Assembly (NCBI GenBank): GCA_043818555.1 | Contig: JBDRFP010000002.1 | Location: 16,774-80,773 of the forward strand | Length of the DNA: 64,000 bases | From: a bacterium | Lineage (GTDB): Bacteria; Patescibacteriota; Patescibacteriia; UBA9934 | Direction: 5' to 3' | Shown: positions 1 through 64,000 of the stretch, piece after piece | Layout of the letters: the number at the start of each line of letters is the position of its first letter | Numbering within the stretch: position 1 is the first letter of the stretch | Position numbers and translations under genes: made by a program | The notes under the pieces: generated by a model | Database searches by the model: none | What the model was told of the DNA's origin: nothing | What the model saw: the letters and a program-made list of their open reading frames with translations, nothing else

Positions 1-126
1 ATTGCCAAGCGTAGGCAGTGAAAAATTTCCTCCAACCAGCACGGTGACGGCTACGCCGGCAACCAGGCCAAAGACAAAAACCATTTTTGGGTTTCCGTCA
101 AAAAAACCTCTTTTTTGATCTTCCAT
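1..126 (-). CDS. Partial CDS (N-terminal 42 codons; the gene continues beyond the window start). Hydrophobic N-terminus MEDQKRGFFDGNPKMVFVFGLVAGVAVTVLVGG, putative membrane protein.
   Basis: ATG at 124-126 on the minus strand, 4 nt after the lgt stop, open to the window edge. Not in the ORF track because it is under 60 aa. No clear SD. Confidence 0.3.
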   Translation of the reverse strand, partial: MEDQKRGFFDGNPKMVFVFGLVAGVAVTVLVGGNFSLPTLGN

Positions 127-130
127 ATAA

Positions 131-874
131 TTATTTACGGTTTTTTAGTTTGTAAATTGTAATAATCCCAAACGCTGCGAGTAAGATCGACAAATACTGT
201 GCAGGCGTCAGACCGAGGTATCTTACATCAAATGCGCGCAGGAAGTCCAGCCCAAATCGAACAATGCCGTACCAAAGTGCAAAAATCGCAATGTAGAGGC
301 CTGTTTGGCGCTGTTTTCGCGCCAATAGCAGGAAGGTTATTGCCATGGCAAGGCCGTTAATCGACAAGTATAAGCCGTGGTCGTGGCGGATGATTCCATC
401 CGGAAATTCAATGCCGAGCGGGAATGAAGTTTGCGTGCCAGGGTGGTCATGGATAAGGAAGCAGCCGATCCTGCCAATCCAGAGCCCTACCGGAAGGCCG
501 AAAACCGCTGTGTCAGCATAGTCCCAAACGCTTAATTTTTTTCTGCGAAGGTAAATTGCTCCGGCGATTACAACAGCTATGAACCCGCCATAAACCGACA
601 GCCCTCCGTGCCAGATCATCAGGATCTCCGAAGGGTTGCCAAGATAATATCCGGGGTCGTAGAGCAGAATGTGCGCAAGCCGACCGCCGACAAGTCCTGC
701 AAGCATTGCAATCGCGGCAAGGTCGTACACTGCCACGATTTTTAGATTGCGACGACGCGCCATCCATCCTGCCGCAAGCGACCCTGCAACAAAGCCAAGC
801 GCTACAAAAAAGCCCCACACATAAAGTGTAAGCGGACCAGCCTGGATCGATGTAAATTCAAAATATGGGATCAT
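131..874 (-). CDS. lgt: Prolipoprotein diacylglyceryl transferase
   Basis: 247 aa multi-TM protein with the Lgt signature stretches GGRLAHIL, WHGGLSVYGG and GRIGCFLIHDHPGT. Confidence 0.85.
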   Translation of the reverse strand: MIPYFEFTSIQAGPLTLYVWGFFVALGFVAGSLAAGWMARRRNLKIVAVYDLAAIAMLAGLVGGRLAHILLYDPGYYLGNPSEILMIWHGGLSVYGGFIAVVIAGAIYLRRKKLSVWDYADTAVFGLPVGLWIGRIGCFLIHDHPGTQTSFPLGIEFPDGIIRHDHGLYLSINGLAMAITFLLLARKQRQTGLYIAIFALWYGIVRFGLDFLRAFDVRYLGLTPAQYLSILLAAFGIITIYKLKNRK

Positions 875-1512
875 GCATCAATATATTTCGTGAACGATTT
901 TCGATGCTTAATAATCAACGCCGAGCCAACAATGGCACCAAGCGTGTCGTAGACAATGTCGCGAGTAGTGTCGCCAGGCTGGCCTGCCTCGCCATATGCT
1001 GCAGACCCAAATACGGCATCGAGCGACCATTCGCCAAGCTCAACAATAATCCCAAGAGCCAAAGTGATTACTATCAGCGCTGCCAGCACGCCAAACCCAC
1101 TAGGCCCCGATTTACTATCTGACATAACATATGCGAACGCATAAAGCGCCACTGCGGCAAGGGCTGAGCTTGAAAAATGCACAAACGAATCAAACCCAAT
1201 GTCCCAACGATACGGCCCCATAGCTCCAATCCATGAAAGAATTGTGGCAATAACCAAAATGAATTCAATTGTCCCCAGCGCCTGTTCTTTGCCCCGGTCT
1301 CTCAAGCCTGGCACAAGCTCAAAAAATAATTGCGGTAGAAACAAAAGAATCGCTGACAGAACAAACAAATACGCCAGCAACCACTCGAAATCATGGTCAA
1401 TATCAATAACTCGAAAATAAAACAACGGCGCAGCAATAAGGAATAGCCAAAAGCAGGCGTGTACGGTACGTCGTGTTGGTAATTTTGATTTAAATAAACT
1501 CGGAAACGTCAT
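871..1512 (-). CDS. Hypothetical polytopic membrane protein
   Basis: 213 aa with several predicted TM helices. The start overlaps the lgt end by 4 nt (ATGA). No diagnostic motif recognised. Confidence 0.5.
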   Translation of the reverse strand: MTFPSLFKSKLPTRRTVHACFWLFLIAAPLFYFRVIDIDHDFEWLLAYLFVLSAILLFLPQLFFELVPGLRDRGKEQALGTIEFILVIATILSWIGAMGPYRWDIGFDSFVHFSSSALAAVALYAFAYVMSDSKSGPSGFGVLAALIVITLALGIIVELGEWSLDAVFGSAAYGEAGQPGDTTRDIVYDTLGAIVGSALIIKHRKSFTKYIDA

Positions 1513-1551
1513 ATTAGCTCAGTTAGCTCCTTTAGCCCCACTAGCCCTCGC

Positions 1552-3003
1552 TTATTCCTCCTCCGCCTCCTGCGTATGCCAATTCGTAACTGACTGGTAC
1601 GCGTGCGCTGCGTGCAAAATCTTGCCGTCACCCAAGTGAGCGCCCATAAATTGCATGCCGACCGGCAAATCATCCACAAATCCGCATGGCACCGAAATGG
1701 CAGGAATGCCGGCAATGTTTGCTGTGACTGTAAAAATATCAGCCAAGTACATTGCAATCGGATCATTAAATTTCTCACCAATGTCCCAGGCTACTGTAGG
1801 CGATGTTGGGGCAAGCAAAACATCAACCTTCTTGAGAACTTCCTGGATTTCGTCATGAATGGCAGTTCGGACAGCCTGTGCCTTTTTGTAATACGCGTCA
1901 TAATAGCCGGCTGACAAAATATATGTTCCGAGCAAAATTCGGCGCTTCACCTCAGCGCCAAATCCTTCGCCGCGCGCATGAACATAGCTCTCCTGAAGTT
2001 TATCGGTTTGAGCTCGTGTGCCGTAGCGCAGGCCATCGAACCGACCCAAATTAGAGCTTGCCTCTGCTGGTTGAATAATATAATAGGTAGCGAGCGCATA
2101 CTCAGTAAGCGGCAAGCTAACATCTACAATTGTCGCTCCGTTCTCCTTTAAAACATCAATCGCATCTTCTACACACTTTCGCACGCCGTCGTCCATGCCC
2201 GGCACAAAGAACTCGCGCGGCACGCCAATCGTCATACCTTCAATGTTTGACTCCATTAGCTCGGCAACAGTCTTATCCGGCAAATTAAGCGATGTCGCAT
2301 CATATTCATCACCGCCTTCGATCACTTCCAGCAGAAGCGCAACATCTTCTGCGCTCCTGGCAATAGGACCGATCTGGTCCAGGCTGGACGCAAAAGCAAT
2401 CAAACCGTTTCTAGATACTCTGCCGTAGGTAGGTTTTAACCCTGTAACTCCGCATAACGACGCAGGCTGACGAATCGATCCTCCTGTATCGCTTCCCAAT
2501 GCTGCCGGTACCATACAGGCCGCCACCGCAGCTGCCGACCCACCGGAAGATCCTCCCGGAACCTTGGATAAGTTCCACGGATTTTTTGTTTTTTGCCAAA
2601 ATGAGTTTTCAGTAGACGACCCCATTGCAAACTCGTCCATGTTTGTGCGACCAATAATAATCGCGCCGGCTTCGAGCAATCGATCAACTACTGTCGAATT
2701 GTACGCGGCCTTGTAGTTCTCAAGCATTTTCGATCCTGCGCTCGCCGTGTGACCTTTGTATAAAATATTGTCCTTGATTGCAATTGGCACACCCGAGAGT
2801 CGCGGCATAGACTCGCCAGCGTCGCGACGATCATCGATTGCCTGCGCAGCCGCACGCGCTTCATCTTCAAAAACCTCCAAAAACGCGCCAACCTTGCCGT
2901 CGAGCTTTTTTATGCGATCAAGATACAAATCAACTACGCGCACGGCTGTAACTTCACCGCTCGCAACCGCCTCTGCAATTTGTTTTACACTGTCGTATTC
3001 CAT
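1552..3003 (-). CDS. gatA: Glutamyl-tRNA(Gln)/aspartyl-tRNA(Asn) amidotransferase subunit A
   Basis: 483 aa with the amidase signature (GGSSGGSAAAVAA, KDNI, SGVPIAIKD). Typical GatA N-terminus. Confidence 0.9.
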   Translation of the reverse strand: MEYDSVKQIAEAVASGEVTAVRVVDLYLDRIKKLDGKVGAFLEVFEDEARAAAQAIDDRRDAGESMPRLSGVPIAIKDNILYKGHTASAGSKMLENYKAAYNSTVVDRLLEAGAIIIGRTNMDEFAMGSSTENSFWQKTKNPWNLSKVPGGSSGGSAAAVAACMVPAALGSDTGGSIRQPASLCGVTGLKPTYGRVSRNGLIAFASSLDQIGPIARSAEDVALLLEVIEGGDEYDATSLNLPDKTVAELMESNIEGMTIGVPREFFVPGMDDGVRKCVEDAIDVLKENGATIVDVSLPLTEYALATYYIIQPAEASSNLGRFDGLRYGTRAQTDKLQESYVHARGEGFGAEVKRRILLGTYILSAGYYDAYYKKAQAVRTAIHDEIQEVLKKVDVLLAPTSPTVAWDIGEKFNDPIAMYLADIFTVTANIAGIPAISVPCGFVDDLPVGMQFMGAHLGDGKILHAAHAYQSVTNWHTQEAEEE

Positions 3004-3048
3004 AATTTTACTTTTGACTTTCTGACTTTAGACTTTTTGACTTTCGAC

Positions 3049-3360
3049 TTAATGACTCTCATCCGGCATATCAAAAACCGCCGGCACCTCAAGCGCTCCA
3101 CCCGTGCTCTTCGGGAACGCTTCCCTGCACGCCTCGCGGACGCCCTCGCTACATCCCGTGACTTCATCAGCTCGAAATACATTCACCTGATCGGTCAAAT
3201 AAGCTTTCATGTCGACCTTTGATGTATCGACTTCGTGTAGCTTGCTAACATAGGAAACGATTGACCCAAGTTGGTCAGGGAGTTCCGCTCGCTCCGAATC
3301 ATTTAGATCAATAAGCGCGAGTTTTGAGATGTGATCAATGTCAAATTCGATTTGGGGCAT
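3049..3360 (-). CDS. gatC: Glu/Asp-tRNA amidotransferase subunit C
   Basis: 103 aa small acidic protein immediately upstream of gatA on the same strand. N-terminal region is GatC-like (ISKLALIDLNDSE...). Confidence 0.75.
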   Translation of the reverse strand: MPQIEFDIDHISKLALIDLNDSERAELPDQLGSIVSYVSKLHEVDTSKVDMKAYLTDQVNVFRADEVTGCSEGVREACREAFPKSTGGALEVPAVFDMPDESH

Positions 3361-3449
3361 AAATGTTATTGAGTTATTGAGTGGTTGAGTTATTGAGAGA
3401 CTAAATCACTCAATCACTAAATCACTAAATAACTGTCGTTTCGCATTAA

Positions 3450-5516
<2,067 letters not shown>

Positions 5517-5520
5517 TCAG

Positions 5521-5700
5521 ATTTTTAACCTCCTGAGGAGTTCCCACCCCTTAACCCTGAAGGTTTAACCCCTGGGGTTAAACGTTTAGCGTTAAACCCT
5601 GAGGGTTAAGAAGCCTAAACCGCCAAGGTTGGCCCACCCTACTCTTAATCAACGGCCAAAACCAGGGTTTAACCCTGAAGGTTTAATTTGGAGATAAATA
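5521..5700. repeat. Cluster of TTAACCC / GGGTTAA-type palindromic repeat units (TTAACCCTGAAGGTTTAA and variants) directly upstream of ligA
   Basis: Visible repeated units ttaaccctgaaggtttaacccctggggttaaacg...gttaaaccctgagggttaag...agggtttaaccctgaaggtttaa. Confidence 0.7.
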
Positions 5701-5760
5701 TTTTCAAAAATAAATCCCCGACGTGAATCGGGTACGGGCTGATCAAGAACGATCGCTGGC

Positions 5761-5892
5761 CTTTGTGGCCGATCGGGCAAAATGTGCAACATTTGTAAAT
5801 CGTGACAATTGTGTAAACTTAGCAAAGATCCTCTATTTTTATAAAATGAAGTGTTGTAGATTGTGGCCGATCGGGCAAAATGTGCAACACAT
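5761..5892. repeat. Two 29-bp direct repeats TTGTGGCCGATCGGGCAAAATGTGCAACA (palindromic CCGATCGG core) about 100 bp apart, flanking an AT-rich TATAAAAT segment. Candidate operator pair in the ligA upstream region.
   Basis: Identical 29-mers at about 5763-5791 and 5862-5890. Confidence 0.6.
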
Positions 5893-6029
5893 GCAAAATA
5901 AATCCCCCGAAGTTAATCAGGAATGTGCTAATCACGAATGATCGCTGAGCTTGGCGATACCAACGCGGTGGATCGCTTACATGTCCAACATTGTTGCCGA
6001 TCATATGTAATGTTGGACAACAATCGCAT

Positions 6030-6058
6030 TATAAAACCGCCCCATCAGGAGCGGTCAG
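6030..6058 (-). terminator. Rho-independent terminator of small paralog 1 (ACCGC-TCCTGATGGG-GCGGT followed by TTTATAAT on the minus strand)
   Basis: GC stem followed by a T-run immediately after the stop at 6067. Confidence 0.6.
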
Positions 6059-6066
6059 CAGCGCCT

Positions 6067-6369
6067 TTACGACGCCATACGAGATTGAGCGCGCTTGGCC
6101 CATTCGTCCAGGCAGTCCTCGGCAAGAGCCAAATACCTGCCTGCTTCAACATCGCGCTCAACGATAGTGACTGTCTCCGGCATGGTGTTCATAATCGCCT
6201 TGCGGCGAACCACAGTAAGAACACCGAGTCTGCTGCGGAACGCCGGGCTTATGAGAACCTTTGCGACTCGTCCGCCAACATTTGCATACAGGACGAGCGC
6301 TTTCCTATTCGCATTCTGTGCCTGCACCAGAGCGTAGTCAATGAATACGCATTTTGCTGAACTTTTCAT
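6067..6369 (-). CDS. Small conserved protein, tandem paralog 1 (100 aa; MKSSAKC...LDEWAKRAQSRMAS)
   Basis: Start moved to the internal ATG preceded by GGAGG. Paralogous over its full length to 6516..6818. Has its own sigma70-like promoter and terminator. Confidence 0.7.
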   Translation of the reverse strand: MKSSAKCVFIDYALVQAQNANRKALVLYANVGGRVAKVLISPAFRSRLGVLTVVRRKAIMNTMPETVTIVERDVEAGRYLALAEDCLDEWAKRAQSRMAS

Positions 6370-6394
6370 TTTTACCTCCAGTAAACAAGAGTTA

Positions 6395-6423
6395 TGTATA
6401 TTATGTTTTTTGAATTTTGTCAA
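6395..6423 (-). promoter_or_regulatory. Sigma70-type promoter of paralog 1 (-35 TTGACA, 17-nt spacer, -10 TATACA), followed by SD GGAGG
   Basis: Minus-strand reading is TTGACAaaattcaaaaaacataaTATACA...GGAGGtaaaaATG. Confidence 0.55.
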
Positions 6424-6451
6424 CCTTTATGGCCCGAGCTCGGTCAAGATT

Positions 6452-6481
6452 GCAAAAAAATCCCCCGAACTTAGTCGGGGG
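6452..6481 (-). terminator. Rho-independent terminator of paralog 2 (CCCCCGA-CTAAGT-TCGGGGG plus a T7 run)
   Basis: Perfect 7-bp GC stem followed by TTTTTTT on the gene strand, right after the stop at 6516. Confidence 0.75.
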
Positions 6482-6515
6482 ACGCTCCACTCATGAGGAC
6501 AGGTCAACGGCGCCT

Positions 6516-6818
6516 TTACGACGCCATGCGGGATCGGGTGCGTTCGGCCCACTCGTCCAGGCTCGCGCCCGAAAGCGAGTAATGGATGCCGCGCCCCATG
6601 TGCCGAGCAACTACGGTTACACTTTCAGGCATGGTGTCCGCAATCGCCTTGCGAACGGCTGCATCCAACTCGCCAATTCGATGCCGGAAAGCGCTGCCAA
6701 TATTCACCTTAGCAGCACACTCATGAATTTCTATGTGAAGCACGAGATCGTTGCCGCTTGATCCCTTTACGATTACGCGCTCGAAAGCGACCAAATGACA
6801 CTTTGCAGAACATTTCAT
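6516..6818 (-). CDS. Small conserved protein, tandem paralog 2 (100 aa; MKCSAKC...LDEWAERTRSRMAS)
   Basis: SD AAGGGGG 5 nt upstream of the ATG. About 40% identical to paralog 1, with shared blocks TMPE(T/S)VT(I/V)V and LDEWA.R..SRMAS. Family not recognised. A weak Asp23/Gls24-like pattern is noted but not asserted. Confidence 0.7.
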   Translation of the reverse strand: MKCSAKCHLVAFERVIVKGSSGNDLVLHIEIHECAAKVNIGSAFRHRIGELDAAVRKAIADTMPESVTVVARHMGRGIHYSLSGASLDEWAERTRSRMAS

Positions 6819-6827
6819 ATTGCCCCC

Positions 6828-6980
6828 TTACCGGCCGCTTCGCTTGCTGCCAGAAGGCAGGCTCGACCTTGCCCTTGCCCAGTCCTCCACGAACCCGCAG
6901 GTTCGTCTTGATGCATCGCGACACCTGCGAGCGCGCTCCTCGAGCACGCAGGAAGTCAGGTTTATCAGGATCTCGATCAT
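6828..6980 (-). CDS. Candidate upstream small ORF (50 aa, MIEILINLTSCVLEERARRCRDASRRTCGFVEDWARARSSLPSGSKRSGR), Arg-rich with 3 Cys
   Basis: Canonical SD AAGGAGG 8 nt before its ATG. Its TAA stop overlaps the SD of paralog 2. Lies inside the roughly 200-nt GC-rich leader downstream of a TTGACA-N17-TATCTT promoter. Confidence 0.4.
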   Translation of the reverse strand: MIEILINLTSCVLEERARRCRDASRRTCGFVEDWARARSSLPSGSKRSGR

Positions 6981-7027
6981 TTTTCTCGCCTCCTTTTGGA
7001 TGATTTTGAGTGAACGAACAAGTGATA

Positions 7028-7056
7028 AAGATAACAAAACTTAGCCAAGTTGTCAA
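7028..7056 (-). promoter_or_regulatory. Sigma70-type promoter (-35 TTGACA, 17 nt, -10 TATCTT) driving the upstream ORF plus paralog 2
   Basis: Minus-strand reading is ggccTTGACAacttggctaagttttgtTATCTT. Confidence 0.5.
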
Positions 7057-7109
7057 GGCCAGACATCGTAATAGGCCATATTGGTCCAATGGGTCCTATT
7101 TCAACAGAA

Positions 7110-7140
7110 AACAGACCCCTCGGCCTGTTTATCCAGTCTA
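7110..7140 (-). terminator. Putative Rho-independent terminator downstream of the prepilin peptidase gene (AAACAGGCCGAGGGGTCTGTTT followed by a T-rich tract on the minus strand)
   Basis: Stem with one G-U pair, followed by TCTGTTGAAAT. Confidence 0.4.
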
Positions 7141-7173
7141 ATCAAGTTCCAAATCCAGCCCCATCCAGTCACC

Positions 7174-7968
7174 CTAACCAAAGAACCCCATATACCAATC
7201 CAGCAAATACTGCCCCCAAATCATAGTGATAATCGTCGCGCCTGCCATAAAGGTGCCAAACGGCACGTGGCTGTCGAGTTTGTATTTCTTAGTTGTGATC
7301 AAAATGATTCCGGCGATCGCTCCAAGAACGTAGGATAAGAACAGTGCGACGATTCCGAGTTCAATGCCAAGCAAAAATCCCATTAATAAGCCCATTCGAA
7401 TATCTCCACCGCCAATCCACTTTCCACCTGAAATCAAAAATTGAAAGGCAAAGAACCCGCCAAGCAAAAATCCGCCAGCAAGAATATTCATTGCGTCAGT
7501 CCCAAGGAAAATGTTAAATAGCAGTACAATGATCATCGCTGGGATGGAAAATCTGTCCAGAATGTATGAATAGCGCAGGTCGTAAACGAAAATGATGACT
7601 AGGAATACAGCCACTAATGCATCGCGAACGAAAAGCGTTACCCACTCGCCGCCTGCAACGAAAATCGGCAAGCCAAACCCCAGAGCTGCGCGCGCAAACA
7701 AAAGACCAAACAAAATTCCCATCGCAAGCTCCACGGCCGGATACTGCCACTCAATAACGCTTGAGCACTTCCTGCAACGTCCTTTTAGCGCAAAGTAGCT
7801 CCAAATTGGGATGAGGTCGAGTGTGGCTACCGGCACAAGGCACTGACGACATTTTGATCGCCCTGTGATTGGCTCGTTCGCGCCGGTTCGAAAAACCACA
7901 ACATTAATAAAGCTGCCAACAGCAATGCCGAGGACGCAGGCGAAGATTGTCCAAAGGATGATGTTCAT
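7174..7968 (-). CDS. pilD: Prepilin leader peptidase / N-methyltransferase (A24 family)
   Basis: 264 aa. N-terminal Cx2C...Cx2C zinc motif (CRQC...CRKC) and polytopic membrane topology typical of PilD. Confidence 0.85.
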   Translation of the reverse strand: MNIILWTIFACVLGIAVGSFINVVVFRTGANEPITGRSKCRQCLVPVATLDLIPIWSYFALKGRCRKCSSVIEWQYPAVELAMGILFGLLFARAALGFGLPIFVAGGEWVTLFVRDALVAVFLVIIFVYDLRYSYILDRFSIPAMIIVLLFNIFLGTDAMNILAGGFLLGGFFAFQFLISGGKWIGGGDIRMGLLMGFLLGIELGIVALFLSYVLGAIAGIILITTKKYKLDSHVPFGTFMAGATIITMIWGQYLLDWYMGFFG

Positions 7969-7979
7969 ATCGTAGGGCG

Positions 7980-8115
7980 TGGGATTTATTGTCGGGAAAC
8001 GATTGTTTATTATCGGCTAGCAAAGTTTATTGGCGATTTGCGAGGTTTATTGTCGGGAAGCTGGGGTTCGTTACAGACCTACAGACCGATAGATGAAGAT
8101 TATTGTCGGGAAGCT
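7980..8115. repeat. Array of five TTTATTGTCGG-like units at about 21-bp phasing between the pilin gene and pilD. Phased A/T tracts, predicted curved DNA.
   Basis: gatttattgtcggg / gtttattatcggc / gtttattggcg / gtttattgtcggg / gattattgtcggg at about 7986, 8007, 8028, 8048 and 8101. Confidence 0.65.
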
Positions 8116-8122
8116 CGACTGG

Positions 8123-8632
8123 CTACTCTGAAACCGTGAGCGCTGAACACTCGCCTGGGTCAATTCCTGATTCTGTAGCGCAATTAAGACCGCTCTCAAG
8201 TTCGATTAGCGGATTTGCGCGTTCAAGTTCAAATTGAATTCTGTACTCACCGTCGTCGCCAGCATAGCAATACGCATTGTTAGCACTGCCGCACGATGAC
8301 AATTTTTCCAGCCCCGCAGTCGGGGTCGATGGAACTACCAACATATAGACCGTCTGAGTCGCCTCAGGACACGAACCCGCAAACCCGGACTCCCCAAGAC
8401 AAATGGTAGATGCCTGCCCAAGCGCAATAGCCTCAGCCGTTTCCGGGTACATGTTTGTGTCGTTGAAATAAAGCTCCAGCGCAGCCTGAGTCTGTCTGAC
8501 ATCGGAAAGCCGAACAGCGTCGCGCGTGCGCGAGCGCGCTGTGGAGACCGCCACGACAGCCATTAGGCCAAGTAGACCTATGATTAGGCCTATAATTAGG
8601 ATTTCAATCTTAGTGATCCCTTGGTTGTTCAT
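8123..8632 (-). CDS. Type IV pilin-like protein (prepilin-type N-terminal cleavage/methylation domain)
   Basis: Leader MNNQG followed by ITKIEILIIGLIIGLL (Glu at +5) and a hydrophobic helix. 169 aa with C-terminal Cys residues. Confidence 0.75.
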   Translation of the reverse strand: MNNQGITKIEILIIGLIIGLLGLMAVVAVSTARSRTRDAVRLSDVRQTQAALELYFNDTNMYPETAEAIALGQASTICLGESGFAGSCPEATQTVYMLVVPSTPTAGLEKLSSCGSANNAYCYAGDDGEYRIQFELERANPLIELESGLNCATESGIDPGECSALTVSE

Positions 8633-8649
8633 AGATTTTCGGTAAACGA

Positions 8650-8745
8650 GTTTTATTGTCGGAAAACTTTGTTTATTGGCTGACGACGAAGTTTATTGCA
8701 CGGCCTACGGAGATTTATTACGAATAGTAGAATTTATTGTCAAAA
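8650..8745. repeat. Second array of five (G)TTTATTG units at about 20-21-bp phasing, upstream of the pilin gene
   Basis: gttttattgtcgg, gtttattggc, gtttattgcacgg, gatttattacg, aatttattgtc. Confidence 0.65.
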
Positions 8746-8760
8746 ACTACTGTACGCTGT

Positions 8761-9150
8761 CTACTGACTACTGTCTACTTTCGTAATCAATTTTTTCATC
8801 TTCGACACGGCCTCTTGCGGGACGAAATGGCCTACAAGCAAATATTCACTTGCGCCTGCCTGCAAGGAGCGTTCGATTTCAGAGCGATCTCCCATTTCAG
8901 CCAAAATAACAATTTTACTGTTCAAAATCGTCGGCATAGACCGCAACTTTCGTACCTCTTCGGAAATATCTGCCGCACAATCAGCATCAAGCAAAATAAT
9001 TGATGGACGAATTTTCACTGCCTTCCTCTCCCCTTCAGAAAGCGATTCAGCAACTTCCACCTCCCACCCGTCAAGTTCGAATTTTCGACCGTAAATTCCA
9101 GCAAGGTAAGGATCGCAGGCGACTATTAAGATAGATGGTGCGCTTGTCAT
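8761..9150 (-). CDS. Receiver-domain (CheY-like) protein, atypical
   Basis: 129 aa. Phospho-acceptor-like Asp in IILLDAD and a CheY-like beta-alpha pattern, but the conserved C-terminal Lys appears absent (YLLVGHFVP). Confidence 0.5.
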   Translation of the reverse strand: MTSAPSILIVACDPYLAGIYGRKFELDGWEVEVAESLSEGERKAVKIRPSIILLDADCAADISEEVRKLRSMPTILNSKIVILAEMGDRSEIERSLQAGASEYLLVGHFVPQEAVSKMKKLITKVDSSQ

Positions 9151-9173
9151 AGGTCGTATAGGTCCTATAAGAC

Positions 9174-10349
9174 CTATTTAGCGTTCTTCATCGCAAGCCC
9201 GGCCGCTACTGAAAACCTCGGACCGATTTCAGCCAAAACAGGCCTCAATCCTTCCGGAGCCGCAATTCGCGCCCATGGGTCTCCCAGGTAAACACTAATG
9301 TTCATAGCCTCTGTGATGATTGGGTCAATCTGAGGGAGCATGGCCGATCCTCCGGTCAAAATAATCTTCTCAACCGTTTGGTGCTGATGGAAATCCTGCT
9401 GGGCAAACAGTTCGAGTGAATACTTAATTTCGTGCAAAATCGGCTGAATTGCTTCTTTGAGAACAGGCGGAATCCCGCCCGGCGGAGGCGAAATTGCCAA
9501 ATCGAGCTTGGTTTGCTCGGCTTCAGACAACGAAATGCTCATTTGCTTTGCGATCATGTCGGTTACTGTTGCTCCTCCGGCCTTTATACTTCGGTGCAAG
9601 AACGGAAATCCTTTGTGAACGATTGTAATGTTTGTGCGCTCATAGCCGATGTCAACAATCATTAACCGCGACTTATCATTGCCGACCAACGATCGAATCA
9701 GCGCGAACGCCTCTGTTTCGAGCGAAACTAAATCAATCTTTGCCGCCTTGAATGCCGCAACATACTTTCCTACCATTTCCTTCGGAGCTCCGGAAACTAA
9801 AACGCGAATATGTTTACCGCCTTGAACTTTTGCAGGATACTCCTCTTTAATCTCCAGTCCCTCGTCTCCGGTTCCTTTGTCTTTTGCCTTATCGATCTTT
9901 TCAGCAAGCGGCGCCTTTGGCAGTAAATCCTTGTCGATTATGGTTGAATCCAGAATCATATCGCCAAGAGGCTTTGGCAGCAGCTTCTGAACCTGATTTT
10001 CAATCAGTGGCTTAAGGTCTTCCTTGTGGCTCTTTGGCTGTGGAATCGTAATTATTGCATGAAAAACCGAATGACTCGGGAGCGATGCGTTCGCCTTGTT
10101 CGACTTCATACCAGACTCCTGCATTATTCTGCGCAAAACCTCAGCGGCCATTTTTGGATCGTCCAAAAGAGCTCCGGCATGCTTTTCCGGATCTCTAAAT
10201 TCTGAGTAGCCATAAGTTACCAGGCGCAGGCGCTTGCCCTCCGGGACCAGCTCAACCATTTTGATTCCGCCGGCTCCAATGTCAACACCCATTAAACCGG
10301 GCGCTACCTTGTCTTTTTTTCCGAAGATTGCCATAAATGAGAGTATCAA
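9174..10349 (-). CDS. pilM: Type IV pilus assembly ATPase-fold protein PilM
   Basis: N-terminus LMGVDIGAGGIKMVEL matches the PilM/actin-like phosphate-1 motif. Located in the pilus module. The start may be at the second ATG (MAIFGKK). Confidence 0.75.
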   Translation of the reverse strand: MILSFMAIFGKKDKVAPGLMGVDIGAGGIKMVELVPEGKRLRLVTYGYSEFRDPEKHAGALLDDPKMAAEVLRRIMQESGMKSNKANASLPSHSVFHAIITIPQPKSHKEDLKPLIENQVQKLLPKPLGDMILDSTIIDKDLLPKAPLAEKIDKAKDKGTGDEGLEIKEEYPAKVQGGKHIRVLVSGAPKEMVGKYVAAFKAAKIDLVSLETEAFALIRSLVGNDKSRLMIVDIGYERTNITIVHKGFPFLHRSIKAGGATVTDMIAKQMSISLSEAEQTKLDLAISPPPGGIPPVLKEAIQPILHEIKYSLELFAQQDFHQHQTVEKIILTGGSAMLPQIDPIITEAMNISVYLGDPWARIAAPEGLRPVLAEIGPRFSVAAGLAMKNAK

Positions 10350-10412
10350 ATTTCAAGCTCCAAATAACAATTTATTATTTGGATTTTGGATTTTGGAATT
10401 GATTACAGTATA

Positions 10413-10862
10413 TCACAACCCAAGAGCTTCATCGATGGCTTTGTTTACCATTGCGTCCGCCTCCTTGTTAAACTCACGTCTCACATGAGAAAATCTGATT
10501 TCGCGAAACTTTTGTTTAAAGTTGTGGATCTCCAAAAAATATTCTGCGAGCTTGGCGTTTTTCACCCTATACTCGCCGTTTAATTGTTTGACTGCCAATT
10601 CTGAATCGAGCCTGACATCGATTGACTCAATCCCAAGCTCTTTTGCTTTTTTAAGACCATAAACGATTGCGGAGTACTCAGCCTGATTGTTGGTTGCAGT
10701 GCCAAGGTAAACTCCCTGTTCGAAAATTTTCGGTCCAAGACTTCCGTCCGCATCAAGTTCAAATAAAACAAAACCTGCCGCAGCCGGCCCGGGATTCCCC
10801 CGCGCTCCTCCGTCAGCGAACAATCGTGCTCGTTTTAAGCCCATACGGATATATTGTATCAC
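10413..10862 (-). CDS. rnhA: Ribonuclease HI
   Basis: Catalytic N-terminal motif LFADGGARGNPGPAAAGFVL and the RNase H fold. The start may be the internal Met (MGLKRA). Confidence 0.85.
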   Translation of the reverse strand: MIQYIRMGLKRARLFADGGARGNPGPAAAGFVLFELDADGSLGPKIFEQGVYLGTATNNQAEYSAIVYGLKKAKELGIESIDVRLDSELAVKQLNGEYRVKNAKLAEYFLEIHNFKQKFREIRFSHVRREFNKEADAMVNKAIDEALGL

Positions 10863-10948
10863 GAAGTGGAATAAGGTGAAAAAGTGAGATGAGGTGAAAT
10901 ATAAAACCCCATCGACTATTACTAGTCAACGGGGTCGAGTCGTCCACT

Positions 10949-13009
10949 TTACGATGAACGAATTCTGTAGTACTCGTCGCGGTGGACGAGATACTCCTCA
11001 AGCATGAACCCTACGAGGATTTCGTCGTCGTAGAGCCAGCGGAAAACTTCTTCCTCCGGATTCCGCTCGAACATACGCTGGAGCTCCTTATTCGTTACGC
11101 CAAGCAGTGAACAGTACCTACTGCGCTCGGCGCTTTCCGACACATCCTCCCAGCGCGGGTAGAACTCAAAGTCGGTTGACTCCGTGTCAGCGTACGCTTC
11201 TCTGCGCCCCTCAACCTCAATCGAGAGGTAAAACAGATGCAGAAGGTCCTTCCCAATGCGGCGAACAAACGGGAGGTACTCGTCCTTTGTGATGCCAGCC
11301 CTTGGACGATCTGTAGGGCTGCGGATCTCTGCAAACAGCATATCCCGCAACGCCTGCCTGTATTTCAAATCACCTGCAATCCTGCGAGCATCGGCCTTTG
11401 CAATCCTTGCAAACGAATCCACAACGGTCGATCGCCACAGGTTGATCTCCATGTCCTCGTGGCTTTCGATAAGCCCGGGCAGGCCCTCCACGAGCGCGCT
11501 CGCGGGCAGCAGGCTGGCGTAGCACGCCATAAACTCGGGCGTAATCTCTACAAGGCCGCTGCGGAGTAGACCCTTCATTGAGCGCTCGTCCAACCCTCTC
11601 TCGAAAATCATTCGGATCACTTCTTCGCGGTATGAAGGACAGGCTTTGGGCAAAAAGTCGACGACCATGCGCAAAGGCAGCACTTCTGCTTCAATAACCG
11701 ACAACCAATCTTCAGGGTTCAACATAGCCCAGTCAATGGCTCCGGCAACCGTATTTCGGAGGTATTTTTCCCGCTCGGACTCTCTCAGCCCTTCCGGGAA
11801 GTCAAACTCCCCGCCCCTTGCCGCCATCAGCGCATTTTCCGAGTTGAGCATCGCCTGGTCGTCTGTCAGAGCCAGAAAGACGATTTCAAGAGTGTGCTCG
11901 TCGATTGTATCCGTTCTTATTTTGCAAAGACTTCGGATTCCGTCCTCAATGGTTCTATGCACGATCACGAGCTCAGAATCACTAGGATCCCAGCCACGGC
12001 CGATCAGGCGTCCTACAACTCGCCTGGCCAGATCGTTCCCGGGTTCCTCCAGACGAATTTGCTTCATGGACTCCTGAAACTCTTCTAGGTCCACAAAGTC
12101 CTTGTCCGGTCCGTTGATGACTGCGAGAAGAATCTGCGCATTGATCCATGTACGCTCAATGGACTGCGTTTGCTGTCCGAACGCGTTCTCGGGGATTTCC
12201 TCAAGCTTCTTTGGCAGCCTACTGAAAGCTTCTGCCATCATAGTGTAGCGCAGCATCGTTTCACGGGCGTTTACAATTCTTGTAACACTGTTCGGATTTC
12301 CCCTTCCGAAAATGTCCAACTTTGACGCACCCGAACTCAGAAAGTCCAGCTTTCCGCCCTGCGCAGAGAGCATCGGCATTGGCGTGGCGCGTACGAAATG
12401 AGTGTACGAATTTTCGAAATCTTCGCAGAATCGCCCAATTGCTTCACCAAGCGCGCGAGCTTCCTTCACCATCCGCCCAAAGAACTGGGCGACAGGTGGA
12501 ACAAGCACATTACTCAGAAGATCAACGCCCTGCGCGTCCTGCCTGGAGATTTCTAGCCGCGCGATGATGTCATTTCCAAGCCCCAGGTCAGCCCAGGCTT
12601 GCTTGCTAAGCTTCATTCCAGGCTGTATGCCAATCTTGAGAGCATGATTCACAGCATGAACCACTTCGCGCTCAAATGCGTCTGCGGCCTCCCCCATGTC
12701 CTCGAACGAAAGGGCCAGACCGGCATTTACCAACGAATCGGTCTTTTGGCAAATGCGCTCAAAGTCAGATTCGCTCTCAATGTTCAGCCCCATAGCTTTC
12801 CCAATCACCTCAAGCAACTTGTACATACCGCGAATCACGGCTTCGCGAACAGGAAACTCGCTCCAAGTTACCTGGCCGCACATAGTTGTCGTGACCGGAG
12901 CGTAGCGGCGAATCAGCTCCGCATACAGCTCGGTAAACGGCGCACCGCTCGATTCCTCGATCACCCGCGCCACAGGCACGAGCGCCGTGGTATATTCTTC
13001 GTGAGTCAT
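10949..13009 (-). CDS. Hypothetical large protein (686 aa), high GC
   Basis: Long ORF with GC near 58-60% against a background near 42%. No recognisable catalytic motif. Predicted mainly alpha-helical. Confidence 0.6.
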   Translation of the reverse strand: MTHEEYTTALVPVARVIEESSGAPFTELYAELIRRYAPVTTTMCGQVTWSEFPVREAVIRGMYKLLEVIGKAMGLNIESESDFERICQKTDSLVNAGLALSFEDMGEAADAFEREVVHAVNHALKIGIQPGMKLSKQAWADLGLGNDIIARLEISRQDAQGVDLLSNVLVPPVAQFFGRMVKEARALGEAIGRFCEDFENSYTHFVRATPMPMLSAQGGKLDFLSSGASKLDIFGRGNPNSVTRIVNARETMLRYTMMAEAFSRLPKKLEEIPENAFGQQTQSIERTWINAQILLAVINGPDKDFVDLEEFQESMKQIRLEEPGNDLARRVVGRLIGRGWDPSDSELVIVHRTIEDGIRSLCKIRTDTIDEHTLEIVFLALTDDQAMLNSENALMAARGGEFDFPEGLRESEREKYLRNTVAGAIDWAMLNPEDWLSVIEAEVLPLRMVVDFLPKACPSYREEVIRMIFERGLDERSMKGLLRSGLVEITPEFMACYASLLPASALVEGLPGLIESHEDMEINLWRSTVVDSFARIAKADARRIAGDLKYRQALRDMLFAEIRSPTDRPRAGITKDEYLPFVRRIGKDLLHLFYLSIEVEGRREAYADTESTDFEFYPRWEDVSESAERSRYCSLLGVTNKELQRMFERNPEEEVFRWLYDDEILVGFMLEEYLVHRDEYYRIRSS

Positions 13010-13159
13010 CTTGTCTCCAATTGTTGTGCGAGCTTAGCCCGCGATGTAATGAACTTTCTTGTCGATTGCTGAAGCAATGACAATGACAATTACTATAACT
13101 TTGGATGAAGATTGATTTTCATTCCTTGGTCATGGTCACTGTCATAGTCATAGTTTCGT

Positions 13160-13214
13160 GTTAAGAAACGACCCGGCCCCGTCCATCTTGCAATGGATAG
13201 AGCCGGGCAAGTTT
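13160..13214 (-). terminator. Rho-independent terminator after the 326-aa acidic protein gene (CCCGGC...nested TCCAT-TGCAAG-ATGGA...GCCGGG followed by TCGTTTCTT)
   Basis: GC-rich stem with a nested stem directly downstream of the stop at 13215. Confidence 0.45.
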
Positions 13215-14195
13215 TCAGATCAGGTCGTCATCGTCGTCCGCGGAAGCCTGTTCTGCCTCCTGGAACGATGTGACTTCCTGCCGCACTCGCTCGCGCGCCG
13301 CGCGCAGATCCTTCTGCGCGGCGCGGAGCATGTCATCCGTGGTGAGGATCATATCCCCCTCCTCAACGAACTCCAGATATTCCTCCTGGAGTTCTTCGTT
13401 GAGCCCTACAAGCTCTAACAACTCCGTGATTCGATGGTCGAAGAAGTCGCCGTCGATGGCTTCGGCATCCCCTTCCTCATCTTCCTCATCTTCATCTTCC
13501 TCGTCCTCATCCTCGGAAATCCCCTGGATCTCGTGGAATATGGCCGAGAATAGGTAAGCTTTCAAGCTCACGCCCTGAGCGACTACCTCTTCGAGAAGCT
13601 CGCGGAAGTCGTCTCGCTCCGAGAGCTTGCGCCCCCATGCGAGAATTCGCGCCATGATGGACGCATCCAGATCCGCGAACGGGATCATGTCATCGATACC
13701 GGAATATTCACCTTCGCCGTCGCCTTCGGATTCACCGGGATCGCCTTCGCTCCCAAGGGCATCGAATGCCGTAGAAGCAGCTGCTGCTGCGTCCAGGTCC
13801 CGACCATCGGCCTCGTCCTTGAGCTCCTTTCGGAGCGCGGCAAGCACTGCTTCCTTCGAAGCTACAACGAACATCGAGCTCGGCAGGTCGCCCTGCAAAA
13901 GCAGTAGGTCTCCCAGATGCACTGTGGCGATGTGGTCGCTGAGCAACTCATGCGCTTGCTCGTTCGTGTGCTCACCCACCACCACCTCGACCACTCGGGC
14001 GCGTTCCCCAACGAGGAGCCCGCCCTTGCCAATCGACAACGGCTTGCACAGCATGAGCGCCGCCTTCGGGTCTGCCCTGACCGCTGCCTTGGCGACCGGG
14101 TCAAACTCGTCGCGGAACAATCTGGCCGCGTCGCGCCCGCCTCTTTGAAGGGCGTTCACAGCTTCAGATACCTGAAGATCGAATTTCTTGCTCAT
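13215..14195 (-). CDS. Hypothetical highly acidic protein (326 aa) with an Asp/Glu run (DEDEEDEDEEDEEGD)
   Basis: ORF in the same GC-rich block, about 65-70% GC. Contains acidic low-complexity tracts. Confidence 0.6.
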   Translation of the reverse strand: MSKKFDLQVSEAVNALQRGGRDAARLFRDEFDPVAKAAVRADPKAALMLCKPLSIGKGGLLVGERARVVEVVVGEHTNEQAHELLSDHIATVHLGDLLLLQGDLPSSMFVVASKEAVLAALRKELKDEADGRDLDAAAAASTAFDALGSEGDPGESEGDGEGEYSGIDDMIPFADLDASIMARILAWGRKLSERDDFRELLEEVVAQGVSLKAYLFSAIFHEIQGISEDEDEEDEDEEDEEGDAEAIDGDFFDHRITELLELVGLNEELQEEYLEFVEEGDMILTTDDMLRAAQKDLRAARERVRQEVTSFQEAEQASADDDDDLI

Positions 14196-14203
14196 CTCAC
14201 CTC

Positions 14204-14722
14204 CTATCGGTAAATGCTGAGTTTGGTGTTTCGCGCCATGGCTAGGATGTCGTGGAGCTCGGCCAATAGCGCCTTACCAACCGCTAGTCCTGCCAAGGCA
14301 TTCAAGAATGCGCTCACATTGGCGTTGTTAGGCTTTACCCGAAACCCTTCGCCCAAATCAACTGCCACGCAGCAACTCAGGAAGACCGCGAGATCTGGGC
14401 CCGAAACTGAGTTCGCGAGCCTGAGCGTCATATCGAGCACATCCTCGCCCGCTTCGGGCGTAAGGTATGCATCGAGCGTCTGCCGTCTCCGGTCACGCTC
14501 GTAATCCACATAGGCCTCGAACACATCCCTGAACTCGGAGAACAAGTTCTCCTGAGAGTTCGCTGTCAAGTCCGGATCGAACTCATGAAACAGGTCGTCC
14601 GGATGTTCCTCGTGGTCGTCCGCGTACGGATCGAGCAAGCGCTCGTCCTCTGCAGTCAAGTCACCGAGCCTCATCTTGAATCCACTTGTGCTTGCGGGCC
14701 GTACGATCCTTCTTTTTCCCAT
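14204..14722 (-). CDS. Hypothetical acidic protein (172 aa)
   Basis: Same strand and composition as its neighbours. Separated from the 326-aa gene by 8 nt. Confidence 0.55.
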   Translation of the reverse strand: MGKRRIVRPASTSGFKMRLGDLTAEDERLLDPYADDHEEHPDDLFHEFDPDLTANSQENLFSEFRDVFEAYVDYERDRRRQTLDAYLTPEAGEDVLDMTLRLANSVSGPDLAVFLSCCVAVDLGEGFRVKPNNANVSAFLNALAGLAVGKALLAELHDILAMARNTKLSIYR

Positions 14723-14843
14723 GATTTCTCCTGATTTTATTGGAAAGAACTGTGTCGCAATGACAATTCAGACTAACAAAAATCGGGCGATTTGTCAAGT
14801 AAAAAACCTGCTCCACGACTCTTGGTCGAAAAAGCAGGTTGCT

Positions 14844-15362
14844 TTAGCGCAAAAACACGAATAAATTGCCCGATTCTGCGCCATTCATACCCTCAGGGCC
14901 AACGCCGGAGATCTTTCCCCATAGAGAACGGCCTGGCATATTCGGAAGGGCTATTTCCACTCGATCGAGCGGCAACGGCAATGGCGAATTGAGTTCAATC
15001 GTAGCATGTTTTTCCGAGGGCCCCACCCATGCCACCACCATCACATCCGTACCGGGCGCCGGCTCCAGCCTGGCCTTGTCGCGCATGATTTCTCGCACGC
15101 GCACGCCGGCAGGGTCTGCCTTGAACAAGTCACCAATTGTTTCAACATTTGTCCCGCGATCATAGTTGCGACGCCGAACAAGGTCGGTCAAAATGCCGTA
15201 CGCGTATCTCGCACGCTCAAAACGCTCGGCAGATGCCAGGTCATCTCCGGCAATATCCGGATGAGATTCACGGGCAATGGCTCGAAACGCCCTCTTAATT
15301 TCCCTCTTGGACGCGTCCCGGCTAACGCCAAGAACATCGTACAAACTCTCGTGAGCCATCTT
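14844..15362 (-). CDS. J-domain protein (DnaJ-like co-chaperone domain, about 172 aa) with an uncharacterised C-terminal domain
   Basis: J domain with the HPD motif (MAHESLYDVLGVSRDASKREIKRAFRAIARESHPDIAG). Start placed at the internal Met. The ORF track extends further to 15533. Confidence 0.7.
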   Translation of the reverse strand, partial: KMAHESLYDVLGVSRDASKREIKRAFRAIARESHPDIAGDDLASAERFERARYAYGILTDLVRRRNYDRGTNVETIGDLFKADPAGVRVREIMRDKARLEPAPGTDVMVVAWVGPSEKHATIELNSPLPLPLDRVEIALPNMPGRSLWGKISGVGPEGMNGAESGNLFVFLR

Positions 15363-15626
15363 GACCTCCATGGTTAAAATGAACGAGGAAAAAGAGTAAC
15401 ACAGGCATGACCCATTGTCAAGATTCACGCTCAATTTGACAACATTACCGTTTTTGTTTATCATCCTAGTAAATTCGAATTTCCTACGAATATGATTGCG
15501 AATAAAACAACGCTTACCCGATTGCATCATCATGCAGAACCCTCTTTCAAGAAGAGATCTGTTTGATTTTCGACTACTTTAGAAAACAGACCAGGCCCCT
15601 TCTTGAAAAAGAGGGGTCTTTATTTT

Positions 15627-16478
15627 ATGGAAAAAATCATGCAAATAATCACTAAATACGACGCAAAAGGCAAACAGAATGAATCCTATGCCCAATTGCG
15701 TCAACGCGTCGCCTCAATCGTATCGCAAGGCGAACGGTTAGTGTTGCTTACGTTTACCTGCTCTACAATTAACGCTCAGGAGATGTTTAGTCGTACGCCA
15801 TGGAAGTATGTCGCTCTAGATCCACAAGGCAATAATCTTTCAAACGACATTCAAAGGCTGACACGAATCTTCACCGAAATAAAAACCATTTACCCCAACA
15901 CATCGCTGAAAGTATTAATTGGTAACACGGATCCATACTACATTTATACAAGGCAATTCGATGAACTCGCTTTTGACAAGGCAAGGCTGTGGTATGAGTT
16001 CGAGAAGCGATGGAACATATACAGGTTAAGACTTGAGCAGTGGATCAAAGAGCAGAATCCCGAATGCGACTGCGAAGTAGTCAGTTGGTACGAATTTGAA
16101 AAAGATATCGAAAAAAAAGGACGAAATTTCGAACAAGAATTTGAAGACGCATTATTTGCGATCGATAATTGCGCTAGGCGGTCGGACTTAGACTGGGAGC
16201 TCAGGCAACTTAGTGCCCAGTTTGCTCCCGGCAAATATTTTGACGGCCTTGAACGGCCCGGCGATGATATGCTGCGCGATTGGGTAAGGCGAAAATTTGC
16301 CCAATACGCTGTCCAGGCTTTATGGATTCGGCAATACATGCCAAGCGCAATCCTAATCCAAAATGAAAAACCAAGCGACCTTCGAACATCCATGTACCAA
16401 CCGCTTGTGCGTGAGCAGCTAAATGAAGATTTTCCGGTTTTATATTTTTGTGGGGTTGACAATGAAGGATACCGGTAA
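15627..16478 (+). CDS. Hypothetical protein (283 aa), paralog A of a tandem pair
   Basis: Start moved from the track TTG to the first ATG. The C-terminal half is similar to the downstream ORF (ILIQNEKPSDLRTSMYQ versus ILAQSEKPYDRKDRMYQ). Confidence 0.6.
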   Translation: MEKIMQIITKYDAKGKQNESYAQLRQRVASIVSQGERLVLLTFTCSTINAQEMFSRTPWKYVALDPQGNNLSNDIQRLTRIFTEIKTIYPNTSLKVLIGNTDPYYIYTRQFDELAFDKARLWYEFEKRWNIYRLRLEQWIKEQNPECDCEVVSWYEFEKDIEKKGRNFEQEFEDALFAIDNCARRSDLDWELRQLSAQFAPGKYFDGLERPGDDMLRDWVRRKFAQYAVQALWIRQYMPSAILIQNEKPSDLRTSMYQPLVREQLNEDFPVLYFCGVDNEGYR

Positions 16479-16537
16479 ACAGCTCACCTCCTGAATCATG
16501 CGGCCTTGGCCAAAGGCCTCATGTCAAGGAGGTGAAA

Positions 16538-17326
16538 ATGTGTCCTAGGATTCTCCACAATGGGACGGTACAGACCGCCAACCGCGAACTACGTTCGTGT
16601 GTACATAAAATGACGCCAGCGGACCAAGCAGTTATCGGCATCCTGGAAAAATTCGAGAACGGTTCTGTCGGCAGCTTGTCGATGGTAAATCCGACAGGGG
16701 TGTACAAGCGTATTCAATGTCGACCAATCCAACTTTTAGGATTCTCTTGCCTGGCAACATATTCGGGAAGAGAGGAGCTAATCCCGGAGATCAATCAAAC
16801 CTACTTTTTCCGCAATTCCAAATACGTCAATCGGATCGAACGATTACGCGCGGATTTACTGCGGACAGGGATCGATTTAGAAGTCGAGATCATCCTGCCC
16901 GACACCGAGCCTATCAGAACCTGGGGTTGGGGAACGGATCAGGAAGAACTTACATACTACTGCGAGTGTATGCGTGATGACTTCCAATTGTCTGATGGCT
17001 GGAAAGTAACGATCTGGTCGGAAATCGAAGCTCAACTTGAAAAGCCTATCGACTTTTCGACCTGGGTTGTATGGGCAGGGTCAAAGCCTTTGCTTATCTC
17101 ACAAGTCGTGGCGCACCTTCGACAATTCAAATCAATTAAGTTCCCAAAAGGTGTAGAGTGGTCTGCGCTTCGTCAAGTTGCGGCTTATGCCATGGAAGGA
17201 TTTGTGCTCGAGCAGCTGCGCTCTGAGTCAATACTGGCGCAATCCGAAAAGCCTTACGATCGCAAGGATCGTATGTACCAGTTGTGTCGAAATACTCCGC
17301 TACCAATCATTCACCCATTTATTTAG
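16538..17326 (+). CDS. Hypothetical protein (262 aa), paralog B of the tandem pair
   Basis: SD AAGGAGGTG upstream of the ATG. Similar to the 15627..16478 product. Confidence 0.6.
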   Translation: MCPRILHNGTVQTANRELRSCVHKMTPADQAVIGILEKFENGSVGSLSMVNPTGVYKRIQCRPIQLLGFSCLATYSGREELIPEINQTYFFRNSKYVNRIERLRADLLRTGIDLEVEIILPDTEPIRTWGWGTDQEELTYYCECMRDDFQLSDGWKVTIWSEIEAQLEKPIDFSTWVVWAGSKPLLISQVVAHLRQFKSIKFPKGVEWSALRQVAAYAMEGFVLEQLRSESILAQSEKPYDRKDRMYQLCRNTPLPIIHPFI

Positions 17327-17359
17327 GAGGGGACATGGGACTTCAATGGAGGACGCTAC

Positions 17360-17392
17360 ACCGTAGCGTGGGCGGAATCGCGTGTCACGAAG
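17360..17392 (+). terminator. Rho-independent terminator after the paralog pair (TGTCACGA-AG-TCGTGACA followed by TTTTCC). A second hairpin with a T-run lies at about 17410-17450.
   Basis: 8-bp stem followed by a T-run. Confidence 0.5.
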
Positions 17393-17474
17393 TCGTGACA
17401 TTTTCCTCCGATAGCTTAGGCTGTCGGGGGATTTTTCTTTTGAGTCGAAGGTCAGAATGTCAAAAGTCTAACCT

Positions 17475-19208
17475 CTAACACCCAGCCCCTAGCTCCTCTG
17501 AGATACGCAGGTCTACCACGTGGCCCTGCAAACTTCGATTGCCGTTCCACTCGTTCACATTGATCTCGTAGACCACATCGATCATGTCTCCCATGTTCAA
17601 CTTCTTAGCCCATTTACCAAAGCCAAATGCAATCATATTCCAAACAGACCCTTCAGGAGGATTCACACTTAGCTTTAAATGCTTACCCTCCTTCCCAACA
17701 GCGTTAGCCGTCATCACTTGAAGCCCGCGGGCGACAAAAAGAGGTTTGGGGTTGCCCTTTCCAAACGGAGCAAATCTCTGCAATGTTTCATAAAGTTCCC
17801 AGTCGATCTTGCCGAGCGGCAACTCGGCATCGATCTCAATTGCCGACTGCGGCTCGTTAATTCCAAAAAACTCATCAGCAAACTCGGTGACTTTTTGACG
17901 AAATTGCTCGACATGATCAAGCGTCGCCAGCGATAGCCCGCATGCCTGAGGATGGCCACCGGCTTTGATAAAAATATCACCGCACGAGTGCATTGCCTCC
18001 ACCAAATGGAGTCCACCCGCACTACGACCCGACCCAACAAACTGATTTTCAATCTTGGTAAGCGCAAAAGCTGGCACGCCAAACTCACTCACCAACTTCC
18101 CTGCTACCAAACCAACTATCCCCGGCGCCCACACCTCGCTCCACACAATGTATACTGAGCACTTTTGATCCTCCACAACCATTTCACGCGCTTCGGCATA
18201 CGCGACTTCGGTCGCTTTTTGGCGTTCACGATTTAAGATTTCGAGCTCAGCGGCGCGGTCGGCAGCCTCACGATCATCAGTCGCGATTAAGGTCTTAAAC
18301 GCAATTTCCGCCGACGACATGCGCCCAGCTGCGTTGAGGCGTGGCCCAATCCTGAATCCAATCGCCTGCGTATCAATTTCGCCCAACTTAGTTCGTGAAG
18401 ACTCGATGATCTTTTTTAACCCTGGCCGCCGAGTCTTATTGAGTACCACAAGCCCAAACTTTTCAAGTGCCCGATTCTCACCTGTGATCGGCATAACATC
18501 GGTAACTGTTGCGATTGCGACCAAATCGAGATACCACTTTTCGTGTCCGTCCGGCAGGTCAGCGCCGCGTTTTCGAGCTTCACGAATTAACGCTGTCGCA
18601 AACTTAAACGCTACGCCTGTGCCGCAAAGATCTTTATTTGGATACGCGTCCTCGAGCAGCGGATGGATAATCGTCGCGCGTGCAGGCAGATCACTAGCGA
18701 GCTGATGGTGGTCGCAAATAATTACATCCATGCCAAGCTCGTGCGCGCGATTCAGCTCACTGGCGTTCGATGTACCGCAGTCGACTGTTATGATTAAATT
18801 GACACCATCCCGATGCAATTTATCGATCGTATGCATTACCACGCCATAACCGTCGCGCTCTCGATCAGGCAGGTAAGCTTCGACATCGAGTGCCGAACCG
18901 CGTAGCCCGACTCCCGGTGTCGAGCTAGCCACGTCATGCAACACATTCCAAAGCAAAGCCGATCCGCAAACGCCATCAGCGTCGTAATCACCATGAACAA
19001 CTATTTTATCACCTCGCTCTAAAGCCAAAAAAACGCGATCTACCGCGTCCTGCATTTTTCTGAATAGCGACGGGTCAAGCACATCCTCCCACCTTGGATG
19101 TAAGAAATCCTCTCTGTCCTCCGTCTTAATCCGACGGTTGAGCAAAAGCTGCTCAACAACATCGTCCGACCTTCGCTCAGCTACTTTCCATTGTTTATTC
19201 ATGCACAA
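17475..19208 (-). CDS. recJ: Single-stranded-DNA-specific exonuclease RecJ
   Basis: 577 aa. DHH motifs (HGDYDADGVCGSALL, ITVDCGT, DHHQ) and a DHHA1 C-terminal region. Confidence 0.9.
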   Translation of the reverse strand: MCMNKQWKVAERRSDDVVEQLLLNRRIKTEDREDFLHPRWEDVLDPSLFRKMQDAVDRVFLALERGDKIVVHGDYDADGVCGSALLWNVLHDVASSTPGVGLRGSALDVEAYLPDRERDGYGVVMHTIDKLHRDGVNLIITVDCGTSNASELNRAHELGMDVIICDHHQLASDLPARATIIHPLLEDAYPNKDLCGTGVAFKFATALIREARKRGADLPDGHEKWYLDLVAIATVTDVMPITGENRALEKFGLVVLNKTRRPGLKKIIESSRTKLGEIDTQAIGFRIGPRLNAAGRMSSAEIAFKTLIATDDREAADRAAELEILNRERQKATEVAYAEAREMVVEDQKCSVYIVWSEVWAPGIVGLVAGKLVSEFGVPAFALTKIENQFVGSGRSAGGLHLVEAMHSCGDIFIKAGGHPQACGLSLATLDHVEQFRQKVTEFADEFFGINEPQSAIEIDAELPLGKIDWELYETLQRFAPFGKGNPKPLFVARGLQVMTANAVGKEGKHLKLSVNPPEGSVWNMIAFGFGKWAKKLNMGDMIDVVYEINVNEWNGNRSLQGHVVDLRISEELGAGC

Positions 19209-19257
19209 ATCTTACCAGAAAAAAAAGAAGCGCGCCACTTGGACGCGCACTAGTAGG

Positions 19258-19920
19258 TTACCCTGTCATTCTCGGGTTCAGAGCCTCTTGGAGTCTCTGT
19301 ACGATTCGTTCATGAGTCGGGATCTCTCCGCTGATCACCGGGTCGTCGCAATCAACGAAGACGCCTTCCTCGTTCTGCCTTTGGAACTTGCGGAAGTAGA
19401 GAGTCTTTCCGCTTTTTGACGGCCTACTGGCTACAATGGACTCACCGTCCCAGTTCTTCCAGTACGCCAGGAAGTGGTCCATGGTTCTGCCAAGCCACCA
19501 AGCCTTTGCCGGGGCCTGTTCGACCCCCTCCACAAGAGAATTGCGACCGACAAAAATTCTGTACACCGTTAGGCTCTTTTCGATTTTCTGACACGCGTCA
19601 TACTCATCTTCAAAAAACCATGTTGACACAACCGGGGACAAGCCGCCAGGATGCTGTCTCCTGTTGGGGCTACCCCTGAAGCATACCCGGTCATCAACTT
19701 TGACATCTCGAGTTCTATCCGGTACATAGTCTACCCCGACCATCCGACCGCGTTCCGTTACCCAGGCGAACTTTTGATTGTCCACCTTGAAATAGTATTC
19801 GAGCCCAGACTCATCTTCTGTGATGAACCCATAGCCCATATTTGGGTTGTACCACCTTACAACTCCTCGTCGACACTTTGGCCACTCTCTTGTCTCTCTA
19901 TCCCTGTCATTCACCATCAT
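19258..19920 (-). CDS. Cold-shock-domain protein with a long C-terminal extension
   Basis: N-terminal CSD (RGVVRWYNPNMGYGFITEDESGLEYYF). 220 aa, with GC above background. Confidence 0.65.
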   Translation of the reverse strand: MMVNDRDRETREWPKCRRGVVRWYNPNMGYGFITEDESGLEYYFKVDNQKFAWVTERGRMVGVDYVPDRTRDVKVDDRVCFRGSPNRRQHPGGLSPVVSTWFFEDEYDACQKIEKSLTVYRIFVGRNSLVEGVEQAPAKAWWLGRTMDHFLAYWKNWDGESIVASRPSKSGKTLYFRKFQRQNEEGVFVDCDDPVISGEIPTHERIVQRLQEALNPRMTG

Positions 19921-20197
19921 TTCCTCCGCTTTGACACTGAATTGTGACGCTAAAGTGTATCACTAAATTAGATTCCTGTCAACAAAACAACCGCCAAGGA
20001 CGGTCGTTTTATTCAAGCATCTAGAAGCCGAAGCTAAGACTGAAAAACACCATTGTAAAAGCGATTATGGCCGCAACCACTGCCCACCCTGTCCGAACCT
20101 TTGGTTGTTTTTTCATACAGATTGATTATATCAGATCGTAAATCTACTGACTACTGCCTCCTGACTTTATGACTTTCAACTTTCTGACTTTAGACTC

Positions 20198-22000
20198 CTA
20201 TCTCTTCAACACCTTCAAATACGCCTCGCTTGGAATCCTCACCTTCCCCTTCCCATGCGCGAGCATTTTCTTCTTTCCTTTCTTCTGCTTTTCGAGCAGC
20301 TTGCGCTTACGGGTTACATCGCCTCCGTAAAGCTTTTCCGTAACATCCTTTCTAAGCGCAGAGATCCTTTCAGATGCTACGATTTTGCCGCCAACCGCTG
20401 CCTGAAGTTTAATAACATACTGCTGTTTTGGAATCGACTCTTTAAGAGACTGTACAACTTTACGGCCAATTCTCTCTGCCTCTTTTCGATATGCAAAAGT
20501 GGCAAGCGCGTCGACCGGCTCTTCGGCTACGAGAATATTGAGCCTCACAATGTCGCCGGTTCGATACGCTACAACTTCATAATTCATTGACGCAAAACCG
20601 CTTGAGACGCTTTTTAGTTTATCGTAAAAGTCAACGATTATTTCAGCAAGCGGAATTTCGTAGCGAAGAATTGCGCGGCCTTCGGAAAGAAACTCGGTAT
20701 TTTTGTATATTCCGTGACGCTCCTGAACCAGTGTCATGACATTCCCAATGTAGTCAGATGGCGTAATAATATCAACTGCCGCCCAAGGCTCTTCTATTCT
20801 ATCAACAATTGACGAGTCCGGCAGGTCAAGAGCGCTTTTCACAATGTGCGGTTCTTGAACACTTTTTTGATACACCTTGTAAGCCACTGAAGGAACCGTG
20901 ACAATCAGATGAATACCAAATTCACGCTCCAGCCGTTCTTTCAAAATCTCAAGATGAAGCATGCCGAGTAGCCCGCAACGAAAGCCGTAACCGAGCGCAG
21001 GCGAATGTTCTGGTTCAAAAATCAATGCAGCGTCGTTCAGCTTAAGCCTTTCCATGGCATCGCGTAGCGCCGAATAGTCGTCGCCCTCTTCCGGGAAGAC
21101 GCCGGCAAAAACCATTGGTTGCACTTCTCGGTAGCCTGCAAGGGACTTTACATCTGCAACGCTGTCAATGGTCATCGTGTCACCAACTCGGCAGGCGCTA
21201 ATGTCCTTAAAGCCTGTTACAACATAGCCGATCTGACCTGTCTCAAGTTCTGGCATTGGGTCAAACCCAGGCTTTAGAGCCCCTACTTCAAGCATCTCCG
21301 TAGACGCTCGAGTTGCCATCATTTTCATCCTGTCACGCGCGCGGAACTTGCCGTCAACAACCCGCACATACGCAACAACGCCACGATAATCGTCGTAGAA
21401 CGAATCAAACACCAACGCTCGCGCCGGCTCAACTTCCTTGCCCTTAGGCTGCGGAATTTTTTCGACCACAATATCCAGTAGCTCGCCAACTCCCTCACCG
21501 GTCTTTGCAGACACTGAAAAAATATCTTCCGGCTTACAGCCAACCAGCTGCGTCAGCTCCTTCCTACGAGCTTCAATGTCAGCTGCCGGAAGGTCAATTT
21601 TATTTAAAACTGGGATGATTTCAAGATTCTGATCCAGCGCCAAGTACAAGTTGCCGATTGTTTGAGCCTGTACACCTTGAGTAGCGTCAACGAGAAGAAT
21701 CGCCCCCTCAACAGCTGCAAGCGATCGGCTCACCTCATAGTTAAAATCAACATGCCCCGGAGTATCAATTAAGTTTAGTGTGTACTCCTTGCCGTCTTTG
21801 ACATGCTTCATTCGGACAGGCGCAAGCTTGATTGTAATCCCACGTTCGCGCTCAAGATCCATACTGTCGAGAACCTGCTCCTGCATATTTCTCTTTTCAA
21901 TCGTGCCTGTGATCTCAAGCAACCGATCGGCAAGGGTAGACTTGCCGTGGTCGATGTGCGCAATAATGCAAAAGTTTCGGATTTGATTTTGGTTGGTCAC
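20198..22000 (-). CDS. lepA: Elongation factor 4 (LepA)
   Basis: 600 aa. G-domain AHIDHGKSTLADRLLE, DTPGHVDF, NKID. GTG start. Confidence 0.92.
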   Translation of the reverse strand: MTNQNQIRNFCIIAHIDHGKSTLADRLLEITGTIEKRNMQEQVLDSMDLERERGITIKLAPVRMKHVKDGKEYTLNLIDTPGHVDFNYEVSRSLAAVEGAILLVDATQGVQAQTIGNLYLALDQNLEIIPVLNKIDLPAADIEARRKELTQLVGCKPEDIFSVSAKTGEGVGELLDIVVEKIPQPKGKEVEPARALVFDSFYDDYRGVVAYVRVVDGKFRARDRMKMMATRASTEMLEVGALKPGFDPMPELETGQIGYVVTGFKDISACRVGDTMTIDSVADVKSLAGYREVQPMVFAGVFPEEGDDYSALRDAMERLKLNDAALIFEPEHSPALGYGFRCGLLGMLHLEILKERLEREFGIHLIVTVPSVAYKVYQKSVQEPHIVKSALDLPDSSIVDRIEEPWAAVDIITPSDYIGNVMTLVQERHGIYKNTEFLSEGRAILRYEIPLAEIIVDFYDKLKSVSSGFASMNYEVVAYRTGDIVRLNILVAEEPVDALATFAYRKEAERIGRKVVQSLKESIPKQQYVIKLQAAVGGKIVASERISALRKDVTEKLYGGDVTRKRKLLEKQKKGKKKMLAHGKGKVRIPSEAYLKVLKR

Positions 22001-22071
22001 AGGCGTGAGTAAGTAGATAGTAGTAAGTAGTCAAAGGGTACAATAAATTGGCGATTCTGTCGAGATGTTGG

Positions 22072-22116
22072 CAGGTTCAACCCTGAAGGTTGCTGCAACC
22101 TTCAGGGTTGAACCTG
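22072..22116. repeat. Perfect palindrome with 20-bp arms, CAGGTTCAACCCTGAAGGTT-GCTGC-AACCTTCAGGGTTGAACCTG, in the divergent lepA / 22181 intergenic region
   Basis: Member of the TTAACCCTGAAGGTT repeat family. Candidate operator or REP-like hairpin. Confidence 0.8.
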
Positions 22117-22180
22117 CACGCTTGACCAAATCGACCAAAACTGCTAACCTTGCCTCAGCGCCCTAACAAAGGAGACTTAA

Positions 22181-22711
22181 ATGTCGCACGAACCATTGAC
22201 TCTCGAAGCCGCCCGCGAGCGAGGACTGTACAAAATGCTCGCGTCTTCAATACGAGCGCTACAGGTAGGCAAGCATGAACTCAACCTAGGCTGGGAGACG
22301 GCCTACAATTTGGAAAGACGAGGTATCGTCTGCATCTTCCAACTGTGTGAGCTTACCCTAGATCAGTCATCCCCTATCTGCCATGCGCTAGATAGTGTGG
22401 AGATCGAATCAGCTCTAAAAAAAATTAGGCTAGGATACGGCATGAGCTTCAGCGACGAGCTCAAGCACGCTCTACTCAATGAGCCGACCCTGCTGGAGGG
22501 ACTAGACAGGGTGATCGAAGTCCTGACAGCTGAAGGAACGGCTAAGCGAACCGAACTCAATGCGCTCGACCGCGACCTAGGAGCGCTCAAGATGATCCAA
22601 CGGGAACTGACTGGCGAGGAAGAGCCAGAATCTATCGATAGAGCCAGCGATTCTGATCCGTCGCTCGATGACCTTCCGCAGGACATCTGCCCGAGAGCAA
22701 ATGGATCCTAG
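22181..22711 (+). CDS. Hypothetical protein (176 aa)
   Basis: SD AAAGGAGA upstream of the ATG. Bracketed by two copies of the AACCCTGAAGGTT palindrome. Confidence 0.6.
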   Translation: MSHEPLTLEAARERGLYKMLASSIRALQVGKHELNLGWETAYNLERRGIVCIFQLCELTLDQSSPICHALDSVEIESALKKIRLGYGMSFSDELKHALLNEPTLLEGLDRVIEVLTAEGTAKRTELNALDRDLGALKMIQRELTGEEEPESIDRASDSDPSLDDLPQDICPRANGS

Positions 22712-22752
22712 GGACAAACAACCCGCTTGCGCGATCGCAGGCGGGTTTCTTA

Positions 22753-22787
22753 TTAACCCTGAAGGTTGCTGCAACCTTCAGGGTTAA
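22753..22787. repeat. Palindrome TTAACCCTGAAGGTT-GCTGC-AACCTTCAGGGTTAA between convergent genes. Probable bidirectional terminator hairpin.
   Basis: 15-bp perfect arms around the same GCTGC loop as the 22072 copy. Confidence 0.75.
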
Positions 22788-23863
22788 GCACTAGCGATCA
22801 CCCCCGAGCCGACCAACTCGTCGTCAACATAAAACGCCACAAACTGCCCAGGCGCTACTGCGCGCTGAGGTTTGTCGAATGTGACTTTCGCCTGTGCTAT
22901 TGGATGCTGACTACTGGCTACTGGATGCTCACGCTTCACGACACACCCCTGCAACGGTTGACGGTAACGAATTCTAGCCTGGATAGGCTTATTAAAATAT
23001 GTGTTCAAGTTGCCGGGAACGGTCTCAGTTAGGTCAGTAACGATTATTTCTGATGAATACAATTTTGGGTCATCCTCATGCGCAACAACAACCTCGTCGG
23101 TATCCGGCCTGCGCTCGACAACAAAGTACGGATCGCCTCCGCCAATGCCCAAACCCTGGCGCTGGCCAATTGTGTAGTACGCATGGCCTTTGTGTGTTCC
23201 AAGAACGCGACCCTCAATATCGACAATATTCCCTTCTCGCGGAGGTATGCTTGTCTTTAAAAACTCAGACAGCTCAATCTTGCCCACAAAGCAAAGTCCT
23301 TGGCTATCCTTCTTATCCGCCACGACGATGTTTAGCTCGCGAGCTTTAACGCGAACATCTGACTTTTCCATATCGCCAATCGGAAACATAACGCGCTTGA
23401 GCTGACCCTGAGTGAGCTGGCATAGAAAGTAACTCTGATCCTTTCCAGCATCGCGCCCGGCTAAAAGATGAGCCGTGCCGTCGTCATTGCGCCTCACGCG
23501 AGCGTAATGCCCTGTCGCGATCATGCTGCAACCCAACTTCTCAGCCTCGCGCAGCAAAAATCCAAACTTCATATACTTATTGCACAGCACATCAGGATTT
23601 GGCGTACGCCCTGCTTTGTATTCCTGCACCATGTACTCAAAAACGTTTCGACGATACTCAGACTCAAAATCAAAAGTCAGCAAATCAATCCCAAGCTGGG
23701 CAGCAACGCGCGTGGCGTCACGACGATCGTTGTCAGACTCACACCCAGTCCAATTGTGCATATACGCGCCGATAACATCAAAACCCTGCTCCACCAACAA
23801 AGCAGCCGACACACTCGAGTCGACCCCGCCGCTCATTGCCATTAGTACTTTAGGCTTATTCAT
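22784..23863 (-). CDS. mnmA: tRNA-specific 2-thiouridylase
   Basis: PP-loop SGGVDSSV at the N-terminus. 359 aa, MnmA-like throughout. Confidence 0.88.
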   Translation of the reverse strand: MNKPKVLMAMSGGVDSSVSAALLVEQGFDVIGAYMHNWTGCESDNDRRDATRVAAQLGIDLLTFDFESEYRRNVFEYMVQEYKAGRTPNPDVLCNKYMKFGFLLREAEKLGCSMIATGHYARVRRNDDGTAHLLAGRDAGKDQSYFLCQLTQGQLKRVMFPIGDMEKSDVRVKARELNIVVADKKDSQGLCFVGKIELSEFLKTSIPPREGNIVDIEGRVLGTHKGHAYYTIGQRQGLGIGGGDPYFVVERRPDTDEVVVAHEDDPKLYSSEIIVTDLTETVPGNLNTYFNKPIQARIRYRQPLQGCVVKREHPVASSQHPIAQAKVTFDKPQRAVAPGQFVAFYVDDELVGSGVIASA

Positions 23864-23897
23864 AACGGAATGAGGATAGCACGATTATGAGCATTGA

Positions 23898-24182
23898 TCA
23901 AGTATCGGATAGCTCTTCTTTAAGATACCGACGTAACATCAGTCTAAGTGTGCGCTTCCCTGCCGCTGTCTTGAAATACTGTTCCCGACGTTTTGCATCC
24001 ATCCGATGAAGAAACGTCTCATAGAAGATTAGTTTGATCGGCAACCTGCCCTTGGTCGCAAAGACCTCTCCATTCTTATGGCGCGTGACTCGCTCCTTCA
24101 GATCAGTAGAATAGCCGATGTAAAATTTATCGTCGTCACAAAGAAGAACGTAGACATAATACATACAACCATGGCTTAGCAC
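23898..24182 (-). CDS. GIY-YIG nuclease-domain protein (UPF0213-like)
   Basis: YYVYVLLCDDDKFYIGYSTDLKERVTRH is the GIY-YIG motif. The real start is probably the internal Met (MYYVYV). Confidence 0.75.
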   Translation of the reverse strand: MLSHGCMYYVYVLLCDDDKFYIGYSTDLKERVTRHKNGEVFATKGRLPIKLIFYETFLHRMDAKRREQYFKTAAGKRTLRLMLRRYLKEELSDT

Positions 24183-24315
24183 AGATGGTTCCCCTGAAGT
24201 AGAGCTGTAAAGGATAAAGCATCAAAATCCTTCACAGCACACTTCAGGGGTAAACCATGAAGTGTGACATCAGCAAAAAGCAAAGACACCAGCGTTTGCT
24301 GATGTCTCTACTTCA

Positions 24316-24389
24316 TGGTTCCCGGGCAGGGATTCGAACCCCGATTTTCTGGACCAGAACCAGACGTCCTGCCGTTAGACTACCCGGGA
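24316..24389 (-). tRNA. tRNA-Gln (anticodon CUG), CCA encoded
   Basis: Hand-folded cloverleaf. U1:A72 acceptor stem TCCCGGG/CCCGGGA, D-arm GTCT/GGAC, anticodon stem TCTGG/CCAGA with loop TTCTGGT, T-arm CGGGG-TTCGAAT-CCCTG, then ACCA. Position 37 is G and the discriminator is A, which is unusual for Gln, so the isotype call is moderate. Promoter TTGACG-N17-TATTAT lies directly upstream and overlaps the dnaX stop. Confidence 0.7.
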
Positions 24390-24431
24390 ATGTTGCAGGG
24401 AGATAATAACAGGAATTGCTCTTTTCGTCAA

Positions 24432-26018
24432 CTACTCCACCACCGTTCCCCCAAAAGCCGAGGCGAGGTTTTCGAGTGCTGCTTCTTGTTCGCCTCCGAT
24501 CATATCTGCCACGATCGTCACCTTAACTAGCATGACTTCTTCAATCGCCGCTTCCAGAATTTCAGCGTTTTTTCTCTGATTTAGAGTATCGCAATGAAAC
24601 GAATGTTCAAAGCCGATCGTTACTGAATTGCCTACCATCGATATTGGCTTAGCGCAATGCAGTACCAACGGCAATGCTATGTTGCGTCTTGAAACAGCTT
24701 CGCAGCAGCGCTTCCATTTGTTTTGTAATTCTTCGATAGAGAAAGAGACCCGCGAGGTCTCTGGGGCTCCTTGGGATTTTGAGAGAGGAGGTTGAGGGAT
24801 TTTGAGGGAATTTGAGGGAGCTTCTGAATCGGGGGGAGATTGAGGGGTGTTGAGGGATGCTGAGGGAGGTTGAATATCAGGAGGAGATTGAGGGATGTTG
24901 AGAGAGGTTGAGGGATTTTGAGGGTCGCACATCTTGACCACGACGATCTCGAGCGGTAAGTGCGGCATTGCATCTGGCGCAAGCTTAGCGCGAGCTTCCA
25001 GCATTGCGTCAATAAACTCGGCGCACCGATTAACACTCATAAATTCCATCATTGAACGCATCTTCGCAGTCGTGGCAGCGTCGTAGTGATCGTGAACCGG
25101 ACCGTCGAGAGCGAGCAAAAGCATTGTTCGGACAAGATCTATTAACTCGTCTGTCAAATTCTGCACCGACCCGCCTTGATCAACAAAATTGTTCAACGCT
25201 TCAATCCCACTCTTCGCATCGCGCCTGGCTACAGCGTCAACCAAGCCAACAACCGTTGCCGTATTAGTTACTGGTAAAATTATAGAAGCTTCCTCAACGC
25301 CAATCGTTTTCTCTCCAAGCGCCAAAATCTGCCCAAACAAACTTTCCGCATCGCGCAAACACCCCTCGGAAAGCCTGGCGATCGAGCTTAAAACTTCGTC
25401 GTCAATCTTGACTCCTTCGGATTTGGCAATCATCTTGAGCCTGTCGATCATATCCTGAGCAGCAATCCTGTGGAAATCGAATCGCTGGCAACGCGAAAGA
25501 ATAGTCTGCGGAATTTTATGAATCTCGGTAGTAGCCAGAACAAAAATCACATTAGCCGGCGGCTCCTCCAAAGTCTTCAGAAGCGCATTAAAAGCCGAAC
25601 CGGAAAGCATATGCACCTCATCGATAATGAAAACTTTGTTCTTTCCCTGACCTGGAGCAAACCGAACAGCTTCGATGATGTTCTCGCGCACGTTATCTAC
25701 TCCGGTGTGTGATGCAGCGTCGATCTCAACAACGTCGAGCGCCTTGCCGAGCATAAACTCTTTACAATGCGCGCACTTTCCACACGCCTCGTTCGCGCCC
25801 TCTGCTCGATCTTCACAATTGACTGTTTTAGCCAACAATCGCGCAATTGTAGTTTTTCCAATTCCACGCGGGCCAGAAAATAAATACGCGTGAGCAACAT
25901 TGCCGCTCAAAATTTGACTCTGCAGCGTTGTTTTTATATGCCCCTGACCAGTAACGTCACTAAAGCTTGAAGGGCGGTATTTACGGTAAATTACTTCTGT
26001 CATACCCGGATAGTACAA
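24432..26018 (-). CDS. dnaX: DNA polymerase III subunit gamma/tau
   Basis: Walker A GPRGIGKTT, clamp-loader boxes, Zn module CGKCAHC. The C-terminal part has a tandem degenerate NIPQSPPD repeat (DNA about 24690-24930). Confidence 0.9.
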   Translation of the reverse strand: MYYPGMTEVIYRKYRPSSFSDVTGQGHIKTTLQSQILSGNVAHAYLFSGPRGIGKTTIARLLAKTVNCEDRAEGANEACGKCAHCKEFMLGKALDVVEIDAASHTGVDNVRENIIEAVRFAPGQGKNKVFIIDEVHMLSGSAFNALLKTLEEPPANVIFVLATTEIHKIPQTILSRCQRFDFHRIAAQDMIDRLKMIAKSEGVKIDDEVLSSIARLSEGCLRDAESLFGQILALGEKTIGVEEASIILPVTNTATVVGLVDAVARRDAKSGIEALNNFVDQGGSVQNLTDELIDLVRTMLLLALDGPVHDHYDAATTAKMRSMMEFMSVNRCAEFIDAMLEARAKLAPDAMPHLPLEIVVVKMCDPQNPSTSLNIPQSPPDIQPPSASLNTPQSPPDSEAPSNSLKIPQPPLSKSQGAPETSRVSFSIEELQNKWKRCCEAVSRRNIALPLVLHCAKPISMVGNSVTIGFEHSFHCDTLNQRKNAEILEAAIEEVMLVKVTIVADMIGGEQEAALENLASAFGGTVVE

Positions 26019-26232
26019 CTTCGAATGATGCCAACGGTAAACTGTGGCATCAAAGTTGTAGAGTTAAATATGATTTTATCTAAAAGGTGGCTCTCAACTC
26101 GGCACTATCAACCCCTTAATATCGAAGTTGTACTACCGAGCATACGGGAAGCATTTTAACATAAGACGGCGAAAAAACAAAAGTAGACAGCTACTGACTA
26201 CTGTCTACTGACTACTGGATGCTAGTTGCCGA

Positions 26233-28764
26233 TCACAAACTCGGCGGAACAGGCTCAGCCGTTGTAGGCTTTGACATTCCAATCCCGGCCCTAATCCTAA
26301 TCTCGCGGTCAACAATATCTCTTGGACGGCCATAAGTCAGGCGCGAGATCTCCTTAAGAGCATCGGCAAGCTTTTTGTTCGGCTCGCCTGGCCATTCCGT
26401 TTTAAGCGTGTAAGGCTTTAACAACTTTTCATTTGCAACAGTTTTTGCATTCCAAGTAAACTTTCCTGTGTTCATTAAGTCGTAAGGGCTAAATGTAGGC
26501 TCAAACACCTTGGCAAGAACCTCAACATCGTCCGGACCAATCCGCGCCGATAACATGCTGCCAACGTTACCAAGCACAGCGTCGCGAATTTCCGTCCTGC
26601 CACTCTCATCAGTCAATTGCCCCATGTACTGATGCGCAAGAATTAGGTTCAACTTGTATTTTCGAGCCTCGGACAAAATAGTCGCAATCGACGGAGTAAT
26701 ATAATTTTGGAACTCGTCAATATAGAGGTAAAAGTCCCTGCGTTCGTCTTCTGGAATGTCTGCCCTGCTAAACGCTGCCATTTGCAATTTGGAAATAAGA
26801 ATGAGCCCGATTAGATTTGAGTTCACTTCGCCGGTTTTACCTTTGGACAAGTTAACTAGCAAAATTTTACCCTCGTCCATAATTTCGCGAAAATTGAAGG
26901 CGCTATTTTTCTGCCCAATAATATTGCGCATCATCTCGTTTTCCACAAACCTACCAACCTTAGAAACCAGGTAGCCCATAGTTTCCGACTTATGGTAATC
27001 GCTCGTTTTTGCCATTTCGTCCTCCCAGAAACTTCGTACAACAGGATCCTTAACGCGCGCAATCCATTTGGCCTGGAACTTATCGTCAGCGATAATCCGC
27101 GGAATTTCGATCAAAGTCCCTGTGTCAGACAAGTCGGCCATCAAGGTCAGCATGAAGTTCCTCATGTAGTGCTCAAACATTGGCCCCATTGTTTCCGGCG
27201 GGAACAGCATATAAAAGATCGAGATCATTTCCTGCACGGCAAAGTCGCGCATGTTCTCATCTGGCGCCTCAAGCATATTCAAGCCCATTGGCCGCTCAAT
27301 GTCTGACGGGTTGAAGTAGATAACATCGTCGATTCTATTCTTTGGGATTTGACCAAGCACAGCATCGGCCAAGTCGCCATGCGGATCAAGCACAGCCACG
27401 CCTTTCCCTGCCTTAATGTCCTGATTAATCAGTGAGCGCAAAAAGACCGATTTACCTGTACCGGTTTTACCAATGATGTAAAAATGTCTTCGGCGGTCAG
27501 AATCCCCAATGAATACATCGGTTCTAACTCCGCGATATTCGTTGTATCCAAGACGCAAACCCTCCTTGGCTATCTCCGGTGGCACAGGCGCCACGCGCGA
27601 TTCCAGCCAGCGAATGTTTGGGGTCTCCGTTGACGCCAAAGGCAAATGCCACAAGCTAGCCATTTCCTCAGTGTTCAAAACAATACTGTACTTTGGATTA
27701 AAGCCGCGGTAAATAAAATCTCGAACTATCCTAGATTTCTTATTTGGAATCTCAGCACTAAAAGCATTGCCGTATTCGTAGATATTAAATTGGTTGAACG
27801 CCTTCAGGGCACCGTCCAAATCTTCCTTAACCGACTGAGCGCTCTTGCCCGACGCTACAACTCGAATATTGGCCTCTATCCCGGCCTTGGTCATCTTGGC
27901 CTCGATGCGCTGCGACATCTGCTCTTCAGCCTGAGTCAGCTTCCTTGGCTCTTCCGGCTTGTCTTTATCTTTCGACTTAAACATGTCTTTCCAGGTCGAT
28001 TTACCCTTCAGCGCATCTTCAAACGACATGCCCTTGTTCATGTTTTTGACCACCTTTTTGCCCAAGCCCCGCCAGCCCGGGCGAGCCGAGCGAACAATGT
28101 ACTGGATTGCCACGCCCTCGCCTTCGCCGATCTTTGAAAGCGCGTTGGTAATTCCATCGAGCGGATCAGACTCACTCTCCTTGTAGGTCTTCACCGGCAA
28201 CATGGACTGACGCTTAAAATTCAAATACCCGCCGGCAACAGTGGAAGTCGGCGTGAACAAGTTATAATCTTCAACCGGCTCAATTGCCGCGTCAGGATAC
28301 TGCGCATGCAACTGCTCCTCAATAAAGTCCCTCATGTACACCGGAACTGTCACATAAAAATCGATCATTTTGTCGATTACGACAATCTCCAAAGCCAACG
28401 AATCGGTCCTGCCAAAAAGCCATGCGCTAAAACCCTTCTGAGCTGTCAAGCCACCGATCGCGCTATAAAATGTCTCGGCAATTGCAATGTCTTCCTGCCA
28501 CTGCGCTATTGTGGCATCGCCCTTAACATCTCCTTCGGTTACAAACTTTGGCACCAAAACTTGCAAAGTGATGTTTTGATACTGCCCGCCGTGAATATTG
28601 CGGTTTTTCTGCAGAAAGTGTCGCAATAGGTAAACCGACCCCACTGCTGCAAAAATTATTAGCGCTACTGTAATCAAAATCGTAAGTGCCTGAAAAGCAT
28701 CAACCTGTGTGAAAGCGGGCTGAGTTGGAGCGCCTACTGTGATTTGGATCAATCCGATGTACAT
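26233..28764 (-). CDS. Fused membrane-domain plus VirD4/TraG/TrwB-like P-loop ATPase (type IV coupling-protein-like), 843 aa
   Basis: The N-terminal 400 aa are homologous to the 560-aa protein at 51759..53441 (LHAQYPDAAIEPVEDY versus LYAQYPEAQMLEVEDY). The C-terminal ATPase is homologous to 49518..51635 (RRRHFYIIGKTGTGKS, LDPHGDLA). Start set to ATG 28764. The track N-terminus MGIHWELIVGHWSL comes from reading through a conserved leader. Confidence 0.75.
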   Translation of the reverse strand: MYIGLIQITVGAPTQPAFTQVDAFQALTILITVALIIFAAVGSVYLLRHFLQKNRNIHGGQYQNITLQVLVPKFVTEGDVKGDATIAQWQEDIAIAETFYSAIGGLTAQKGFSAWLFGRTDSLALEIVVIDKMIDFYVTVPVYMRDFIEEQLHAQYPDAAIEPVEDYNLFTPTSTVAGGYLNFKRQSMLPVKTYKESESDPLDGITNALSKIGEGEGVAIQYIVRSARPGWRGLGKKVVKNMNKGMSFEDALKGKSTWKDMFKSKDKDKPEEPRKLTQAEEQMSQRIEAKMTKAGIEANIRVVASGKSAQSVKEDLDGALKAFNQFNIYEYGNAFSAEIPNKKSRIVRDFIYRGFNPKYSIVLNTEEMASLWHLPLASTETPNIRWLESRVAPVPPEIAKEGLRLGYNEYRGVRTDVFIGDSDRRRHFYIIGKTGTGKSVFLRSLINQDIKAGKGVAVLDPHGDLADAVLGQIPKNRIDDVIYFNPSDIERPMGLNMLEAPDENMRDFAVQEMISIFYMLFPPETMGPMFEHYMRNFMLTLMADLSDTGTLIEIPRIIADDKFQAKWIARVKDPVVRSFWEDEMAKTSDYHKSETMGYLVSKVGRFVENEMMRNIIGQKNSAFNFREIMDEGKILLVNLSKGKTGEVNSNLIGLILISKLQMAAFSRADIPEDERRDFYLYIDEFQNYITPSIATILSEARKYKLNLILAHQYMGQLTDESGRTEIRDAVLGNVGSMLSARIGPDDVEVLAKVFEPTFSPYDLMNTGKFTWNAKTVANEKLLKPYTLKTEWPGEPNKKLADALKEISRLTYGRPRDIVDREIRIRAGIGMSKPTTAEPVPPSL

Positions 28765-28794
28765 GCTACTAAATAGGCAATCTTGAAGTGACAC

Positions 28795-28881
28795 TAATGA
28801 CCAATGCCCAACTATCAATTCCCAATGAATCCCCAATATCCAACCCCTAATTGGTTATTGGGTACTTGTGAATTGGTCATT
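28795..28881. repeat. CCAAT-box-rich leader element copy A, inverted-repeat bounded (TAATGACCAATG ... GAATTGGTCATT). It contains a 43-nt block identical to copy B.
   Basis: taatgaccaatgcccaactatcaattcccaatgaatccccaat is identical at 28795-28837 and 51642-51684. Confidence 0.8.
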
Positions 28882-29358
28882 CTACTGTTTCTCGATATAA
28901 TTCAAAACCTTGTCTGTCCTAATCTTCGCCTCCTGCTCTAAGAAAAACTTATTCACACCCGGAATCATTTTTAGCCAATCGCTAATAAGCTTTAATACTT
29001 TTCGAGCCGTAATTTTGCCCTTATCAACCATTTCTTTGATGGCCGCAGCGACTTCCTCACCCCTTTGTTTGAAAGCTGGCCTTCTATCTGCCGGAAGCGC
29101 AAGGAAAATATCGGTAAGGTCATCGGCAAGAATCTCTTCAATGTCTTCGGTGACTTTATCTTTCTCTGGCCTTATCGATGACGGCTGAGCAGTCGGCGTC
29201 TCCGCGACCTCGACAACCGGCGCTTCTTTTTTCTCTTTTACCTCTTTCACTTTTTTCACCTCTTCCACCTCCGCAAGCTCTTTCACCTCCCCAACCTCAA
29301 CAACTTCCGGCTTTTCCGAAAGTGCTTCTTTTTTCTTTGGCTTCATTGCATCTGCCAT
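28882..29358 (-). CDS. Hypothetical Lys/Glu-rich protein (158 aa)
   Basis: Low-complexity KE-rich N-terminal half (VKELAEVEEVKKVKEVKEKKE) and a structured C-terminal part. Confidence 0.55.
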   Translation of the reverse strand: MADAMKPKKKEALSEKPEVVEVGEVKELAEVEEVKKVKEVKEKKEAPVVEVAETPTAQPSSIRPEKDKVTEDIEEILADDLTDIFLALPADRRPAFKQRGEEVAAAIKEMVDKGKITARKVLKLISDWLKMIPGVNKFFLEQEAKIRTDKVLNYIEKQ

Positions 29359-29386
29359 GTACTTATTTTACCACATTCCCGCACGT

Positions 29387-29416
29387 AACCCTAAAGGTTT
29401 CTGAACCTTTAGGGTT
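29387..29416. repeat. Variant palindrome AACCCTAAAGGTT-TCTG-AACCTTTAGGGTT downstream of cysS. Terminator-like.
   Basis: 13-bp arms. Variant of the same family with TAAAGG in place of TGAAGG. Confidence 0.7.
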
Positions 29417-29418
29417 GT

Positions 29419-30804
29419 TTAGTCTCGCTTTTCGCGAACCCTTTGCCCTGTTGAAGTATCCTCCACAGTAAAACCCTCCTCGGCAATCTTTCCGCGAATT
29501 ACATCTGACTGACTCCAATCTTTTTCTGCGCGAGCTTTTTGACGCTCGGCTAGCAACTTTTTAATCTTTTCCGATACCTGAACAGGCCTTGCCACATACT
29601 CGCCAAGCTGAAGGCCCAGCACCTCGTCGAGTTTTAGAATCGTCGCTGATTTCGCAGACGATTCCATTTTTTCATCATTAACAATCCCCCACAGCTCTGC
29701 AACAGCGCCAGGCATATCCAAATCGTCGTTGATTTTGGCCTTGAATCGATCGACCGCGTTTGCATCTGCCTCGCCCGGGCTGTCCCACTCGCGCGCAGAA
29801 TCGCGCAGGTTATTCAACGCATTTTGAGCTCCCTCAAGCGCTTCCCAAGTGAAATTAAGCTTCGACCTGTAGTGGGCTGTGAAAGTAAAATATCGGTACG
29901 CCAGCGGATCAAAGCCCTTTTCGATAAGATCATCTACCGTGTAAACATTTCCGAGCGACTTGCTCATTTTCCCGCCGTCAATTAGCAAAAACTCACCATG
30001 TAACCAATAATTAGCCAGCTTGTTGCCGCGCGCGGCAATCGTCTGAGCCATTTCGTTTTCGTGATGCACTGGCGCCAGATCTATCCCGCCGGTGTGAACA
30101 TCAAAAGGCGAGTCCAGATACTTTTCACTCATGGCGCTACATTCAATGTGCCAACCTGGAAAGCCAACGCCCCAAGGAGAATCCCACTCCATTTGGCGGT
30201 GCCCGTCTGCTGGCGAGTACTTCCAAAGCGCAAAGTCGCTTGGATTGCGTTTTTCCTTATTGGCCTCCACGCGCGCGCCTTCTTCTTTTTCTTCAAGCTT
30301 TTGACCGCTAAACTTACCATAGCTGGCGAGCTTAGAAGTATCAAAATAAACCCCATCGCTTGTCCTGTACGTAATTCCCTTCTCCTCAAGTGCCTTAATA
30401 AAAGCAATCTGATCTTCAATGTGTTCAGTTGCCTTTGGCATTGTAGTCGGGCGCTTGTTGCCAAGACGATTCTGATCTTTGAGGAATCTCTCAGTGTAAA
30501 ACTCGGCAACATCCCAAGCGCTCTTTCCTTCGCGACGCATGGCCACGATCATTTTGTCCTCGCCTTCGTCAGCATCATCAGTAAGATGGCCGACATCGGT
30601 GATATTCATAACGTGGCGGACTTCATAACCGTTAAACTCAAGCATGCGACGAAGAACATCGCTCATTATGAAAGTCCTAAAATTGCCAATGCTCGCAGTC
30701 TGATAAACAGTTGGACCACAAGAATACATGCCGACTTTTCCTTTGTGGATCGGTGTAAACTCCTCCTTCCTCCGAGTGAGTGTGTTGTAGAGGGTAATAG
30801 GCAT
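29419..30804 (-). CDS. cysS: Cysteinyl-tRNA synthetase
   Basis: HIGH (GHLTDD / HIGN region) and KMSKS (KMSKSLGN) class I motifs. 461 aa. Confidence 0.92.
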   Translation of the reverse strand: MPITLYNTLTRRKEEFTPIHKGKVGMYSCGPTVYQTASIGNFRTFIMSDVLRRMLEFNGYEVRHVMNITDVGHLTDDADEGEDKMIVAMRREGKSAWDVAEFYTERFLKDQNRLGNKRPTTMPKATEHIEDQIAFIKALEEKGITYRTSDGVYFDTSKLASYGKFSGQKLEEKEEGARVEANKEKRNPSDFALWKYSPADGHRQMEWDSPWGVGFPGWHIECSAMSEKYLDSPFDVHTGGIDLAPVHHENEMAQTIAARGNKLANYWLHGEFLLIDGGKMSKSLGNVYTVDDLIEKGFDPLAYRYFTFTAHYRSKLNFTWEALEGAQNALNNLRDSAREWDSPGEADANAVDRFKAKINDDLDMPGAVAELWGIVNDEKMESSAKSATILKLDEVLGLQLGEYVARPVQVSEKIKKLLAERQKARAEKDWSQSDVIRGKIAEEGFTVEDTSTGQRVREKRD

Positions 30805-30924
30805 AGCGGTGTGCGAGAGTTAGTAGGAAGTAGGTAGTAGGAAGTAGGTTTGGATGCAGGTATTATAGCCGAGTTTTACGTAAAAGTTAAGGTTTCAAAG
30901 GTTTCAAGGGTCGCAAAGGTTTCA

Positions 30925-30990
30925 GAAGCTCAGTCCGTAGGTCTGTAACGTAAATCAAAATCCCCACTGCTATTTCTAACAGCGGGGACA
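30925..30990 (-). terminator. Terminator-like hairpin (CCCCGCTGTTAGAAATAGCAGTGGGG followed by ATTTTGATTT) downstream of 31002..32042. The adjacent AAAGGTTTCA tandem repeats and a TCTGTAGG-family motif are inside this interval.
   Basis: Stem-loop with a T-rich tail on the minus strand. Confidence 0.4.
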
Positions 30991-31001
30991 GGGTGCGGGC
31001 T

Positions 31002-32042
31002 CTAGGCGCGCACCTTGGCGACCTCCAGACTGGCGATCGTGAAGCCGGTTGCTTCTTCGATCTCCCTCCTGCGATCGCGCATGCGATCCATGCGCTCTGC
31101 CATTTCATGAACCATGTCGATGGCCGAGTGCGAACGCACCGACTGCTGGCCGAATTCGCCTTCACACGCCCTGCGACGGGCGTACTCAACCTGGCTCTCC
31201 AGCCATTCTTGGTCGGCCCTGCATGCCACGAGAAAGTCCTTCACCTTCTGGCGGTCGGTGTCCTTCTCGATTAACCCAAGCTCCAGCTGATCCTGAAGAC
31301 CGGCGAGGAACTTCACTTGCCTGTTCCAGCTCTCCAAGCCTTCGAGCAAGGACCGGAATAGCTTGTAGCGGTCGTCCTCAAGCAGAAACTTACCGGGCTT
31401 CCTTCCGCCGAGTGAAACATGGCTCACTTCAAGACTTGGAGCGAGCTCCTTATCTGCGAAGAAGAAATACACCCCTCTTACGACCGCGAGTACGGCCTGT
31501 AGGCCGAGCGGCCGCTTGCCACGAACTTCATCCGGAATCAGCTCTGACCTCACCACATGATAGGCGAATAGGCCGATCGCCAAGAACGGAAAGGTAGCGA
31601 ATCCTGCCAAGACCGCGGCCAAACCGACACCAACTTTCGTGATAGGGCTAATGTTCTGCCAATCCTGATCCAACATGCCCGACAAGCCCATTGCGACAAT
31701 CATCACGACTGCGGTGGCCAACAGGTAAAATGGGGTCGCGATGGGGCCGAGCCACAGTGCGAGCGGCACTGCGAGCGCTGCCCAACCCAACATGGCCGAC
31801 GGGTACCACTTCCCAATCTTCATTGCCATGTCACGGCTGAACGCGCGCTTGCGCGCGAATGCCTGCTGCTCGTGTAGCAGAAGCGTCACGCAGTCGAGCT
31901 TGTTTGCCAGATCTGCCGGCAAACTCTCGATTTTGAACTTCTTGAAAGGAGCAAGCGAATCACTCATGTTTTTCTCCAGTTTTTCAAGTTTTTGTCGATC
32001 TAAAGAACTGCCTACAGTATACCATTTTGGGCTTTTTGTCAA
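31002..32042 (-). CDS. Hypothetical membrane protein (346 aa), high GC
   Basis: Several TM helices in the first half and a charged C-terminal domain. GC about 58%. Confidence 0.55.
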   Translation of the reverse strand: MTKSPKWYTVGSSLDRQKLEKLEKNMSDSLAPFKKFKIESLPADLANKLDCVTLLLHEQQAFARKRAFSRDMAMKIGKWYPSAMLGWAALAVPLALWLGPIATPFYLLATAVVMIVAMGLSGMLDQDWQNISPITKVGVGLAAVLAGFATFPFLAIGLFAYHVVRSELIPDEVRGKRPLGLQAVLAVVRGVYFFFADKELAPSLEVSHVSLGGRKPGKFLLEDDRYKLFRSLLEGLESWNRQVKFLAGLQDQLELGLIEKDTDRQKVKDFLVACRADQEWLESQVEYARRRACEGEFGQQSVRSHSAIDMVHEMAERMDRMRDRRREIEEATGFTIASLEVAKVRA

Positions 32043-32136
32043 GCTGTCGCGGGGTGTTACAAACCTACAAAATTCAACCCAAAAACCGGGTGGCAGATCC
32101 CGGTTTTATCTAATCCTACTGGCTACTGGCTGCTGT

Positions 32137-32982
32137 CTACTGACTACTTTCATTAACTGGCGGCTGACTGCTGTACATGCCCTGCCCGCGCTCGATTGGC
32201 GGCTTTGGGAATCGTGGTTTTTCAAATACAGGCTTTGGTTCTCCTTCAACATGCTCAGGCGGTACAAAATCTTTTGGCAAATCCTCAGGCCGTACGAAAT
32301 CATCCGGCAACTTTGGAGGCGCTCCAAACATGTGCATCTGCGGCATTATCGCCTGCCTTTCTTCCGGAGTCAAATCAGCCTCGTTAATCTTCTCCTGTAG
32401 CGCCTGCATTTTTTCATCAATTTCCCCAGGCGATGGTCTGCGGTCAATATTATTGACAAATACGGTTTCAAACAGATGGTTGTAACGAAGATTCTGCGCT
32501 TGCAAACGGTCAATTAACCCTCTTCGAAATTCAAGATCGTCCCTGGCGCGAATCAGCTCATCAACAGTAACATCCAGCTCCTCGGCGATCTTCTCAAGAT
32601 GCCCCGGACCCAACCGCTCTTCGCGCATCATCACCTCGCCCTCAGCAATTCGGCGCTCCATCATGCGCGCATGAAACTCCGCAGCGCCCTCTGGGGAACG
32701 AGGCAACAACGCCTCTACAGCTTCAATCCCCCGCTTGAACGGATGCAGAAAATGACCTTGCGTGACTTCCGGACTTGCGTACGCATAACTCCCCATGCCC
32801 ATGGTCACCAACACGACTACCAGAGCCACTGGCATTGCAAGCGCGCGCTTGAACGAAGGCCTGTTTGCCGGATATTCGCGGCCAAACTCATCGCCAAGCT
32901 CGCTTGCAAGAGCGTTCTTAAATCCACGCTCAGGCTTTCCGGCCTTTTTAATTTCTTTTAAGTTTCGTTTGATTTCTTTCAT
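32137..32982 (-). CDS. Putative anti-sigma factor (single-pass membrane protein downstream of the ECF sigma gene)
   Basis: 281 aa with one TM helix (AMPVALVVVLVTMGMGSYAYA). Positioned immediately after the sigma factor gene. Pro-rich C-terminus. Confidence 0.45.
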   Translation of the reverse strand: MKEIKRNLKEIKKAGKPERGFKNALASELGDEFGREYPANRPSFKRALAMPVALVVVLVTMGMGSYAYASPEVTQGHFLHPFKRGIEAVEALLPRSPEGAAEFHARMMERRIAEGEVMMREERLGPGHLEKIAEELDVTVDELIRARDDLEFRRGLIDRLQAQNLRYNHLFETVFVNNIDRRPSPGEIDEKMQALQEKINEADLTPEERQAIMPQMHMFGAPPKLPDDFVRPEDLPKDFVPPEHVEGEPKPVFEKPRFPKPPIERGQGMYSSQPPVNESSQ

Positions 32983-32989
32983 AAATTAT

Positions 32990-33045
32990 AAAATAACATG
33001 GTTTATTATCGCAAAGCAGGGTTTATTGACTGTCGACATGGTTTA
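32990..33045. repeat. Three phased GGTTTATT units (about 21-bp period) upstream of the anti-sigma-like gene
   Basis: tggtttattatcgc / gggtttattgactg / tggtttatttttcg. Confidence 0.55.
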
Positions 33046-33694
33046 TTTTTCGTGTAGCCTGATTAAAATCCCAGCTAGTCACCTTAACCTCTGCGCTCTT
33101 CGCCATAACCTCTCCGCCATCTGCTAAAACCTCTTCGTTTCTCGCCTTAACCTCTGCGTCCTCAGCGATAACCTCCTTGTTGATTGTTAATGAATTATTC
33201 TGATTTTCGAAAATCGTTTTTAAATTTTTCATTGCTCTATGGGCATCGATCCGAGCAGCCCCGGCAGTCTTGCCGAGTAACTCACCAATTTCTTTATATC
33301 GATAACCGAGCAAATACTTTAGCTCAATTATGTGTTTTTCTTTATCGTCAAGCTCGCACAAAGCAATATTTAGTCGATACTTGTCGTCGGCCTTGATTAA
33401 ATCATCACGGCCATCAGTGCCCTCAATCTTGAACGCGATTTGATCAATGTCGATTACATCCTTTCGATCCCTCCAATGGTTGATTACATGATTGCGGGCA
33501 ATGGTCATAATCCAGGCGTTCTGAGACTGCGCCGGATCATACACCGCAAAACTCCGTAGAGCCTTTATGAAAATCTCGCTCGTAAGATCTTCTGCCACTT
33601 CCCTGTTCATGTTTACACGATAGAACACAAATCGATACACTCGACTGAAATGTTTATTGTAGAATTTGTTGAAATTTGACTTGGTAAGTTGCAT
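33023..33694 (-). CDS. RNA polymerase sigma factor, ECF / sigma-70 family, with a C-terminal repeat extension
   Basis: Region 2 (EDLTSEIFIKALRSF...AWIMTIARNHVINHWR) and region 4 HTH (ELKYLLGYRYKEIGELLGKTAGAARIDAHRA). C-terminal AEVKARNEEVLADGGEVMAKSAEVKV-type repeats. Confidence 0.8.
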   Translation of the reverse strand: MQLTKSNFNKFYNKHFSRVYRFVFYRVNMNREVAEDLTSEIFIKALRSFAVYDPAQSQNAWIMTIARNHVINHWRDRKDVIDIDQIAFKIEGTDGRDDLIKADDKYRLNIALCELDDKEKHIIELKYLLGYRYKEIGELLGKTAGAARIDAHRAMKNLKTIFENQNNSLTINKEVIAEDAEVKARNEEVLADGGEVMAKSAEVKVTSWDFNQATRKINHVDSQ

Positions 33695-33797
33695 AAACTT
33701 AAATAACTGACGCTTTTGCTTTACACGGCCTGTGAATAAATGTTACTTCGAGTCTATTTTGAGCTTAAACATTGGCATATTTTGGTTAAAAAGTAAA

Positions 33798-33866
33798 GGG
33801 GGTAATCGGATCGCGAAGGGGTTAATCGTAAACAAGAGTTCACAGTTAACAGTTCACAGTTCAGCG
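33798..33866. repeat. GGGGGTAATCGGATCGCGAAGGGGTTAATCG plus GTTCACAGTTAACAGTTCACAGTTCA heptad element, copy 1 (upstream of the ECF sigma gene)
   Basis: Near-identical to the element at 35453..35567. On the gene strand it reads as tandem TGAACTG heptads. Confidence 0.75.
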
Positions 33867-33959
33867 ACTTGCAATTTTCTACTTATGACTTGAAACATTT
33901 GACTTTAGACTTTCCGACTTTAGACTAAATTAAACCCGGCCGTAACGACCGGGCTAGAA

Positions 33960-34376
33960 TCAGGGATCGCGCTGAAGCGTGGCGAACAAAGGGGTTGCTA
34001 GCCACTGGTCGTGGCCCTTGGGCTCGAGGCGCTGCTGGCAGACCTTCATGAGCGCCGAATAGGTCGCAGGCAGTGGCGAACCCGGGTCGGCGGCCAGTTC
34101 TTTGCACTCAGGAGTATCGACTGGCACGGCCTTCTCTTGTTCGCCCAGCGGATCACGCTCCCACCATCCTGCACGCGAAAGCGACTTTGCCGTCTCCCGC
34201 TCCTTCCACTCGCGCGGGTCGTAGAAGACCCTTGACCTGCTGTCATATGCCCTCACAGCGACCACTCCGGCGGCAAAGATCCTCATGCCGATCGGCCACT
34301 CATGCTTGAACTTGCCGACCACAAGCATTTCACGCACGGCATCAATCAACTCTTTCCCTACCTCTTTCACTGCCAT
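33960..34376 (-). CDS. Hypothetical protein (138 aa), high GC (about 62%)
   Basis: ORF with compositional contrast to its flanks. No motif recognised. Confidence 0.5.
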   Translation of the reverse strand: MAVKEVGKELIDAVREMLVVGKFKHEWPIGMRIFAAGVVAVRAYDSRSRVFYDPREWKERETAKSLSRAGWWERDPLGEQEKAVPVDTPECKELAADPGSPLPATYSALMKVCQQRLEPKGHDQWLATPLFATLQRDP

Positions 34377-34444
34377 GTTACCTCCGTTTTTTTGATATAA
34401 ATGACTACGCCCAAACTAGCATAAACCAACGATTCTGTCAATAT

Positions 34445-34879
34445 ATGCTACAATATCGCCATATGGACAAAAACAAGATCTTCGACGTAATTAAGGCCTT
34501 AGAGCTCCCAATCAAAGACTTTGCGATTGTTTCAAGCGGACCTATGATTGTTCGCAATCTTATCCCGTGCAATCACGACATTGATATTCTAGCGCGCGGC
34601 AAGGCTTGGGAAATGGTAACTAAACTCGGCGAGGTTACGCAGGCTGCTATGCGCGACCACATGGTTAAACTCGAAAATGGTACGATTGAGATTTTTGATG
34701 GCTGGGCGCCGTCGGACAGGAGCGATGATGAATTGATCGACTCGGCTGAGATGATTGACGGGTTGCCGTTCGTAAAGCTTGAGTACGTTCTGGAGTACAA
34801 AAAGAAGTTAGGTCGAGTTAAAGATTTGAAGCATGTTGAGATTTTGGAAGCTTATTTGGACAAACAAAAAAAGGCCTAG
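34445..34879 (+). CDS. Hypothetical protein, possible minimal nucleotidyltransferase fold
   Basis: 144 aa. FAIVSSGPMIVRNLIPCNHDIDIL resembles the GS...DhD nucleotidyltransferase motif. Weak. Confidence 0.4.
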   Translation: MLQYRHMDKNKIFDVIKALELPIKDFAIVSSGPMIVRNLIPCNHDIDILARGKAWEMVTKLGEVTQAAMRDHMVKLENGTIEIFDGWAPSDRSDDELIDSAEMIDGLPFVKLEYVLEYKKKLGRVKDLKHVEILEAYLDKQKKA

Positions 34880-34914
34880 GTGGCAAAAGAGGTTAGAAAG
34901 AGGTTATAGAGAGG

Positions 34915-35424
34915 TTAAGCGCGGCCGCGGGTTCCGAGGAGTAATGCCACGGGTGCTAAAGGCCAAAGTATTAGCGCAAGATCGCTCGCAAGTACGCCTC
35001 GTACGACCGGAGAAAGTGAACCAATAACATCGGCTGGTAAAAACATAAACACAGCGGTTAAAAACAGCCCAGTAAATACAGTTGCGAAAATAGCAGACTC
35101 CCAACTCGAAGGCACCACAGACGGCTCAGAAAAGCCGTTTTTTGCTACAACGCCGAAAATAATCAAGAACAGCACTACAAACATTCCAATCTCGCCGTAA
35201 TAAGGCTCTGGGCCAATCGCGGGCGCAGCGTCGATCCAAAAACTTGTAATCATCATAGCCGCAATCGCCATGTAAAGCGCATAAATCATGGTCATATTGT
35301 AGTCCTTGCCAAGCGTGTACGCATACACAATAACGAGCGCAAGTACGCCAAGAACAATCAGCAGGTCAGCTGTGAAGATGTCTGTGTTGATTTCGCTAAG
35401 TTGTTCGAGTGTGTCGGTTGGCAT
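34915..35424 (-). CDS. Hypothetical membrane protein (169 aa)
   Basis: 4-5 predicted TM helices. Confidence 0.55.
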   Translation of the reverse strand: MPTDTLEQLSEINTDIFTADLLIVLGVLALVIVYAYTLGKDYNMTMIYALYMAIAAMMITSFWIDAAPAIGPEPYYGEIGMFVVLFLIIFGVVAKNGFSEPSVVPSSWESAIFATVFTGLFLTAVFMFLPADVIGSLSPVVRGVLASDLALILWPLAPVALLLGTRGRA

Positions 35425-35452
35425 GGGGTGATTATACCATATCGGAAAGCGT

Positions 35453-35567
35453 GGGGGTTAATCGGATCGCGAAGGGGTTAACGAGAGTGCCGGGGGGTTA
35501 ACGGTGGGCTGAAGGGGTTAATCGATGCGCAAGAGTTGACAGTTGATGGTTCACAGTTCACGGTTCA
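35453..35567. repeat. GGGGTTAATCG x4 plus GTTGACAGTTGATGGTTCACAGTTCACGGTTCA heptad element, copy 2 (upstream of the 34915..35424 membrane protein gene)
   Basis: Four GGGGTTAA(T)CG units followed by five TGAACYG-type heptads on the gene strand. Confidence 0.75.
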
Positions 35568-35570
35568 TTA

Positions 35571-35611
35571 ACAAAATGAAAACCGCATCTTGATGTTATC
35601 GCTGATGCGGT
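35571..35611 (-). terminator. Rho-independent terminator of the 54-aa small ORF (ACCGCATC...GATGCGGT followed by TTTCATTTTG)
   Basis: 8-bp stem and a T-rich tail on the minus strand. Confidence 0.55.
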
Positions 35612-35638
35612 CGGTAGGGTCGCGGGCCTGTCCACGAT

Positions 35639-35803
35639 CTACGATGGCGATGGCGATGGCGCGGAAGAGTCTTCACGCTTCTCCGACGGCTTGTTGTCGA
35701 TCTTGGCCTGAGCGCAGTCCTCCGGACGGCGCCTCTTGGCCTTGAGAATATCCACGAACTCTGGCGTCATCATGCACGCCTTGCTACCTGCAACAGATGC
35801 CAT
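35639..35803 (-). CDS. Unannotated small protein, 54 aa (MASVAGSKACMMTPEFVDILKAKRRRPEDCAQAKIDNKPSEKREDSSAPSPSPS)
   Basis: Below the 60-aa track cutoff. Perfect SD AAGGAGGTG 5 nt before the ATG, a -10-like TATCAT upstream, an intrinsic terminator downstream, and about 62% GC. Confidence 0.5.
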   Translation of the reverse strand: MASVAGSKACMMTPEFVDILKAKRRRPEDCAQAKIDNKPSEKREDSSAPSPSPS

Positions 35804-35876
35804 AACTCACCTCCTTGTTGTACTTTTATGATACCACTGATTGCCGCAGTTGGTAAATCTATACAGGCAAAATACC

Positions 35877-35965
35877 GTCATTGCGAGGAGCCCTGCAACT
35901 CGGCGACGAAGCAATCTACGCGCTAGATCGCTTCGCTAAACGACAAGCAGCCACTCGCGATGACG
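35877..35965. repeat. 89-bp nested-palindrome element, copy A (outer arms GTCATTGCGAG/CTCGCGATGAC, inner arms CGAAGCAATCTA/TAGATCGCTTCG), downstream of dnaJ
   Basis: About 85% identical to the copy at 38360..38448. Candidate structured RNA or complex terminator. Confidence 0.8.
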
Positions 35966-36045
35966 AAAAACTATTTTTCTCGCGTAAATCCAATCCCTCA
36001 ACTAACTTATTCTCCATCTTACTCCGATCGTCCTAAGACGGTAAA

Positions 36046-37098
36046 TTACTTTTCTCGTAGATCCAGTTCTTCGACCAACTTCTTTTCCTTCCGGCCTAAT
36101 CGAGTCGGCGTTACAACTTGAACGATTACAATCTGATCGCCTCGACCGCGGGCGGTTTGGACTCCTTTCCCGCGCAGCTTAAGCTTGTCGCCAGCTTGAG
36201 TCCCGGCTGGAATTTTCAGCTTAACCTTACCATCAACCGTGTCAACCTCAACTTCATCGCCCAAAGCCGCCTGAGTAAAACCGATCTTTTTATCAACATA
36301 AATATTGTTGCCTTCGCGACGAAAACGCGGGTCAACATCAACATGCACGCGCAAGTACAAATCACCCGCATTGCCACTCGCCCCAATCGCCTCGCCCTGC
36401 CCGCGCACGCGAATCTGCATTCCGTTCTCAATCCCGGCCGGAATTTCAACTCGAATGGTGCTACGGCCGTATTCCAGGCCGATTCCGTGGCAAGTTGAGC
36501 ATTTGGTCTCCGGGTCCTCTCCTCGGCCCTGACAGGCCGTGCAGGCAGTCTGGCGCTGCATTGTGCCAAACATAGTACGCTGCACCACTGTTTCCATTCC
36601 ACTGCCTTTGCACGCGTCGCAAGTCTTCATGTTTGTGCCAGGTTCAGCTCCAACACCTCCACAGCGCTCGCAATCGCTATTCTTCGATACTTGAAGTTCC
36701 TTTTCGACTCCAAAAACCGATTCTTTAAAACTCAACTTAACATCGACTGCAATGTCAGCCCCTCGCGCCCTGCGAGATCGACCGCCGCCACCCCCAAACC
36801 CTCCTCCGAAAATATCACCAAAAATATCTCCCAAGTCTTCAAAATTAACACCTTGGCCGCTAAAACCTCCTCCAGGAAAACCTCCAGCACCATCAAAAGT
36901 AGTACCAAACTGGTCGTACTGCGCGCGCTTTTCATCGTCATGCAAAATATGATACGCCTCGTTAATCTCTTTAAACTTGGCTTCATCCCCGCCCTTGTCC
37001 GGATGATGCTCATGCGCAAGGCGCCTAAAAGCCCGCTTAACTTCATCCTTCGAAGCGGTTTTATCGACCCCCAATGTTGCGTAGTAATCTTTGGACAT
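36046..37098 (-). CDS. dnaJ: Chaperone protein DnaJ
   Basis: J domain with HPD, G/F-rich region, four CxxCxGxG zinc-finger repeats, C-terminal domain. 350 aa. Confidence 0.92.
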   Translation of the reverse strand: MSKDYYATLGVDKTASKDEVKRAFRRLAHEHHPDKGGDEAKFKEINEAYHILHDDEKRAQYDQFGTTFDGAGGFPGGGFSGQGVNFEDLGDIFGDIFGGGFGGGGGRSRRARGADIAVDVKLSFKESVFGVEKELQVSKNSDCERCGGVGAEPGTNMKTCDACKGSGMETVVQRTMFGTMQRQTACTACQGRGEDPETKCSTCHGIGLEYGRSTIRVEIPAGIENGMQIRVRGQGEAIGASGNAGDLYLRVHVDVDPRFRREGNNIYVDKKIGFTQAALGDEVEVDTVDGKVKLKIPAGTQAGDKLKLRGKGVQTARGRGDQIVIVQVVTPTRLGRKEKKLVEELDLREK

Positions 37099-37109
37099 GT
37101 TTTTATTTT

Positions 37110-37129
37110 CCCCCCCTTTTTAAGGGGGG
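37110..37129. terminator. G/C hairpin CCCCCCC-TTTTTAA-GGGGGG between the DUF559 gene and dnaJ
   Basis: Perfect 6-7-bp G/C stem. A similar hairpin lies on the other side of the DUF559 gene. Confidence 0.5.
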
Positions 37130-37140
37130 ATTAAGGGGGG

Positions 37141-37512
37141 TTACTCGCTTAATCGCTTTAAAGCAACCTTTATTTGATCAATAACCCCCTCGATACTCTC
37201 GTAAACATCAATGTTTGTAAATCTGATTGTCGTAATCGCATTATCTGACATTAAGTAACCTCTTTGCTTGTCATGGTCGCGACCCAGATCGTCGAAATGG
37301 CTATCTCCATCAATCTCAACAACAAGCTTAACCTTCGCACAGTAGAAATCAACAACATAGGGCCCAATCCCCTGCTGTCTACGAAACTTGAACCCGTCGA
37401 CCTGTGAACCGCGTAAATATTGCCACAGTCTCTGCTCTGCAGGCGTCATTTTTCGCCGTAGCTTTCTACGAAAATCAATGCTACTCGTCCAGTTGTACAG
37501 CTTTCGATCCAT
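37141..37512 (-). CDS. DUF559 (Vsr-endonuclease-like) domain protein
   Basis: 123 aa. YVVDFYC...LVVEIDGDSHF motif is typical of DUF559. Bracketed by G/C hairpins inside the dnaK-dnaJ region. Confidence 0.65.
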   Translation of the reverse strand: MDRKLYNWTSSIDFRRKLRRKMTPAEQRLWQYLRGSQVDGFKFRRQQGIGPYVVDFYCAKVKLVVEIDGDSHFDDLGRDHDKQRGYLMSDNAITTIRFTNIDVYESIEGVIDQIKVALKRLSE

Positions 37513-37527
37513 AGTAACCACCCCCTA

Positions 37528-37548
37528 CCCCTCCTTAAAAAGGAGGGG
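37528..37548. repeat. G/C hairpin CCCCTCCT-TAAAA-AGGAGGGG upstream of the DUF559 gene
   Basis: Perfect 8-bp stem. Partner of the 37110 hairpin. Confidence 0.5.
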
Positions 37549-37556
37549 GGTCGAAA

Positions 37557-37745
37557 TTAACTAAACAGCTTTTTCTTGTCCTCCTCCTTCACAACCTTCG
37601 CCTTTGCGTCAACGACCTTTTGCTGGCCCTTGCCAACAGTCTTCTTCCAAATAAAGTTTCGTACAGGTGGAAACGAGAGGATGGTTAGAATTGCACTCCC
37701 AATACCGAGAGCACCCTTCCACATGTAGTGAAGCATTTTTTTCAT
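37557..37745 (-). CDS. Hypothetical small membrane protein (62 aa)
   Basis: ATG 10 nt downstream of the rdgB stop. One hydrophobic helix (GALGIGSAILTILSF). No SD. Confidence 0.35.
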   Translation of the reverse strand: MKKMLHYMWKGALGIGSAILTILSFPPVRNFIWKKTVGKGQQKVVDAKAKVVKEEDKKKLFS

Positions 37746-37755
37746 ATGACAAGCG

Positions 37756-38349
37756 TTAGATTAAACTTTGGTCTTTTAATTTTTGTGCGAGTTTCTTTCC
37801 TGCGCGGACGCGGTGAGAAAGCTCGGATTTTTTATCGTATCGTTCTGCAAGCGTGGCTCCAACATCTTCTGCCCAGAAAATCGTATCAAACGGCAGGCCC
37901 GGCTTGTACTCTGCAGTTCTAGCCTCAGTAATCCGACCATTTAGATGCCCCTCCACTGCAATCTTATTTCCGTCAGGATCTACATACACCATTGCTGTCG
38001 TAAACCTTGCTGTGCGTTTTTCAAGAGGCACTCCTTCAAGCTTTTCAAGGCACAAGTCGATCAACTCCTCGTCTTCAGCCTCGTAACCCGGCCATCTGCG
38101 AACCTTTAGCCCAGGCTCGCCATCCAGCGCGTCGATGAATAACCCAGTATCGTCCCCGATCGTCGGCAGTCCACTAGCCTCCATACCAGCGCGCGCCTTC
38201 TTGAGCGCATTACCCTCAAGCGTTTGCTGATCTTCGTCAACGTCAAGTTCGATACCCCGATCTTTAAGCGTGACCGTATCGATCCCACCGAGAATCTTCG
38301 AAATCTCCTCGGCTTTACCTTGATTGTTAGTGCAGACTAGAATTGGCAT
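37756..38349 (-). CDS. rdgB: dITP/XTP pyrophosphatase (Ham1/RdgB family)
   Basis: N-terminus MPILVCTNNQGK (compare ATGNPGK) and C-terminal FDTIFWAEDVGATLAE...KSELSHRVRA (RdgB SHR motif). Start set to the internal Met. Confidence 0.8.
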   Translation of the reverse strand: MPILVCTNNQGKAEEISKILGGIDTVTLKDRGIELDVDEDQQTLEGNALKKARAGMEASGLPTIGDDTGLFIDALDGEPGLKVRRWPGYEAEDEELIDLCLEKLEGVPLEKRTARFTTAMVYVDPDGNKIAVEGHLNGRITEARTAEYKPGLPFDTIFWAEDVGATLAERYDKKSELSHRVRAGKKLAQKLKDQSLI

Positions 38350-38359
38350 ACATGCATCT

Positions 38360-38448
38360 GTCATTGCGAGGAGCTCAGAAACTCGGCGACGAAGCAATCT
38401 AACGAGTAGATTGCTTCGCTAAACGACAAACGACCACTCGCAATGACG
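38360..38448. repeat. 89-bp nested-palindrome element, copy B, directly downstream of dnaK
   Basis: GTCATTGCGAGGAGCTCAGAAACTCGGCGACGAAGCAATCTAACGAGTAGATTGCTTCGCTAAACGACAAACGACCACTCGCAATGACG. Confidence 0.8.
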
Positions 38449-38456
38449 AATTAAAT

Positions 38457-40373
38457 TTATTTTTCGCTTTCCGATCCTTGATCATCAACATCCTTAAACT
38501 CAGCGTCTTTTACTTCAGGCTCGGCGTCGGCAGGTTGATCCCCAGTTTCTGACGCTTGAGCCCCAGTTGCCTGCTCTTGCTGGTACATTTTTGCCCCAAT
38601 CTTCTGAGCCTCTGTGGATAACTCATCAGACGCCTTTTTAATAGCATCGATATCGTCTCCGTCTTTAACAGCCTTCAAAGCATCGATCTTTTCGCCAATT
38701 ACTTTCTTTTCATCGTCAGCGATCTTTTCGCCATACTCACTCATCATTTTCTCAGTTGTGTAGACCATTGTATCAGCCACATTCCTAACTTCAATCTGCT
38801 CCTTTTTCTTTTTATCATCCTCAGCGTGAGTTTCCGCGTCAGCCTTCATCTTTTCGATCTCCTCGTCGCTAAGCCCTGACGAAGCTGTGATTGTAATCTT
38901 CTGCTCACGACCGGTCGCCTTGTCCGCAGCCTTTACGTTTAAGATTCCATTAGCGTCAATATCAAACGAAACTTCAACCTGCGGGATTCCTCGCGGCGCC
39001 GGTGGAATGCCGTCCAGCATAAACTGCCCGAGCAGTTTGTTGTCGACCGCCATCTGACGCTCGCCCTGGTAAACTTTAACATCTACCGAAGGTTGGTTGT
39101 CAGCAGCGGTTGAGAAAATTTGACTCTTGCTTGTTGGAATAGTGCTGTTTCGATCGATCAGCTTGGTGAACACACCGCCGAGCGTCTCAATGCCAAACGA
39201 CAACGGCGTAACATCGAGAAGTAAAATATCTTTCACATCGCCCTGCAAAACTCCAGCCTGAACAGCCGCGCCAAGCGCCACCACTTCGTCCGGGTTCACA
39301 CTAATGTTTGGTTTCTTGCCAAAGAACTCCTCAACTCGCTTTTGCACAATTGGCATGCGAGTCATCCCGCCGACCAGAACGATCTCTTCGATCGCGCTAG
39401 CGTCCAACTTGGCATCAGCCAAAGCCCTTTTAACTGGCTCTAGGGTTTTATCTACAAGTGGCGACACCAGCTCTTCAAGCTTTGAGCGCGTTAGTTTCAT
39501 AACAAGGTGCTTTGGACCTTCAGCGCCCTGAGTAATAAATGGCTGATTAATCTCGGTTTCTTGAGCTGTGGATAACTCGATTTTAGCTCGCTCAGCAGCA
39601 TCTTTCACGCGCTGCATGGCCAAAGAGTCGCCTGCCAAATCAACACCCTCCTGAGTCTTGAACTCTTGAATTATCCAGTCAATTATCACCTTGTCAAAGT
39701 CGTCACCGCCCAAATGAGTGTCGCCGTTGGTTGAAATAACCTCAACAGTTGAATCGGAAACATCGAGCACTGACACATCAAAAGTTCCGCCTCCTAGATC
39801 GTACACAAGAATCTGCTGGCCAACTTTTTTATCAAATCCGTATGCCAGCGCAGCCGCGGTCGGCTCGTTGATTATACGCGATACTTTCAAACCGGCAATC
39901 TCACCAGCGTCCTTAGTAGCCTGGCGCTGTGAGTCATCAAAGTAAGCCGGCACAGTAATCACCGCCTCAGTTACAGGCTCGCCAAGACGCTCTTCGGCAT
40001 CGGCCTTCATCTTTTGGAGAATCATTGCGCTCACTTCCTGCGGCGTATGCTCCTTATCTCCAATCTTCACTGCCACACCTTCGCCACGAGCAACAATTTC
40101 AAACGGCATCACTTTAACATCGTTTTGAATCTCATCGTCGGAAAACCTGCGTCCAATCAGGCGCTTAATCGAGTAAAGTGTGTTATTTGGATTTGTAACT
40201 GCCTGACGCTTTGCCGGCACGCCAACCAGGCGCTCGTTATTCTTTGTGATTGCCACCATTGACGGCGTGGTACGCGCGCCCTCCTTGTTTTCTAAAATTT
40301 TCGGCTGTCCACCCTCCATTACAGCCATTGCGGAATTGGTAGTTCCAAGGTCTATTCCTAGAATTTTTGACAT
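38457..40373 (-). CDS. dnaK: Chaperone protein DnaK (Hsp70)
   Basis: 638 aa. [18 protein letters not shown], Hsp70 signatures throughout. Confidence 0.95.
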
Positions 40374-40384
40374 AATGTTTCAAT

Positions 40385-40465
40385 TACGAATGTTTATTTC
40401 CCAGCCTGCGGAGTTTTATTCCGGCTTGCCGAGTTTTATTCCTTAAAGCTTAGATTTATTGTCGA
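40385..40465. repeat. Four phased TTTATT(G/C) units (about 21-bp period) upstream of dnaK
   Basis: tgtttatttcc / agttttattcc / agttttattcc / gatttattgtc. Confidence 0.55.
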
Positions 40466-40490
40466 ATAGGTCGTATGGGTCCTATAGGTC

Positions 40491-41030
40491 CTATCCTGAC
40501 CCTTGATCTTCTGTGACCTGATTCACAATTACCATAGCTGGTCGCAAAACCCCCTTTCCAAGCGTCCAGCCTTTTTGCACAACTTCCAAAATCGCCCCAT
40601 CAGCAGCATCTTTTTCATTCCTCATACCAACCGCTTCATGCAAATTCGGATCAAATTTCCCTGTACTACTAATCTCATGCACTCTATGAAGTTCGAAAAC
40701 ATGTTCAAGTTGACTATGTGCACAAGCGACCCCCTTTAGCCAATTTTCGATCTCAGCTCGCTTGGCTTTGTCGAGCGCTGATAAATCCGGCTGATGACAC
40801 TCTGTCTGTTCCAAGGCATCCATTGCATTAAGTAGTTCAAGAAAAATATCAGATTCGTAACGATACAAAGATTTAAACACCCGGCTTTCAGTATCGCGCT
40901 TTAGGTTCTCATAGTCAGCCAACGCGCGCTTCCAGCCATCCAGATACTCTGCACACTTGGCCTCGAGTTCCTGATCGACTTCTACGCTTTCTATGTCTTC
41001 TACGTTTTTTACATCTTTCTTCTTACTCAT
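40491..41030 (-). CDS. grpE: Nucleotide exchange factor GrpE
   Basis: 179 aa. C-terminal GWTLGKGVLRPAMVIV is the GrpE signature. Overlaps the hrcA stop by 4 nt. Confidence 0.85.
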   Translation of the reverse strand: MSKKKDVKNVEDIESVEVDQELEAKCAEYLDGWKRALADYENLKRDTESRVFKSLYRYESDIFLELLNAMDALEQTECHQPDLSALDKAKRAEIENWLKGVACAHSQLEHVFELHRVHEISSTGKFDPNLHEAVGMRNEKDAADGAILEVVQKGWTLGKGVLRPAMVIVNQVTEDQGSG

Positions 41031-41728
41031 AATTCTTCATCTAATAACTTCTTAGCTTCGCGTAGCAACTTCATGTTTCTCCCATAATCCATACGAAGCG
41101 GGCCAACTAAGCCCATAATTCCTGTAAATCCTCCAGGCATTTTATATTTTACAAGCATCGTTGTCATTTGACTGCCAAACGGACTTTGCTCGCCGATCCA
41201 GACGCTAACATCTCTATCGACACGCTCAAAAACATCATTTAAAACATCGTCAAACTTGTCGATAATGCCAGAGAGCTCGCGCAAAGTGTCCACATTGCCA
41301 AACTCGGGCTTATCGAAAAGATTTGATATTCCAGTGTAATAATTTTGATTAGAGTCCATTGATGAAAACGCGGTTTCGCCTGAAAGCTCAACAAGACATT
41401 TGGCGATTTTGCGAACAATGTCGCGCGGGTCACCAACGTGCTGGCGAGCTTCTACGAGTGGAGCGCGCGGCCGCATCGATCCGGCTGGCTGCATAAACTG
41501 CTCAACATAAAGTCGAAAGCCTTCCTCGGTTGGCACGCGCCCGGCAGAAGTGTGCGGTTGGCGGAGCAGTCCGAAATCCTCGAGCGCAACCATTGTATTT
41601 CGTACCGTAGCCGATGAACACCCAAGGCTAAACTTGTTAACTAAAATTTGCGAAGCAACCGGCTGTGCTGTTTTTACATAATGCTCAATTATGGCTGAAA
41701 GTATTTGTGACTGTCTGTCGGAAAGCAT
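41027..41728 (-). CDS. hrcA: Heat-inducible transcription repressor HrcA
   Basis: N-terminal wHTH (LSDRQSQILSAIIEHYVKTAQPVASQIL). CIRCE operator upstream. Start set to the internal Met. Confidence 0.85.
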   Translation of the reverse strand: MLSDRQSQILSAIIEHYVKTAQPVASQILVNKFSLGCSSATVRNTMVALEDFGLLRQPHTSAGRVPTEEGFRLYVEQFMQPAGSMRPRAPLVEARQHVGDPRDIVRKIAKCLVELSGETAFSSMDSNQNYYTGISNLFDKPEFGNVDTLRELSGIIDKFDDVLNDVFERVDRDVSVWIGEQSPFGSQMTTMLVKYKMPGGFTGIMGLVGPLRMDYGRNMKLLREAKKLLDEEL

Positions 41729-41739
41729 AAGACAAATTT

Positions 41740-41850
41740 CCAATTCACAAGCACCCAATCCCCAATGAATTCCCAATGTCCAATCTCCAATTGGTCATTG
41801 GTAATTGGATATTCATTGTATATTGGCTAGTTGGTCATTGGACATTACTC
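41740..41850. repeat. CCAAT-box-rich element copy C (shares CCCAATGAAT(T/C)CCCAAT and CTTGTGAATTGG with the two T4CP-gene leaders), between CIRCE and the hrcA start
   Basis: caattcacaagcacccaatccccaatgaattcccaatgtccaatctccaattggtcattggtaattgg. Confidence 0.7.
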
Positions 41851-41855
41851 GATCG

Positions 41856-41882
41856 TTAGCAGTCAGTATTATAGACTGCTAA
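41856..41882. promoter_or_regulatory. CIRCE-like operator (TTAGCAGTC-N9-GACTGCTAA) upstream of hrcA-grpE-dnaK
   Basis: 9-bp inverted repeat with a 9-nt spacer, one-position variant of the consensus TTAGCACTC-N9-GAGTGCTAA. Confidence 0.8.
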
Positions 41883-42067
41883 GTTTGAACCGTCAAGTTT
41901 TTAGACCTACAGACTACAGATTTTTTTGGATTTACAGATCGAAAAACTCGTACTTCATTCTGTATATCTGTAAGCAATCAGTAGTCTGTAGGAAATAAAA
42001 AATCCCCTCAGCAATAAGCTTCGGGGACCAGACACTCTTCGTCAAGACTCCTAGAAAGAGGGATGCC

Positions 42068-42496
42068 CTATTCTTCGCCTTCATCCATAGGAGGAGGCAA
42101 AACCTTGGGCATACCTGGGACATTGTGCAAGAGCAACGGCCCACTTCGGCCATTGAAAACTTGCGAGTGGTGGCGCGGTAGAGTAACTCCGCGCGCTTGC
42201 CGGATCTCTCCAGCTAGAACCTTGAGCTTCAGCACCATGCACTCGTGCCGGGGGCTGAACTCTATGTACGCCTTCGCCGCGCGATCAACAAAGTACTGAT
42301 CACGGAAGAACCTGACCGTGAAGCCAAGCGATGCAAAATCCTCTTCATCAAAATTCTCCGTAGGTAATTTGAAGTTAAAGAAGACAACCAGACCTTCTTT
42401 CAGGTGCCGATACTGCACACCGATCAAGGGGCCAACGATTTCGACCGGGTTAACCCTGATTTCCTCAGGGCATGTTTCTTTTTGGATTGCGCACAT
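42068..42496 (-). CDS. Hypothetical protein (142 aa)
   Basis: ORF with moderately elevated GC. No motif recognised. Confidence 0.5.
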   Translation of the reverse strand: MCAIQKETCPEEIRVNPVEIVGPLIGVQYRHLKEGLVVFFNFKLPTENFDEEDFASLGFTVRFFRDQYFVDRAAKAYIEFSPRHECMVLKLKVLAGEIRQARGVTLPRHHSQVFNGRSGPLLLHNVPGMPKVLPPPMDEGEE

Positions 42497-42679
42497 GGCA
42501 ACCTCCTTCTGAAAAATGAACAGCTGATTAGACTACCATAAATATAGACTTTAGTCAAGTGTTGGCCATTTTCTTCAAACATACTTCGGTCCGGTCTGGC
42601 CACAAACGCCACGAATATAACAAAAAATACGAATTTCAATCAAAAAACATGAAAATCACGGTTTGTTGTAGATTTCTTG

Positions 42680-43528
42680 TTACGCTACCTTTTCGCTAGA
42701 CAAAGCCGCTTCTAACGCATACGCGCTTAGCTTAATGACATAGTCGCGGGCAGATTCTCCGGCATCGTAATTAATATTCACATTCGGATCAATAAACTCG
42801 TACAGCCCGTCAGCCCCTTTCCCAACATATCGCAGCGTTGCTCCCCCGCCTTCACCGACCATATCCTGCAGACGCTTGAATGCAGGATGCTCCGGATTGC
42901 CGGCAAAATCTTCCGCCACTCGCCTCATGGCCTCGGCGCTAAAATCCAATGACACATCTCCTTTCAAATCAAACCCGATCTCTGCAGGTTCCGGCTCAGC
43001 TTCCACTTCCGGCTGAGCGCCCTCCATTCCTAGCATTTGACGGATTTCAGCCTTAAGCTCGGCGACTTTTTCCCTGTCACCTGCAGTCCTTGCGGCATCA
43101 TACTCTGCTTTTATCTGGATCGCCCGCTGGGCTTCTGTTTGAGTTTCCCAGCCGCCGGCTTCCTGAGCCTCAACTTTGTGAGCAGGCATCTCAACCGGAC
43201 CAGCTCCGATCTTCTCACGATGCTCGCGCAAAATCCGCTGCACTTTTTCAAGGTCGGCATCCTGTTGCGACCCTGGCTGTGGAGGACTCTCTAATTCAGC
43301 CTCCTCGCCTCTATTAGCCCACAAGCCCCTAATCTCTTCTCGCAATTCAGACAGCTTTACTTCATCCCCGACTTGTTTAGCGGCCAAATACTCATCCCGA
43401 ATACGCAAAGCTTGCGCAGATTCTGGTTCGTATATATTTTCTACTTGCGGCTCTTCTCGTGTTTCTCGATGTTTCGCAGCCTGAGCCGCTTTGAGTTTTA
43501 GATATGTTGAATCGCTTGATCTTTCCAT
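42680..43528 (-). CDS. Hypothetical acidic protein with two internal repeats (282 aa)
   Basis: Repeat DEYLAAKQVGDEVKLSELREEIRGLW / AEYDAARTAGDREKVAELKAEIRQML. Confidence 0.55.
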   Translation of the reverse strand: MERSSDSTYLKLKAAQAAKHRETREEPQVENIYEPESAQALRIRDEYLAAKQVGDEVKLSELREEIRGLWANRGEEAELESPPQPGSQQDADLEKVQRILREHREKIGAGPVEMPAHKVEAQEAGGWETQTEAQRAIQIKAEYDAARTAGDREKVAELKAEIRQMLGMEGAQPEVEAEPEPAEIGFDLKGDVSLDFSAEAMRRVAEDFAGNPEHPAFKRLQDMVGEGGGATLRYVGKGADGLYEFIDPNVNINYDAGESARDYVIKLSAYALEAALSSEKVA

Positions 43529-43543
43529 ACAAAAATTATATTA

Positions 43544-45226
43544 TCACATGTCCCGAATCGCACCAAGCGCCTTTTTTTGACGCCTAGCAAGCGACTCCCA
43601 GGACGCTCGACGGAACTTTTTCTTTTGTAAGATGTCTGAAAATAACTCGCCTCCTAGCACGCTTGGAATAATCACAAAAGTCGCGCCCAACTCGTACATC
43701 TTTTCAATATCCTCTGCGCTCTTTACAGTCACCACGGTTGCCGCCTTGGATTTTTTAACTCTTAGATACTGCAAGATGTCACTACTGATTGCCGCGTCCG
43801 GAATAGTAGAAATTACTAGGTTTGATTTTTCAGCGCGCAGGAAGCTTAAAAAGTCATCGCTTGCTGCGTCGCCATAATGATGCGGGACCCCCCTCTCTTC
43901 CAAATCGTCGATCGCATCCGGGTCGAAATCGGCCACTACATAATCCTCGCCCAGCTTCTGGATTGACGGCAAAATTACCTCGCCCATCCTATGATAGCCA
44001 AACAAAATTATCTTTGGCGCCTTTCTGCGCTTTTTACCTTGCTTATCTTCGCCACGCTCAAGCCATGAAAACATCCAATGAATCTTGTCGTAAATTTGTT
44101 CATTGTAGCCAATGAGATATGTTGAAACCGCAATAGTAAACAGGCCGACAATAGCCGCCATGGTCATAATGCCTCCATTTGCGACTCCGGCCGCGATCGC
44201 GGCAGCAATAATAATAAACGAAAATTCGCTGACCTGCGCAAGGGCCGACCCTGTCAAAAACCCGGTTCGTGGGTGGTATCCAAACGCTCGCAGGATCAAA
44301 ATTACAATAATCGGATTGCCAACCAGAACAAAAATGCTAAACGCTATTGCCGGCACAATCATGTCGCCAAGTGATTCAAATGACAGGTTTGTGCCAAGCA
44401 CAATGAAGAAAATAATAAGGAAAAAGTCGCGTAGCGGGCGGATTTTAGAACCGATTTCGTGCTGGAAGCCGGTGCTGGCAAGCGAAATTCCTGCAAGTAG
44501 AGCGCCAATCTCAATGCCAAAGCCAATAAAATGAAGTGTGCTTGCGACTGCAAAACACCAGGTAAGAGCGGCAAGGAACAACAGCTCTGAAGATTTGGCC
44601 GCGTAGTGCATTAAGTGTGGCAGAATAAATCGACCAAGCGCCCACAAGATTCCTAATACGACTACGCCCTTTAGGATCGAAACAATGAATACGTCTGCCA
44701 CACTCATCCCGCCGGTGCCAAGCGCGCTAAGAGTCAAGAGCGCAAGCATGGCCGCAATGTCCTGGACAATTAGAATCCCAACTGTAATTCGGCCGTAGAA
44801 ACGGTCCAAATCTTCTTTATCGGAAAGCAGCTTGATTATTACGATTGTGCTTGAGAGCGCAAAGGCGATCGACAAAATCAAGCTGGTCCAAACATCAAAC
44901 CCGAGCCAGAAGGCCAGCAGCAATCCAAAGAGTGTTGTAAAAATAATCTGCCCAAGGCCGGCAAGAATTGAAATACGGCCAACATGGCGTACGCTGCGCC
45001 AATCAAGGTTAAGACCAACGAGGAACAGCAAGAAAGCAATGCCGATTTCCGCGAGCGCGTTGAAGATTTCAGGCGAGCGGGCCAGATCGAAAAGACTCGG
45101 GCCAACAAGTAGCCCGGTGATCATGTAAGCGATGATTAGCGGTTGCTTGAGACGAAAAATCACCAGCGCAACAAGGCCGGCTGTTACAATCACCGCCGCG
45201 ATTTCGAGGAAGAGAATGTCGAGCAT
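43544..45226 (-). CDS. Cation:proton antiporter (CPA2/Kef-type) with a C-terminal RCK/TrkA-N domain
   Basis: 12-13 TM helices, then a Rossmann-like segment (KIILFGYHRMGEVILPSIQKLGEDYVVADFD). Confidence 0.8.
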   Translation of the reverse strand: MLDILFLEIAAVIVTAGLVALVIFRLKQPLIIAYMITGLLVGPSLFDLARSPEIFNALAEIGIAFLLFLVGLNLDWRSVRHVGRISILAGLGQIIFTTLFGLLLAFWLGFDVWTSLILSIAFALSSTIVIIKLLSDKEDLDRFYGRITVGILIVQDIAAMLALLTLSALGTGGMSVADVFIVSILKGVVVLGILWALGRFILPHLMHYAAKSSELLFLAALTWCFAVASTLHFIGFGIEIGALLAGISLASTGFQHEIGSKIRPLRDFFLIIFFIVLGTNLSFESLGDMIVPAIAFSIFVLVGNPIIVILILRAFGYHPRTGFLTGSALAQVSEFSFIIIAAAIAAGVANGGIMTMAAIVGLFTIAVSTYLIGYNEQIYDKIHWMFSWLERGEDKQGKKRRKAPKIILFGYHRMGEVILPSIQKLGEDYVVADFDPDAIDDLEERGVPHHYGDAASDDFLSFLRAEKSNLVISTIPDAAISSDILQYLRVKKSKAATVVTVKSAEDIEKMYELGATFVIIPSVLGGELFSDILQKKKFRRASWESLARRQKKALGAIRDM

Positions 45227-45327
45227 GGGAGTTCGTTACAGACCTACAAACTGTACAGACTTACAGACTGATTGCGTATTTTTTGATTGTCGGTTCGTAG
45301 GTTCGTATAGTCTGTAGTTCTGTAACG

Positions 45328-45639
45328 TTACTTCGTTACTTTGTGTTCGTCGCCGCGTCGGAGCATGCGTTCGTACACAGATTCAGCAATTAGCTCCATG
45401 GCAATAAGTAGAAATGGTACGGTGAGGAGCATGTAAATTGTAGTGACGATTCTTGAAATTGGCGTTGTTGGTGCCAGGTCTCCAAAGCCGACCGTGGTCA
45501 TGGTTGAGATTGTAAAGTATAGGGCGTCAATAAAACTCCAACCTTCAAGATAAATAAAAACAATCGTACCAAATAAAATCAATACGATTGCGATACTTAT
45601 TAGCCCGCGAAGTCTTGGGTGAGCAATTGCACGTAACAT
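45328..45639 (-). CDS. Two-TM potassium channel (ion transport 2 family)
   Basis: Selectivity filter TTVGFGD between two TM helices. 103 aa. SD AGGAGGA. Confidence 0.8.
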   Translation of the reverse strand: MLRAIAHPRLRGLISIAIVLILFGTIVFIYLEGWSFIDALYFTISTMTTVGFGDLAPTTPISRIVTTIYMLLTVPFLLIAMELIAESVYERMLRRGDEHKVTK

Positions 45640-45808
45640 AAAATCCTCCTGGTTAATTGATGAGGATATTATATCACAGATTGCGGAGGAAGTACTAAGT
45701 AGTAAGTAGTAAGTAGGCGAGAGCTATAGGTCTTATAGGTCCTATGCGACCTATCCGACCCCGACGACTAGCCTCGCAGAGGCCCAGCTCCCCCGGATCC
45801 AATTCCGG

Positions 45809-45837
45809 GGGTTTTTCTTGACATAATGATGCAAATG
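45809..45837 (+). promoter_or_regulatory. Sigma70-type promoter of tRNA-Glu (TTGACA, 17 nt, TATCCT)
   Basis: TTGACAtaatgatgcaaatgcgaTATCCT, 28 nt upstream of the mature tRNA 5-prime end. A CCCCCGGATCCAATTCCGGGGG hairpin with a T-run precedes it. Confidence 0.55.
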
Positions 45838-45865
45838 CGATATCCTACTCCCACAAATCACAGAC

Positions 45866-45940
45866 GGCCCCATCGTCTAGTGGTTAGGACACATGGTTCT
45901 CATCCATGAAACCGGGGTTCGACTCCCCGTGGGGTCACCA
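45866..45940 (+). tRNA. tRNA-Glu (anticodon CUC), CCA encoded
   Basis: Cloverleaf: acceptor GGCCCCA/TGGGGTC (one G-U), D-arm TCGTCTAGTGGTTAGGACA (Glu-like), anticodon stem CATGG/CCATG with loop TTCTCAT, T-arm CGGGG-TTCGACT-CCCCG, then ACCA. Confidence 0.85.
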
Positions 45941-45950
45941 CAAAAGCGAG

Positions 45951-45973
45951 CCAGCTTCAGCTGGGTCGTTTTT
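45951..45973 (+). terminator. Rho-independent terminator after tRNA-Glu (CCAGCT-TC-AGCTGG followed by GTCGTTTTT)
   Basis: Palindromic stem and a T-run. Confidence 0.6.
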
Positions 45974-46094
45974 GTGATGTTCTGGAGTCGAGCCCCCGCT
46001 CGTAGGTTCGATAACCAAGCGAGTGAGCGGAGAGCTGAGTTTACTCAAGTTCTCCCGAGCGAGTGCAGGATATCTCGAGCGAAGCGAAGAGATT

Positions 46095-46113
46095 CCCCCT
46101 GGGGTCACCACAA
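46095..46113 (+). repeat. Direct repeat of the tRNA-Glu 3-prime end (CCCCCTGGGGTCACCACAA versus CCCCGTGGGGTCACCACAA), about 170 bp downstream
   Basis: 19/20 identity to 45924-45943. att-like scar or partial tRNA duplication. Confidence 0.6.
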
Positions 46114-46477
46114 GGTCCTCCAACTCAATGCTGGGGGATTTTGTGTTACCTTACAGCCTTAATCACTTTCGCGCGAAAGTATCTAAACTGCTTTCTCGCT
46201 TTCGTACGAAAGCGAGAAAAAGAAATGAGGTAATAAAATACCCCATAGTAGAACCTTGCGGTTCGCTACGGGGCCACACCGCCCGGGTGGGCGGCTGAGT
46301 TGATGGGGTCAGTCAGGGTCGCTAGGCTTATCCCAGCCTTCTCCCCACTCCTCCACCAGCTTTTTGAACATGCGATCTGATCGTTCAATCGCGACGTCCA
46401 ACTGCTTAAGTCTTGGACGCACGTAGAGCAGGTGGATCACGACGATTGTAATGCCACCGATCCCGCCTACTACAATC

Positions 46478-46612
46478 TTAACCCTCAGGGTTAAACCTTC
46501 AGGGTTAAACCTTCAGGGTTAAGAGTGTAATCTTGCTAAAATTAGCCAAGCCCATGCTTAAATGGTGGTCAAAATGTATTGTTAACCTTCAGGGTTAAAC
46601 CTTCAGGGTTAA
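46478..46612. repeat. Array of AACCTTCAGGGTTAA units (three tandem copies, a 53-bp unique insert, then two tandem copies) downstream of the HD-domain gene
   Basis: ccctcagggttaaaccttcagggttaaaccttcagggttaag...gttaaccttcagggttaaaccttcagggttaaaa. Confidence 0.8.
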
Positions 46613-46643
46613 AAATCCGCCCCGAGTTAACGGAGCGGATAGG

Positions 46644-47873
46644 TCATCCCTTGAAAACCAGGATGTAGTACAAGTTGTCGACAGGCATCTGGAAGTTTAC
46701 TTGCGCGCGGAGGTTGTGGACTGTGCCATCCGGCGTGGTGACAGAAACCACCTTGCGCCCAAAGTCGTAATACGGCACCAGAAGCACACCCTCAAACTGC
46801 ATCTTCCTTGCCGCCTGCTCAAACTCATCACTCGTGGCAAAGCTATGCGACTCCCAGCGTTTCAACTCCTTCATGTAGCCGTTTACGATCTTCCAGCAGG
46901 AACGAATCCACTTCGCAACCCTGAACCCGCGGTTGAACATGTTTCTTAGCGCCCCGATCACCTGATCGTCTGTACCATTAACAACCATCTCTGGCTGTAG
47001 CGCGCCAACAGTGAAGGCGAACTTGAGTACTTGGGCAAACGCCGCGTTGTAGATCTTGCCACGCAGGCTGCGGTAGAGCTGTTGATACATACACGCACGA
47101 ACGTCGAGCAAACGCTGAATCGGACCTGTATTTCGAACCGATACGGTACTGTCTCCCACGTAAGTGATTGGCTTGATTACTTGCCAAATAAAGTCATCCG
47201 ACAGATCAATATCAATCACCCTGCAGTCGATCTCCACATAGGAAAGCGTATCGGCAAGCGACTGCACCATTCCAAAAGGTCCGGTTTCAGCCATGACTGT
47301 CAAGACATCAGCAAGATCCACACCGCAAAGCTCTAAAACCCTGTGGATTTCCTCGTCGGTTTGCACAATCTTCAAGCCTCGCCTCTCATGGCCTGAATAT
47401 CCGCAAAGATTCACGAGCGCATTATCCGCATCGTGGCCAAAGGCGCTGTGACCAAAGTCGTGCAACAACCCAGCGAGCGCCAGATTGGCAATTAGCTTAA
47501 ACGGCAGCCCCCGATGCAGGCCGATGGCTATGTTGATCGCCGCGGTCAGCCGGCAGTGCTCCCAGCGCATTTGCGGCAAAGGCTCGCCAGGCTTGCGGTT
47601 GGACTTCAGCCCGAGTTGGCGGTTTACAGCCAGCCGTCTGGCCACCGTATGGTTCTCCAAGTCGAGAAAGCGATCCTCATACATGTCCATAAAGCCGTTG
47701 CCCCAGAACTGCAAGGAAAAGTGATGGTCATCATCCTCGGGCAGGATTCTCTTTACATGCTCGCGCACGCTCATTCTGCGCAGCGCCTCCACGGCTGCGT
47801 CAGCCTCTTCGGTTGGTGAAGGAGCCACTATTGCAGCTTGTGAAAATGCGGCAGCGCCGTCTTGAGGCGTCAT
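46644..47873 (-). CDS. HD-domain phosphohydrolase family protein (409 aa), high GC
   Basis: H...HD motif (WEHCRLTAAINIAIG ... LLHDFGHSAFGH). GC about 58%. Confidence 0.6.
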   Translation of the reverse strand: MTPQDGAAAFSQAAIVAPSPTEEADAAVEALRRMSVREHVKRILPEDDDHHFSLQFWGNGFMDMYEDRFLDLENHTVARRLAVNRQLGLKSNRKPGEPLPQMRWEHCRLTAAINIAIGLHRGLPFKLIANLALAGLLHDFGHSAFGHDADNALVNLCGYSGHERRGLKIVQTDEEIHRVLELCGVDLADVLTVMAETGPFGMVQSLADTLSYVEIDCRVIDIDLSDDFIWQVIKPITYVGDSTVSVRNTGPIQRLLDVRACMYQQLYRSLRGKIYNAAFAQVLKFAFTVGALQPEMVVNGTDDQVIGALRNMFNRGFRVAKWIRSCWKIVNGYMKELKRWESHSFATSDEFEQAARKMQFEGVLLVPYYDFGRKVVSVTTPDGTVHNLRAQVNFQMPVDNLYYILVFKG

Positions 47874-47987
47874 TTACTCTCCTCGTTGTTAGGGCTATGG
47901 TACATCCCCAGATTGTCCCCCGTGTGCCTAGTTTAAAAAATCGACCCATTTGGGTCAATGAAGGCTGTTGATAAGCTCGATTGGGTT

Positions 47988-48779
47988 TTAGGTGATAAAC
48001 ATAAATAATATCAACGCCAAAATGATTCTGTACGCAGCAAACCAGCGATAGTTGGCTTTTTCTATGAATCTAAACAGGAACCTTATCGATACTCCGCCGG
48101 CGATGAATGCGGCAATGAATCCAACTATCATCGAAGCCAGTGGGGTCTCAAGCCCGGTCTGCAGGGCATCATAACCGGTTAAAACTCCTGCGCCGGCAAT
48201 TGCGGGAATCGCAAGCAAAAACGAGAACTTGGCCGCGGTTTTACGATCAAGCCCTGCAAATAAACCTGCAGTAATCGTTAATCCCGAGCGCGAACTGCCC
48301 GGCAACAATGCAATAGCTTGAAACACTCCGATTACAACCGCCTGCCACCATTTCACTTTGCCGATCTTGTCGATTCTGTTTTTAATACTTTCCGAATACC
48401 AGTCCGCTGCCCAAAGAACCGCGCCCCAAAGTGCCAGATTAATAGCCACGAGCCTCACGGTACGGATCTGATCAAAATACGCTCCACTTATCGCCAAGCC
48501 AAAAATCACAACCGGCAGCGTGCCAACAACAATTTTCCAAAACAGCGTCTTGTCTCCTTTACGGCCAAACAGGTCTTTTCCAATCTTCAAAATGTCACCC
48601 CACATCACCCACAAAATCGCGAGCACGGTTGCAAGGTGGATCATTACGTCAAAATCAAGCGCATGAACATCCCAGCCAAAAAGCTCAGGGAAGAAAATTA
48701 AATGCCCTGAACTAGAAATCGGCAGGAATTCTGTGATTCCTTGAACTACGCCCAATATAATCGCCTCAATAATACTCAT
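47988..48779 (-). CDS. uppP: Undecaprenyl-diphosphatase
   Basis: 263 aa. N-terminal GITEFLPISSSGHLI signature and 7-8 TM helices. Confidence 0.88.
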   Translation of the reverse strand: MSIIEAIILGVVQGITEFLPISSSGHLIFFPELFGWDVHALDFDVMIHLATVLAILWVMWGDILKIGKDLFGRKGDKTLFWKIVVGTLPVVIFGLAISGAYFDQIRTVRLVAINLALWGAVLWAADWYSESIKNRIDKIGKVKWWQAVVIGVFQAIALLPGSSRSGLTITAGLFAGLDRKTAAKFSFLLAIPAIAGAGVLTGYDALQTGLETPLASMIVGFIAAFIAGGVSIRFLFRFIEKANYRWFAAYRIILALILFMFIT

Positions 48780-48871
48780 GCAAAAATTCTAAATTCGAAA
48801 TCCTAAATTCTAAATAAGCTCAAAATTATAAATTCGAATTTTGGATTTATTTAGAGTTTAGAGCTTTGGAT

Positions 48872-49528
48872 TTAGAGTTTCTCAGCAACCCAGTTCACTA
48901 CGTAGTCGAACAACTCAGGGTCGTTTTCAAACATAGTTGTACCATGGCCAATTCCTGACTTTTTAACCAGCTCGACCTGATCAGGCTTTAGCTCTCCGAG
49001 CTTCAATATTGACTTAAACGATGTTTCATCTTCCTCGCTTGCAACTAAAAGCACGCGCTGTTCGTCGGCAAGCTTACCGATCTTGTCATCAGTTGTAACT
49101 CCTCGATAATCTACCCCAGGCGAAAGCGCAACTGCGGCCGGCATTCTGGCCTCCACGGCCATCTGAATTGCTAAATTTGCTCCAATTGACGCCCCAACAA
49201 CTACCGTTTTTTCAACTACTGCTCCTCGACGTTTAAGCTCCTCCCACGCCGCGCGCGCATCCAAAATCTTCGCCTGCTGCTCGGCCTCAGTAAACTCCTT
49301 GTACCCGCCAGGACCACCTTCGCTGGCACCGTGCCCTCGCTCGTCAATAGCAATCGATGCCACTCCACGCCCTGCAAGCGCAGCGGCAAACCCAGCCCAG
49401 CTCTCCTTAGTGGCCGGCATCATATGCAAAAGGATCGCGTATTTTTCACCTTCAGCAGGGTAAAAATCAGCCGCGATCGTCTTGCCGTCTTTGGTTGTGA
49501 GTCTTATCTGCTCCATGCTAATCACCAA
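48872..49528 (-). CDS. Alpha/beta-hydrolase fold protein
   Basis: 218 aa. Nucleophile elbow GASIG and an HGxxM-type C-terminal motif. Confidence 0.6.
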   Translation of the reverse strand: MVISMEQIRLTTKDGKTIAADFYPAEGEKYAILLHMMPATKESWAGFAAALAGRGVASIAIDERGHGASEGGPGGYKEFTEAEQQAKILDARAAWEELKRRGAVVEKTVVVGASIGANLAIQMAVEARMPAAVALSPGVDYRGVTTDDKIGKLADEQRVLLVASEEDETSFKSILKLGELKPDQVELVKKSGIGHGTTMFENDPELFDYVVNWVAEKL

Positions 49529-51635
49529 AAGACAAAATTTCGTTCGGCCTCACGCTTTGCGCGCCGGTAATAGCCGACCCCCTGTCGTCAGTCCTTTCCC
49601 GATCACTGGCTCCACTAGCCCCACTAGCTCCTTTAGCTCCACTGGCTCCTCCCCGATCACTAGCCCCTTCACGATCGCCAGCAGATCTCTTTTTGTTTCT
49701 ATTCCTTCTTTTCCGCTTCCTCGGAACCTGCCGTTGATCATCCTGCCTACTCTCATCAGCTCGATCCCTAGCTCCTTCGCGATCACTAGCTCCTTCGCGA
49801 TCACTAGCTCCGCTAGCCCTGCTAGCCCTACTAGCTCCTTCGCGATCATTCTCTCCTTCTTCTACTTTCTTCTTCAACAAATCACCAGCCTTAATTTCCG
49901 GCTCCGTTTCCTCTTTTATCTCAACTATTTCACTTTCTTTCACCTCTTTCGCTTCTATCGCCTTTTTCGCCTCTGCCTCCTGACCTTTAGCCCTACTAGC
50001 CCAATTAGCCCCTCCCCGATCACCAAGCGCGCTCAACCCAATTTCCTCCCCAACCTTTTTCTCAATAACCTCGCCCTCCTCTACTTTTGGCGGCCTATCA
50101 ACAACTGTTTTCTCTTTACGGTCGTCAGGCTTCTGCTTCCTTCGATTTTTTGACTTCTCGCGCTCTTCTTTAATAATCGGTACACAATCTTCGCAATAAA
50201 TCGGCCGTTCGCGATCAAGCTGAACAGGCAACTTAAACACCTTACTGCAACGCGTGCAGGTGTACTCATGCGAAAATCGTTCCTGTTTTACAGCCTTTTT
50301 TAGATCTTTCGCAGCTTTCATTTCTTTTTCCAAATCAACATCATCTCCAAACCCGCTCCACTCTGCCACATGCTTTTCAATAGCGACCCGATCGCCGGCA
50401 AAGCGCTCGCGCGACTGGTCGATTACCTTTTGCTCGCTTCCAGTTCTGACAGCAATAGGATGCAGCGTTACGGCAGAAAACGGCTGGCTTGTGATTCCGT
50501 CGATCATCAACTTTACATAAACCTGAAACTTGGCAAGGTTGACCAAATCCTGCGGAATAAACCTTGGCATAAACTCATCCTCCATAAACTGAGCGTCAGG
50601 CGAGCCAACACGAAAACTGATCAGCGTACCAATGTTACCAAACACGGCATCGCGGACTTCTTCGCTGAGCTGAGCAATAAACTGGTGAGCCATCACAAGA
50701 TTCAAACGGTACTTTCGAGCCTCGCTCAAGATCGCAGCAAAAGATTCGTTTGCAAAGTTTTGAAATTCGTCAACATAAACATAAAAGTCCTGTCGTTCGC
50801 TTTCCGGCATGTCAACGCGCTCCATTGCAGCCATCTGAATTTTGGTGATTATCATTCCGCCGAGGAGCCGCATGGCATCTTCACCAATCCGGCCCTTGGA
50901 CAAGTTCACAATAAAAATCATCTGATCGTCCATTATTCTGCGCGGATTGATTGACGACTTTGCCTGGGCTACAATATTTCGAATAATAGATGCGGAAAGA
51001 AACTGACCGACCTTGTTTTGAATAGGCGCCACAGCTTCGGACGCAAATTTGCTCTGGTAGGACTCAAATTCTTTAATCCAGAACTGCTTAATTATCGGGT
51101 CCTTAACATTGCCGATTATAATTTTTCTGTAATCAGCGTCAGAAAGTAGCCTGTTGATTCCCAAAAGCGTACTGCCAGGCGTTTCAAGAAGAGCCAAAAT
51201 AGTATTATTCAAAATGTACTCCATTCGGGCACTCCAGACATTTTCCCAAATCTTTTTGAACACGCTCATCATTCCGGCTGCAACAAGATGGCGCTGAGTG
51301 TCGTCGACCGATTCGAGAATGTTAAAACCGACCGGATAATTCAAATCTGCCGGGTTAAAGTAGACAACATCGTTAATTCTCCAACTTGGGATGTAGTCAA
51401 GCAGGCGCTCAGCAGTGTCGCCATGCGGGTCAATGTAGCAGCAGCCGTGACCGGCATAAATGTCTGCAAGAATCATGTTTTCGAGCAGAGTCGTTTTTCC
51501 AACACCGGTTTTTCCAATTATATACATGTGCCGACGGCGGTCGTCGGTTTTAATCCCAAATTTCCGCATTTGATTGCGGAAGTTCGTCTTTGCAAAATAG
51601 ATGACGTCGTTTTCGTGATCGTGTTCGTATCTCAT
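49518..51635 (-). CDS. VirD4/TraG/TrwB-like P-loop ATPase (type IV coupling-protein-like / T4SS DNA-binding-domain family), 705 aa
   Basis: Walker A YIIGKTGVGKTT, DPHGD, Walker B-like ..VDEFQNF. C-terminal Cx2C...Cx2C zinc ribbon, then a highly charged tail with tandem repeats (REGASRASRASGASDREGASDREGARD; DNA about 49560-49860). Start set to ATG 51635. Confidence 0.75.
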   Translation of the reverse strand: MRYEHDHENDVIYFAKTNFRNQMRKFGIKTDDRRRHMYIIGKTGVGKTTLLENMILADIYAGHGCCYIDPHGDTAERLLDYIPSWRINDVVYFNPADLNYPVGFNILESVDDTQRHLVAAGMMSVFKKIWENVWSARMEYILNNTILALLETPGSTLLGINRLLSDADYRKIIIGNVKDPIIKQFWIKEFESYQSKFASEAVAPIQNKVGQFLSASIIRNIVAQAKSSINPRRIMDDQMIFIVNLSKGRIGEDAMRLLGGMIITKIQMAAMERVDMPESERQDFYVYVDEFQNFANESFAAILSEARKYRLNLVMAHQFIAQLSEEVRDAVFGNIGTLISFRVGSPDAQFMEDEFMPRFIPQDLVNLAKFQVYVKLMIDGITSQPFSAVTLHPIAVRTGSEQKVIDQSRERFAGDRVAIEKHVAEWSGFGDDVDLEKEMKAAKDLKKAVKQERFSHEYTCTRCSKVFKLPVQLDRERPIYCEDCVPIIKEEREKSKNRRKQKPDDRKEKTVVDRPPKVEEGEVIEKKVGEEIGLSALGDRGGANWASRAKGQEAEAKKAIEAKEVKESEIVEIKEETEPEIKAGDLLKKKVEEGENDREGASRASRASGASDREGASDREGARDRADESRQDDQRQVPRKRKRRNRNKKRSAGDREGASDRGGASGAKGASGASGASDRERTDDRGSAITGAQSVRPNEILSFGD

Positions 51636-51641
51636 ATTCGA

Positions 51642-51760
51642 TAATGACCAATGCCCAACTATCAATTCCCAATGAATCCCCAATCCCCCAATTCGATCTT
51701 CAATTGGTTATTGTGCATTGGATATTCATTGGTCATTGGGTTTTTGTGAATTGGTCATTT
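51642..51760. repeat. CCAAT-box-rich leader element copy B (TAATGACCAATG...CATTGGTCATTGG...GAATTGGTCATTT), between the 560-aa gene and the ATPase gene
   Basis: 43-nt block identical to copy A. Internal inverted repeats. Confidence 0.8.
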
Positions 51761-53441
51761 AAATTGGTAGATTCTCAGGTCCTGATTCTTGACCGATTGG
51801 TTCATCAGCTAAATCTAATCCCGGCGGCAACGGAGCCGGCATGCCAGCTTTTGGCATGTATTCGCCTTCTACGATTTGATTAACCCCCGCGTCATACGAT
51901 TCAACCTCCGCGCTTTTCGAAATAACCCCCTCATCTTTTGTCAAACCCCCTTCAACTCCTAAACTCGGCGTTGGCACAACAAGCGGTTTTGGCTCAGGGA
52001 GTTTTTTATGCACTGTAACGCCTGCGGCAGCCTGCACATCCGGCGATACACGGTCCAAATTCGGCAAGGTAGGATCGTCGGCCCCTGCAAATTCAAGCTC
52101 GCTAGGGGCTTCCGCGCGCCGCGCGCCAATACTTGTCAACACCGGCGTTCGAGCGTCAGCGGCCGGGAAGTGGAACAAAGTCGCAAGTTCCTCACAGTTC
52201 AAAATGTACGGTGTTGCGCCAGCGCCAAACGAACGATTCTTATATCGCTTAATCAGCCGGCGCTGTTTCATTGGCATCTGCCAGAGCATGTAAAAATAAT
52301 CATCCTTTGGAGTTGAAGGAATGTGCAAACCAAATTTATTCATTCCCAAGTGACCGTACTGGTGGAAAATACCTTTAATCATTGAAGCCGCGGTCCCCTT
52401 GCGGAAAACATCTTTTTTACCACAATAAACAACCCTGATCTTTGTGAGCCAGCCGATTGATCCAGTTTTCCGCGAAACCGAATCAATTAGTTCTTTTTCG
52501 TCAGGCGTAATCCTAAACATTGCCCAGTTATCTGCCGATTTTTCTTCTGCTGAGGCCGCGCCCATCCCAATTGCCTGGCTCAAGAGTTCCTGAGGCACCC
52601 AGCCGACAGCTTCTGCCAAAAAGCTCTTTTTCTTTAGCTCTTCCTTCCCAAACTTGCTATTAACAAACTTTTCGCCTTCTTTAATCCAACCCTGACTGTC
52701 CGGTTGCATAACCAAAAGCTGAATCCAAAAATGCTCACCGGGACGCATTTTCCCCAAAATCTCAATTACTCCAAGAAGCGGATCTTTAAACCGCTGATCT
52801 TTTTCGCCCTGATGTTCGAACAGATCCCAGGTTTTGATTGGAACATACTGTGGCTTCTTTAGCATCATCTCCGTACCAAAACAATCGTATTCCTCATGCG
52901 GGTAATCGTTAGGGATCAGATCAACATAGTCCTCCACTTCGAGCATCTGAGCTTCCGGATATTGGGCGTAGAGCGATGCCTCCAAGAGGTCGCGATACTT
53001 GTCGGTTGTTCGAATGTAGAATTTAATGTGCCCACCGTTGCTTACAATTTCAAAAGCAAAATATGATTGGAACTTTCCCCAAAACCACTTTTCCTTCCAT
53101 GTGATTGACGATTTTGATCCGGCAAGGTTGGTAAAAAAGTTCGCCATTCCCATTGGGGTTTGGATGGCGTCCTGCGGCACACTGATTTCGTACAGGGTCC
53201 ATTTAAACTTTTCCCAGTACTGAACCTGCTTGCGGAAAAGCCAAACTTCTGAGAAGCCCCAAATGGCCACAGCAAAAATCGGCACCCACCCAATTGCCAA
53301 AAGGATGTGCGCGCCCATTACCTCCACAGGCGTTGTGGCAAGGTACTGTTCGATTGCAGCCGGAAGAGCTATAAACACTCCGATCATAATGAGATTATTA
53401 TAGCATATTGCGAGAGTAGACAGTAGGGACGCTGTATGCAA
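51759..53441 (-). CDS. Membrane-anchored partner protein of the T4CP-like ATPase (560 aa), homologous to the N-terminal half of 26233..28764
   Basis: N-terminal TM helices and a conserved LYAQYPEAQMLEVEDY block. Precedes the ATPase gene on the same strand. Confidence 0.65.
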   Translation of the reverse strand: MHTASLLSTLAICYNNLIMIGVFIALPAAIEQYLATTPVEVMGAHILLAIGWVPIFAVAIWGFSEVWLFRKQVQYWEKFKWTLYEISVPQDAIQTPMGMANFFTNLAGSKSSITWKEKWFWGKFQSYFAFEIVSNGGHIKFYIRTTDKYRDLLEASLYAQYPEAQMLEVEDYVDLIPNDYPHEEYDCFGTEMMLKKPQYVPIKTWDLFEHQGEKDQRFKDPLLGVIEILGKMRPGEHFWIQLLVMQPDSQGWIKEGEKFVNSKFGKEELKKKSFLAEAVGWVPQELLSQAIGMGAASAEEKSADNWAMFRITPDEKELIDSVSRKTGSIGWLTKIRVVYCGKKDVFRKGTAASMIKGIFHQYGHLGMNKFGLHIPSTPKDDYFYMLWQMPMKQRRLIKRYKNRSFGAGATPYILNCEELATLFHFPAADARTPVLTSIGARRAEAPSELEFAGADDPTLPNLDRVSPDVQAAAGVTVHKKLPEPKPLVVPTPSLGVEGGLTKDEGVISKSAEVESYDAGVNQIVEGEYMPKAGMPAPLPPGLDLADEPIGQESGPENLPI

Positions 53442-53493
53442 TGTCCCTACGACAGAGGTTCGCAGTTGCCTGTTCGCGGTTCACAAAACAAAA

Positions 53494-53521
53494 CAAGAGC
53501 CTGGGCTCTTGCTTTTTTTTT
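53494..53521. terminator. Hairpin CAAGAGCC-TG-GGCTCTTG flanked by a T9 run (plus strand) and a T-rich tract (minus strand). Bidirectional terminator-like.
   Basis: 8-bp stem followed by T9. Confidence 0.5.
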
Positions 53522-53867
53522 ACGATGTTGCCAGTCCTACTTTTTGTTCAACTATGTTCAGCCGCTCCTCGAGACGATCTTGTCTGTGCCGCATCATTAG
53601 AAGTTCCTGATCCAGAGTCTCGTGCAGCTTACAAAAACGATCAAATTCGGTCAAAATCCTTGATTCTGTTTCCTTCAGCCTTGTGTCCACAAGGCCCTCT
53701 ACATCCTCATGCGACAATATTTTTGCCTCTATTGGTATCAATTTCTTATCCGCAACTTCTGCAACAATATTCTCAACATCCTCTCGCATGAGCATGTTCT
53801 GCTGGAGAAAGTCCAGAATCTCGCTTGTCGATACGTCGCCATTTGTCATAAATTGATTATACCACAA
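53520..53867 (-). CDS. Hypothetical coiled-coil protein (115 aa)
   Basis: Helical, charged ORF. No motif. Confidence 0.5.
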   Translation of the reverse strand: MWYNQFMTNGDVSTSEILDFLQQNMLMREDVENIVAEVADKKLIPIEAKILSHEDVEGLVDTRLKETESRILTEFDRFCKLHETLDQELLMMRHRQDRLEERLNIVEQKVGLATS

Positions 53868-53873
53868 ACCGAC

Positions 53874-56828
53874 TTATCGATGCCTTCGCTTCTCCCACGC
53901 CACCAATAACGGACTTGCGATAAAGATTGACGAGTACGCACCGGAAACAATTCCGACCATCAACGCCAGGATAAACTCGCGCGTGGTTTCTCCTCCGAAC
54001 AAGAATATTGCAAGCAGCACCAGCAATGTCGTCAGCGAGGTGTTAATTGACCGCGCAAAGCTCTGCATAACACTTTGGTTTACGATTTGACCAAACGAAG
54101 CGTCGCTATGGCGGTTACTGATCAAGTTTTCACGAGTACGATCGAATACAACAATAGTGTCGTTAATCGAGTACCCAAGAATTGTGAGCATGGCAGCTAC
54201 AAACGCCGTGTCAATTTGAAAGCCGTAAAAATATCCGAGGGCTGCGAAAAGTCCAAGCGGGATTATTACATCGTGCACTGCTGCAACGATCGTGAGAATT
54301 CCGTACTTCCAGGAAGCAATTGGTTTTGTGACTTTTCTGAACGCCCAAGCAACATAGAGAACAATCAGTACGAGCAAAAGTACCACTGCTGAAACTGACT
54401 TTTTCTTCAGCTCTTCGCCAATCACAGGCCCGACAGCGTCATAACGGAGCTCTTCAATTTCGCCGTAGCGTTCCCCAAGCCCTGCAATAACCGCATCGTG
54501 CTCTTCGGTTGTAAGAGGCGCGAAGCGAATAAGCATTTCGCTCTCGCCGCTGTCCTGAACTACTGCGTCAAATCCGATTTCTGCCAAAGCTATGCGAATT
54601 TCACCAGATGCCGCAGAAGTCTCCATTGTGATCTCCATCAAGCTACCGCCGGTAAAATCAATCCCCAAATTCAGGCCAAAAATCGCTATGCTCGCTATTG
54701 CAGCAACCAGCAGCACGGTAGAAATCCCGAGCCAGATTTTTGTTTTCCCAATTACGTTAAAATTTTTCATATATTTGCTGACTACTGAATACTGTCTACT
54801 TTTGCTTTTAGATCCCCCATACAACCACTTTGACTTCAAAATCTTCCCACCGCTTACCCAGTGTAAAAGCACGCGCGTGACCAAAATCGCAGTCAGCATG
54901 GACACCAAAATTCCAAGCGCCAGCGTAAGCGCAAAGCCTTTAATAAAGCTGGTGCTCATTGTAAACAGCACTGCTGCGGCGATTAGCGTTGTAATGTTGC
55001 CGTCTCGGATTGATGTCCAGGCCCGGCGGAATCCTTCGTCAATAGCTGTTGACAAGTCGCGACCACTTATTAATTCTTCCTTAAGCCGTTCAAAAATCAA
55101 CACATTGGCGTCCACTGCCATACCAAGCGAAAGGATAAATCCGGCGATTCCGGCAAGCGTAAGCGTAACGCCAAGCCATTTGTACAAGGCAAGGTTGACT
55201 GCGCCGTACACAACAAGGGCCAGCACTGCGAGCAATCCGGCCAATCGATAATATGCAATCATGAACAAAGCCACAAGCGCAAAGCCAATCAGGGCCGCAT
55301 TAATGCTTCTCTCTAGCGAAACCGCTCCAAGCGACGGGCCAACCGTCTGCTGGCTGAGAAGATCCACCGGAACCGGCAAGGCGCCCGCGTTCAGGCGCTG
55401 CGCAAGCAATTTTGCTTCTTCGAGCGTAAAGCTACCGGTAATCGTGGCATCGCCTCCGTAAATAACATTTTGAACAACTGGGGCTGAAATTGGATCTCCA
55501 TCCAGGAAAATTCCAATCACTTCGCCAATCTGCTCTTCGGTCAGAATCTGGAACAGATCACCGCCTTCATCGTTAAAGTCTAGCGTAACATAAGGTGCGC
55601 CCGTACTCTGATCAAAAGCGACTGCCGACCCCTGTACATGCTTTCCAGAAAGCCCTGTGTTTTCCCACATTGCGTCTTCCATCAGGTCACTGACTGTTGT
55701 CCAATCCATTTTAATGTGCGCGATCTCGTAAGTTGGCACAGCGCGGGAGTTGGTTCGATAGATTATATGATATCCAAACCTGGTCTCAACAACATCTGAA
55801 ATTGTGTTGTCTTCCATTGCAAACAGCGCGGTTTCAAAATCCTCAACCATCATCCCTTCACGCACCCATCCAAGCGACCCCTCGTCTTGCGCGCTTGGAC
55901 CCTCTGACTTTTCTACTGCAGTTTCGCCAAAAGTTGCAGCCGTTACTTCGCGCTGAATTTCCTCTGCAATCAGCTGGGCTTCAATTTTTGAGCGTTCAGA
56001 ATCACATCCGTCCGATTCGCTGTGGCAAATCAGGATGTGCGATGCTTCAACTTCGATGCGGTCCTGCTCGGAAATGTAATTTACAATGTGAAGTTCTGAT
56101 TCAGCTTCGTAAATTCCGTTAATCACGCCGGTTGGAATGTTTTCCGATCCAATCTGCTCAACTAGCTCGTCAAAAATGTAATTTTCAGAATCTACAAAAC
56201 CAATGTATCCGCCATTATTGTTGGTGGATGTTGCTGTTGAAAATTCTGCCGCAAGCGCTCCAAAATCCTCTCCCGCAAGCGCGCGATCCAGCACTGCAAG
56301 CGCGGCCGTGTATTCCTCAGCCTGAGCAGCTTCGACTTGTGCTTCCTGCTCTTCAGTCGCCTCAACCTCGTCAAGATTTGTTGGAATCTTAAACTCTAAA
56401 ATAGGCGTCTCACCGATTTCCGCAATCGCTTCGCTAATGTCAAACACGCCAGCAAGTTCAATAATTAGTCGGTAATGGCCGTCGGTGATTGTTGTCTGCA
56501 CCAAAGGCTCTGCAACGCCGAATGCGTTCACGCGTCGCTCAATAACATCACGGACTCCTTCCAAAGCACTGGCGCGGTCGTCAGCGTCGATGTTAGACAT
56601 GTCGGCTTCGTAAAGAAGGTGCGCGCCGCCCTGCAAGTCCAACCCAAGCCGAAAACCTTCATCGGAAAAATGCGGACCAAAGCCGATTTTGTCCATTGCG
56701 CTGTTCCACATGCCTGGAAATGCGGCTGATGCCGTAAGTACAAAAACCACTACGATTGCCAGAATCGTAGCATGTAAATTCCATCGCCTCCTGCCTTGTT
56801 TTCGTTCCATAGTATGTTCGTTAGCCAA
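53874..56828 (-). CDS. secDF: Protein translocase subunit SecDF (fused) with an inserted parvulin-type PPIase domain
   Basis: 984 aa. SecD head (LGLDLQGGAHLLYE), 12 TM helices, SecF-like C-terminal half (MLTILGYSINDTIVVFDRTREN). Periplasmic insertion carrying ASHILI...GSLGWVREGMMVEDFETALF...RFGYHIIY (PpiC/parvulin signature). Confidence 0.85.
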   Translation of the reverse strand: MANEHTMERKQGRRRWNLHATILAIVVVFVLTASAAFPGMWNSAMDKIGFGPHFSDEGFRLGLDLQGGAHLLYEADMSNIDADDRASALEGVRDVIERRVNAFGVAEPLVQTTITDGHYRLIIELAGVFDISEAIAEIGETPILEFKIPTNLDEVEATEEQEAQVEAAQAEEYTAALAVLDRALAGEDFGALAAEFSTATSTNNNGGYIGFVDSENYIFDELVEQIGSENIPTGVINGIYEAESELHIVNYISEQDRIEVEASHILICHSESDGCDSERSKIEAQLIAEEIQREVTAATFGETAVEKSEGPSAQDEGSLGWVREGMMVEDFETALFAMEDNTISDVVETRFGYHIIYRTNSRAVPTYEIAHIKMDWTTVSDLMEDAMWENTGLSGKHVQGSAVAFDQSTGAPYVTLDFNDEGGDLFQILTEEQIGEVIGIFLDGDPISAPVVQNVIYGGDATITGSFTLEEAKLLAQRLNAGALPVPVDLLSQQTVGPSLGAVSLERSINAALIGFALVALFMIAYYRLAGLLAVLALVVYGAVNLALYKWLGVTLTLAGIAGFILSLGMAVDANVLIFERLKEELISGRDLSTAIDEGFRRAWTSIRDGNITTLIAAAVLFTMSTSFIKGFALTLALGILVSMLTAILVTRVLLHWVSGGKILKSKWLYGGSKSKSRQYSVVSKYMKNFNVIGKTKIWLGISTVLLVAAIASIAIFGLNLGIDFTGGSLMEITMETSAASGEIRIALAEIGFDAVVQDSGESEMLIRFAPLTTEEHDAVIAGLGERYGEIEELRYDAVGPVIGEELKKKSVSAVVLLLVLIVLYVAWAFRKVTKPIASWKYGILTIVAAVHDVIIPLGLFAALGYFYGFQIDTAFVAAMLTILGYSINDTIVVFDRTRENLISNRHSDASFGQIVNQSVMQSFARSINTSLTTLLVLLAIFLFGGETTREFILALMVGIVSGAYSSIFIASPLLVAWEKRRHR

Positions 56829-57165
56829 ATTCGCTAGTCAGATCGTTTTAACATATTAAACGATTTTAATGTTTTGAACGTTAATGATAAGTGGCCCTAT
56901 TTTAGATTAAATAGCCAAAATTGGCAAGTGGATAGTCGAGAAACGAGAGTAGTCAGTAGACAGTAGACGGTAGACGGTAGACGGTCGAAGGCCTATAATA
57001 AACCTCGTCTATCGGTCTGTAGTTCTGTAGAGTCTGTAGGTCTGTAACGACCTCCAACTTGACACAACACCCCAAATCGGGTTAGATTACCACCTCTGCA
57101 AGGTCCAAACCCAAACAGAGACCCACCCCACCCTCCTTCGCAACTCTCCTGGAGCAAAAACACGG

Positions 57166-57765
57166 ATGCCCGCAACATTCGATCCTTACATCCCAACACA
57201 CCAGCTCATCGAAGAGCTACACAACTCTCTCCCCGCCGCCTCATCCCGCATGCATGAAGCGATCCAATTCGCTATTCGTGCATACAAAAACGCCAAGCGC
57301 TACGACGGCTCAAACTTTCTTGGCCACGCACTTCGCGTTGCACTGATCCTGACGCAGGAGGTGGAAGAAGCTGACGAGGAAACCATTGTCGTCGCAATCC
57401 TGCACGACGCGGTAGAAGAACATGGCGTAGGGATGGTGGAGATCTCCCGAGCGTTCGGGCCGATCACCACTTCTCACATCGCCTGGCTCACCAAGTTCTC
57501 GCCTCCACGAGAGCGTGAGAAAGAAACTGACGTGTTCCACCTGAATTGCGTTACAGGCGCGCCGAGGTGCGTACGCATGGCTCGACTGGCCGACAGGCTC
57601 GACAACATGCGGAGCGTCCCGTTCCTGCCCGAGGAGCAGTACGCGCGCATCCGCGACTACCACGAGCACGCGCTCCCGACCGTGCTCGAACTCGCTGGGA
57701 TGACGAACGAGTGGTTTATCGAACCGCTCAAGAGCGTCAACATGGACCGCTTGGCCGATCGCTAG
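57166..57765 (+). CDS. Small HD-domain protein of the RelA/SpoT hydrolase type (putative (p)ppGpp hydrolase)
   Basis: GHALRVALIL...VAILHDAVEE...RLADRLDNMR matches the RelA/SpoT HD hydrolase motifs. 199 aa. GC about 60%. Confidence 0.6.
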   Translation: MPATFDPYIPTHQLIEELHNSLPAASSRMHEAIQFAIRAYKNAKRYDGSNFLGHALRVALILTQEVEEADEETIVVAILHDAVEEHGVGMVEISRAFGPITTSHIAWLTKFSPPREREKETDVFHLNCVTGAPRCVRMARLADRLDNMRSVPFLPEEQYARIRDYHEHALPTVLELAGMTNEWFIEPLKSVNMDRLADR

Positions 57766-57800
57766 CTCACGATCACTGGCTCACGATCGCTAAAAAAACT

Positions 57801-57837
57801 ACTGGCGCTTTCGCACGAAAGCGCCAGTCTTTATTTT
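57801..57837 (+). terminator. Rho-independent terminator (ACTGGCGCTTTCG-CAC-GAAAGCGCCAGT followed by CTTTATTTT)
   Basis: 13-bp stem and a T-run directly after the stop of 57166..57765. Confidence 0.75.
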
Positions 57838-57839
57838 GG

Positions 57840-58406
57840 CTAACTTACCTCCTTGATCAACCGCTGCATCAACTCAAGTGGCATTCCGCTGGTCGAATCC
57901 TGCGGGCCGTCGATGTGATCGACAAAATTGCATAGCGGCTCGTCTTCCACGCGCATCGCGCCTGAGCAGTACATGATTTTCTCCATCGATATCGCCTGTT
58001 CGATCGCCTCGCTTGCGATTGGCTTAAAGTAAACTTTGACTATGTCGATTCCCTCAGCGCGATCATTTATCGCCGTATTGACGACCACAACACCGTTTAC
58101 AATCTCCATCGGGTGACTATGATACTTTGCAAGCCACTCGCGAGCTTCAGCAGCTGATTCTGGCTTTTCCCGAATCTCTCCGTTCCAGACTACGACCTGA
58201 TCGGAAGTAATTAATATCGCCGGCTCGTCGATTTTGTCGACTATGGCGTCTGCCTTCGCATGCGCTAACTTAATCACCAGTTTAGCCGGATCTGGATCTC
58301 GAATCGCTTTTTCGTCAATATCGGCTACTAAAACATCAAACTCAATCCCAGCATCGCGCAGGACTTGTTGACGTGATTTTGAGCTAGAGCCGAGGATTAG
58401 TTTCAT
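57840..58406 (-). CDS. maf: Maf-like nucleoside triphosphate pyrophosphatase
   Basis: N-terminal LILGSSS(K/P)(S/R)R and the overall Maf pattern. 188 aa. Confidence 0.85.
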   Translation of the reverse strand: MKLILGSSSKSRQQVLRDAGIEFDVLVADIDEKAIRDPDPAKLVIKLAHAKADAIVDKIDEPAILITSDQVVVWNGEIREKPESAAEAREWLAKYHSHPMEIVNGVVVVNTAINDRAEGIDIVKVYFKPIASEAIEQAISMEKIMYCSGAMRVEDEPLCNFVDHIDGPQDSTSGMPLELMQRLIKEVS

Positions 58407-58890
58407 ACCAACTGGTTAATATATGGTCGCGGACGAGGTCGAAATGCGGGTGAAGACAAGAATGAGGCGGGTCGGGAAATTCTTCCGGATGAAACCAACC
58501 GAGCTCATCTATTTTATCAGGTTCGCCAATCTTTACTTCGTCAGAATTTAAATGCACGGCGTGTAGCAGAGCAATCCAGTGAGTGGGCACTCCTTCATTA
58601 TCGCGCATCACATTAGTCGCCTGAACGAATTTCACATCCAAGGGATCGGCACAATACTCTTCCATGACTTCACGACGAACAGCATCTTCGATCTTCTCCC
58701 CGTGCTCCATTGATCCACCACCGCAGTCCCATCGCCCACGCTCGTCGCGGCAAGTCTGTGATCGTCGATGAAGCAATACTCGCCCAGCACCGTCGTGGCA
58801 AAAGAAAACAACGCAGACTCCAATGTAGTCTACGCCGCGTTTTGCATCTATTTGACGATACTCTTCACCGATCATAAATCTCTCTTCCAC
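58384..58890 (-). CDS. NUDIX hydrolase
   Basis: Nudix box GGGSMEHGEKIEDAVRREVMEEYC. Overlaps the maf start by 23 nt. Confidence 0.8.
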   Translation of the reverse strand: MEERFMIGEEYRQIDAKRGVDYIGVCVVFFCHDGAGRVLLHRRSQTCRDERGRWDCGGGSMEHGEKIEDAVRREVMEEYCADPLDVKFVQATNVMRDNEGVPTHWIALLHAVHLNSDEVKIGEPDKIDELGWFHPEEFPDPPHSCLHPHFDLVRDHILTSWYETNPRL

Positions 58891-58948
58891 GAAAATACCG
58901 AGGGCTTATTTGTTAATTCAATTGAATTAGCAAATAAGTAATCTTGGG

Positions 58949-59476
58949 CTAAATCTTGCCAATTTTATGCAACGCCTCAAGCGCCTTCAAGGTTACGCGA
59001 CGCTTCCCGCGTTGGTAAATCCCTTCAGCCAAATTCAACGCTTCTTGATAGTTGAGCCATCTAAAATCATCAAATTCAGTATCGTCAACATTTAAATCAT
59101 CCGTTCCCGCATCGGCAACTGCAAAAAAATATAACTTCCCTTTCATAAAAACTTCCTTGCCGTCGTCGGTCTGTAAATCGCGCGTGCCCTGAGTCTTAAT
59201 TGGAAACTCAACAAGGTCTTTTTCAAATACACTAATGTCGCCCTCGGCCTTGTCGACAAATGTTTTTCCAAGCTCCTCGGCCATCTCGCGCCGAAAAGCG
59301 CTATCGAGCGTCTCCTGGTTATTAATCCCGCCTTGCGGGAACTGCCATAGCTCATGTTCGGCCTTGTAGACGAACAGGGCCTTCTTATCGTGCACAAAAC
59401 AACCAACTACCTGGGGCCTAAACCCAGCGCGACGAATTTCGTCGATTTTTTCAAGCGATGTGTTGATCATACACAC
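58949..59476 (-). CDS. NUDIX hydrolase (RppH-like)
   Basis: Nudix box PQGGINNQETLDSAFRREMAEELG. The real start is probably the internal ATG (MINTSLEKI). Confidence 0.8.
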   Translation of the reverse strand: MCMINTSLEKIDEIRRAGFRPQVVGCFVHDKKALFVYKAEHELWQFPQGGINNQETLDSAFRREMAEELGKTFVDKAEGDISVFEKDLVEFPIKTQGTRDLQTDDGKEVFMKGKLYFFAVADAGTDDLNVDDTEFDDFRWLNYQEALNLAEGIYQRGKRRVTLKALEALHKIGKI

Positions 59477-59795
59477 TTATGCTAGCACGATCGTCTGCGT
59501 TGATCAAACACACTGCGCCAATTAAGCGGGCCTTGACAATAATCAAGAATTGAGATAACTTTATATTGATCCAGCGCCCCTTGTGGGAAGTGCGGAGGGC
59601 CGGATATCGAGCAAGATCTGACTTTGCCGCAAACTTACGCTCGAAAGAGTGTGCGGAGAACAGAGTCGCCAATCAAGATCGAGCTCCGGCGAAGCCCGAG
59701 TTTAACTGGGCGCTGCAATGTCGCCAATGGTGTCCGTTGTGTTCGGTGAGTATCGCGAACGGAACGACGGCATTGTAGTAATGGACTCACACTTG

Positions 59796-59835
59796 CCGTC
59801 CCTTGGGAAACCTCGGGGCGGCATTTTTATCGCAT
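59796..59835 (+). terminator. Rho-independent terminator-like hairpin (GCCGTCCC-TTGGGAAACCTC-GGGGCGGC followed by ATTTTTAT) ending an ORF-poor plus-strand interval
   Basis: 8-bp stem (one G-U) and a T-run. Confidence 0.45.
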
Positions 59836-59859
59836 CGAAGCAAAGCCGAGGGACAATTT

Positions 59860-59889
59860 AACCTTCAAGGTTCAGAAACCTTGAAGGTT
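59860..59889. repeat. Variant palindrome AACCTTCAAGGTT-CAGA-AACCTTGAAGGTT downstream of 59937..60284
   Basis: 13-bp arms. Member of the TTAACCCTGAAGGTT family. Confidence 0.7.
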
Positions 59890-59936
59890 AAGATACATTC
59901 GCTACAGACAGCCTCGTAGAAATGCTGAGGTAATAT

Positions 59937-60284
59937 TTATTCCTTCTTAAACGCCACTCTAAACACCGGGTACCACTTGTTGTCATACTCATCGACAATC
60001 TCAACTATCTCCTTGTTTGTGTACATATTCAATGCAATATCTGAAAGTAGCTCCTGGTCGGTTTCAATGTCGATCTTCAAGTCCTCCAGTTCTCGGAACT
60101 CTCGCGAGTCTTCTTTGATTTCAGTTTCGATCGACTTCTTTTCATCGCGCAACACTTTAATTTCCTCAACCAACTCTTTATGTCGCGAGTTCTGAACAAG
60201 CTCATCCTTGTACATCTTGTTGATCTCACTTCGCTTCTTTTTATTTTCAGTTAACCTTTTGTAAACATCTTCGAGCTTGTGCAT
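59937..60284 (-). CDS. Hypothetical coiled-coil protein (115 aa)
   Basis: KE-rich helical ORF. Confidence 0.5.
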   Translation of the reverse strand: MHKLEDVYKRLTENKKKRSEINKMYKDELVQNSRHKELVEEIKVLRDEKKSIETEIKEDSREFRELEDLKIDIETDQELLSDIALNMYTNKEIVEIVDEYDNKWYPVFRVAFKKE

Positions 60285-60501
60285 AGTTGAAAAAAATTAC
60301 GGCTAAGAGCCGCATTATAACAGACTGGTTAATATTGTGAAATGATGATAAGCTAGCATGGCTCAAAGTGGCGCGTCGGGTTTTGGCCAATGGTTGGCCG
60401 ATCCCAACTTCGTGAGCTATACGACACCTCAGCGTTGATCGGAGTAGCTCTTCTGCGAGTATCCCTTTGCCGCTTGGACTAATAATCCAGGCGGCATATT
60501 T

Positions 60502-61041
60502 TTATTTCAGCTCGTACTCCCACCCCGGCTGCCAACTCCAAGGAGCCGGCACGATCTCATCGAGCGATTTTTCTAAAATCAAGCTCTCAAGTCCATATTG
60601 AGTCGCCCGGTGACCTATTACCATCACGCGCTTGTCGTCGTAGAACTTCCGCAGATCTTCTAAAAAACTTTCAATCCTGGTAGTAGTCTGCTCGTAGCTT
60701 TCACCTCCGGGGAAAGGCTCGGAAATCCGTTTCGATTTCTCGGCCTTTACAGTCTCCGCGTCGCCTTGAGTCATTTCGCCATAATCAGCCTCACGCAGGC
60801 GCCAGTCCATGAAAATCTTAATATCGTCTCGATCCCCGAATGCAATTCTCGCTGTTTCGTACGAACGTTGTAAATCTGAGCAAAAAATTGCATCAAAACT
60901 TTCCTCTTTGTTGCGCTCACCTAAGTTCTGTGCTTGCTGACGCCCAAGCTCGGACAGCCCAACATCGTACCAGCCCGATGCTTTCTCTGCTTCGTTATCA
61001 ATAGTTGTTGAATGAGATTCAAATTTGATACTTACTGACAT
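60502..61041 (-). CDS. Histidine phosphatase superfamily (phosphoglycerate-mutase-like) protein
   Basis: N-terminal ...ESHSTTIDN with a catalytic His in the RHG position (Arg not conserved), GLSELGRQQAQ, SDLQRSYETA, VMVIGHRATQ. Confidence 0.55.
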   Translation of the reverse strand: MSVSIKFESHSTTIDNEAEKASGWYDVGLSELGRQQAQNLGERNKEESFDAIFCSDLQRSYETARIAFGDRDDIKIFMDWRLREADYGEMTQGDAETVKAEKSKRISEPFPGGESYEQTTTRIESFLEDLRKFYDDKRVMVIGHRATQYGLESLILEKSLDEIVPAPWSWQPGWEYELK

Positions 61042-61080
61042 ATATTATTTACTTAGGGTATATTCCATAACGCTCAACGT

Positions 61081-61097
61081 TTAACCCCAGGGGTTAA
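61081..61097. repeat. Small palindrome TTAACCCC-A-GGGGTTAA
   Basis: Same core as the TTAACCC/GGGTTAA family. Confidence 0.5.
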
Positions 61098-61132
61098 GGC
61101 ATCGGGGACTAACAATCCAAGCGGTAATTTTT

Positions 61133-61429
61133 TTAGTCCAAAAACGGTTCTACGTACCATGGCGCAACTGTCGACGGCCAAAACTGTACATGCTTTTCGT
61201 AAACGCTTGGACCGCAACCTGAAAGCATCTGGCTATCGGAATCCTTAATCGGGTAACTAAGCGTCAATAAAATCGAGATTACCAACAGCGCGATAAACCG
61301 CTTCTTGCCTAGCTTCTTCCTAAGAATTACCGTCGCTAAAATAAGAAAAGGAAAAATTGCATGAAAAATCGTTGTGGTGACTACTTTGATCTGGTAAAAC
61401 GAATCGCAAGTTAGTGCTGTAGGATCCAT
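61133..61429 (-). CDS. Hypothetical membrane protein (98 aa)
   Basis: Two TM helices. Confidence 0.45.
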   Translation of the reverse strand: MDPTALTCDSFYQIKVVTTTIFHAIFPFLILATVILRKKLGKKRFIALLVISILLTLSYPIKDSDSQMLSGCGPSVYEKHVQFWPSTVAPWYVEPFLD

Positions 61430-61432
61430 ATA

Positions 61433-61948
61433 TTACAATTCAACCTCCAGCTCGGCGTCAACCCAAGCATCAAAACCACCATCTAGCAAATAGACTTCCT
61501 CCCAGCACCCACGGCCCTTGGTTCGCTCAATAGCCTTTCGAACTTCCTGATAGTCCTCACCATGACCAGAGTAGTAAAAGTAAGTCTGTCTTTCTGAGCA
61601 ATCTTTCTCTTCACATGCCAATCCACGGAAAAGGTGGCATGGGTCGTTGCCTCCCCAAATTGCTCCTGGTAGGCGTGACTGTTTGTACAAACTATAATCT
61701 CTAATATCCACAACAACAGAATTGCTTGTTGAGCTAAATTGAGCTTCGAATTCTTCCAACTCAACAATCGAAATATCTGGCGCAGGCACAAGGGTAATGT
61801 TGGTAAGCCTTAAAAATATAACTACAAGCACCAGTAGTAGGCCTGCAAGAATTAATACTCTAGGAGTGATTTTTAGACGCTCTTTCCGGGTTTTAGCAGA
61901 TGATCCCTCACTCTGATCTTTGCCATTTTGTAATTCAACTCTTTCCAT
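61433..61948 (-). CDS. Membrane-anchored rhodanese-like domain protein (probably catalytically inactive)
   Basis: One TM helix, then a rhodanese fold (VVDIRDYSLYKQSRLPGAI ... YLLDGGFDAW). No Cys in the active-site loop position. Confidence 0.55.
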   Translation of the reverse strand: MERVELQNGKDQSEGSSAKTRKERLKITPRVLILAGLLLVLVVIFLRLTNITLVPAPDISIVELEEFEAQFSSTSNSVVVDIRDYSLYKQSRLPGAIWGGNDPCHLFRGLACEEKDCSERQTYFYYSGHGEDYQEVRKAIERTKGRGCWEEVYLLDGGFDAWVDAELEVEL

Positions 61949-61972
61949 ATTGCTTTATTGTAACATATCTGA

Positions 61973-62518
61973 CTAATGCCCTCTCTCCTCCCTACGCTTT
62001 TTATACATCCGCTCGGTGAAGCCGCCTTGTTGTAGAAATTCATTTCCCAAGGCCACTAATTGTTTGTCCAACAGGTAACATGCTTGGTGAATAAGGCAAA
62101 TTGCTGTGTTTGCCGCAGCACTCCGGTCAGCAATATAGGTCTCATAAGTCTTATAGGACCTATTTTCGCTATATGCAAGCGCGCGAACTGCCTCCGCTGT
62201 CGGGTGATCTTTTGGCCACTGCTCAAGATCCCTTTGCCGTAAAAAATCCTCATAATCACACAAAAGCTCTTCTAGGCTCGCACGGGCGACATTCACCAAC
62301 TTAATCTCAGACTTCTTGGATACTCCGGAAGCCTGGCATCCCTCAGCAATATTTTGCCTGCCCGATCTTGCTGCGTGAACCATCTGATCGCGCAAACGAT
62401 AATCGTTAATGAAGCTTTTACAAAAATGAAACGTGAAATCGTAGATTATGGTAGCGGCCTGGTAGGATTTTAATTTTCTGTATCCGCCATGCGGTGTAAT
62501 TAGGTTCGCTCCGCTCAT
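61973..62518 (-). CDS. Four-helix-bundle protein (23S rRNA intervening-sequence protein family, TIGR02436-like) with a C-terminal extension
   Basis: YRKLKSYQAATIIYDFT...NIAEGCQASG matches the family motifs. Start set to the internal Met. The ORF track extends to 62593. Confidence 0.6.
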   Translation of the reverse strand: MSGANLITPHGGYRKLKSYQAATIIYDFTFHFCKSFINDYRLRDQMVHAARSGRQNIAEGCQASGVSKKSEIKLVNVARASLEELLCDYEDFLRQRDLEQWPKDHPTAEAVRALAYSENRSYKTYETYIADRSAAANTAICLIHQACYLLDKQLVALGNEFLQQGGFTERMYKKRREERGH

Positions 62519-62541
62519 AAGTCTTATTGGTCCGATAGGAC

Positions 62542-62949
62542 TTATTTTTTCATTTTGAATAACTTCTCCGCAGACTCGTGGTACAAATCCCAAACTTTAT
62601 ACTTTTCAAAATCTGACAGGTTCATCCATTTATATTCTGTCACTTCTTTCTTGTCTAAAACCGGAACCTGATCGTCATCGACTAAAGATGCTTCAAAAAT
62701 CACCACAAAATGATGCTGTCCTGACGCGCTGGTGAATGGGAAACAGTCGAGCACGTCGCCTGCAGTAACATCCAAACCGACCTCCTCTTTCATTTCCCGT
62801 GCTAAGGCATCCCTTGGAGATTCATTTCCGTGCATTCTCCCACCGGGGAAAGTCCACCTTCCGTCGCTTTCCTTAACCATAAGCACTTCTTCGCCTTTAC
62901 GAATCCAGGCTTTCACTGGAATGTCTGCAATAAAATGTTCGTTTGACAT
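62542..62949 (-). CDS. NUDIX hydrolase
   Basis: Nudix box PGGRMHGNESPRDALAREMKEEVGL. 135 aa. Confidence 0.8.
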   Translation of the reverse strand: MSNEHFIADIPVKAWIRKGEEVLMVKESDGRWTFPGGRMHGNESPRDALAREMKEEVGLDVTAGDVLDCFPFTSASGQHHFVVIFEASLVDDDQVPVLDKKEVTEYKWMNLSDFEKYKVWDLYHESAEKLFKMKK

Positions 62950-62950
62950 A

Positions 62951-63259
62951 TTACCAAAGTTCCTTCATTGATTTTAGTTTTTTGGTTTTCCCAGACTGAT
63001 ACTCTTCCCTGCCTATTTCGAACTCATCTGTCTCCTCTGCAATAACTGGCTTTTCTCGCATCCAAGTAAACCTCGGCACTCCCTGGCCGTCGATGACGAC
63101 ATTCTCCATGAACATCCCCAAAGGCCGAGCCCAAATCTGGCCGTCGCCATACAGGGCCTTGTAGATTACGAACTCTTCCTGCGTCTCGCTATGCTTGGCG
63201 ATCCCCATGAACTCGTACTCGTTGCCCTTGTAATGCTTATAAATTCCCGGTTTGAGCAT
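62951..63259 (-). CDS. DUF1653-domain protein
   Basis: [13 protein letters not shown] matches the DUF1653 YRHYKG motif. 102 aa. Confidence 0.6.
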
Positions 63260-63265
63260 ATTTAA

Positions 63266-63634
63266 TTATCTTTTCACCCAAGCTCGAGGTAATAACTCTG
63301 ATGCCTTCACAGACTCAGTTTCCGATAATATCACCTGTGCATCGGGGCAGTAAGTTAAAAACAGTTCACGACACAAGGCGCACGGAGGATAGATCTCATA
63401 ATTCCCCTCCTGATCGCGGTGAACAGCCACGACCATTTCGATTTCGCCATCGCCTTGTGAAAAAGCCTGGCTGACTAGCCCCCATTCGCTACAAAGATCA
63501 AGCTTTTGTGAATTCAAACAAACGCCGGTGTACACATTCCCGGATTTTGCACGCAAAGTCGCGCCAACAGTATGCCTACGCTTATCGTAACGCTTTTCAA
63601 TTATGTCTTTTGCTGCCTGAATCAGTTGTTGCAT
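63266..63634 (-). CDS. cdd: Cytidine deaminase
   Basis: Zinc ligands C-S-E ... PCALCRELF (CAE...PCxxCRQ pattern). Start set to the internal Met to avoid overlap. The ORF track gives 63691. Confidence 0.7.
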   Translation of the reverse strand: MQQLIQAAKDIIEKRYDKRRHTVGATLRAKSGNVYTGVCLNSQKLDLCSEWGLVSQAFSQGDGEIEMVVAVHRDQEGNYEIYPPCALCRELFLTYCPDAQVILSETESVKASELLPRAWVKR

Positions 63635-63635
63635 A

Positions 63636-63980
63636 TTATTTTCCGTGGCATTTTTTGTATTTCTTCCCACTTCCACACGGACATGGATCATTTCGACCTG
63701 CCTTGGAGACGTCGGACTTTACCGATGCTGGCTGATCCTCGCTCGGCGTTGTTCCGCTTGCGACAGCTGCGGCAGCCGCTCGAGCCTGAGGTCCCATCGT
63801 CTTCTGAGCTCCTGCAAACTGCAAACGAGCCCGCTCGATTATTGACGGCGCCAGCTTAATCACCTTTTGCGCTGCCAAAGCCTGATCGTAAATCTTCATT
63901 ATGTTGTACACCACTTCACGGTCGATATTTTCAAGCAATGCGTTGTAAAGCCCATACGACTCACGCTTGTACTCCACCAA
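63636..63980 (-). CDS. SEC-C motif (SecA C-terminal metal-binding) domain protein. The N-terminus may lie beyond 63980.
   Basis: C-terminal [17 protein letters not shown]. Confidence 0.6.
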
Positions 63981-64000
63981 CGGATCGCGCTGCCCGTACC

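What the first reader, a model, noticed from the sequence alone, without database searches (positions are those of the whole stretch)
6030..7060. Tandem pair of strongly expressed 100-aa paralogs, one preceded by an Arg/Cys-rich 50-codon upstream ORF
Two 100-aa proteins (6067..6369 and 6516..6818) are about 40% identical and end in LDEWA(K/E)R.(Q/R)SRMAS. Each has a textbook sigma70 promoter or SD and a strong intrinsic terminator, which implies high expression. Paralog 2 is preceded by a roughly 200-nt GC-rich leader containing a 50-codon ORF (MIEILINLTSCVLEERARRCRDASRRTCGFVEDWARARSSLPSGSKRSGR). That ORF has a perfect AAGGAGG SD, and its stop overlaps the SD of paralog 2 (translational coupling). 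Paralog 1 lacks the upstream ORF. The family is unrecognised and could be a stress or ribosome-associated small protein.
Basis: partly seen in the sequence, partly recalled or inferred. Interest (0 to 1): 0.55.

Follow-up and report, generated by a model that had tools for sequence, protein, structure and literature searches.

The report
Tandem genes for small OB-fold proteins
Two neighbouring genes in an uncultured Patescibacteria genome encode old, diverged copies of a small unnamed protein that is confidently predicted to adopt the OB-fold typical of nucleic-acid binders. The short reading frame in front of one copy is present in the sequence but has no support as a conserved gene.

Summary
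Paralog 1 is 6369..6067 and paralog 2 is 6818..6516. Both are 100 aa and 45% identical (E 1e-27). Each has its own promoter-like site, SD and terminator. A 50-codon ORF (6980..6828) with AAGGAGG-N8-ATG ends inside paralog 2's SD.

The paralogs are real genes from an old duplication. Codon positions 1, 2 and 3 are 65, 68 and 37% identical, and in-frame codon scores look gene-like. They match nothing in Pfam, NCBIfam, PHROGs, PADLOC or PDB. A profile search of 1.84 billion proteins found about 40 distant relatives, which defines an unnamed family.

In related Patescibacteria, pseudopilin genes occupy the same peptidase–ligA slot, so the pair is a lineage-specific insertion.

The uORF is an orphan with atypical codon composition. 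It is probably translated and may unmask paralog 2's SD, but conservation cannot be tested. The 'stress or ribosome-associated' reading has no support. Interest is modest.

The parts
7028..7056 (-). Promoter-like site of the uORF/paralog 2 unit: TTGACA, 17 nt, TATCTT, with an extended TG
   Evidence: 10 of 12 matches; sequence.
6989..6995 (-). Shine-Dalgarno AAGGAGG of the upstream ORF, 8 nt before its ATG
   Evidence: AAGGAGG-N8-ATG occurs twice in the window against 0.2 expected.
6828..6980 (-). Upstream 50-codon ORF (MIEILINLTSCVLEERARRCRDASRRTCGFVEDWARARSSLPSGSKRSGR). It is probably translated, but its coding status as a functional peptide is unproven.
   Evidence: ORF. Annotated by NCBI as ABIA47_00285. 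Orphan in 5.8 billion proteins. Codon score -0.075 and GC2 0.62, both atypical. An ORF this long arises in 4.3% of leader shuffles.
6822..6862 (-). Predicted hairpin that pairs the 3' part of the uORF (GCCUGCCUUCUGG) with paralog 2's SD (CCGGUAAGGGGGC). It is a candidate SD-masking structure that would be opened by ribosomes translating the uORF.
   Evidence: MFE -21.5 kcal/mol, 41% of the ensemble. The z-score is only -1.0 against shuffles, so this is an inference.
6516..6818 (-). Paralog 2: a 100-aa basic OB-fold protein (ABIA47_00280)
   Evidence: In-frame codon score 0.17. Scores 71.6 bits against a family HMM built without the window sequences. AlphaFold2 pLDDT 96.5.
6505..6528 (-). Small conserved hairpin (A)UGGCGUC-GUAAA-GGCGCC(GU) with paralog 2's UAA stop codon in the loop
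   Evidence: The 24 nt after the stop are 79% identical between the paralogs.
6451..6483 (-). Intrinsic terminator of paralog 2 (9-bp stem, 6 G-C pairs, T7 tract)
6395..6423 (-). Promoter-like site of paralog 1: TTGACA, 17 nt, TATACA
   Evidence: Read. The scanner did not report it because the -10 element lacks the final T.
6374..6379 (-). Shine-Dalgarno GGAGGT of paralog 1, in an unstructured A+U-rich leader
   Evidence: Local fold of only -3.6 kcal/mol.
6067..6369 (-). Paralog 1: a 100-aa basic OB-fold protein (ABIA47_00275)
   Evidence: In-frame codon score 0.23. Scores 81.8 bits against a family HMM built without the window sequences.
6060..6076 (-). The same stop-codon hairpin in paralog 1 (GGCGUC-GUAAA-GGCGCU)
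6028..6056 (-). Terminator-like hairpin of paralog 1: GACCGCUCC-UGAU-GGGGCGGUU followed by UUUAUAAU
5690..6027 (.). Non-coding tail of the island. It holds an 11-bp perfect hairpin (6023..5981), two orphan copies of paralog 2's terminator module (5896-5921, 5707-5732) and a 28-nt exact repeat (5763, 5861).
   Evidence: No protein-level relic of the family was found there.

Best explanation
The locus is a small island of about 1.5 kb that is specific to this lineage. It sits between the prepilin peptidase gene and ligA of a Patescibacteria genome.

It carries two anciently duplicated, separately transcribed genes for small basic proteins. These belong to an unnamed, rare family that adopts an OB-fold (beta1-beta2-beta3-helix-beta4-beta5) plus a C-terminal helix.

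Inferred: the proteins bind single-stranded nucleic acid (DNA or RNA), probably as homo- or heterodimers. One relative is a fusion of two such domains, which fits dimerisation.

The two copies are wired differently. Paralog 1 has a short unstructured leader with a strong SD. Paralog 2 lies behind a G+C-rich leader of about 200 nt whose 50-codon ORF is probably translated. Because that ORF ends inside paralog 2's SD and its 3' part can base-pair with the SD, its translation probably sets how much paralog 2 is made (translational coupling). The uORF peptide itself is more likely incidental than a conserved functional protein.

Shown: paralogy, purifying selection, family membership, predicted fold, insertion into a conserved syntenic slot, and the sequence anatomy of the signals. 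Inferred: ligand, oligomeric state, coupling and expression level.
For: - **Paralogy and selection.** The copies are 45% identical (E 1e-27). Codon positions 1, 2 and 3 are 65, 68 and 37% identical, with pS 0.73 (saturated) and pN 0.34. In-frame codon scores are 0.23 and 0.17, against 0.30 +/- 0.09 for genes, and all other frames are negative.
- **Family.** About 40 relatives have E <= 1e-3 among 1.84 billion representatives. An HMM built without the window sequences scores the two ORFs at 81.8 and 71.6 bits. No curated family matches.
- **Charge.** Both proteins are net basic, by residue count from the sequences.
- **Fused double-domain relative.** P0010 matches in two stretches.
- **Insertion.** Five related Patescibacteria genomes have prepilin peptidase, then 3-5 pseudopilin genes, then ligA. 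None of the ligA loci holds a family member. The island's G+C is 54-62%, against 48.6% for the window.
- **Signals.**
Against: - **A conserved residue is missing.** The Trp conserved on beta3 of most relatives (WiDRFFK) is Val in both window copies.
- **Mixed contexts.** The genomic settings of relatives are heterogeneous and give no single functional theme.
- **Weak structural support in the leader.** Neither the whole leader nor the SD-masking hairpin folds better than shuffles (z -1.0).
- **The uORF looks non-coding by composition.** Its codon score falls below 99.3% of real 50-codon gene windows, and another frame scores higher.
- **Promoter consensus.** It is not established for Patescibacteria, so expression level is unknown.
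Confidence: 0.5

Rival explanations
1. The two genes are orphan copies of the small subunit of a two-gene accessory module carried by mobile elements and prophages (large variable protein followed by a small OB-fold protein). Here they would work without the large partner, for example as an antidote, immunity or decoy factor against such modules carried by invading elements or neighbours.
For: - In 20 or more loci, the long-form relatives lie directly downstream, on the same strand, of a large unknown protein. These fall into clusters of about 400, 455 and 650 aa.
- Those loci include McrB/McrC-like, MkoC-like, DinG-like and AbiJ-like genes, integrases, an XRE regulator, Bro-N/ANT, VapE, DUF2800 and ImmA-like peptidase.
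- Tandem orphan copies without the large partner, as seen here, are a pattern known for immunity genes (own knowledge).
- The window holds no homologue of any partner.
Against: - The three partner clusters show no detectable homology to each other (hhalign probability below 2%). A conserved antidote to variable toxins is therefore not the obvious reading.
- The family itself has no PADLOC hit.
- The window copies belong to the short form, whose other members stand alone in ordinary chromosomal settings.
- No toxicity or defence data exist.
Confidence: 0.15
2. The 50-codon ORF encodes a functional Arg/Cys-rich microprotein that works together with paralog 2, giving a three-component locus.
For: - It has a strong SD at the right spacing, directly downstream of a promoter-like site.
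- Its stop is tightly coupled to paralog 2's start.
- NCBI's pipeline called it a gene.
- An ORF this long arises in only 4.3% of leader shuffles.
Against: - Its codon score of -0.075 is lower than 99.3% of real gene windows, and GC2 is 0.62 against 0.39 +/- 0.03 in genes.
- Four of the six frames in this G+C-rich stretch carry at most one stop.
- It has no homologue among 5.8 billion proteins.
- No comparable ORF was seen upstream in the gene maps of the other family loci.
- Paralog 1 manages without one.
Confidence: 0.15
3. The leader of about 200 nt is a structured cis-regulatory RNA (riboswitch, protein-binding leader or attenuator), and the ORF within it is incidental.
For: - The leader is long and G+C-rich, and it is present before only one of the two paralogs.
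- The SD is paired in the minimum-energy fold.
- An RNA-binding OB-fold protein could plausibly autoregulate through its own leader (inference).
Against: - There is no Rfam match even at E <= 1.
- Folding energy is no better than shuffles (z -1.04 for the whole leader; z -0.9 to -1.0 for sub-regions).
- No homologous leaders are available to test covariation.
Confidence: 0.08
4. One reading: the paralogs are stress-induced or ribosome-associated small proteins, of the hibernation-factor type.
For: - The proteins are small and basic, and the expression signals look strong.
Against: - There is no match to any ribosome-associated family in Pfam or NCBIfam.
- The family is very rare and absent from related Patescibacteria, unlike core translation factors.
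- The contexts of relatives are prophage and mobile-element regions.
Confidence: 0.04
5. The island is a decaying remnant of horizontally acquired DNA with no current function.
For: - G+C content is atypical.
- Orphan terminator copies and local repeats lie downstream.
- No partner gene is present, and the family is absent from relatives.
Against: - Both 100-codon frames are intact, and the two proteins align without any gap.
- Third codon positions are saturated, while first and second positions stay 65-68% identical. This indicates long-term purifying selection on both copies.
- SDs and terminators are intact.
Confidence: 0.08

Closest known systems
OB-fold nucleic-acid-binding domains: the OB domain of ATP/NAD DNA ligases, the tRNA-binding domain of MetRS-C/CsaA/Trbp111, and SSB-like PrgE and LEF-3
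The unnamed family of about 40 metagenomic and prophage proteins found here (for example P0004, P0016, P0031, P0036 and P0044)
   Same: Homology is significant (E 1e-10 to 1e-3 from the two-sequence profile; 72-82 bits in the reverse direction). The shared conserved core includes F44, P64 and W90.
   Different: Most relatives are 125-135 aa, with an insertion of about 25 residues (G.GW) in the beta1-beta2 loop, and they follow a large unknown protein. The window copies are the short form, stand alone, and are tandemly duplicated. They share at most 33% identity with any relative.
Translational coupling through an upstream ORF that unmasks a sequestered ribosome-binding site, as described for ribosomal-protein operons and RNA-phage genes (own knowledge, not tested here)
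   Same: The upstream ORF stops inside the downstream SD, 9 nt before the start codon. In the predicted fold the downstream SD pairs with sequence inside the upstream ORF.
   Different: The upstream ORF has no homologues and does not look like a typical gene. The masking hairpin is not statistically distinguishable from shuffled sequence, and no expression data exist.

Membership tests
OB-fold (structural superfold) | A five-stranded barrel with the order beta1-beta2-beta3-helix-beta4-beta5 | tested here: met
OB-fold (structural superfold) | Binding of oligonucleotide or oligosaccharide on the beta2-beta3 face | not testable with these tools
   Only indirect hints are available: net basic charge and conserved F44-R/K45 at the end of beta3.
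Bacterial SSB (Pfam PF00436) | Sequence match to the SSB profile | tested here: not met
   No Pfam or NCBIfam hit for either paralog or for 10 relatives.
tRNA-binding domain CsaA/Trbp111/MetRS-C (Pfam PF01588) | Sequence match to the tRNA_bind profile | tested here: not met
Ribosome hibernation/modulation factors (HPF/RaiA) or other ribosome-associated small proteins | Sequence match to the family profile | tested here: not met
   No hit in Pfam or NCBIfam.
TsaD/Kae1 N-terminal region | Significant sequence similarity that is retained at profile level | tested here: not met
   A single-sequence phmmer hit had E 0.002 over 58 residues, with a per-domain E-value of 0.21. It disappears when the family profile is used.
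Known anti-phage defence proteins (PADLOC-DB) | Match to a PADLOC model | tested here: not met
   Neither paralog gave a significant PADLOC hit (best E 0.017). The large partners of relatives also lack convincing hits, although their neighbours match MkoC, AbiJ and capP models.
Phage protein families (PHROGs) | Match to a PHROG model | tested here: not met
   One of 39 family members hit a PHROG, at E 0.004. There were no tblastn matches in 50,697 phage or 72,556 plasmid records.
Regulatory leader peptide or coupled upstream ORF | Conservation of the ORF (frame, length, key codons) in related loci | not testable with these tools
   No related locus was found in any collection searched.
Regulatory leader peptide or coupled upstream ORF | The ORF has a functional ribosome-binding site and overlaps or abuts the downstream initiation region | tested here: met
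   AAGGAGG-N8-ATG is present, and the stop UAA is part of UAAGGGGG, 9 nt before the downstream ATG. This is sequence evidence only.
Known cis-regulatory RNA (Rfam) | Covariance-model match | tested here: not met
   No relevant match at E <= 1 in 5400-7300.

The most novel reading that the evidence does not exclude
The family may be the conserved small nucleic-acid-sensing or nucleic-acid-binding subunit of an undescribed class of two-gene prophage or defence-island modules, made of a large, highly variable effector followed by a small OB-fold protein. Under this reading, the Patescibacteria pair represents domesticated stand-alone copies. One of them would be under unusual uORF-coupled translational control, and both would carry a conserved hairpin that places the stop codon in its loop.
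Probability: 0.12. Interest if true: 0.6.

Novelty: new variant of a known kind. Interest (0 to 1): 0.3.

Why it matters
If correct, this adds a confidently modelled but unnamed OB-fold family to the catalogue of small nucleic-acid-binding proteins. It also flags a recurrent gene pair (large unknown protein plus small OB-fold protein) in prophage accessory regions that no defence or phage database yet lists.

For Patescibacteria it shows a lineage-specific replacement of pseudopilin genes inside the conserved pilus–ligA block. The uORF arrangement would be a compact natural example of paralog-specific translational control.

None of this overturns current understanding. Its value is mainly as a lead for annotation and for defence-system screens.

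Tried and rejected
- **uORF as a relic of a third paralog.** The peptide stretch EDWARARSS resembles DEWAERTRS by eye, so I tested this idea. Local DNA alignment of the leader against both paralogs is no better than shuffles, and tblastn and HMM searches find nothing. Rejected.
- **uORF as the remnant 3' end of a 'large partner' gene.** It shows no similarity to any partner protein. Rejected.
- **Relics of further gene copies in 5505-6066.** Only the terminator module is repeated, and ORFs crossing the repeats read them in different frames. Rejected.
- **TsaD-like N-terminal domain**. The hit is lost at profile level. Rejected.
- **Match to the de novo designed protein Foldit3** (E 2e-4). Treated as compositional and not pursued.
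- **P0003** (974 aa, 15 matched stretches). It is a 65-aa tandem-repeat protein that matches only the RRxAIxxTMP stretch. Excluded.
- **Close relatives of the locus.** Searched for in species-representative genomes, IMG/VR, phage and plasmid records, and the protein collections. None were found.
- **Structured-RNA reading of the leader.** No Rfam hit and no excess folding energy.
- **Foldseek against AFDB50.** The library was unavailable.
- **Homology among the three partner clusters.** None detected.
- **Stop-codon hairpin as a family-wide feature.** It is not.
Full report
**1. Observation**

The features lie on the minus strand.

- Paralog 1 is 6369..6067 and paralog 2 is 6818..6516. Each is 100 aa.
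- They align without gaps at 45% identity (BLASTP E 1e-27) and share the C-terminal LDEWA(K/E)R.(Q/R)SRMAS.
- A promoter-like site (TTGACA, 17 nt, TATCTT, with an extended TG; 7056..7028) precedes a leader of about 200 nt.
- In that leader, AAGGAGG lies 8 nt before the ATG at 6980.
- AAGGAGG-N8-ATG occurs twice in the window against 0.2 expected.
- The ORF's TAA (6830..6828) forms the start of UAAGGGGG, the SD of paralog 2.
- Paralog 2 ends with a strong terminator (6483..6451).
- Paralog 1 has TTGACA, 17 nt, TATACA (6423..6395), GGAGGT (6379..6374), and a 9-bp terminator hairpin followed by UUUAUAAU (6056..6028).
- NCBI annotates all three ORFs as hypothetical proteins ABIA47_00275, 00280 and 00285 of a 'bacterium' MAG.

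The small corrections are the strand, 45% rather than 40% identity, and a less than textbook -10 element for paralog 1.

**2. Are the paralogs real genes?**

Yes.

- First, second and third codon positions are 65, 68 and 37% identical.
- Synonymous differences are saturated (pS 0.73), while pN is 0.34. This is an old duplication with both copies kept under purifying selection.
- In-frame codon-usage scores are 0.23 and 0.17, within the range of the window's long genes (0.30 +/- 0.09). All five other frames are negative.

**3. What are they?**

No curated library recognises them.

- Pfam, NCBIfam, PHROGs and PADLOC give nothing significant.
- A weak phmmer hit to the N-terminus of TsaD (E 0.002) disappears when a family profile is used.
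- The word-indexed search of 5.8 billion proteins returns only the query itself.

A profile of the two paralogs, run with HMMER against 1.84 billion cluster representatives, finds about 40 relatives of 92-152 aa with E 1e-10 to 1e-3. One spurious repeat protein, P0003, was excluded.

- The 39-sequence alignment shows a conserved core: an N-terminal A.C..v.Y, then LiL.vev.G...vWiDrfFK..lGrLT.kRR.AI..tMP..v.V.E....G..YY....dL..W..R.
- F44 is nearly invariant, and P64 and W90 are invariant.
- An HMM built without the window sequences scores the two window ORFs at 81.8 and 71.6 bits, so membership is not circular.
- Ten relatives have no Pfam domain. Only 1 of 39 touches a PHROG, weakly.
- tblastn finds nothing in 50,697 phage or 72,556 plasmid records.

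**4. Fold**

With only the two paralogs as alignment, AlphaFold2 was uncertain (pLDDT 75). With the 39-sequence alignment it is very confident (pLDDT 96.5, pTM 0.85, all five models at 95.5 or above).

- The model has strands 2-17, 20-31 and 34-39, helices 41-48 and 53-61, strands 66-74 and 77-82, and helix 84-99.
- This is the OB-fold order with an added C-terminal helix.
- Foldseek against PDB and BFVD finds nothing below E 0.01, and the weak hits are again largely OB proteins.
- AFDB50 was not available.

The proteins are therefore a new sequence family within a very well-known fold. Both are net basic. In the long relatives, the insertion of about 25 residues falls in the beta1-beta2 loop.

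**5. Genomic context of relatives**

I fetched 50 loci and clustered their neighbours.

*Long form (about 125-135 aa).* These members lie almost always directly downstream, on the same strand, of a large protein of unknown function.

- The large proteins fall into clusters of about 400, 455 and 650 aa.
- The three clusters have no Pfam, PHROG, PADLOC or PDB match.
- They show no detectable homology to each other (hhalign probability below 2%).
- The surrounding genes are typical of prophage accessory regions and defence islands. They include McrB-like AAA_5 plus LlaJI/McrC-like, MkoC-like, DinG-type helicase, AbiJ-like, serine and tyrosine integrases, XRE regulators, Bro-N/ANT antirepressor, VapE-like, DUF2800 nuclease, PolA and ImmA/IrrE-type peptidase. 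IS21 transposases are also present.

*Short form (100-119 aa, like the window copies).* These stand alone in unrelated chromosomal settings, next to TfoX_N, a two-component system, or a GAF protein.

One relative, P0010, is a fusion of two family domains, which suggests the unit works as a dimer. The window contains no homologue of any large partner and no third family copy.

**6. Host and locus history**

LigA of the window is at most 54% identical to LigA of Saccharibacteria, Parcubacteria, Uhrbacteria and other Patescibacteria MAGs.

- In five of those genomes the order prepilin peptidase … ligA is conserved, and the interval holds three to five pseudopilin genes.
- In the window the same interval (5505-7173) holds the uORF, the two paralogs and a non-coding tail.
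- None of the related ligA loci encodes a family member.
- The island's G+C (54-62%) exceeds the window mean of 48.6%.

The pair is therefore a lineage-specific acquisition followed by an old local duplication. The duplicated unit runs from about the start codon to about 27 nt past the stop.

**7. The upstream ORF**

*In favour of translation*

- The SD and spacing are strong, and the ORF sits at the 5' end of a transcription-unit-like stretch.
- An ATG ORF of at least 50 codons occurs in only 4.3% of dinucleotide shuffles of the leader.
- NCBI called it a gene.

*Against a conventional functional gene*

- Its codon score is -0.075, below 99.3% of 50-codon windows from real genes, and another frame scores higher.
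- GC by codon position is 0.52, 0.62 and 0.72, against 0.58, 0.39 and 0.52 in genes.
- Two of the three forward frames and one reverse frame of the leader carry at most one stop.
- It has no homologue among 5.8 billion proteins.
- It resembles neither the paralogs nor the partner proteins.

*RNA structure*

- The leader has no Rfam match and no excess folding energy (z -1.04).
- Locally, the minimum-energy fold pairs GCCUGCCUUCUGG (uORF codons about 40-44) with CCGGUAAGGGGGC (paralog 2's SD). The energy is -21.5 kcal/mol and the fold makes up 41% of the ensemble, but z is only -1.0.
- Paralog 1's SD sits in an unstructured leader (-3.6 kcal/mol).

The most economical reading is a translated upstream ORF that acts in cis, coupling paralog 2's initiation to its own translation. 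This remains an inference. No related locus was found in species-representative genomes, IMG/VR or the protein collections.

**8. An unexplained detail**

- The 24 nt after the two stop codons are 79% identical, although synonymous sites are saturated.
- Together with the last codons, they form a 6-8 bp hairpin, GGCGUC-GUAAA-GGCGCY, that places the UAA stop in its loop in both genes.
- The one difference on the 3' arm (C to U) keeps pairing.
- Relatives do not share this feature.
- It may be an mRNA-stability or termination element, or a binding site. I could not test this.

**9. Verdict**

The finding is real.

- The 'unrecognised family' claim is right.
- The 'stress or ribosome-associated' idea has no support.
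- The best-supported description is a tandem pair of small, basic OB-fold proteins from a rare unnamed family, probably nucleic-acid binders acting as dimers. They were inserted into the pilus–ligA block of a Patescibacteria genome.
- One copy is behind a probably translated coupling ORF.
- The function remains inferred from the fold only.

This is a new sequence family of a very familiar structural kind. I rate the interest as modest (0.3). The more novel possibility is that the family is the small subunit of an undescribed class of prophage or defence-island gene pairs. I give that about 0.12 probability.

Noticed in passing
window 5551-5686, 22094-22787, 46477-46612, 59857-59874: A dispersed palindromic repeat, TTAACCCTGAAGGTTTAA, gives 14 matches with up to 3 mismatches against 0.06 expected. 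It sits in clusters that look intergenic, including just upstream of ligA. It looks like a REP-like element of this genome.
   Followed up: partly
window 5690-6027: The non-coding tail downstream of paralog 1 holds repeats found only here. There is a 28-nt exact repeat, TTGTGGCCGATCGGGCAAAATGTGCAAC, at 5763 and 5861, with a GCCGATCGGC palindrome core. There are two orphan copies of paralog 2's terminator module (5707-5732, 5896-5921), each preceded by CAGCGATC(A/G)TTC(G/T)TGAT. There is also an 11-bp perfect hairpin at 6023-5981. These could be small RNA genes, operator sites or scars of rearrangement.
   Followed up: partly
window 6505-6528 and 6060-6076: Both paralogs carry a conserved hairpin with the UAA stop codon in its loop. 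The 24 nt after the stop are 79% identical, although synonymous sites are saturated.
   Followed up: partly
L008, L009, L010, L011, L026 (about 7300-10000 in each) versus window 5505-7173: Related Patescibacteria carry 3-5 pseudopilin genes between the prepilin peptidase gene and ligA. This genome has the OB-fold island in that slot instead, and a pilin-like gene (8123-8632) lies on the other side of the peptidase gene.
   Followed up: yes
L027-L050, e.g. L036 5865-8369, L029 3194-4913, L047 5888-8303, L007 1143-2966: A recurrent gene pair of a large unknown protein (about 400, 455 or 650 aa; three clusters with no detectable homology to each other) followed by the small OB-fold protein. It occurs in prophage and defence-island regions next to McrB/McrC-like, MkoC-like, AbiJ-like, integrase, Bro-N/ANT, VapE, DUF2800 and ImmA-like genes.
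   Followed up: partly
P0010 (278 aa, metagenomic): A natural fusion of two domains of the family in one polypeptide (two matched stretches). It parallels the unfused tandem pair in the window.
   Followed up: no
L054 7417-7875 and L057 3-392: Two short-form relatives (P0036, P0042) are each preceded by a conserved protein of about 150 aa with a signal-peptide-like N-terminus and the shared motif RLTDMA..NMT.ADLQK.LDAG..MYQIAAEHGVTYAT. It has no Pfam hit on record.
   Followed up: no

What the first reader, a model, noticed from the sequence alone, without database searches (positions are those of the whole stretch)
10949..17474. GC-rich accessory island between rnhA and recJ: a J-domain protein heads a block of unassignable proteins
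Four co-directional minus-strand genes occupy 10949-15362: a J-domain protein of 172 aa, a 172-aa acidic protein, a 326-aa protein with a DEDEEDEDEEDEE tract, and a 686-aa helical protein. They have 58-70% GC against roughly 40-45% elsewhere (for example 13260-13320 is about 70% GC). They are followed by two tandem paralogous plus-strand genes with their own SD sequences and terminators (15627-17326). None of the six has a motif I can place. A J-domain protein outside the resident dnaK-dnaJ operon, co-encoded with unknown partners in a compositionally foreign block, is the strongest candidate here for an undescribed module, possibly a phage-derived or defence-related chaperone-recruiting system.
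Basis: partly seen in the sequence, partly recalled or inferred. Interest (0 to 1): 0.7.

Follow-up and report, generated by a model that had tools for sequence, protein, structure and literature searches.

The report
Conserved J-domain four-gene operon in Patescibacteria
The GC-rich block is one copy of a previously undescribed four-gene operon, found in many ultra-small (Patescibacteria) bacteria, in which a specialised Hsp70 co-chaperone is always encoded with three fast-evolving acidic partner proteins, one of them with a fold unlike any solved structure; its cellular job is still unknown.

Summary
The GC claim is overstated: the four minus-strand genes are 54.8% GC against 48.6% for the window. 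The excess is real, though, and lies at synonymous sites.

The four genes are not orphans. A full HMMER scan finds 131 relatives of the 686-aa protein. In all 11 independent loci I could read, the order is the same: J protein (~175 aa), small (~125-190 aa), mid (~250-360 aa), large (~670-730 aa). Flanking genes differ from locus to locus, and small and mid are fused once. Named members are all Patescibacteria.

None of the three partner proteins matches Pfam, NCBIfam, PADLOC, PHROGs or PDB sequences. A confident model of the large protein (pLDDT 92.5) has no PDB or viral fold match.

The module evolves much faster than its neighbours (34-52% against 72-81% identity). It is GC3-enriched relative to flanks in every genome examined.

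Best reading: a dedicated J protein that directs the resident DnaK to its co-encoded partners. A conflict or defence role is the main rival.

The two plus-strand genes are a separate conserved pair. They are distant paralogues with a PvcA/TyrRS/cyclodipeptide-synthase-like fold.

The parts
14844..15359 (-). Gene 1: specialised J-domain co-chaperone (171 aa). It has a J domain with HPD, no G/F region and no zinc finger. A ~100-aa C-terminal domain ends in G(D/N)LFV.
   Evidence: PF00226 E 7e-18. H33-P34-D35 are invariant in 10 orthologues. The C-terminal part aligns weakly to CTD2 of T. thermophilus DnaJ2, 6psi. GGAGG lies 5 nt before the ATG.
14204..14722 (-). Gene 2: small acidic protein (172 aa, net charge -12). 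It carries conserved EF..(S/A)(L/F)..Y and DLAA.LS.C(V/L) motifs.
   Evidence: Homologous to the gene after the J gene in the other loci. It is fused to the mid protein in L090. No library hit.
13215..14195 (-). Gene 3: mid, strongly acidic protein (326 aa, net charge -51). It carries conserved GDLPS and W..K(L/Y)..R.D(W/F)..(I/L)L motifs, variable D/E-rich inserts and a C-terminal acidic tail ending in a hydrophobic residue (DDDDDLI).
   Evidence: Alignment A3. Tails of 13 orthologues compared. No Pfam or PDB hit.
13010..13214 (-). Structured spacer between the mid and large genes. A GC-rich hairpin plus U-tract sits right after the mid stop codon, followed by a second hairpin and the motif TTCATTACAT at 13044-13054, 34 nt before the large gene's ATG.
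   Evidence: RNAfold z -6.1. The same layout occurs in 8 other loci, z -1.7 to -12.4. Motif positions. No Rfam match.
10949..13009 (-). Gene 4: large all-alpha protein (686 aa, net charge -34). It founds a family of at least 131 clusters and has no recognisable fold relative.
10905..10936 (-). Terminator-like hairpin closing the operon, 13 nt after the large gene's stop codon.
   Evidence: 14-pair stem followed by a T-rich tail.
15360..15626 (.). Divergent intergenic region between the J gene and the 283-aa gene. It contains a promoter-like TTGACA-17-TATCAT at 15436-15464 (+).
   Evidence: These are consensus matches only.
15627..16478 (+). Not part of the module. A 283-aa protein of a conserved Patescibacteria family with a class-I aminoacyl-tRNA-synthetase-like Rossmann fold, closest to PvcA, TyrRS and cyclodipeptide synthases.
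16532..17326 (+). Not part of the module. A 264-aa distant paralogue of the 283-aa protein. The same gene pair occurs in L081/L082.
   Evidence: hhalign probability 92% over 190 columns. 54% identical to the gene that follows the 289-aa orthologue in L081.
17404..17431 (+). Terminator-like hairpin after the 264-aa gene.
38457..40373 (-). Resident DnaK (Hsp70), the presumed ATPase partner of the module's J protein. It lies within hrcA-grpE-dnaK-ham1-dnaJ (36046-41776), with a CIRCE-like operator at 41856-41882.
   Evidence: PF00012 E 5e-257. GrpE, HrcA and class A DnaJ by Pfam. CIRCE match with 2 mismatches, the only one in the window.

Best explanation
Window 10949-15359 (minus strand) is one copy of a four-gene operon conserved in Patescibacteria (named members: Ca. 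Uhrbacteria, Ca. Magasanikbacteria, 'Patescibacteria group').

The first gene encodes a specialised class C J-domain co-chaperone: a J domain with an intact HPD motif plus one small C-terminal domain resembling a DnaJ C-terminal beta-sandwich. The next three genes encode cytoplasmic, mostly acidic proteins without catalytic-looking conserved residues. They are a small protein, a mid protein with a conserved acidic C-terminal tail ending in a hydrophobic residue, and a ~690-aa all-alpha, partly solenoid-like protein of unknown fold.

The module contains no ATPase of its own.

Shown:
- the operon and its conservation;
- the intact HPD;
- the small-mid fusion;
- the absence of known folds or domains;
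- the fast divergence and the GC3 excess.

Inferred:
- The J protein docks on a complex of the three partners, perhaps through the mid protein's C-terminal tail, in the way class B J proteins bind the EEVD tail of Hsp70.
- It then recruits the resident DnaK (38457-40373), which supplies the energy to assemble, remodel or take apart that complex.
- A terminator-like hairpin and a promoter-like motif between mid and large suggest that the large subunit is expressed at a separately set level.
For: Operon conservation:
- The 686-aa protein has 131 full-length relatives.
- Every locus read shows the order J, small, mid, large. Full loci: window, L083, L084, L085, L088, L090, L092, L094, L100. Partial loci: L087, L095, L097, L098.
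- Flanking genes are different in each locus.
- All four proteins are homologous across loci.
- Small and mid are fused into one 383-aa protein in L090, which implies a physical or functional link.

J protein:
- HPD is invariant in 10 J orthologues.
- The C-terminal domain aligns, weakly, to CTD2 of Thermus DnaJ2.

Resident chaperone system:
- DnaK, GrpE and a class A DnaJ are present in the same window.

Partner proteins:
- The conserved positions of the large family are mainly W, F, L, G and A, with a few R and one E. There is no catalytic-type set.
- No transmembrane segments.
- 11 of 13 mid proteins end in [DE][DE]-L/I-[DN]-hydrophobic, typical of a docking peptide.

Transcription unit:
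- A self-contained unit, with a terminator-like hairpin after the large gene.
Against: - No interaction has been tested, so the partners may not be DnaK clients at all.
- The similarity of the J protein's C-terminal domain to a DnaJ CTD is weak (domain scores 3-6 bits). Pfam DnaJ_C does not detect it.
- Tail-to-CTD docking is pure analogy.
- The fast divergence (34-52% against 72-81% for neighbours) and the GC3 excess in all hosts are unusual for a housekeeping assembly factor. They fit conflict systems better.
- There is no CIRCE operator upstream, so no sign of heat-shock co-regulation with dnaK.
Confidence: 0.5

Rival explanations
1. A conflict system: either an anti-phage or anti-mobile-element defence, or a set of symbiont-host interaction factors. 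In this reading the J domain couples infection or stress sensing to DnaK (own or host), and the fast-evolving acidic proteins are sensors, decoys or DNA/protein mimics.
For: - Module proteins diverge far faster than adjacent housekeeping proteins between the window and L083: 52/34/37/38% against 72-81%.
- GC and GC3 exceed those of flanking genes in 10 of 10 loci. DnaK in the window shows no such bias, which argues against an expression-driven codon effect.
- The genomic context differs in every genome.
- The module is absent from the syntenic site in L001.
- An rve-type integrase lies just upstream in L088.
- The strongly acidic proteins could be nucleic-acid mimics (inference).
- Host DnaJ is known to take part in phage sensing by bNACHT25 (PMC12169576, seen by title and abstract only).
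Against: - No PADLOC hit for any of the four proteins, nor for 41 members of the large family.
- No nuclease, NTPase, protease, TIR, SIR2 or pore-type domain, and no conserved catalytic residues.
- The neighbours are ordinary housekeeping genes, not defence islands.
- No phage or plasmid homologues.
Confidence: 0.22
2. An assembly or maintenance factor for a Patescibacteria-specific cell structure such as type IV pili, a competence apparatus or an attachment apparatus. This would be analogous to TopJ in the Mycoplasma terminal organelle.
For: - In the window and in L083 the operon sits directly upstream of rnhA-pilM-response regulator-pilin-prepilin peptidase.
- NCBIfam lists TopJ models among the J-domain matches.
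- The family appears restricted to Patescibacteria among the named members.
Against: - The pilus neighbourhood is seen only in the two closely related genomes. The other nine loci have unrelated neighbours.
- The TopJ matches cover only the J domain, at 52 and 40 bits against cut-offs of 300 and 512.
- No membrane or secretion signals.
Confidence: 0.1
3. A recently acquired foreign island (prophage remnant or integrative element cargo) with no conserved role in this lineage.
For: - The compositional excess.
- An extra 6.6 kb relative to L001, where recJ and rnhA are 57 bp apart.
Against: - No integrase, tRNA or flanking repeats.
- The same operon sits at the same site in the closer relative L083.
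- The operon is intact and conserved over 131 clusters.
- No viral or plasmid relatives.
Confidence: 0.05

Closest known systems
Specialised (class C / type III) J-domain proteins encoded next to their dedicated client or partner, e.g. HscB with IscU/HscA, and CbpA with CbpM (my own knowledge of these systems)
   Same: - A short J protein with an intact HPD.
- It is co-transcribed with the proteins it presumably serves.
- It coexists with a general class A DnaJ, DnaK and GrpE in the same genome.
   Different: - The three partner proteins match no known family.
- There is no dedicated Hsp70 in the operon, unlike hscBA.
- The small protein does not match any known modulator.
- The operon is restricted to Patescibacteria among named members.
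Canonical class B J proteins (CbpA, Thermus DnaJ2, DNAJB1/Sis1)
   Same: - The best PDB matches are Thermus DnaJ2 (6psi, 4j80).
- The C-terminal ~75 residues align to its CTD2, including the G.G..G...GDL(F/Y)V ending.
- Class B CTD1 binding of an acidic C-terminal tail (Hsp70 EEVD; my own knowledge) is a model for how the mid protein's tail could dock.
   Different: - No G/F region.
- One CTD-like domain instead of CTD1 + CTD2 + dimerisation domain. These class definitions are taken from PMC12799103.
- Pfam DnaJ_C is not detected.
Auxilin-clathrin and TopJ-terminal organelle: a J protein that targets Hsp70 to a large helical scaffold (my own knowledge)
   Same: - The logic of the system: a J protein plus a large alpha-helical, partly solenoid-like partner and no ATPase of its own.
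   Different: - There is no sequence or fold homology. This is an analogy of logic only.
Cyclodipeptide synthases and PvcA-type isonitrile synthases (for the two plus-strand genes only)
   Same: - Invariant T-C-S after the first strand and E-x-P recall the CDPS pocket residues G35-x-S37 and E182-x-P184 (PMC3105412).
   Different: - No Pfam or NCBIfam hit and no PDB sequence-profile hit.
- G35 and Y178 equivalents are not conserved (T and L instead).
- No structural superposition of the active site was possible here.
- The family occurs as a tandem pair of distant paralogues.

Membership tests
J-domain protein (Hsp40/DnaJ superfamily, PF00226) | J domain of about 70 residues scoring above the Pfam gathering threshold | tested here: met
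   64.9 bits against a cut-off of 27.8, E 7e-18, residues 7-68.
J-domain protein (Hsp40/DnaJ superfamily, PF00226) | His-Pro-Asp motif needed to stimulate the Hsp70 ATPase | tested here: met
   H33-P34-D35 are invariant in the window protein and 9 orthologues.
J-domain protein (Hsp40/DnaJ superfamily, PF00226) | Actual stimulation of DnaK ATPase activity | not testable with these tools
   Needs a biochemical assay. A DnaK gene is present at 38457-40373.
Class A J protein (DnaJ proper) | Zinc-finger domain (CXXCXGXG repeats) protruding from CTD1 (definition in PMC12799103) | tested here: not met
   No PF00684 hit, and the protein has no cysteine. The resident DnaJ at 36046-37098 does have it.
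Class B J protein (CbpA-like, canonical) | G/F-rich region after the J domain | tested here: not met
   The sequence after residue 69 is GTNVETIGDLFKADPAGVRVREIM..., which is not G/F-rich.
Class B J protein (CbpA-like, canonical) | Two C-terminal beta-sandwich domains plus a dimerisation domain (PF01556) | tested here: inconclusive
   No PF01556 hit. The profile aligns weakly to CTD2 of 6psi only (5.9 bits). About 100 residues leave room for one such domain. No structure model was made.
Known anti-phage defence systems (PADLOC-DB v2) | Match of any component to a defence-system model | tested here: not met
   Only chance-level hits at E >= 0.003 for the window proteins and for 41 members of the large family.
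Integrative mobile element / genomic island | Integrase or recombinase, tRNA or other attachment site, and flanking direct repeats | tested here: not met
   No such gene between 10862 and 17475. Nearest tRNA at 24316. No credible flanking repeat.
Integrative mobile element / genomic island | Deviant composition and absence from the syntenic site of a relative | tested here: met
   GC3 z-scores 4.7-7.1. recJ and rnhA are adjacent in L001. However, the module is present at the same site in the closer relative L083.
Phage-derived module | Sequence or fold relatives in viral collections | tested here: not met
   IMG/VR scans, GenBank phages by tblastn, BFVD fold search and PHROGs, where only the J domain hits.
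Cyclodipeptide synthase family (plus-strand genes) | Class-I aaRS-like Rossmann fold of about 220-290 residues | tested here: met
   [not shown]
Cyclodipeptide synthase family (plus-strand genes) | Conserved pocket residues G35, S37, Y178, E182, P184, Y202 (AlbC numbering, PMC3105412) | tested here: inconclusive
   Invariant T44-C45-S46 and E247-x-P249 could correspond to G-x-S and E-x-P, but G and Y178 are not conserved. The equivalence was not checked by superposition.
Cyclodipeptide synthase family (plus-strand genes) | Use of aminoacyl-tRNA to form cyclodipeptides | not testable with these tools
   Needs an enzyme assay.

The most novel reading that the evidence does not exclude
The operon encodes a Patescibacteria-specific machine of a new kind: a complex built on a protein fold with no solved relative, powered not by its own ATPase but by Hsp70 recruited through a dedicated J subunit.

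Its fast evolution and foreign-like codon composition would reflect a role at the interface with hosts or phages. It could be an immune sensor, or a set of factors delivered into the host cell to capture the host's DnaK/Hsp70.
Probability: 0.15. Interest if true: 0.85.

Novelty: new variant of a known kind. Interest (0 to 1): 0.58.

Why it matters
Patescibacteria have tiny genomes and keep few accessory genes, and most of their lineage-specific proteins have no assigned role.

A four-gene operon that is retained across many of their lineages, always led by a J protein, points to a dedicated use of the Hsp70 system in these organisms. It gives three new protein families, one with a confidently predicted but unmatched fold, a concrete biochemical handle: DnaK recruitment.

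If the fast evolution and the foreign codon signature reflect conflict, this would be the first chaperone-recruiting module of that type.

The neighbouring gene pair adds a candidate new branch of the tRNA-synthetase-like, cyclodipeptide-synthase-like enzymes in the same group of bacteria.

Tried and rejected
1. Word-indexed homology search missed the large family.
- The search with the 686-aa protein, and later with a 41-sequence alignment, returned nothing.
- The exhaustive HMMER scan found 131 relatives.
- 'Orphan' was therefore rejected.

2. Exact look-ups of the window's own proteins failed. The source contig could not be fetched, although P0001 shows that the genome is in NCBI.

3. Close-relative scans with the 686-aa protein in genome, viral and metagenome contigs found nothing.

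4. Alignments A1 and A3 were too divergent for pattern scans. A 4-sequence alignment of mid proteins worked and gave 6 loci.

5. Profile searches against PDB sequences:
- for the large family, only a weak designed-armadillo hit;
- for the mid family, nothing;
- the small family was not searched against PDB. Its Pfam scan gave only one chance-level hit.

6. Fold searches of the large model:
- BFVD gave nothing.
- afdb50 was not available.

7. Heat-shock control was rejected. The only CIRCE-like site is upstream of hrcA.

8. Codon adaptation to high expression as the cause of the GC3 excess is unlikely. dnaK, lepA and recJ show no excess.

9. Amino-acid composition as the cause of high GC was rejected by the expected-from-amino-acid calculation.

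10. Flanking repeats or a tRNA target: none.

11. Rfam: nothing in the region.

12. Plasmid origin: no match.

13. Literature: no paper links J-domain proteins to Patescibacteria operons or describes a J-domain defence module.

Full report
**What is in the sequence**

The ORF list confirms four co-directional minus-strand genes:
- 10949-13009 (686 aa);
- 13215-14195 (326 aa, very acidic);
- 14204-14722 (172 aa);
- a J-domain gene ending at 14844.

The most plausible start of the J gene is the ATG at 15359, five bases after a GGAGG. The orthologues begin at the equivalent residue.

Two plus-strand genes follow, at 15627-16478 and 16532-17326. The first is 100% identical to a 283-aa NCBI protein from an unclassified bacterial MAG.

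The flanks are rnhA (10413-10862) and a 577-aa gene at 17475-19208 that I take to be recJ. It has the DHH motif and many relatives, but I did not scan it against Pfam.

The window also holds the resident chaperone cluster on the minus strand:
- hrcA (41027-41776);
- grpE (40491-41030);
- dnaK (38457-40373);
- a Ham1-family gene (37756-38397);
- a class A dnaJ with zinc finger (36046-37098).

A CIRCE-like operator lies upstream of hrcA and nowhere else in the window.

**Composition**

The block 10949-15362 is 54.8% GC and the window is 48.6%.

It is nevertheless the most GC-rich 4.4-kb stretch of the window, about 4 SD above the mean of such stretches. I asked whether amino-acid content explains this. 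It does not.

With the codon usage of 24 other window genes as background:

| Gene | GC3 observed | GC3 expected | z |
|---|---|---|---|
| large | 0.63 | ~0.50 | 6.3 |
| mid | 0.69 | ~0.50 | 7.1 |
| small | 0.67 | ~0.50 | 4.7 |
| J | 0.57 | ~0.51 | 1.8 |

- The two plus-strand genes, rnhA, recJ and dnaK show no excess.
- Three other genes in the window share the excess: two HD-domain genes and an unknown gene at 31002-32042. The module is therefore not unique in this respect.

**The block is extra relative to one relative and shared with a closer one**

- In L001 (MAG casp40-mb.74; RecJ 58% identical) the order is lepA-recJ-rnhA-pilM-response regulator-pilin-prepilin peptidase-ligA. Only 57 bp separate recJ and rnhA.
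- In L083 (Ca. Uhrbacteria) the housekeeping proteins are 72-81% identical to those of the window. There the same four genes sit directly upstream of rnhA-pilM.
- The module therefore predates the split of these two genomes.
- No integrase, tRNA or flanking repeat marks the borders in the window.

**Not orphans: a conserved operon**

The word-indexed search found nothing for the 686-aa protein. An exhaustive HMMER scan of 1.84 billion representatives found 131 proteins (94 below 1e-10). Nearly all are 600-730 aa, aligned end to end at about 20-38% identity.

I fetched the contigs for seven of them and scanned metagenomes with a mid-protein pattern. The result was the same arrangement every time:
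- a DnaJ-domain gene of 172-181 aa;
- a gene of 124-191 aa;
- a gene of 251-360 aa;
- then the large gene.

This holds even for P0205, a remote member (E 7e-13 to the window protein).

BLASTP and HMMs built from the loci show that all four proteins are homologous across loci, not just similarly placed.

In L090 the small and mid proteins are fused into one 383-aa protein.

The surrounding genes differ in every locus. They include secA, gyrA-rpmF-nusB-rnc, recA, ruvA, aminoacyl-tRNA synthetases, priA-def-fmt and glycosyltransferases. The four genes are therefore an autonomous unit.

Every member that carries a name comes from Patescibacteria and is called 'hypothetical protein'.

**What the proteins look like**

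*J protein.*
- It has a bona fide J domain with invariant HPD.
- It has no G/F region and no zinc finger.
- By the definitions summarised in PMC12799103 it is neither class A nor class B.
- Its last ~75 residues align weakly to CTD2 of Thermus DnaJ2, sharing the G.G..G...GDLFV ending. I read this as a single CTD-like domain, with low confidence.

*Small protein.* It has two conserved motifs and no library match.

*Mid protein.*
- It is strongly acidic (net charge -19 to -51 in most orthologues).
- It has conserved GDLPS and W..K(L/Y)..R.D(W/F) motifs and variable D/E-rich inserts.
- In 11 of 13 orthologues the C-terminus is an acidic cluster followed by a final hydrophobic residue: DDDDDLI, EDDELF, EDLDDF, ADDLDL, ADDLDF and others. 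A tail of this kind typically serves as a docking peptide.

*Large protein.*
- It was modelled with 112 sequences at pLDDT 92.5 and pTM 0.74: about 36 helices and a few short hairpins.
- The viral structure library gave nothing.
- A PDB sequence-profile search found only designed armadillo repeats at profile positions 454-522, E 3e-4. This fits a solenoid-like C-terminal half.
- Conserved positions are mostly aromatic, aliphatic or glycine/alanine, with a few arginines and one glutamate. This argues for a scaffold rather than an enzyme.

None of the proteins has a membrane segment.

**Two recurring oddities**

First, between the window and L083 the module proteins are 52% (J), 34% (small), 37% (mid) and 38% (large) identical. 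The adjacent rnhA, pilM, response regulator, pilin, prepilin peptidase and ligA products are 72-81% identical.

Second, the module is more GC-rich than its flanks in 10 of 10 loci, by 3 to 15 points. GC3 carries the difference, for example 0.53-0.76 against 0.25 in L090.

These features fit either repeated horizontal movement or a module-specific selective regime. I could not separate the two.

**Mechanism**

The module has no ATPase. It has an intact Hsp70-activating J domain, and the genome has DnaK and GrpE.

The most economical reading is a dedicated J protein that brings DnaK to its co-encoded partners to assemble, remodel or dismantle their complex. The mid protein's tail is a candidate docking site for the J protein's C-terminal domain. 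This is by analogy with class B J proteins and the EEVD tail of Hsp70, which I cite from my own knowledge and did not test.

I put this at about 0.5.

The main rival, at about 0.2, is a conflict system. It explains the fast evolution, the foreign-like composition and the shifting context. It lacks any positive signature:
- no PADLOC match;
- no effector domain;
- no defence-island neighbours;
- no phage or plasmid relatives.

A pilus-related role is suggested only by the neighbourhood shared by two close relatives.

**The spacer between mid and large**

In compact genomes this gap is consistently long (137-366 nt) and strongly structured. The z-score is -6.1 in the window and -4.9 to -12.4 in seven other loci; L083 is the exception at -1.7.

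The common layout is:
- a GC-rich hairpin with a CCCGG...CCGGG stem base and a U-tract directly after the mid stop codon;
- a second hairpin of variable sequence;
- a motif [TC]TCATTACA[AT], 14-50 nt before the large gene's start.

Similar strings precede other genes. I therefore read the motif as a general promoter or leader signal, and the spacer as a terminator plus an internal promoter. This is not proven.

No Rfam family matches.

**The two plus-strand genes**

They are a separate story.
- The 283-aa protein belongs to a family of at least 126 clusters in Patescibacteria, with many invariant residues.
- In L081/L082 it is again followed by the orthologue of the 264-aa protein. There the pair is preceded by a Trp-repressor-family gene and is far from any J module.
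- The two are distant paralogues over about 190 columns.
- Invariant T-C-S and E-x-P recall part of the CDPS pocket described in PMC3105412. Other pocket residues are not conserved, and I could not superpose the structures.
- They are probably tRNA-synthetase-like enzymes of an undescribed subfamily.

**Verdict**

- The 'island' is composite.
- The phage and defence colouring has no direct support.
- The J protein is a new member of a known superfamily. The module as a whole is an undescribed variant of the 'specialised J protein with dedicated partners' theme, built from three uncharacterised families.

Noticed in passing
[not shown]
   Followed up: partly
window 13010-13214 (-); equivalent spacers in L083-L100: The mid-large intergenic spacer is strongly structured (z -5 to -12 in 8 of 9 loci). 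It has a conserved CCCGG...CCGGG terminator-like hairpin and a [TC]TCATTACA[AT] motif 14-50 nt before the large gene's start. No Rfam match.
   Followed up: partly
window 19258-19920 (-): A 220-aa ORF between lepA and recJ is absent from L001. Its N-terminus (GVVRWYNPNMGYGFI) looks like a cold-shock domain, but there is no Pfam hit at E 1e-3. GC3 is mildly raised (z 2.3).
   Followed up: no
window 31002-32042 (-), 46644-47873 (-), 57166-57765 (+): Three other genes show the same synonymous GC excess as the module (GC3 0.64-0.71, z 5.6-6.2). Two are HD-domain proteins and one has no Pfam hit. This suggests a class of compositionally foreign genes in this genome.
   Followed up: partly
window 26233-28836 (-): An 867-aa protein with VirD4/TraG/TrwB-type coupling-protein and HerA-like ATPase domains. 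This may be part of a DNA-transfer or type IV secretion-like apparatus.
   Followed up: no
L090 6661-7812: The small and mid proteins are fused into a single 383-aa protein in a Ca. Magasanikbacteria genome. This is a Rosetta-stone hint that the two interact.
   Followed up: yes
L088 4365-5357: An rve-family integrase/transposase gene lies about 540 bp upstream of the J gene in one locus. This is the only mobility gene seen next to any copy of the module.
   Followed up: no
L083 10001-10072: The called start of the large gene in the Uhrbacteria record (P0121, 728 aa) is probably too far upstream. The promoter-like motif and a GGAG lie inside the annotated N-terminus, and homology begins at residue 47.
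   Followed up: partly
tool behaviour (vs 30): The word-indexed protein search returned no hit for a family that the exhaustive HMMER scan finds 131 times. 'No homologue' from the indexed search alone would have wrongly labelled the 686-aa protein an orphan.
   Followed up: yes

What the first reader, a model, noticed from the sequence alone, without database searches (positions are those of the whole stretch)
22072..22787. A TTAACCCTGAAGGTT palindromic repeat family brackets a hypothetical gene and recurs at gene ends
Hairpin-forming units built on AACCCTGAAGGTT / AACCTTCAGGGTT occur at 5521-5700 (cluster), 22072-22116 (20-bp perfect arms in the divergent lepA/22181 promoter region), 22753-22787, 29387-29416 (variant), 46478-46612 (five units with a unique 53-bp insert), 59860-59889 (variant) and 61081-61097. 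The 176-aa hypothetical gene 22181..22711 is exactly bracketed by two copies with identical GCTGC loops. The family behaves like REP/BIME elements: bidirectional terminators, and possibly binding sites for a REP-associated transposase-like protein.
Basis: seen in the sequence. Interest (0 to 1): 0.5.

Follow-up and report, generated by a model that had tools for sequence, protein, structure and literature searches.

The report
REP-type hairpin repeats in a CPR genome
A short palindromic DNA repeat scattered between the genes of an ultra-small (Candidatus Uhrbacteria-like) bacterium belongs to a hairpin family that in many other phyla sits beside, and even inside, the gene of a REP-associated tyrosine transposase, so it is most likely a known kind of miniature mobile element in an unusual host, not a set of terminators.

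Summary
The skeleton AACC-N5-GGTT occurs 19 times in the window against 0.77 in shuffles. All 19 copies lie in seven intergenic loci, as single 13-17-nt palindromic units, 14-nt tandem arrays or inverted doublets that fold into 13-23-bp hairpins.

The window comes from an unclassified MAG whose LepA is closest to Candidatus Uhrbacteria (CPR). About 80 kb from five syntenic relatives holds no unit of the family, so the family is lineage-specific.

The same double-palindrome hairpin, including the window's exact arms, occurs in Bacteroidota, Beggiatoaceae, Desulfobacterales and other phyla. In 15 of 173 sampled loci it flanks, or lies in frame inside, a roughly 205-aa REP-associated tyrosine transposase (RAYT). 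That RAYT best fits subclass 2.4 / group 4, for which in-gene REPs are already published.

The REP reading is therefore supported by association. No RAYT lies in these 64 kb, and the rest of the genome could not be read.

The terminator reading is not supported. The hairpins have no T tail, canonical terminators sit next to them, and one copy lies in a divergent region.

The 176-aa orphan gene and its two identical hairpins form a 783-bp insertion between mnmA and lepA, which are 4-12 bp apart in three relatives.

Verdict: a new member of a known kind, of moderate interest.

The parts
5551..5685 (.). Cluster A: five units (5553-5565, 5567-5579, 5595-5607, a degenerate one at 5618-5630, 5671-5683), partly in 14-nt tandem. 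It lies 46 nt upstream of the ligA start (5504, - strand) and downstream of a - strand terminator at 5732-5717.
   Evidence: (family D2)
22071..22117 (.). Hairpin B: a perfect palindrome with 23-nt arms, core AACCCTGAAGGTT-GCTGC-AACCTTCAGGGTT, DNA fold -27.6 kcal/mol (z -9.1). It lies between the lepA start (22000, -) and the orphan gene start (22181, +).
   Evidence: (I3)
22181..22711 (+). A 176-aa orphan ORF preceded by an AGGAG Shine-Dalgarno sequence. It has no Pfam or PHROG match and no homologue other than itself. It is antisense to the mnmA-lepA pair and is the cargo of the 783-bp insertion.
22720..22747 (+). A canonical intrinsic-terminator hairpin (12 pairs, GCGATCGC at the centre, tail TCTTATT). 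It does not belong to the repeat family and sits between the orphan gene and hairpin C.
22753..22787 (.). Hairpin C: a perfect palindrome with 17-nt arms and the same 31-nt core as B. Its terminal TTAA supplies the TAA stop codon of mnmA (22784-22786, - strand).
   Evidence: (I13)
29387..29416 (.). Hairpin D: variant arms AACCCTAAAGGTT / AACCTTTAGGGTT, changed on both arms so that pairing is kept. It lies 2 nt after the cysS stop and 28 nt before the next start.
   Evidence: (I21)
46478..46522 (.). Array E, left part: three tandem units with a 14-nt period.
46582..46612 (.). Array E, right part: two tandem units that abut the HD-domain gene's own terminator (46634-46616, - strand).
59858..59891 (.). 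Hairpin F: arms AACCTTCAAGGTT / AACCTTGAAGGTT, the arm sequence that dominates in other phyla. It lies 45 nt after the stop of the 115-aa gene.
   Evidence: (I15)
61081..61097 (.). Single unit G: TTAACCCCAGGGGTTAA, between the 98-aa gene and the histidine-phosphatase gene.

Best explanation
The units form a family of REP-type (repetitive extragenic palindrome) sequences, and the inverted doublets resemble REPINs. They are the non-autonomous DNA partners of a REP-associated tyrosine (HUH/Y1) transposase. That transposase best fits the clade published as TnpAY1 subclass 2.4 / RAYT group 4.

Inferred mechanism, taken from the E. coli TnpA-REP / IS200-IS605 paradigm:
- On single-stranded DNA the unit or doublet folds into a hairpin.
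- The RAYT recognises, cleaves and rejoins that hairpin.
- This seeds copies into tolerated non-coding spots, often right after stop codons.

The family spread recently in this Uhrbacteria-like lineage. It is absent from relatives, and copies B and C are identical. The 783-bp block hairpin C - terminator - orphan gene - hairpin B is an insertion into an otherwise tight mnmA-lepA junction.

Shown: the repeat statistics, the intergenic placement, the hairpin stability, the compensatory arm variants, the RAYT association of the same hairpin elsewhere, absence from relatives, and the insertion.

Inferred: that a RAYT of this clade exists or existed in this genome and mobilises these copies, and any effect on RNA.
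For: In the window:
- The family is real and strictly intergenic.
- The doublets fold far better than shuffles, with z from -6 to -9.
- The four doublets have three different arm sequences, yet every arm pair is 13/13 complementary.

In other genomes:
- A truncated genome scan gave 119 loci with the same double palindrome in Bacteroidota, Ca. Parabeggiatoa and Halobeggiatoa, Desulfobacterales, Ignavibacteria, Cloacimonadota, Akkermansia, Leptolinea and Roizmanbacteria. Of the hairpins there, 131 of 147 lie outside ORFs of at least 150 aa, where 78% of the sequence is covered by such ORFs.
- Seven of those loci hold a roughly 205-aa protein flanked by or containing the hairpin.
- All seven proteins match NCBIfam NF047646 'REP-associated tyrosine transposase' (best E 1.1e-18, below the curated cut-off). 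Their profile matches PDB 4ER8 TnpArep at E 5.6e-7. JGI names homologues 'REP element-mobilizing transposase RayT'.
- The exact window arms gave 54 metagenome loci, 8 of them with this RAYT adjacent or around the hairpin. One example is a roughly 10-copy hairpin array directly upstream of a RAYT.
- Of the 120 best homologues, 73 carry the hairpin-encoded peptide (NLQGFxNLEGL, or NPEGFxNLQGL, which corresponds to the window's arms) just after the HUH motif.

Relatives: L124, L125, L126, L181 and L182 (about 80 kb, LepA 77-85% identical) hold no unit of the family; the only skeleton match there, in L126, looks like chance.
Against: - No RAYT or any Y1 transposase is encoded in the 64 kb (Pfam scans; local profile search). 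The other 42 kb of the contig and the rest of the MAG could not be read.
- The window's copies differ from the RAYT-linked copies elsewhere. Their flanks are TTAACC...GGTTAA rather than AAACC...GGTTT, their centre is GCTGC, and they form 14-nt tandem arrays. The TTAA-flanked form had 0 hits in the metagenome collection.
- The canonical 5' GT[AG]G guide tetranucleotide of described REPs is absent.
- The RAYT proteins score below the NCBIfam cut-off and barely touch Pfam PF01797. The subclass assignment rests on motifs and the insertion position, not on a phylogeny.
- No paper in the searched library reports a RAYT in CPR bacteria.
Confidence: 0.68

Rival explanations
1. The hairpins are host-selected RNA elements, either transcription terminators or 3' mRNA-stabilising stem-loops. 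On this view their spread needs no dedicated transposase.
For: Five of the seven loci lie 0-45 nt downstream of a stop codon. The stems are very stable. Known REPs can act in this way (general knowledge; abstract of PMC3733652).
Against: No family hairpin has a T tail, and none is called by the terminator scan. Canonical terminators lie immediately beside copies C and E. Copy B lies in a divergent region, and cluster A lies upstream of ligA. This reading does not explain why the same sequence sits beside and inside RAYT genes in other phyla.
Confidence: 0.12
2. Hairpins B and C are the two ends of a small non-autonomous transposable or integrative cassette that carries the orphan gene. It could be a PATE-like derivative of an IS200/IS605-type element, or a circle integrated by recombination at a resident hairpin. 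The other copies would then be solo ends.
For: B and C share an identical 31-nt core that no other copy has. The 783 bp they bound are an insertion relative to L126 and two JGI contigs, where mnmA and lepA are 4-12 bp apart. In L073 a RAYT gene is bracketed in the same way, with a hairpin about 10 nt from each end.
Against: The junction is a hot spot in any case. L181 and L182 carry unrelated antisense orphan ORFs there without any hairpin. With 7 of 61 gaps occupied, two neighbouring occupied gaps are not improbable; I estimate about 0.7 such pairs expected by chance. 'Same orientation' rests on a single central base. There is no target duplication, no second copy of the cassette, and no homologue of the cargo.
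Confidence: 0.12
3. The 13-17-nt palindrome is an operator for a dimeric DNA-binding protein, that is, a regulon motif.
For: The architecture is a 6-N5-6 palindrome. Copies occur upstream of lepA, the orphan gene and ligA.
Against: Most copies lie at 3' ends or overlap stop codons. They occur as long perfect hairpins and tandem arrays, with compensatory changes that keep arm pairing rather than a fixed sequence. They are absent from syntenic promoters of relatives. The hairpin is associated with RAYT genes elsewhere.
Confidence: 0.03

Closest known systems
REP sequences associated with TnpAY1 subclass 2.4 (RAYT group 4), described by Quentin et al. 2018 (PMC6006769) and Bertels et al. 2017 (PMC5581495)
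   Same: The RAYTs found next to this hairpin have HuH NHFH, Y motif YIHNNP, a variable insertion just after the HuH motif, and REP copies in frame inside the gene as well as flanking it. They are scattered over many phyla. All of this matches the published subclass 2.4 description.
   Different: The published subclass 2.4 REPs were found with a model that requires a 5' GT[AG]G foot ('canonical long' and 'double foot' types). This hairpin has no such foot and is built from two copies of a 13-nt unit that is itself palindromic. None of the six 13-mer arm variants I searched for appears in any paper searched, other than as primers. In this window no RAYT was seen.
REPINs and RAYT groups 2 and 3 of Pseudomonas and Enterobacteria (Bertels and Rainey 2011)
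   Same: Two inverted palindromic units form a longer hairpin. The copies are extragenic and many per genome, with a single-copy transposase gene flanked by them.
   Different: The spacer between units is only 1-5 nt, against tens of nt. Each unit is only 13-17 nt. The core sequence is shared across phyla, whereas REPs are described as species-specific (PMC6006769). The host is an ultra-small CPR genome.
E. coli BIMEs (clusters of REPs)
   Same: The units cluster in intergenic arrays (5551-5685; 46478-46612).
   Different: The arrays are head-to-tail with a 14-nt period, not alternating Y/Z REPs with defined linkers. Binding of IHF, gyrase or Pol I is unknown.
IS200/IS605 ends and their non-autonomous derivatives (PATEs)
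   Same: Subterminal hairpins are recognised by a Y1 transposase, and a hairpin lies on each side of a cargo gene (B - orphan gene - C).
   Different: There is no tnpA or tnpB in the window. The hairpins are perfect palindromes, so left and right ends cannot be told apart. Only one such unit is seen.

Membership tests
REP / REPIN (RAYT-associated) | Short (about 20-40 nt) palindromic sequence able to form a stable hairpin as single-stranded DNA | tested here: met
   The arms are 13-23 nt and 100% complementary. DNA folds range from -12.9 to -27.6 kcal/mol, with z from -6 to -9. Single units are weaker (-6 kcal/mol, z -2.2).
REP / REPIN (RAYT-associated) | Repeated many times and confined to extragenic space | tested here: met
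   There are 19 units in 7 loci, all intergenic, against 0.77 expected. The genome-wide count could not be tested.
REP / REPIN (RAYT-associated) | A cognate RAYT gene in the same genome, flanked by the repeats | not testable with these tools
   No RAYT lies in the 64 kb.
REP / REPIN (RAYT-associated) | The same repeat sequence is physically associated with RAYT genes | tested here: met
   This was tested in other organisms only. RAYT is present in 7 of 119 genome loci and 8 of 54 metagenome loci; the metagenome set uses the window's exact arms. The RAYT is flanked by or contains the hairpin.
REP / REPIN (RAYT-associated) | A conserved 5' GT[AG]G (or CGTC) tetranucleotide at the foot of the hairpin | tested here: not met
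   The flanks in the window are TT/AA, TC/GA or GT/GT. No GTAG or GTGG lies at the foot. This feature defines the described GTAG superfamily rather than every RAYT partner.
REP / REPIN (RAYT-associated) | Doublets of inverted units forming a longer hairpin (REPIN) | tested here: met
   Four of the seven loci are inverted doublets with a 4-5-nt centre.
TnpAY1 subclass 2.4 / RAYT group 4 (for the associated protein, not encoded in the window) | HuH NH[IFV]H, Y motif YIxNNP, a variable insertion between beta3 and alphaC, and REPs inserted in frame | tested here: met
   N56-H57-x-H59 and Y136...N140-P141 are invariant. The insertion peptide follows the HuH motif directly. The published W motif 'WQ' is LF[EQ] here, and no phylogeny was made, so the assignment is provisional.
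Intrinsic (Rho-independent) terminator | A G+C-rich stem-loop followed directly by a T-rich tail, downstream of a gene | tested here: not met
   None of the family hairpins is called. Adjacent non-family hairpins are called.
BIME | Alternating inverted REP types with defined linker motifs | tested here: not met
   The arrays are head-to-tail with a 14-nt period.
CRISPR array | Repeats of 24-48 nt separated by unique spacers of similar length, with cas genes nearby | tested here: not met
   The period is 14 nt with no spacers, and no cas domains appear in the Pfam scans.

The most novel reading that the evidence does not exclude
A RAYT-REP system of the subclass-2.4 type has recently invaded a streamlined CPR (Uhrbacteria-like) genome. 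There, paired REP hairpins do more than replicate themselves: they delimit and move a complete expression cassette (promoter-like region, Shine-Dalgarno sequence, orphan ORF, terminator) into the mnmA-lepA operon. On this reading REP pairs act as vehicles for orphan genes at a recurrent insertion hot spot. Because the REP core is carried in frame inside the transposase gene, it travels with the gene across phyla, which would explain why one REP sequence is shared by distant phyla.
Probability: 0.1. Interest if true: 0.7.

Novelty: new member of a known kind. Interest (0 to 1): 0.4.

Why it matters
REP/RAYT systems have been studied almost only in Proteobacteria, and REPs are described as species-specific.

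Three points here go beyond that picture:
- One hairpin core (AACCYTSARGGTT, twice) recurs from Bacteroidota to Beggiatoaceae to a CPR genome.
- It is tied to a RAYT clade that carries the same hairpin in its own reading frame.
- It has expanded in a lineage of ultra-small, gene-dense bacteria whose sampled relatives lack it.

If the cognate RAYT is found in this MAG, the system would give a dated, recent invasion in which to study how such elements colonise a compact genome. It would also show how they reshape operons, as at the mnmA-lepA split.

For annotation, the practical message is that these hairpins should not be labelled terminators.

Tried and rejected
- Cyanobacterial origin (HIP1-like GCGATCGC seen): rejected. 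There are only 4 HIP1 sites, and the closest LepA sequences are from Uhrbacteria and Patescibacteria.
- Exact-protein look-ups of the source contig: the MAG is not in that collection.
- Rfam: only two tRNAs at gathering score. A weak mir-3119 chance hit falls on cluster A.
- Literature search for six of the 13-mer arm variants: only unrelated primers.
- TTAA-flanked form in metagenomes: 0 hits.
- Viral contigs: 4 hits, not pursued.
- Homology of the orphan protein: no homologue besides itself (a word-prefiltered search), no Pfam or PHROG match, and no similarity to the RAYT profile.
- Relation of the orphan protein to the orphan ORFs at the same junction in L181 and L182: none found.
- AlphaFold single-sequence model of the orphan protein: pLDDT 52.8, too poor for a fold search.
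- Enrichment at convergent gene ends: not significant.
- CRISPR, operator, DNA-uptake-sequence and MITE-with-TTAA-duplication readings: considered and set aside. The period, the placement at 3' ends, the compensatory arm changes and the RAYT association all argue against them.

Full report
**1. The observation**

The sequence at 22072-22787 is as described.
- AACCCTGAAGGTT with at most one mismatch occurs 17 times, against 0.05 expected.
- The skeleton AACC-N5-GGTT occurs 19 times, against 0.77 in shuffles.
- TTAACCYTSARGGTTAA with up to three mismatches gives 17 hits, against 0.35 expected.

Each 13-mer is itself a near-palindrome (TTAACC-YYNRR-GGTTAA). The units occur in three forms:
- Single units: 61081-61097.
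- Head-to-tail arrays with a 14-nt period: 5551-5685; 46478-46522 plus 46582-46612.
- Inverted doublets with a 4-5-nt centre: 22071-22117, 22753-22787, 29387-29416, 59858-59891.

As single-stranded DNA the doublets fold at -12.9 to -27.6 kcal/mol, with z from -6 to -9 against shuffles. The four doublets use three different arm sequences (CTGAA/TTCAG twice, CTAAA/TTTAG, TTCAA/TTGAA). Every arm pair is still 13/13 complementary, so pairing is kept while the sequence varies.

**2. Where the window comes from**

- The orphan protein, MnmA and LepA are each the only members of their 90% clusters. They belong to an NCBI MAG labelled only 'bacterium' (locus tag ABIA47, contig of 105,802 bp).
- The closest named LepA sequences (77-85% identity) are from Candidatus Uhrbacteria and the Patescibacteria group.
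- The gene content fits: PilM, PilD, T4SS-coupling-like ATPases, many orphans, and nearly all genes on one strand.
- Gene order is syntenic with Uhrbacteria contigs L126, L181 and L182 and with two JGI contigs.

**3. Context of the copies**

All seven loci are intergenic, in a window that is 14.5% non-coding by my gene list (P about 1.3e-6).

By flanking gene orientation:
- Four loci lie between co-directional genes.
- Two lie between convergent genes. One of these is hairpin C, whose TTAA provides the mnmA stop codon.
- One (hairpin B) lies between the divergent starts of lepA and the orphan gene.

Hairpin D sits 2 nt after the cysS stop.

Convergent gaps are not significantly favoured: 2 of 5 against 5 of 56, p about 0.10 by hand from the counts.

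No family hairpin is called by the terminator scan, because none has a T tail. Canonical terminators lie directly beside copies C (22720-22747) and E (46634-46616).

**4. The same hairpin elsewhere**

The hits are in:
- Many Bacteroidota (Chryseobacterium, Mariniphaga, Draconibacterium, Ekhidna and others).
- Candidatus Parabeggiatoa and Halobeggiatoa.
- Desulfobacterales.
- Ignavibacteria, Cloacimonadota, Akkermansia, Leptolinea and a Roizmanbacteria MAG.

About 0.15 chance matches were expected by my estimate. The dominant form is AAACCTTCAAGGTTT-NNN-AAACCTTGAAGGTTT, the same arms as the window's copy F.

Of the hairpins there, 131 of 147 lie outside ORFs of at least 150 aa, although 78% of that sequence is covered by such ORFs.

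**5. The associated protein**

I clustered the ORFs next to the hairpins. One recurrent family of about 205 aa appeared in seven loci.

Its identity as a RAYT rests on:
- All seven proteins match NCBIfam NF047646 'REP-associated tyrosine transposase' (best E 1.1e-18, below the curated cut-off).
- Their profile matches E. coli TnpArep (PDB 4ER8) at E 5.6e-7, across the YIxxNP region.
- Pfam Y1_Tnp is touched only weakly.
- JGI calls homologues 'REP element-mobilizing transposase RayT'.

Its relation to the hairpin:
- In L073 the gene is bracketed by two hairpins, about 10 nt from each end.
- In L016 a hairpin with exactly the window's arms lies just upstream.
- In five of the seven loci the hairpin lies in frame inside the gene, right after the HUH motif, and encodes NLQGFxNLEGL.
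- Of the 120 best homologues, 73 carry such a peptide. Variants include NPEGFxNLQGL, which corresponds to the window's arms, and NLTGFENLSGL.

A metagenome scan with the window's exact arms gave 54 loci, and 8 of them have this RAYT adjacent to or around the hairpin. One is a roughly 10-copy array of a 151-bp unit, each copy holding the hairpin, directly upstream of the gene.

Together that is 15 RAYT genes in about 1.1 Mb of sampled DNA, all touching the hairpin. My estimate of the chance expectation is well under one.

**6. What is already known**

Quentin et al. 2018 (PMC6006769) describe TnpAY1 subclass 2.4, equal to Bertels' RAYT group 4, as follows:
- HuH NH[IFV]H and Y motif YIxNNP.
- A variable insertion between beta3 and alphaC that contains short DNA repeats.
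- Distribution in Cyanobacteria, Bacteroidetes and various other phyla.

Bertels et al. 2017 (PMC5581495) report group 4 in 61 species of 17 classes.

The proteins found here fit that description: NHFH, YIHNNP, and the insertion right after the HuH motif. The RAYT clade and its in-gene REPs are therefore known.

I did not find the following in the literature:
- This particular hairpin core. None of the six 13-mer arm variants I searched for occurs in any paper searched, other than as primers. The published REP detection required a GT[AG]G foot, which this hairpin lacks.
- Its conservation across phyla. REPs are described there as species-specific.
- Any RAYT/REP report for CPR bacteria. This is absence of evidence only.

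**7. Is this window's family part of that system?**

For:
- The arm sequences are identical to RAYT-linked copies elsewhere.
- The doublet architecture is the same.
- The copies are strictly extragenic, and the arm changes are compensatory.

Against, or open:
- No Y1 transposase lies in these 64 kb, and the rest of the MAG was out of reach.
- The local copies have TTAA flanks, a GCTGC centre and 14-nt tandem arrays, all rare elsewhere. The TTAA-flanked form had 0 metagenome hits.

I put 0.68 on the REP/RAYT explanation.

**8. Recent, lineage-specific spread and the bracketed gene**

About 80 kb from five relatives (L124, L125, L126, L181, L182) holds no unit of the family; the one skeleton match, in L126, looks like chance.

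In L126 and in two JGI contigs, mnmA and lepA lie on the same strand 4-12 bp apart. In the window they are separated by 783 bp: hairpin C, a terminator, the antisense 176-aa orphan gene and hairpin B.

B and C share a 31-nt core that no other copy has. This suggests one event, either a cassette bounded by REPs or integration at a resident REP. Three facts weaken that idea:
- The junction is a hot spot that holds unrelated antisense orphan ORFs, without hairpins, in L181 and L182.
- Two neighbouring occupied gaps are not improbable by chance.
- 'Same orientation' depends on one central base.

I keep the cassette idea as a rival and as the novel case, at about 0.1.

The orphan protein has no homologue, no domain match, no similarity to the RAYT profile, and only a poor structure model.

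**9. Verdict**

- The REP-like, transposase-linked reading is supported by association, though not by a cognate gene in hand.
- The terminator reading is not supported.

This is a new member of a known kind. Three features are unusual: the CPR host, a REP core shared across phyla, and a REP-bounded orphan gene that splits an operon.

Noticed in passing
window 5700-6900: A tandem duplication of about 449 bp (6043-6113 vs 6492-6562 at 82% identity; 6159-6204 vs 6608-6653 at 76%). It holds two paralogous small - strand ORFs (6067-6423 and 6516-6818, ending ...DEWAKRAQSRMAS and ...DEWAERTRSRMAS). The motif AAATAAATCCCCCGAAnTTAnTCnGG occurs three times (5707, 5896, 6454); the copies at 5707 and 5896 coincide with - strand terminator-like sites in the scan, and 6454 was not scanned. 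A 37-nt repeat TTGTGGCCGATCGGGCAAAATGTGCAACA lies at 5763 and 5861. The 1.67-kb gap between ligA and pilD is only 14-470 bp in relatives. There is no Rfam match.
   Followed up: partly
window 10949-17474: About 6.5 kb of mostly orphan genes (686, 326, 172, 291 and 264 aa, plus a 229-aa DnaJ-domain protein) lies between RNase H (10413-10862) and recJ (17475-19208). These two genes are adjacent in relatives L126, L181 and L182, so this is a lineage-specific insertion. No family hairpin lies at its edges.
   Followed up: partly
window 22001-22783; L181 7276-7730; L182 9089-10000: The mnmA-lepA junction is a recurrent insertion hot spot in Uhrbacteria. It is 4-12 bp long in three contigs. In L181, L182 and the window it is filled by mutually unrelated antisense orphan ORFs (97 aa; 163 + 84 aa; 176 aa).
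   Followed up: yes
L016 5996-6619, L048 4688-5305, L053 3043-3654, L076 4673-5296, L086 544-1167; proteins P0004-P0123: RAYT genes of this clade carry their own REP hairpin in frame just after the HUH motif (NLQGFxNLEGL and compensatory variants). Some have tandem expansions: P0095, P0038, and P0103 at 276 aa. In-gene REPs are published for subclass 2.4. The sharing of one hairpin core across phyla seems not to be spelled out in the literature I could search.
   Followed up: partly
L156 5409-6650 (same in L134); L130, L137, L141, L029, L050, L065, L071: Regular arrays of longer repeat units (81-260 bp period), each holding one hairpin. In L156 and L134 the array lies directly upstream of a RAYT gene.
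   Followed up: partly
L004, L044, L049, L055, L110 and other Ca. Parabeggiatoa loci: In Parabeggiatoa the hairpin has conserved flanks (cAGTTAGA-hairpin-TTGCCCTA) and forms a typical high-copy REP. About 40 of the 119 sampled loci come from this one MAG. The flank contains TAACTGA-like heptamers.
   Followed up: no
window 22720-22747: The orphan gene's terminator hairpin has GCGATCGC (the HIP1 octamer known from cyanobacteria) at its centre. The octamer occurs only 4 times in the window.
   Followed up: no
window 53874-56828: A single 984-aa ORF combines SecD and SecF domains with a PpiC-type rotamase domain (residues 251-360). This is an unusual fusion.
   Followed up: no
L124 1-5423: In the closest relative (LepA 85% identical), lepA is preceded by a SMODS / SLATT_4 gene pair (CBASS-like defence), a LexA-like repressor and an Eco57I-type methylase, instead of mnmA.
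   Followed up: no
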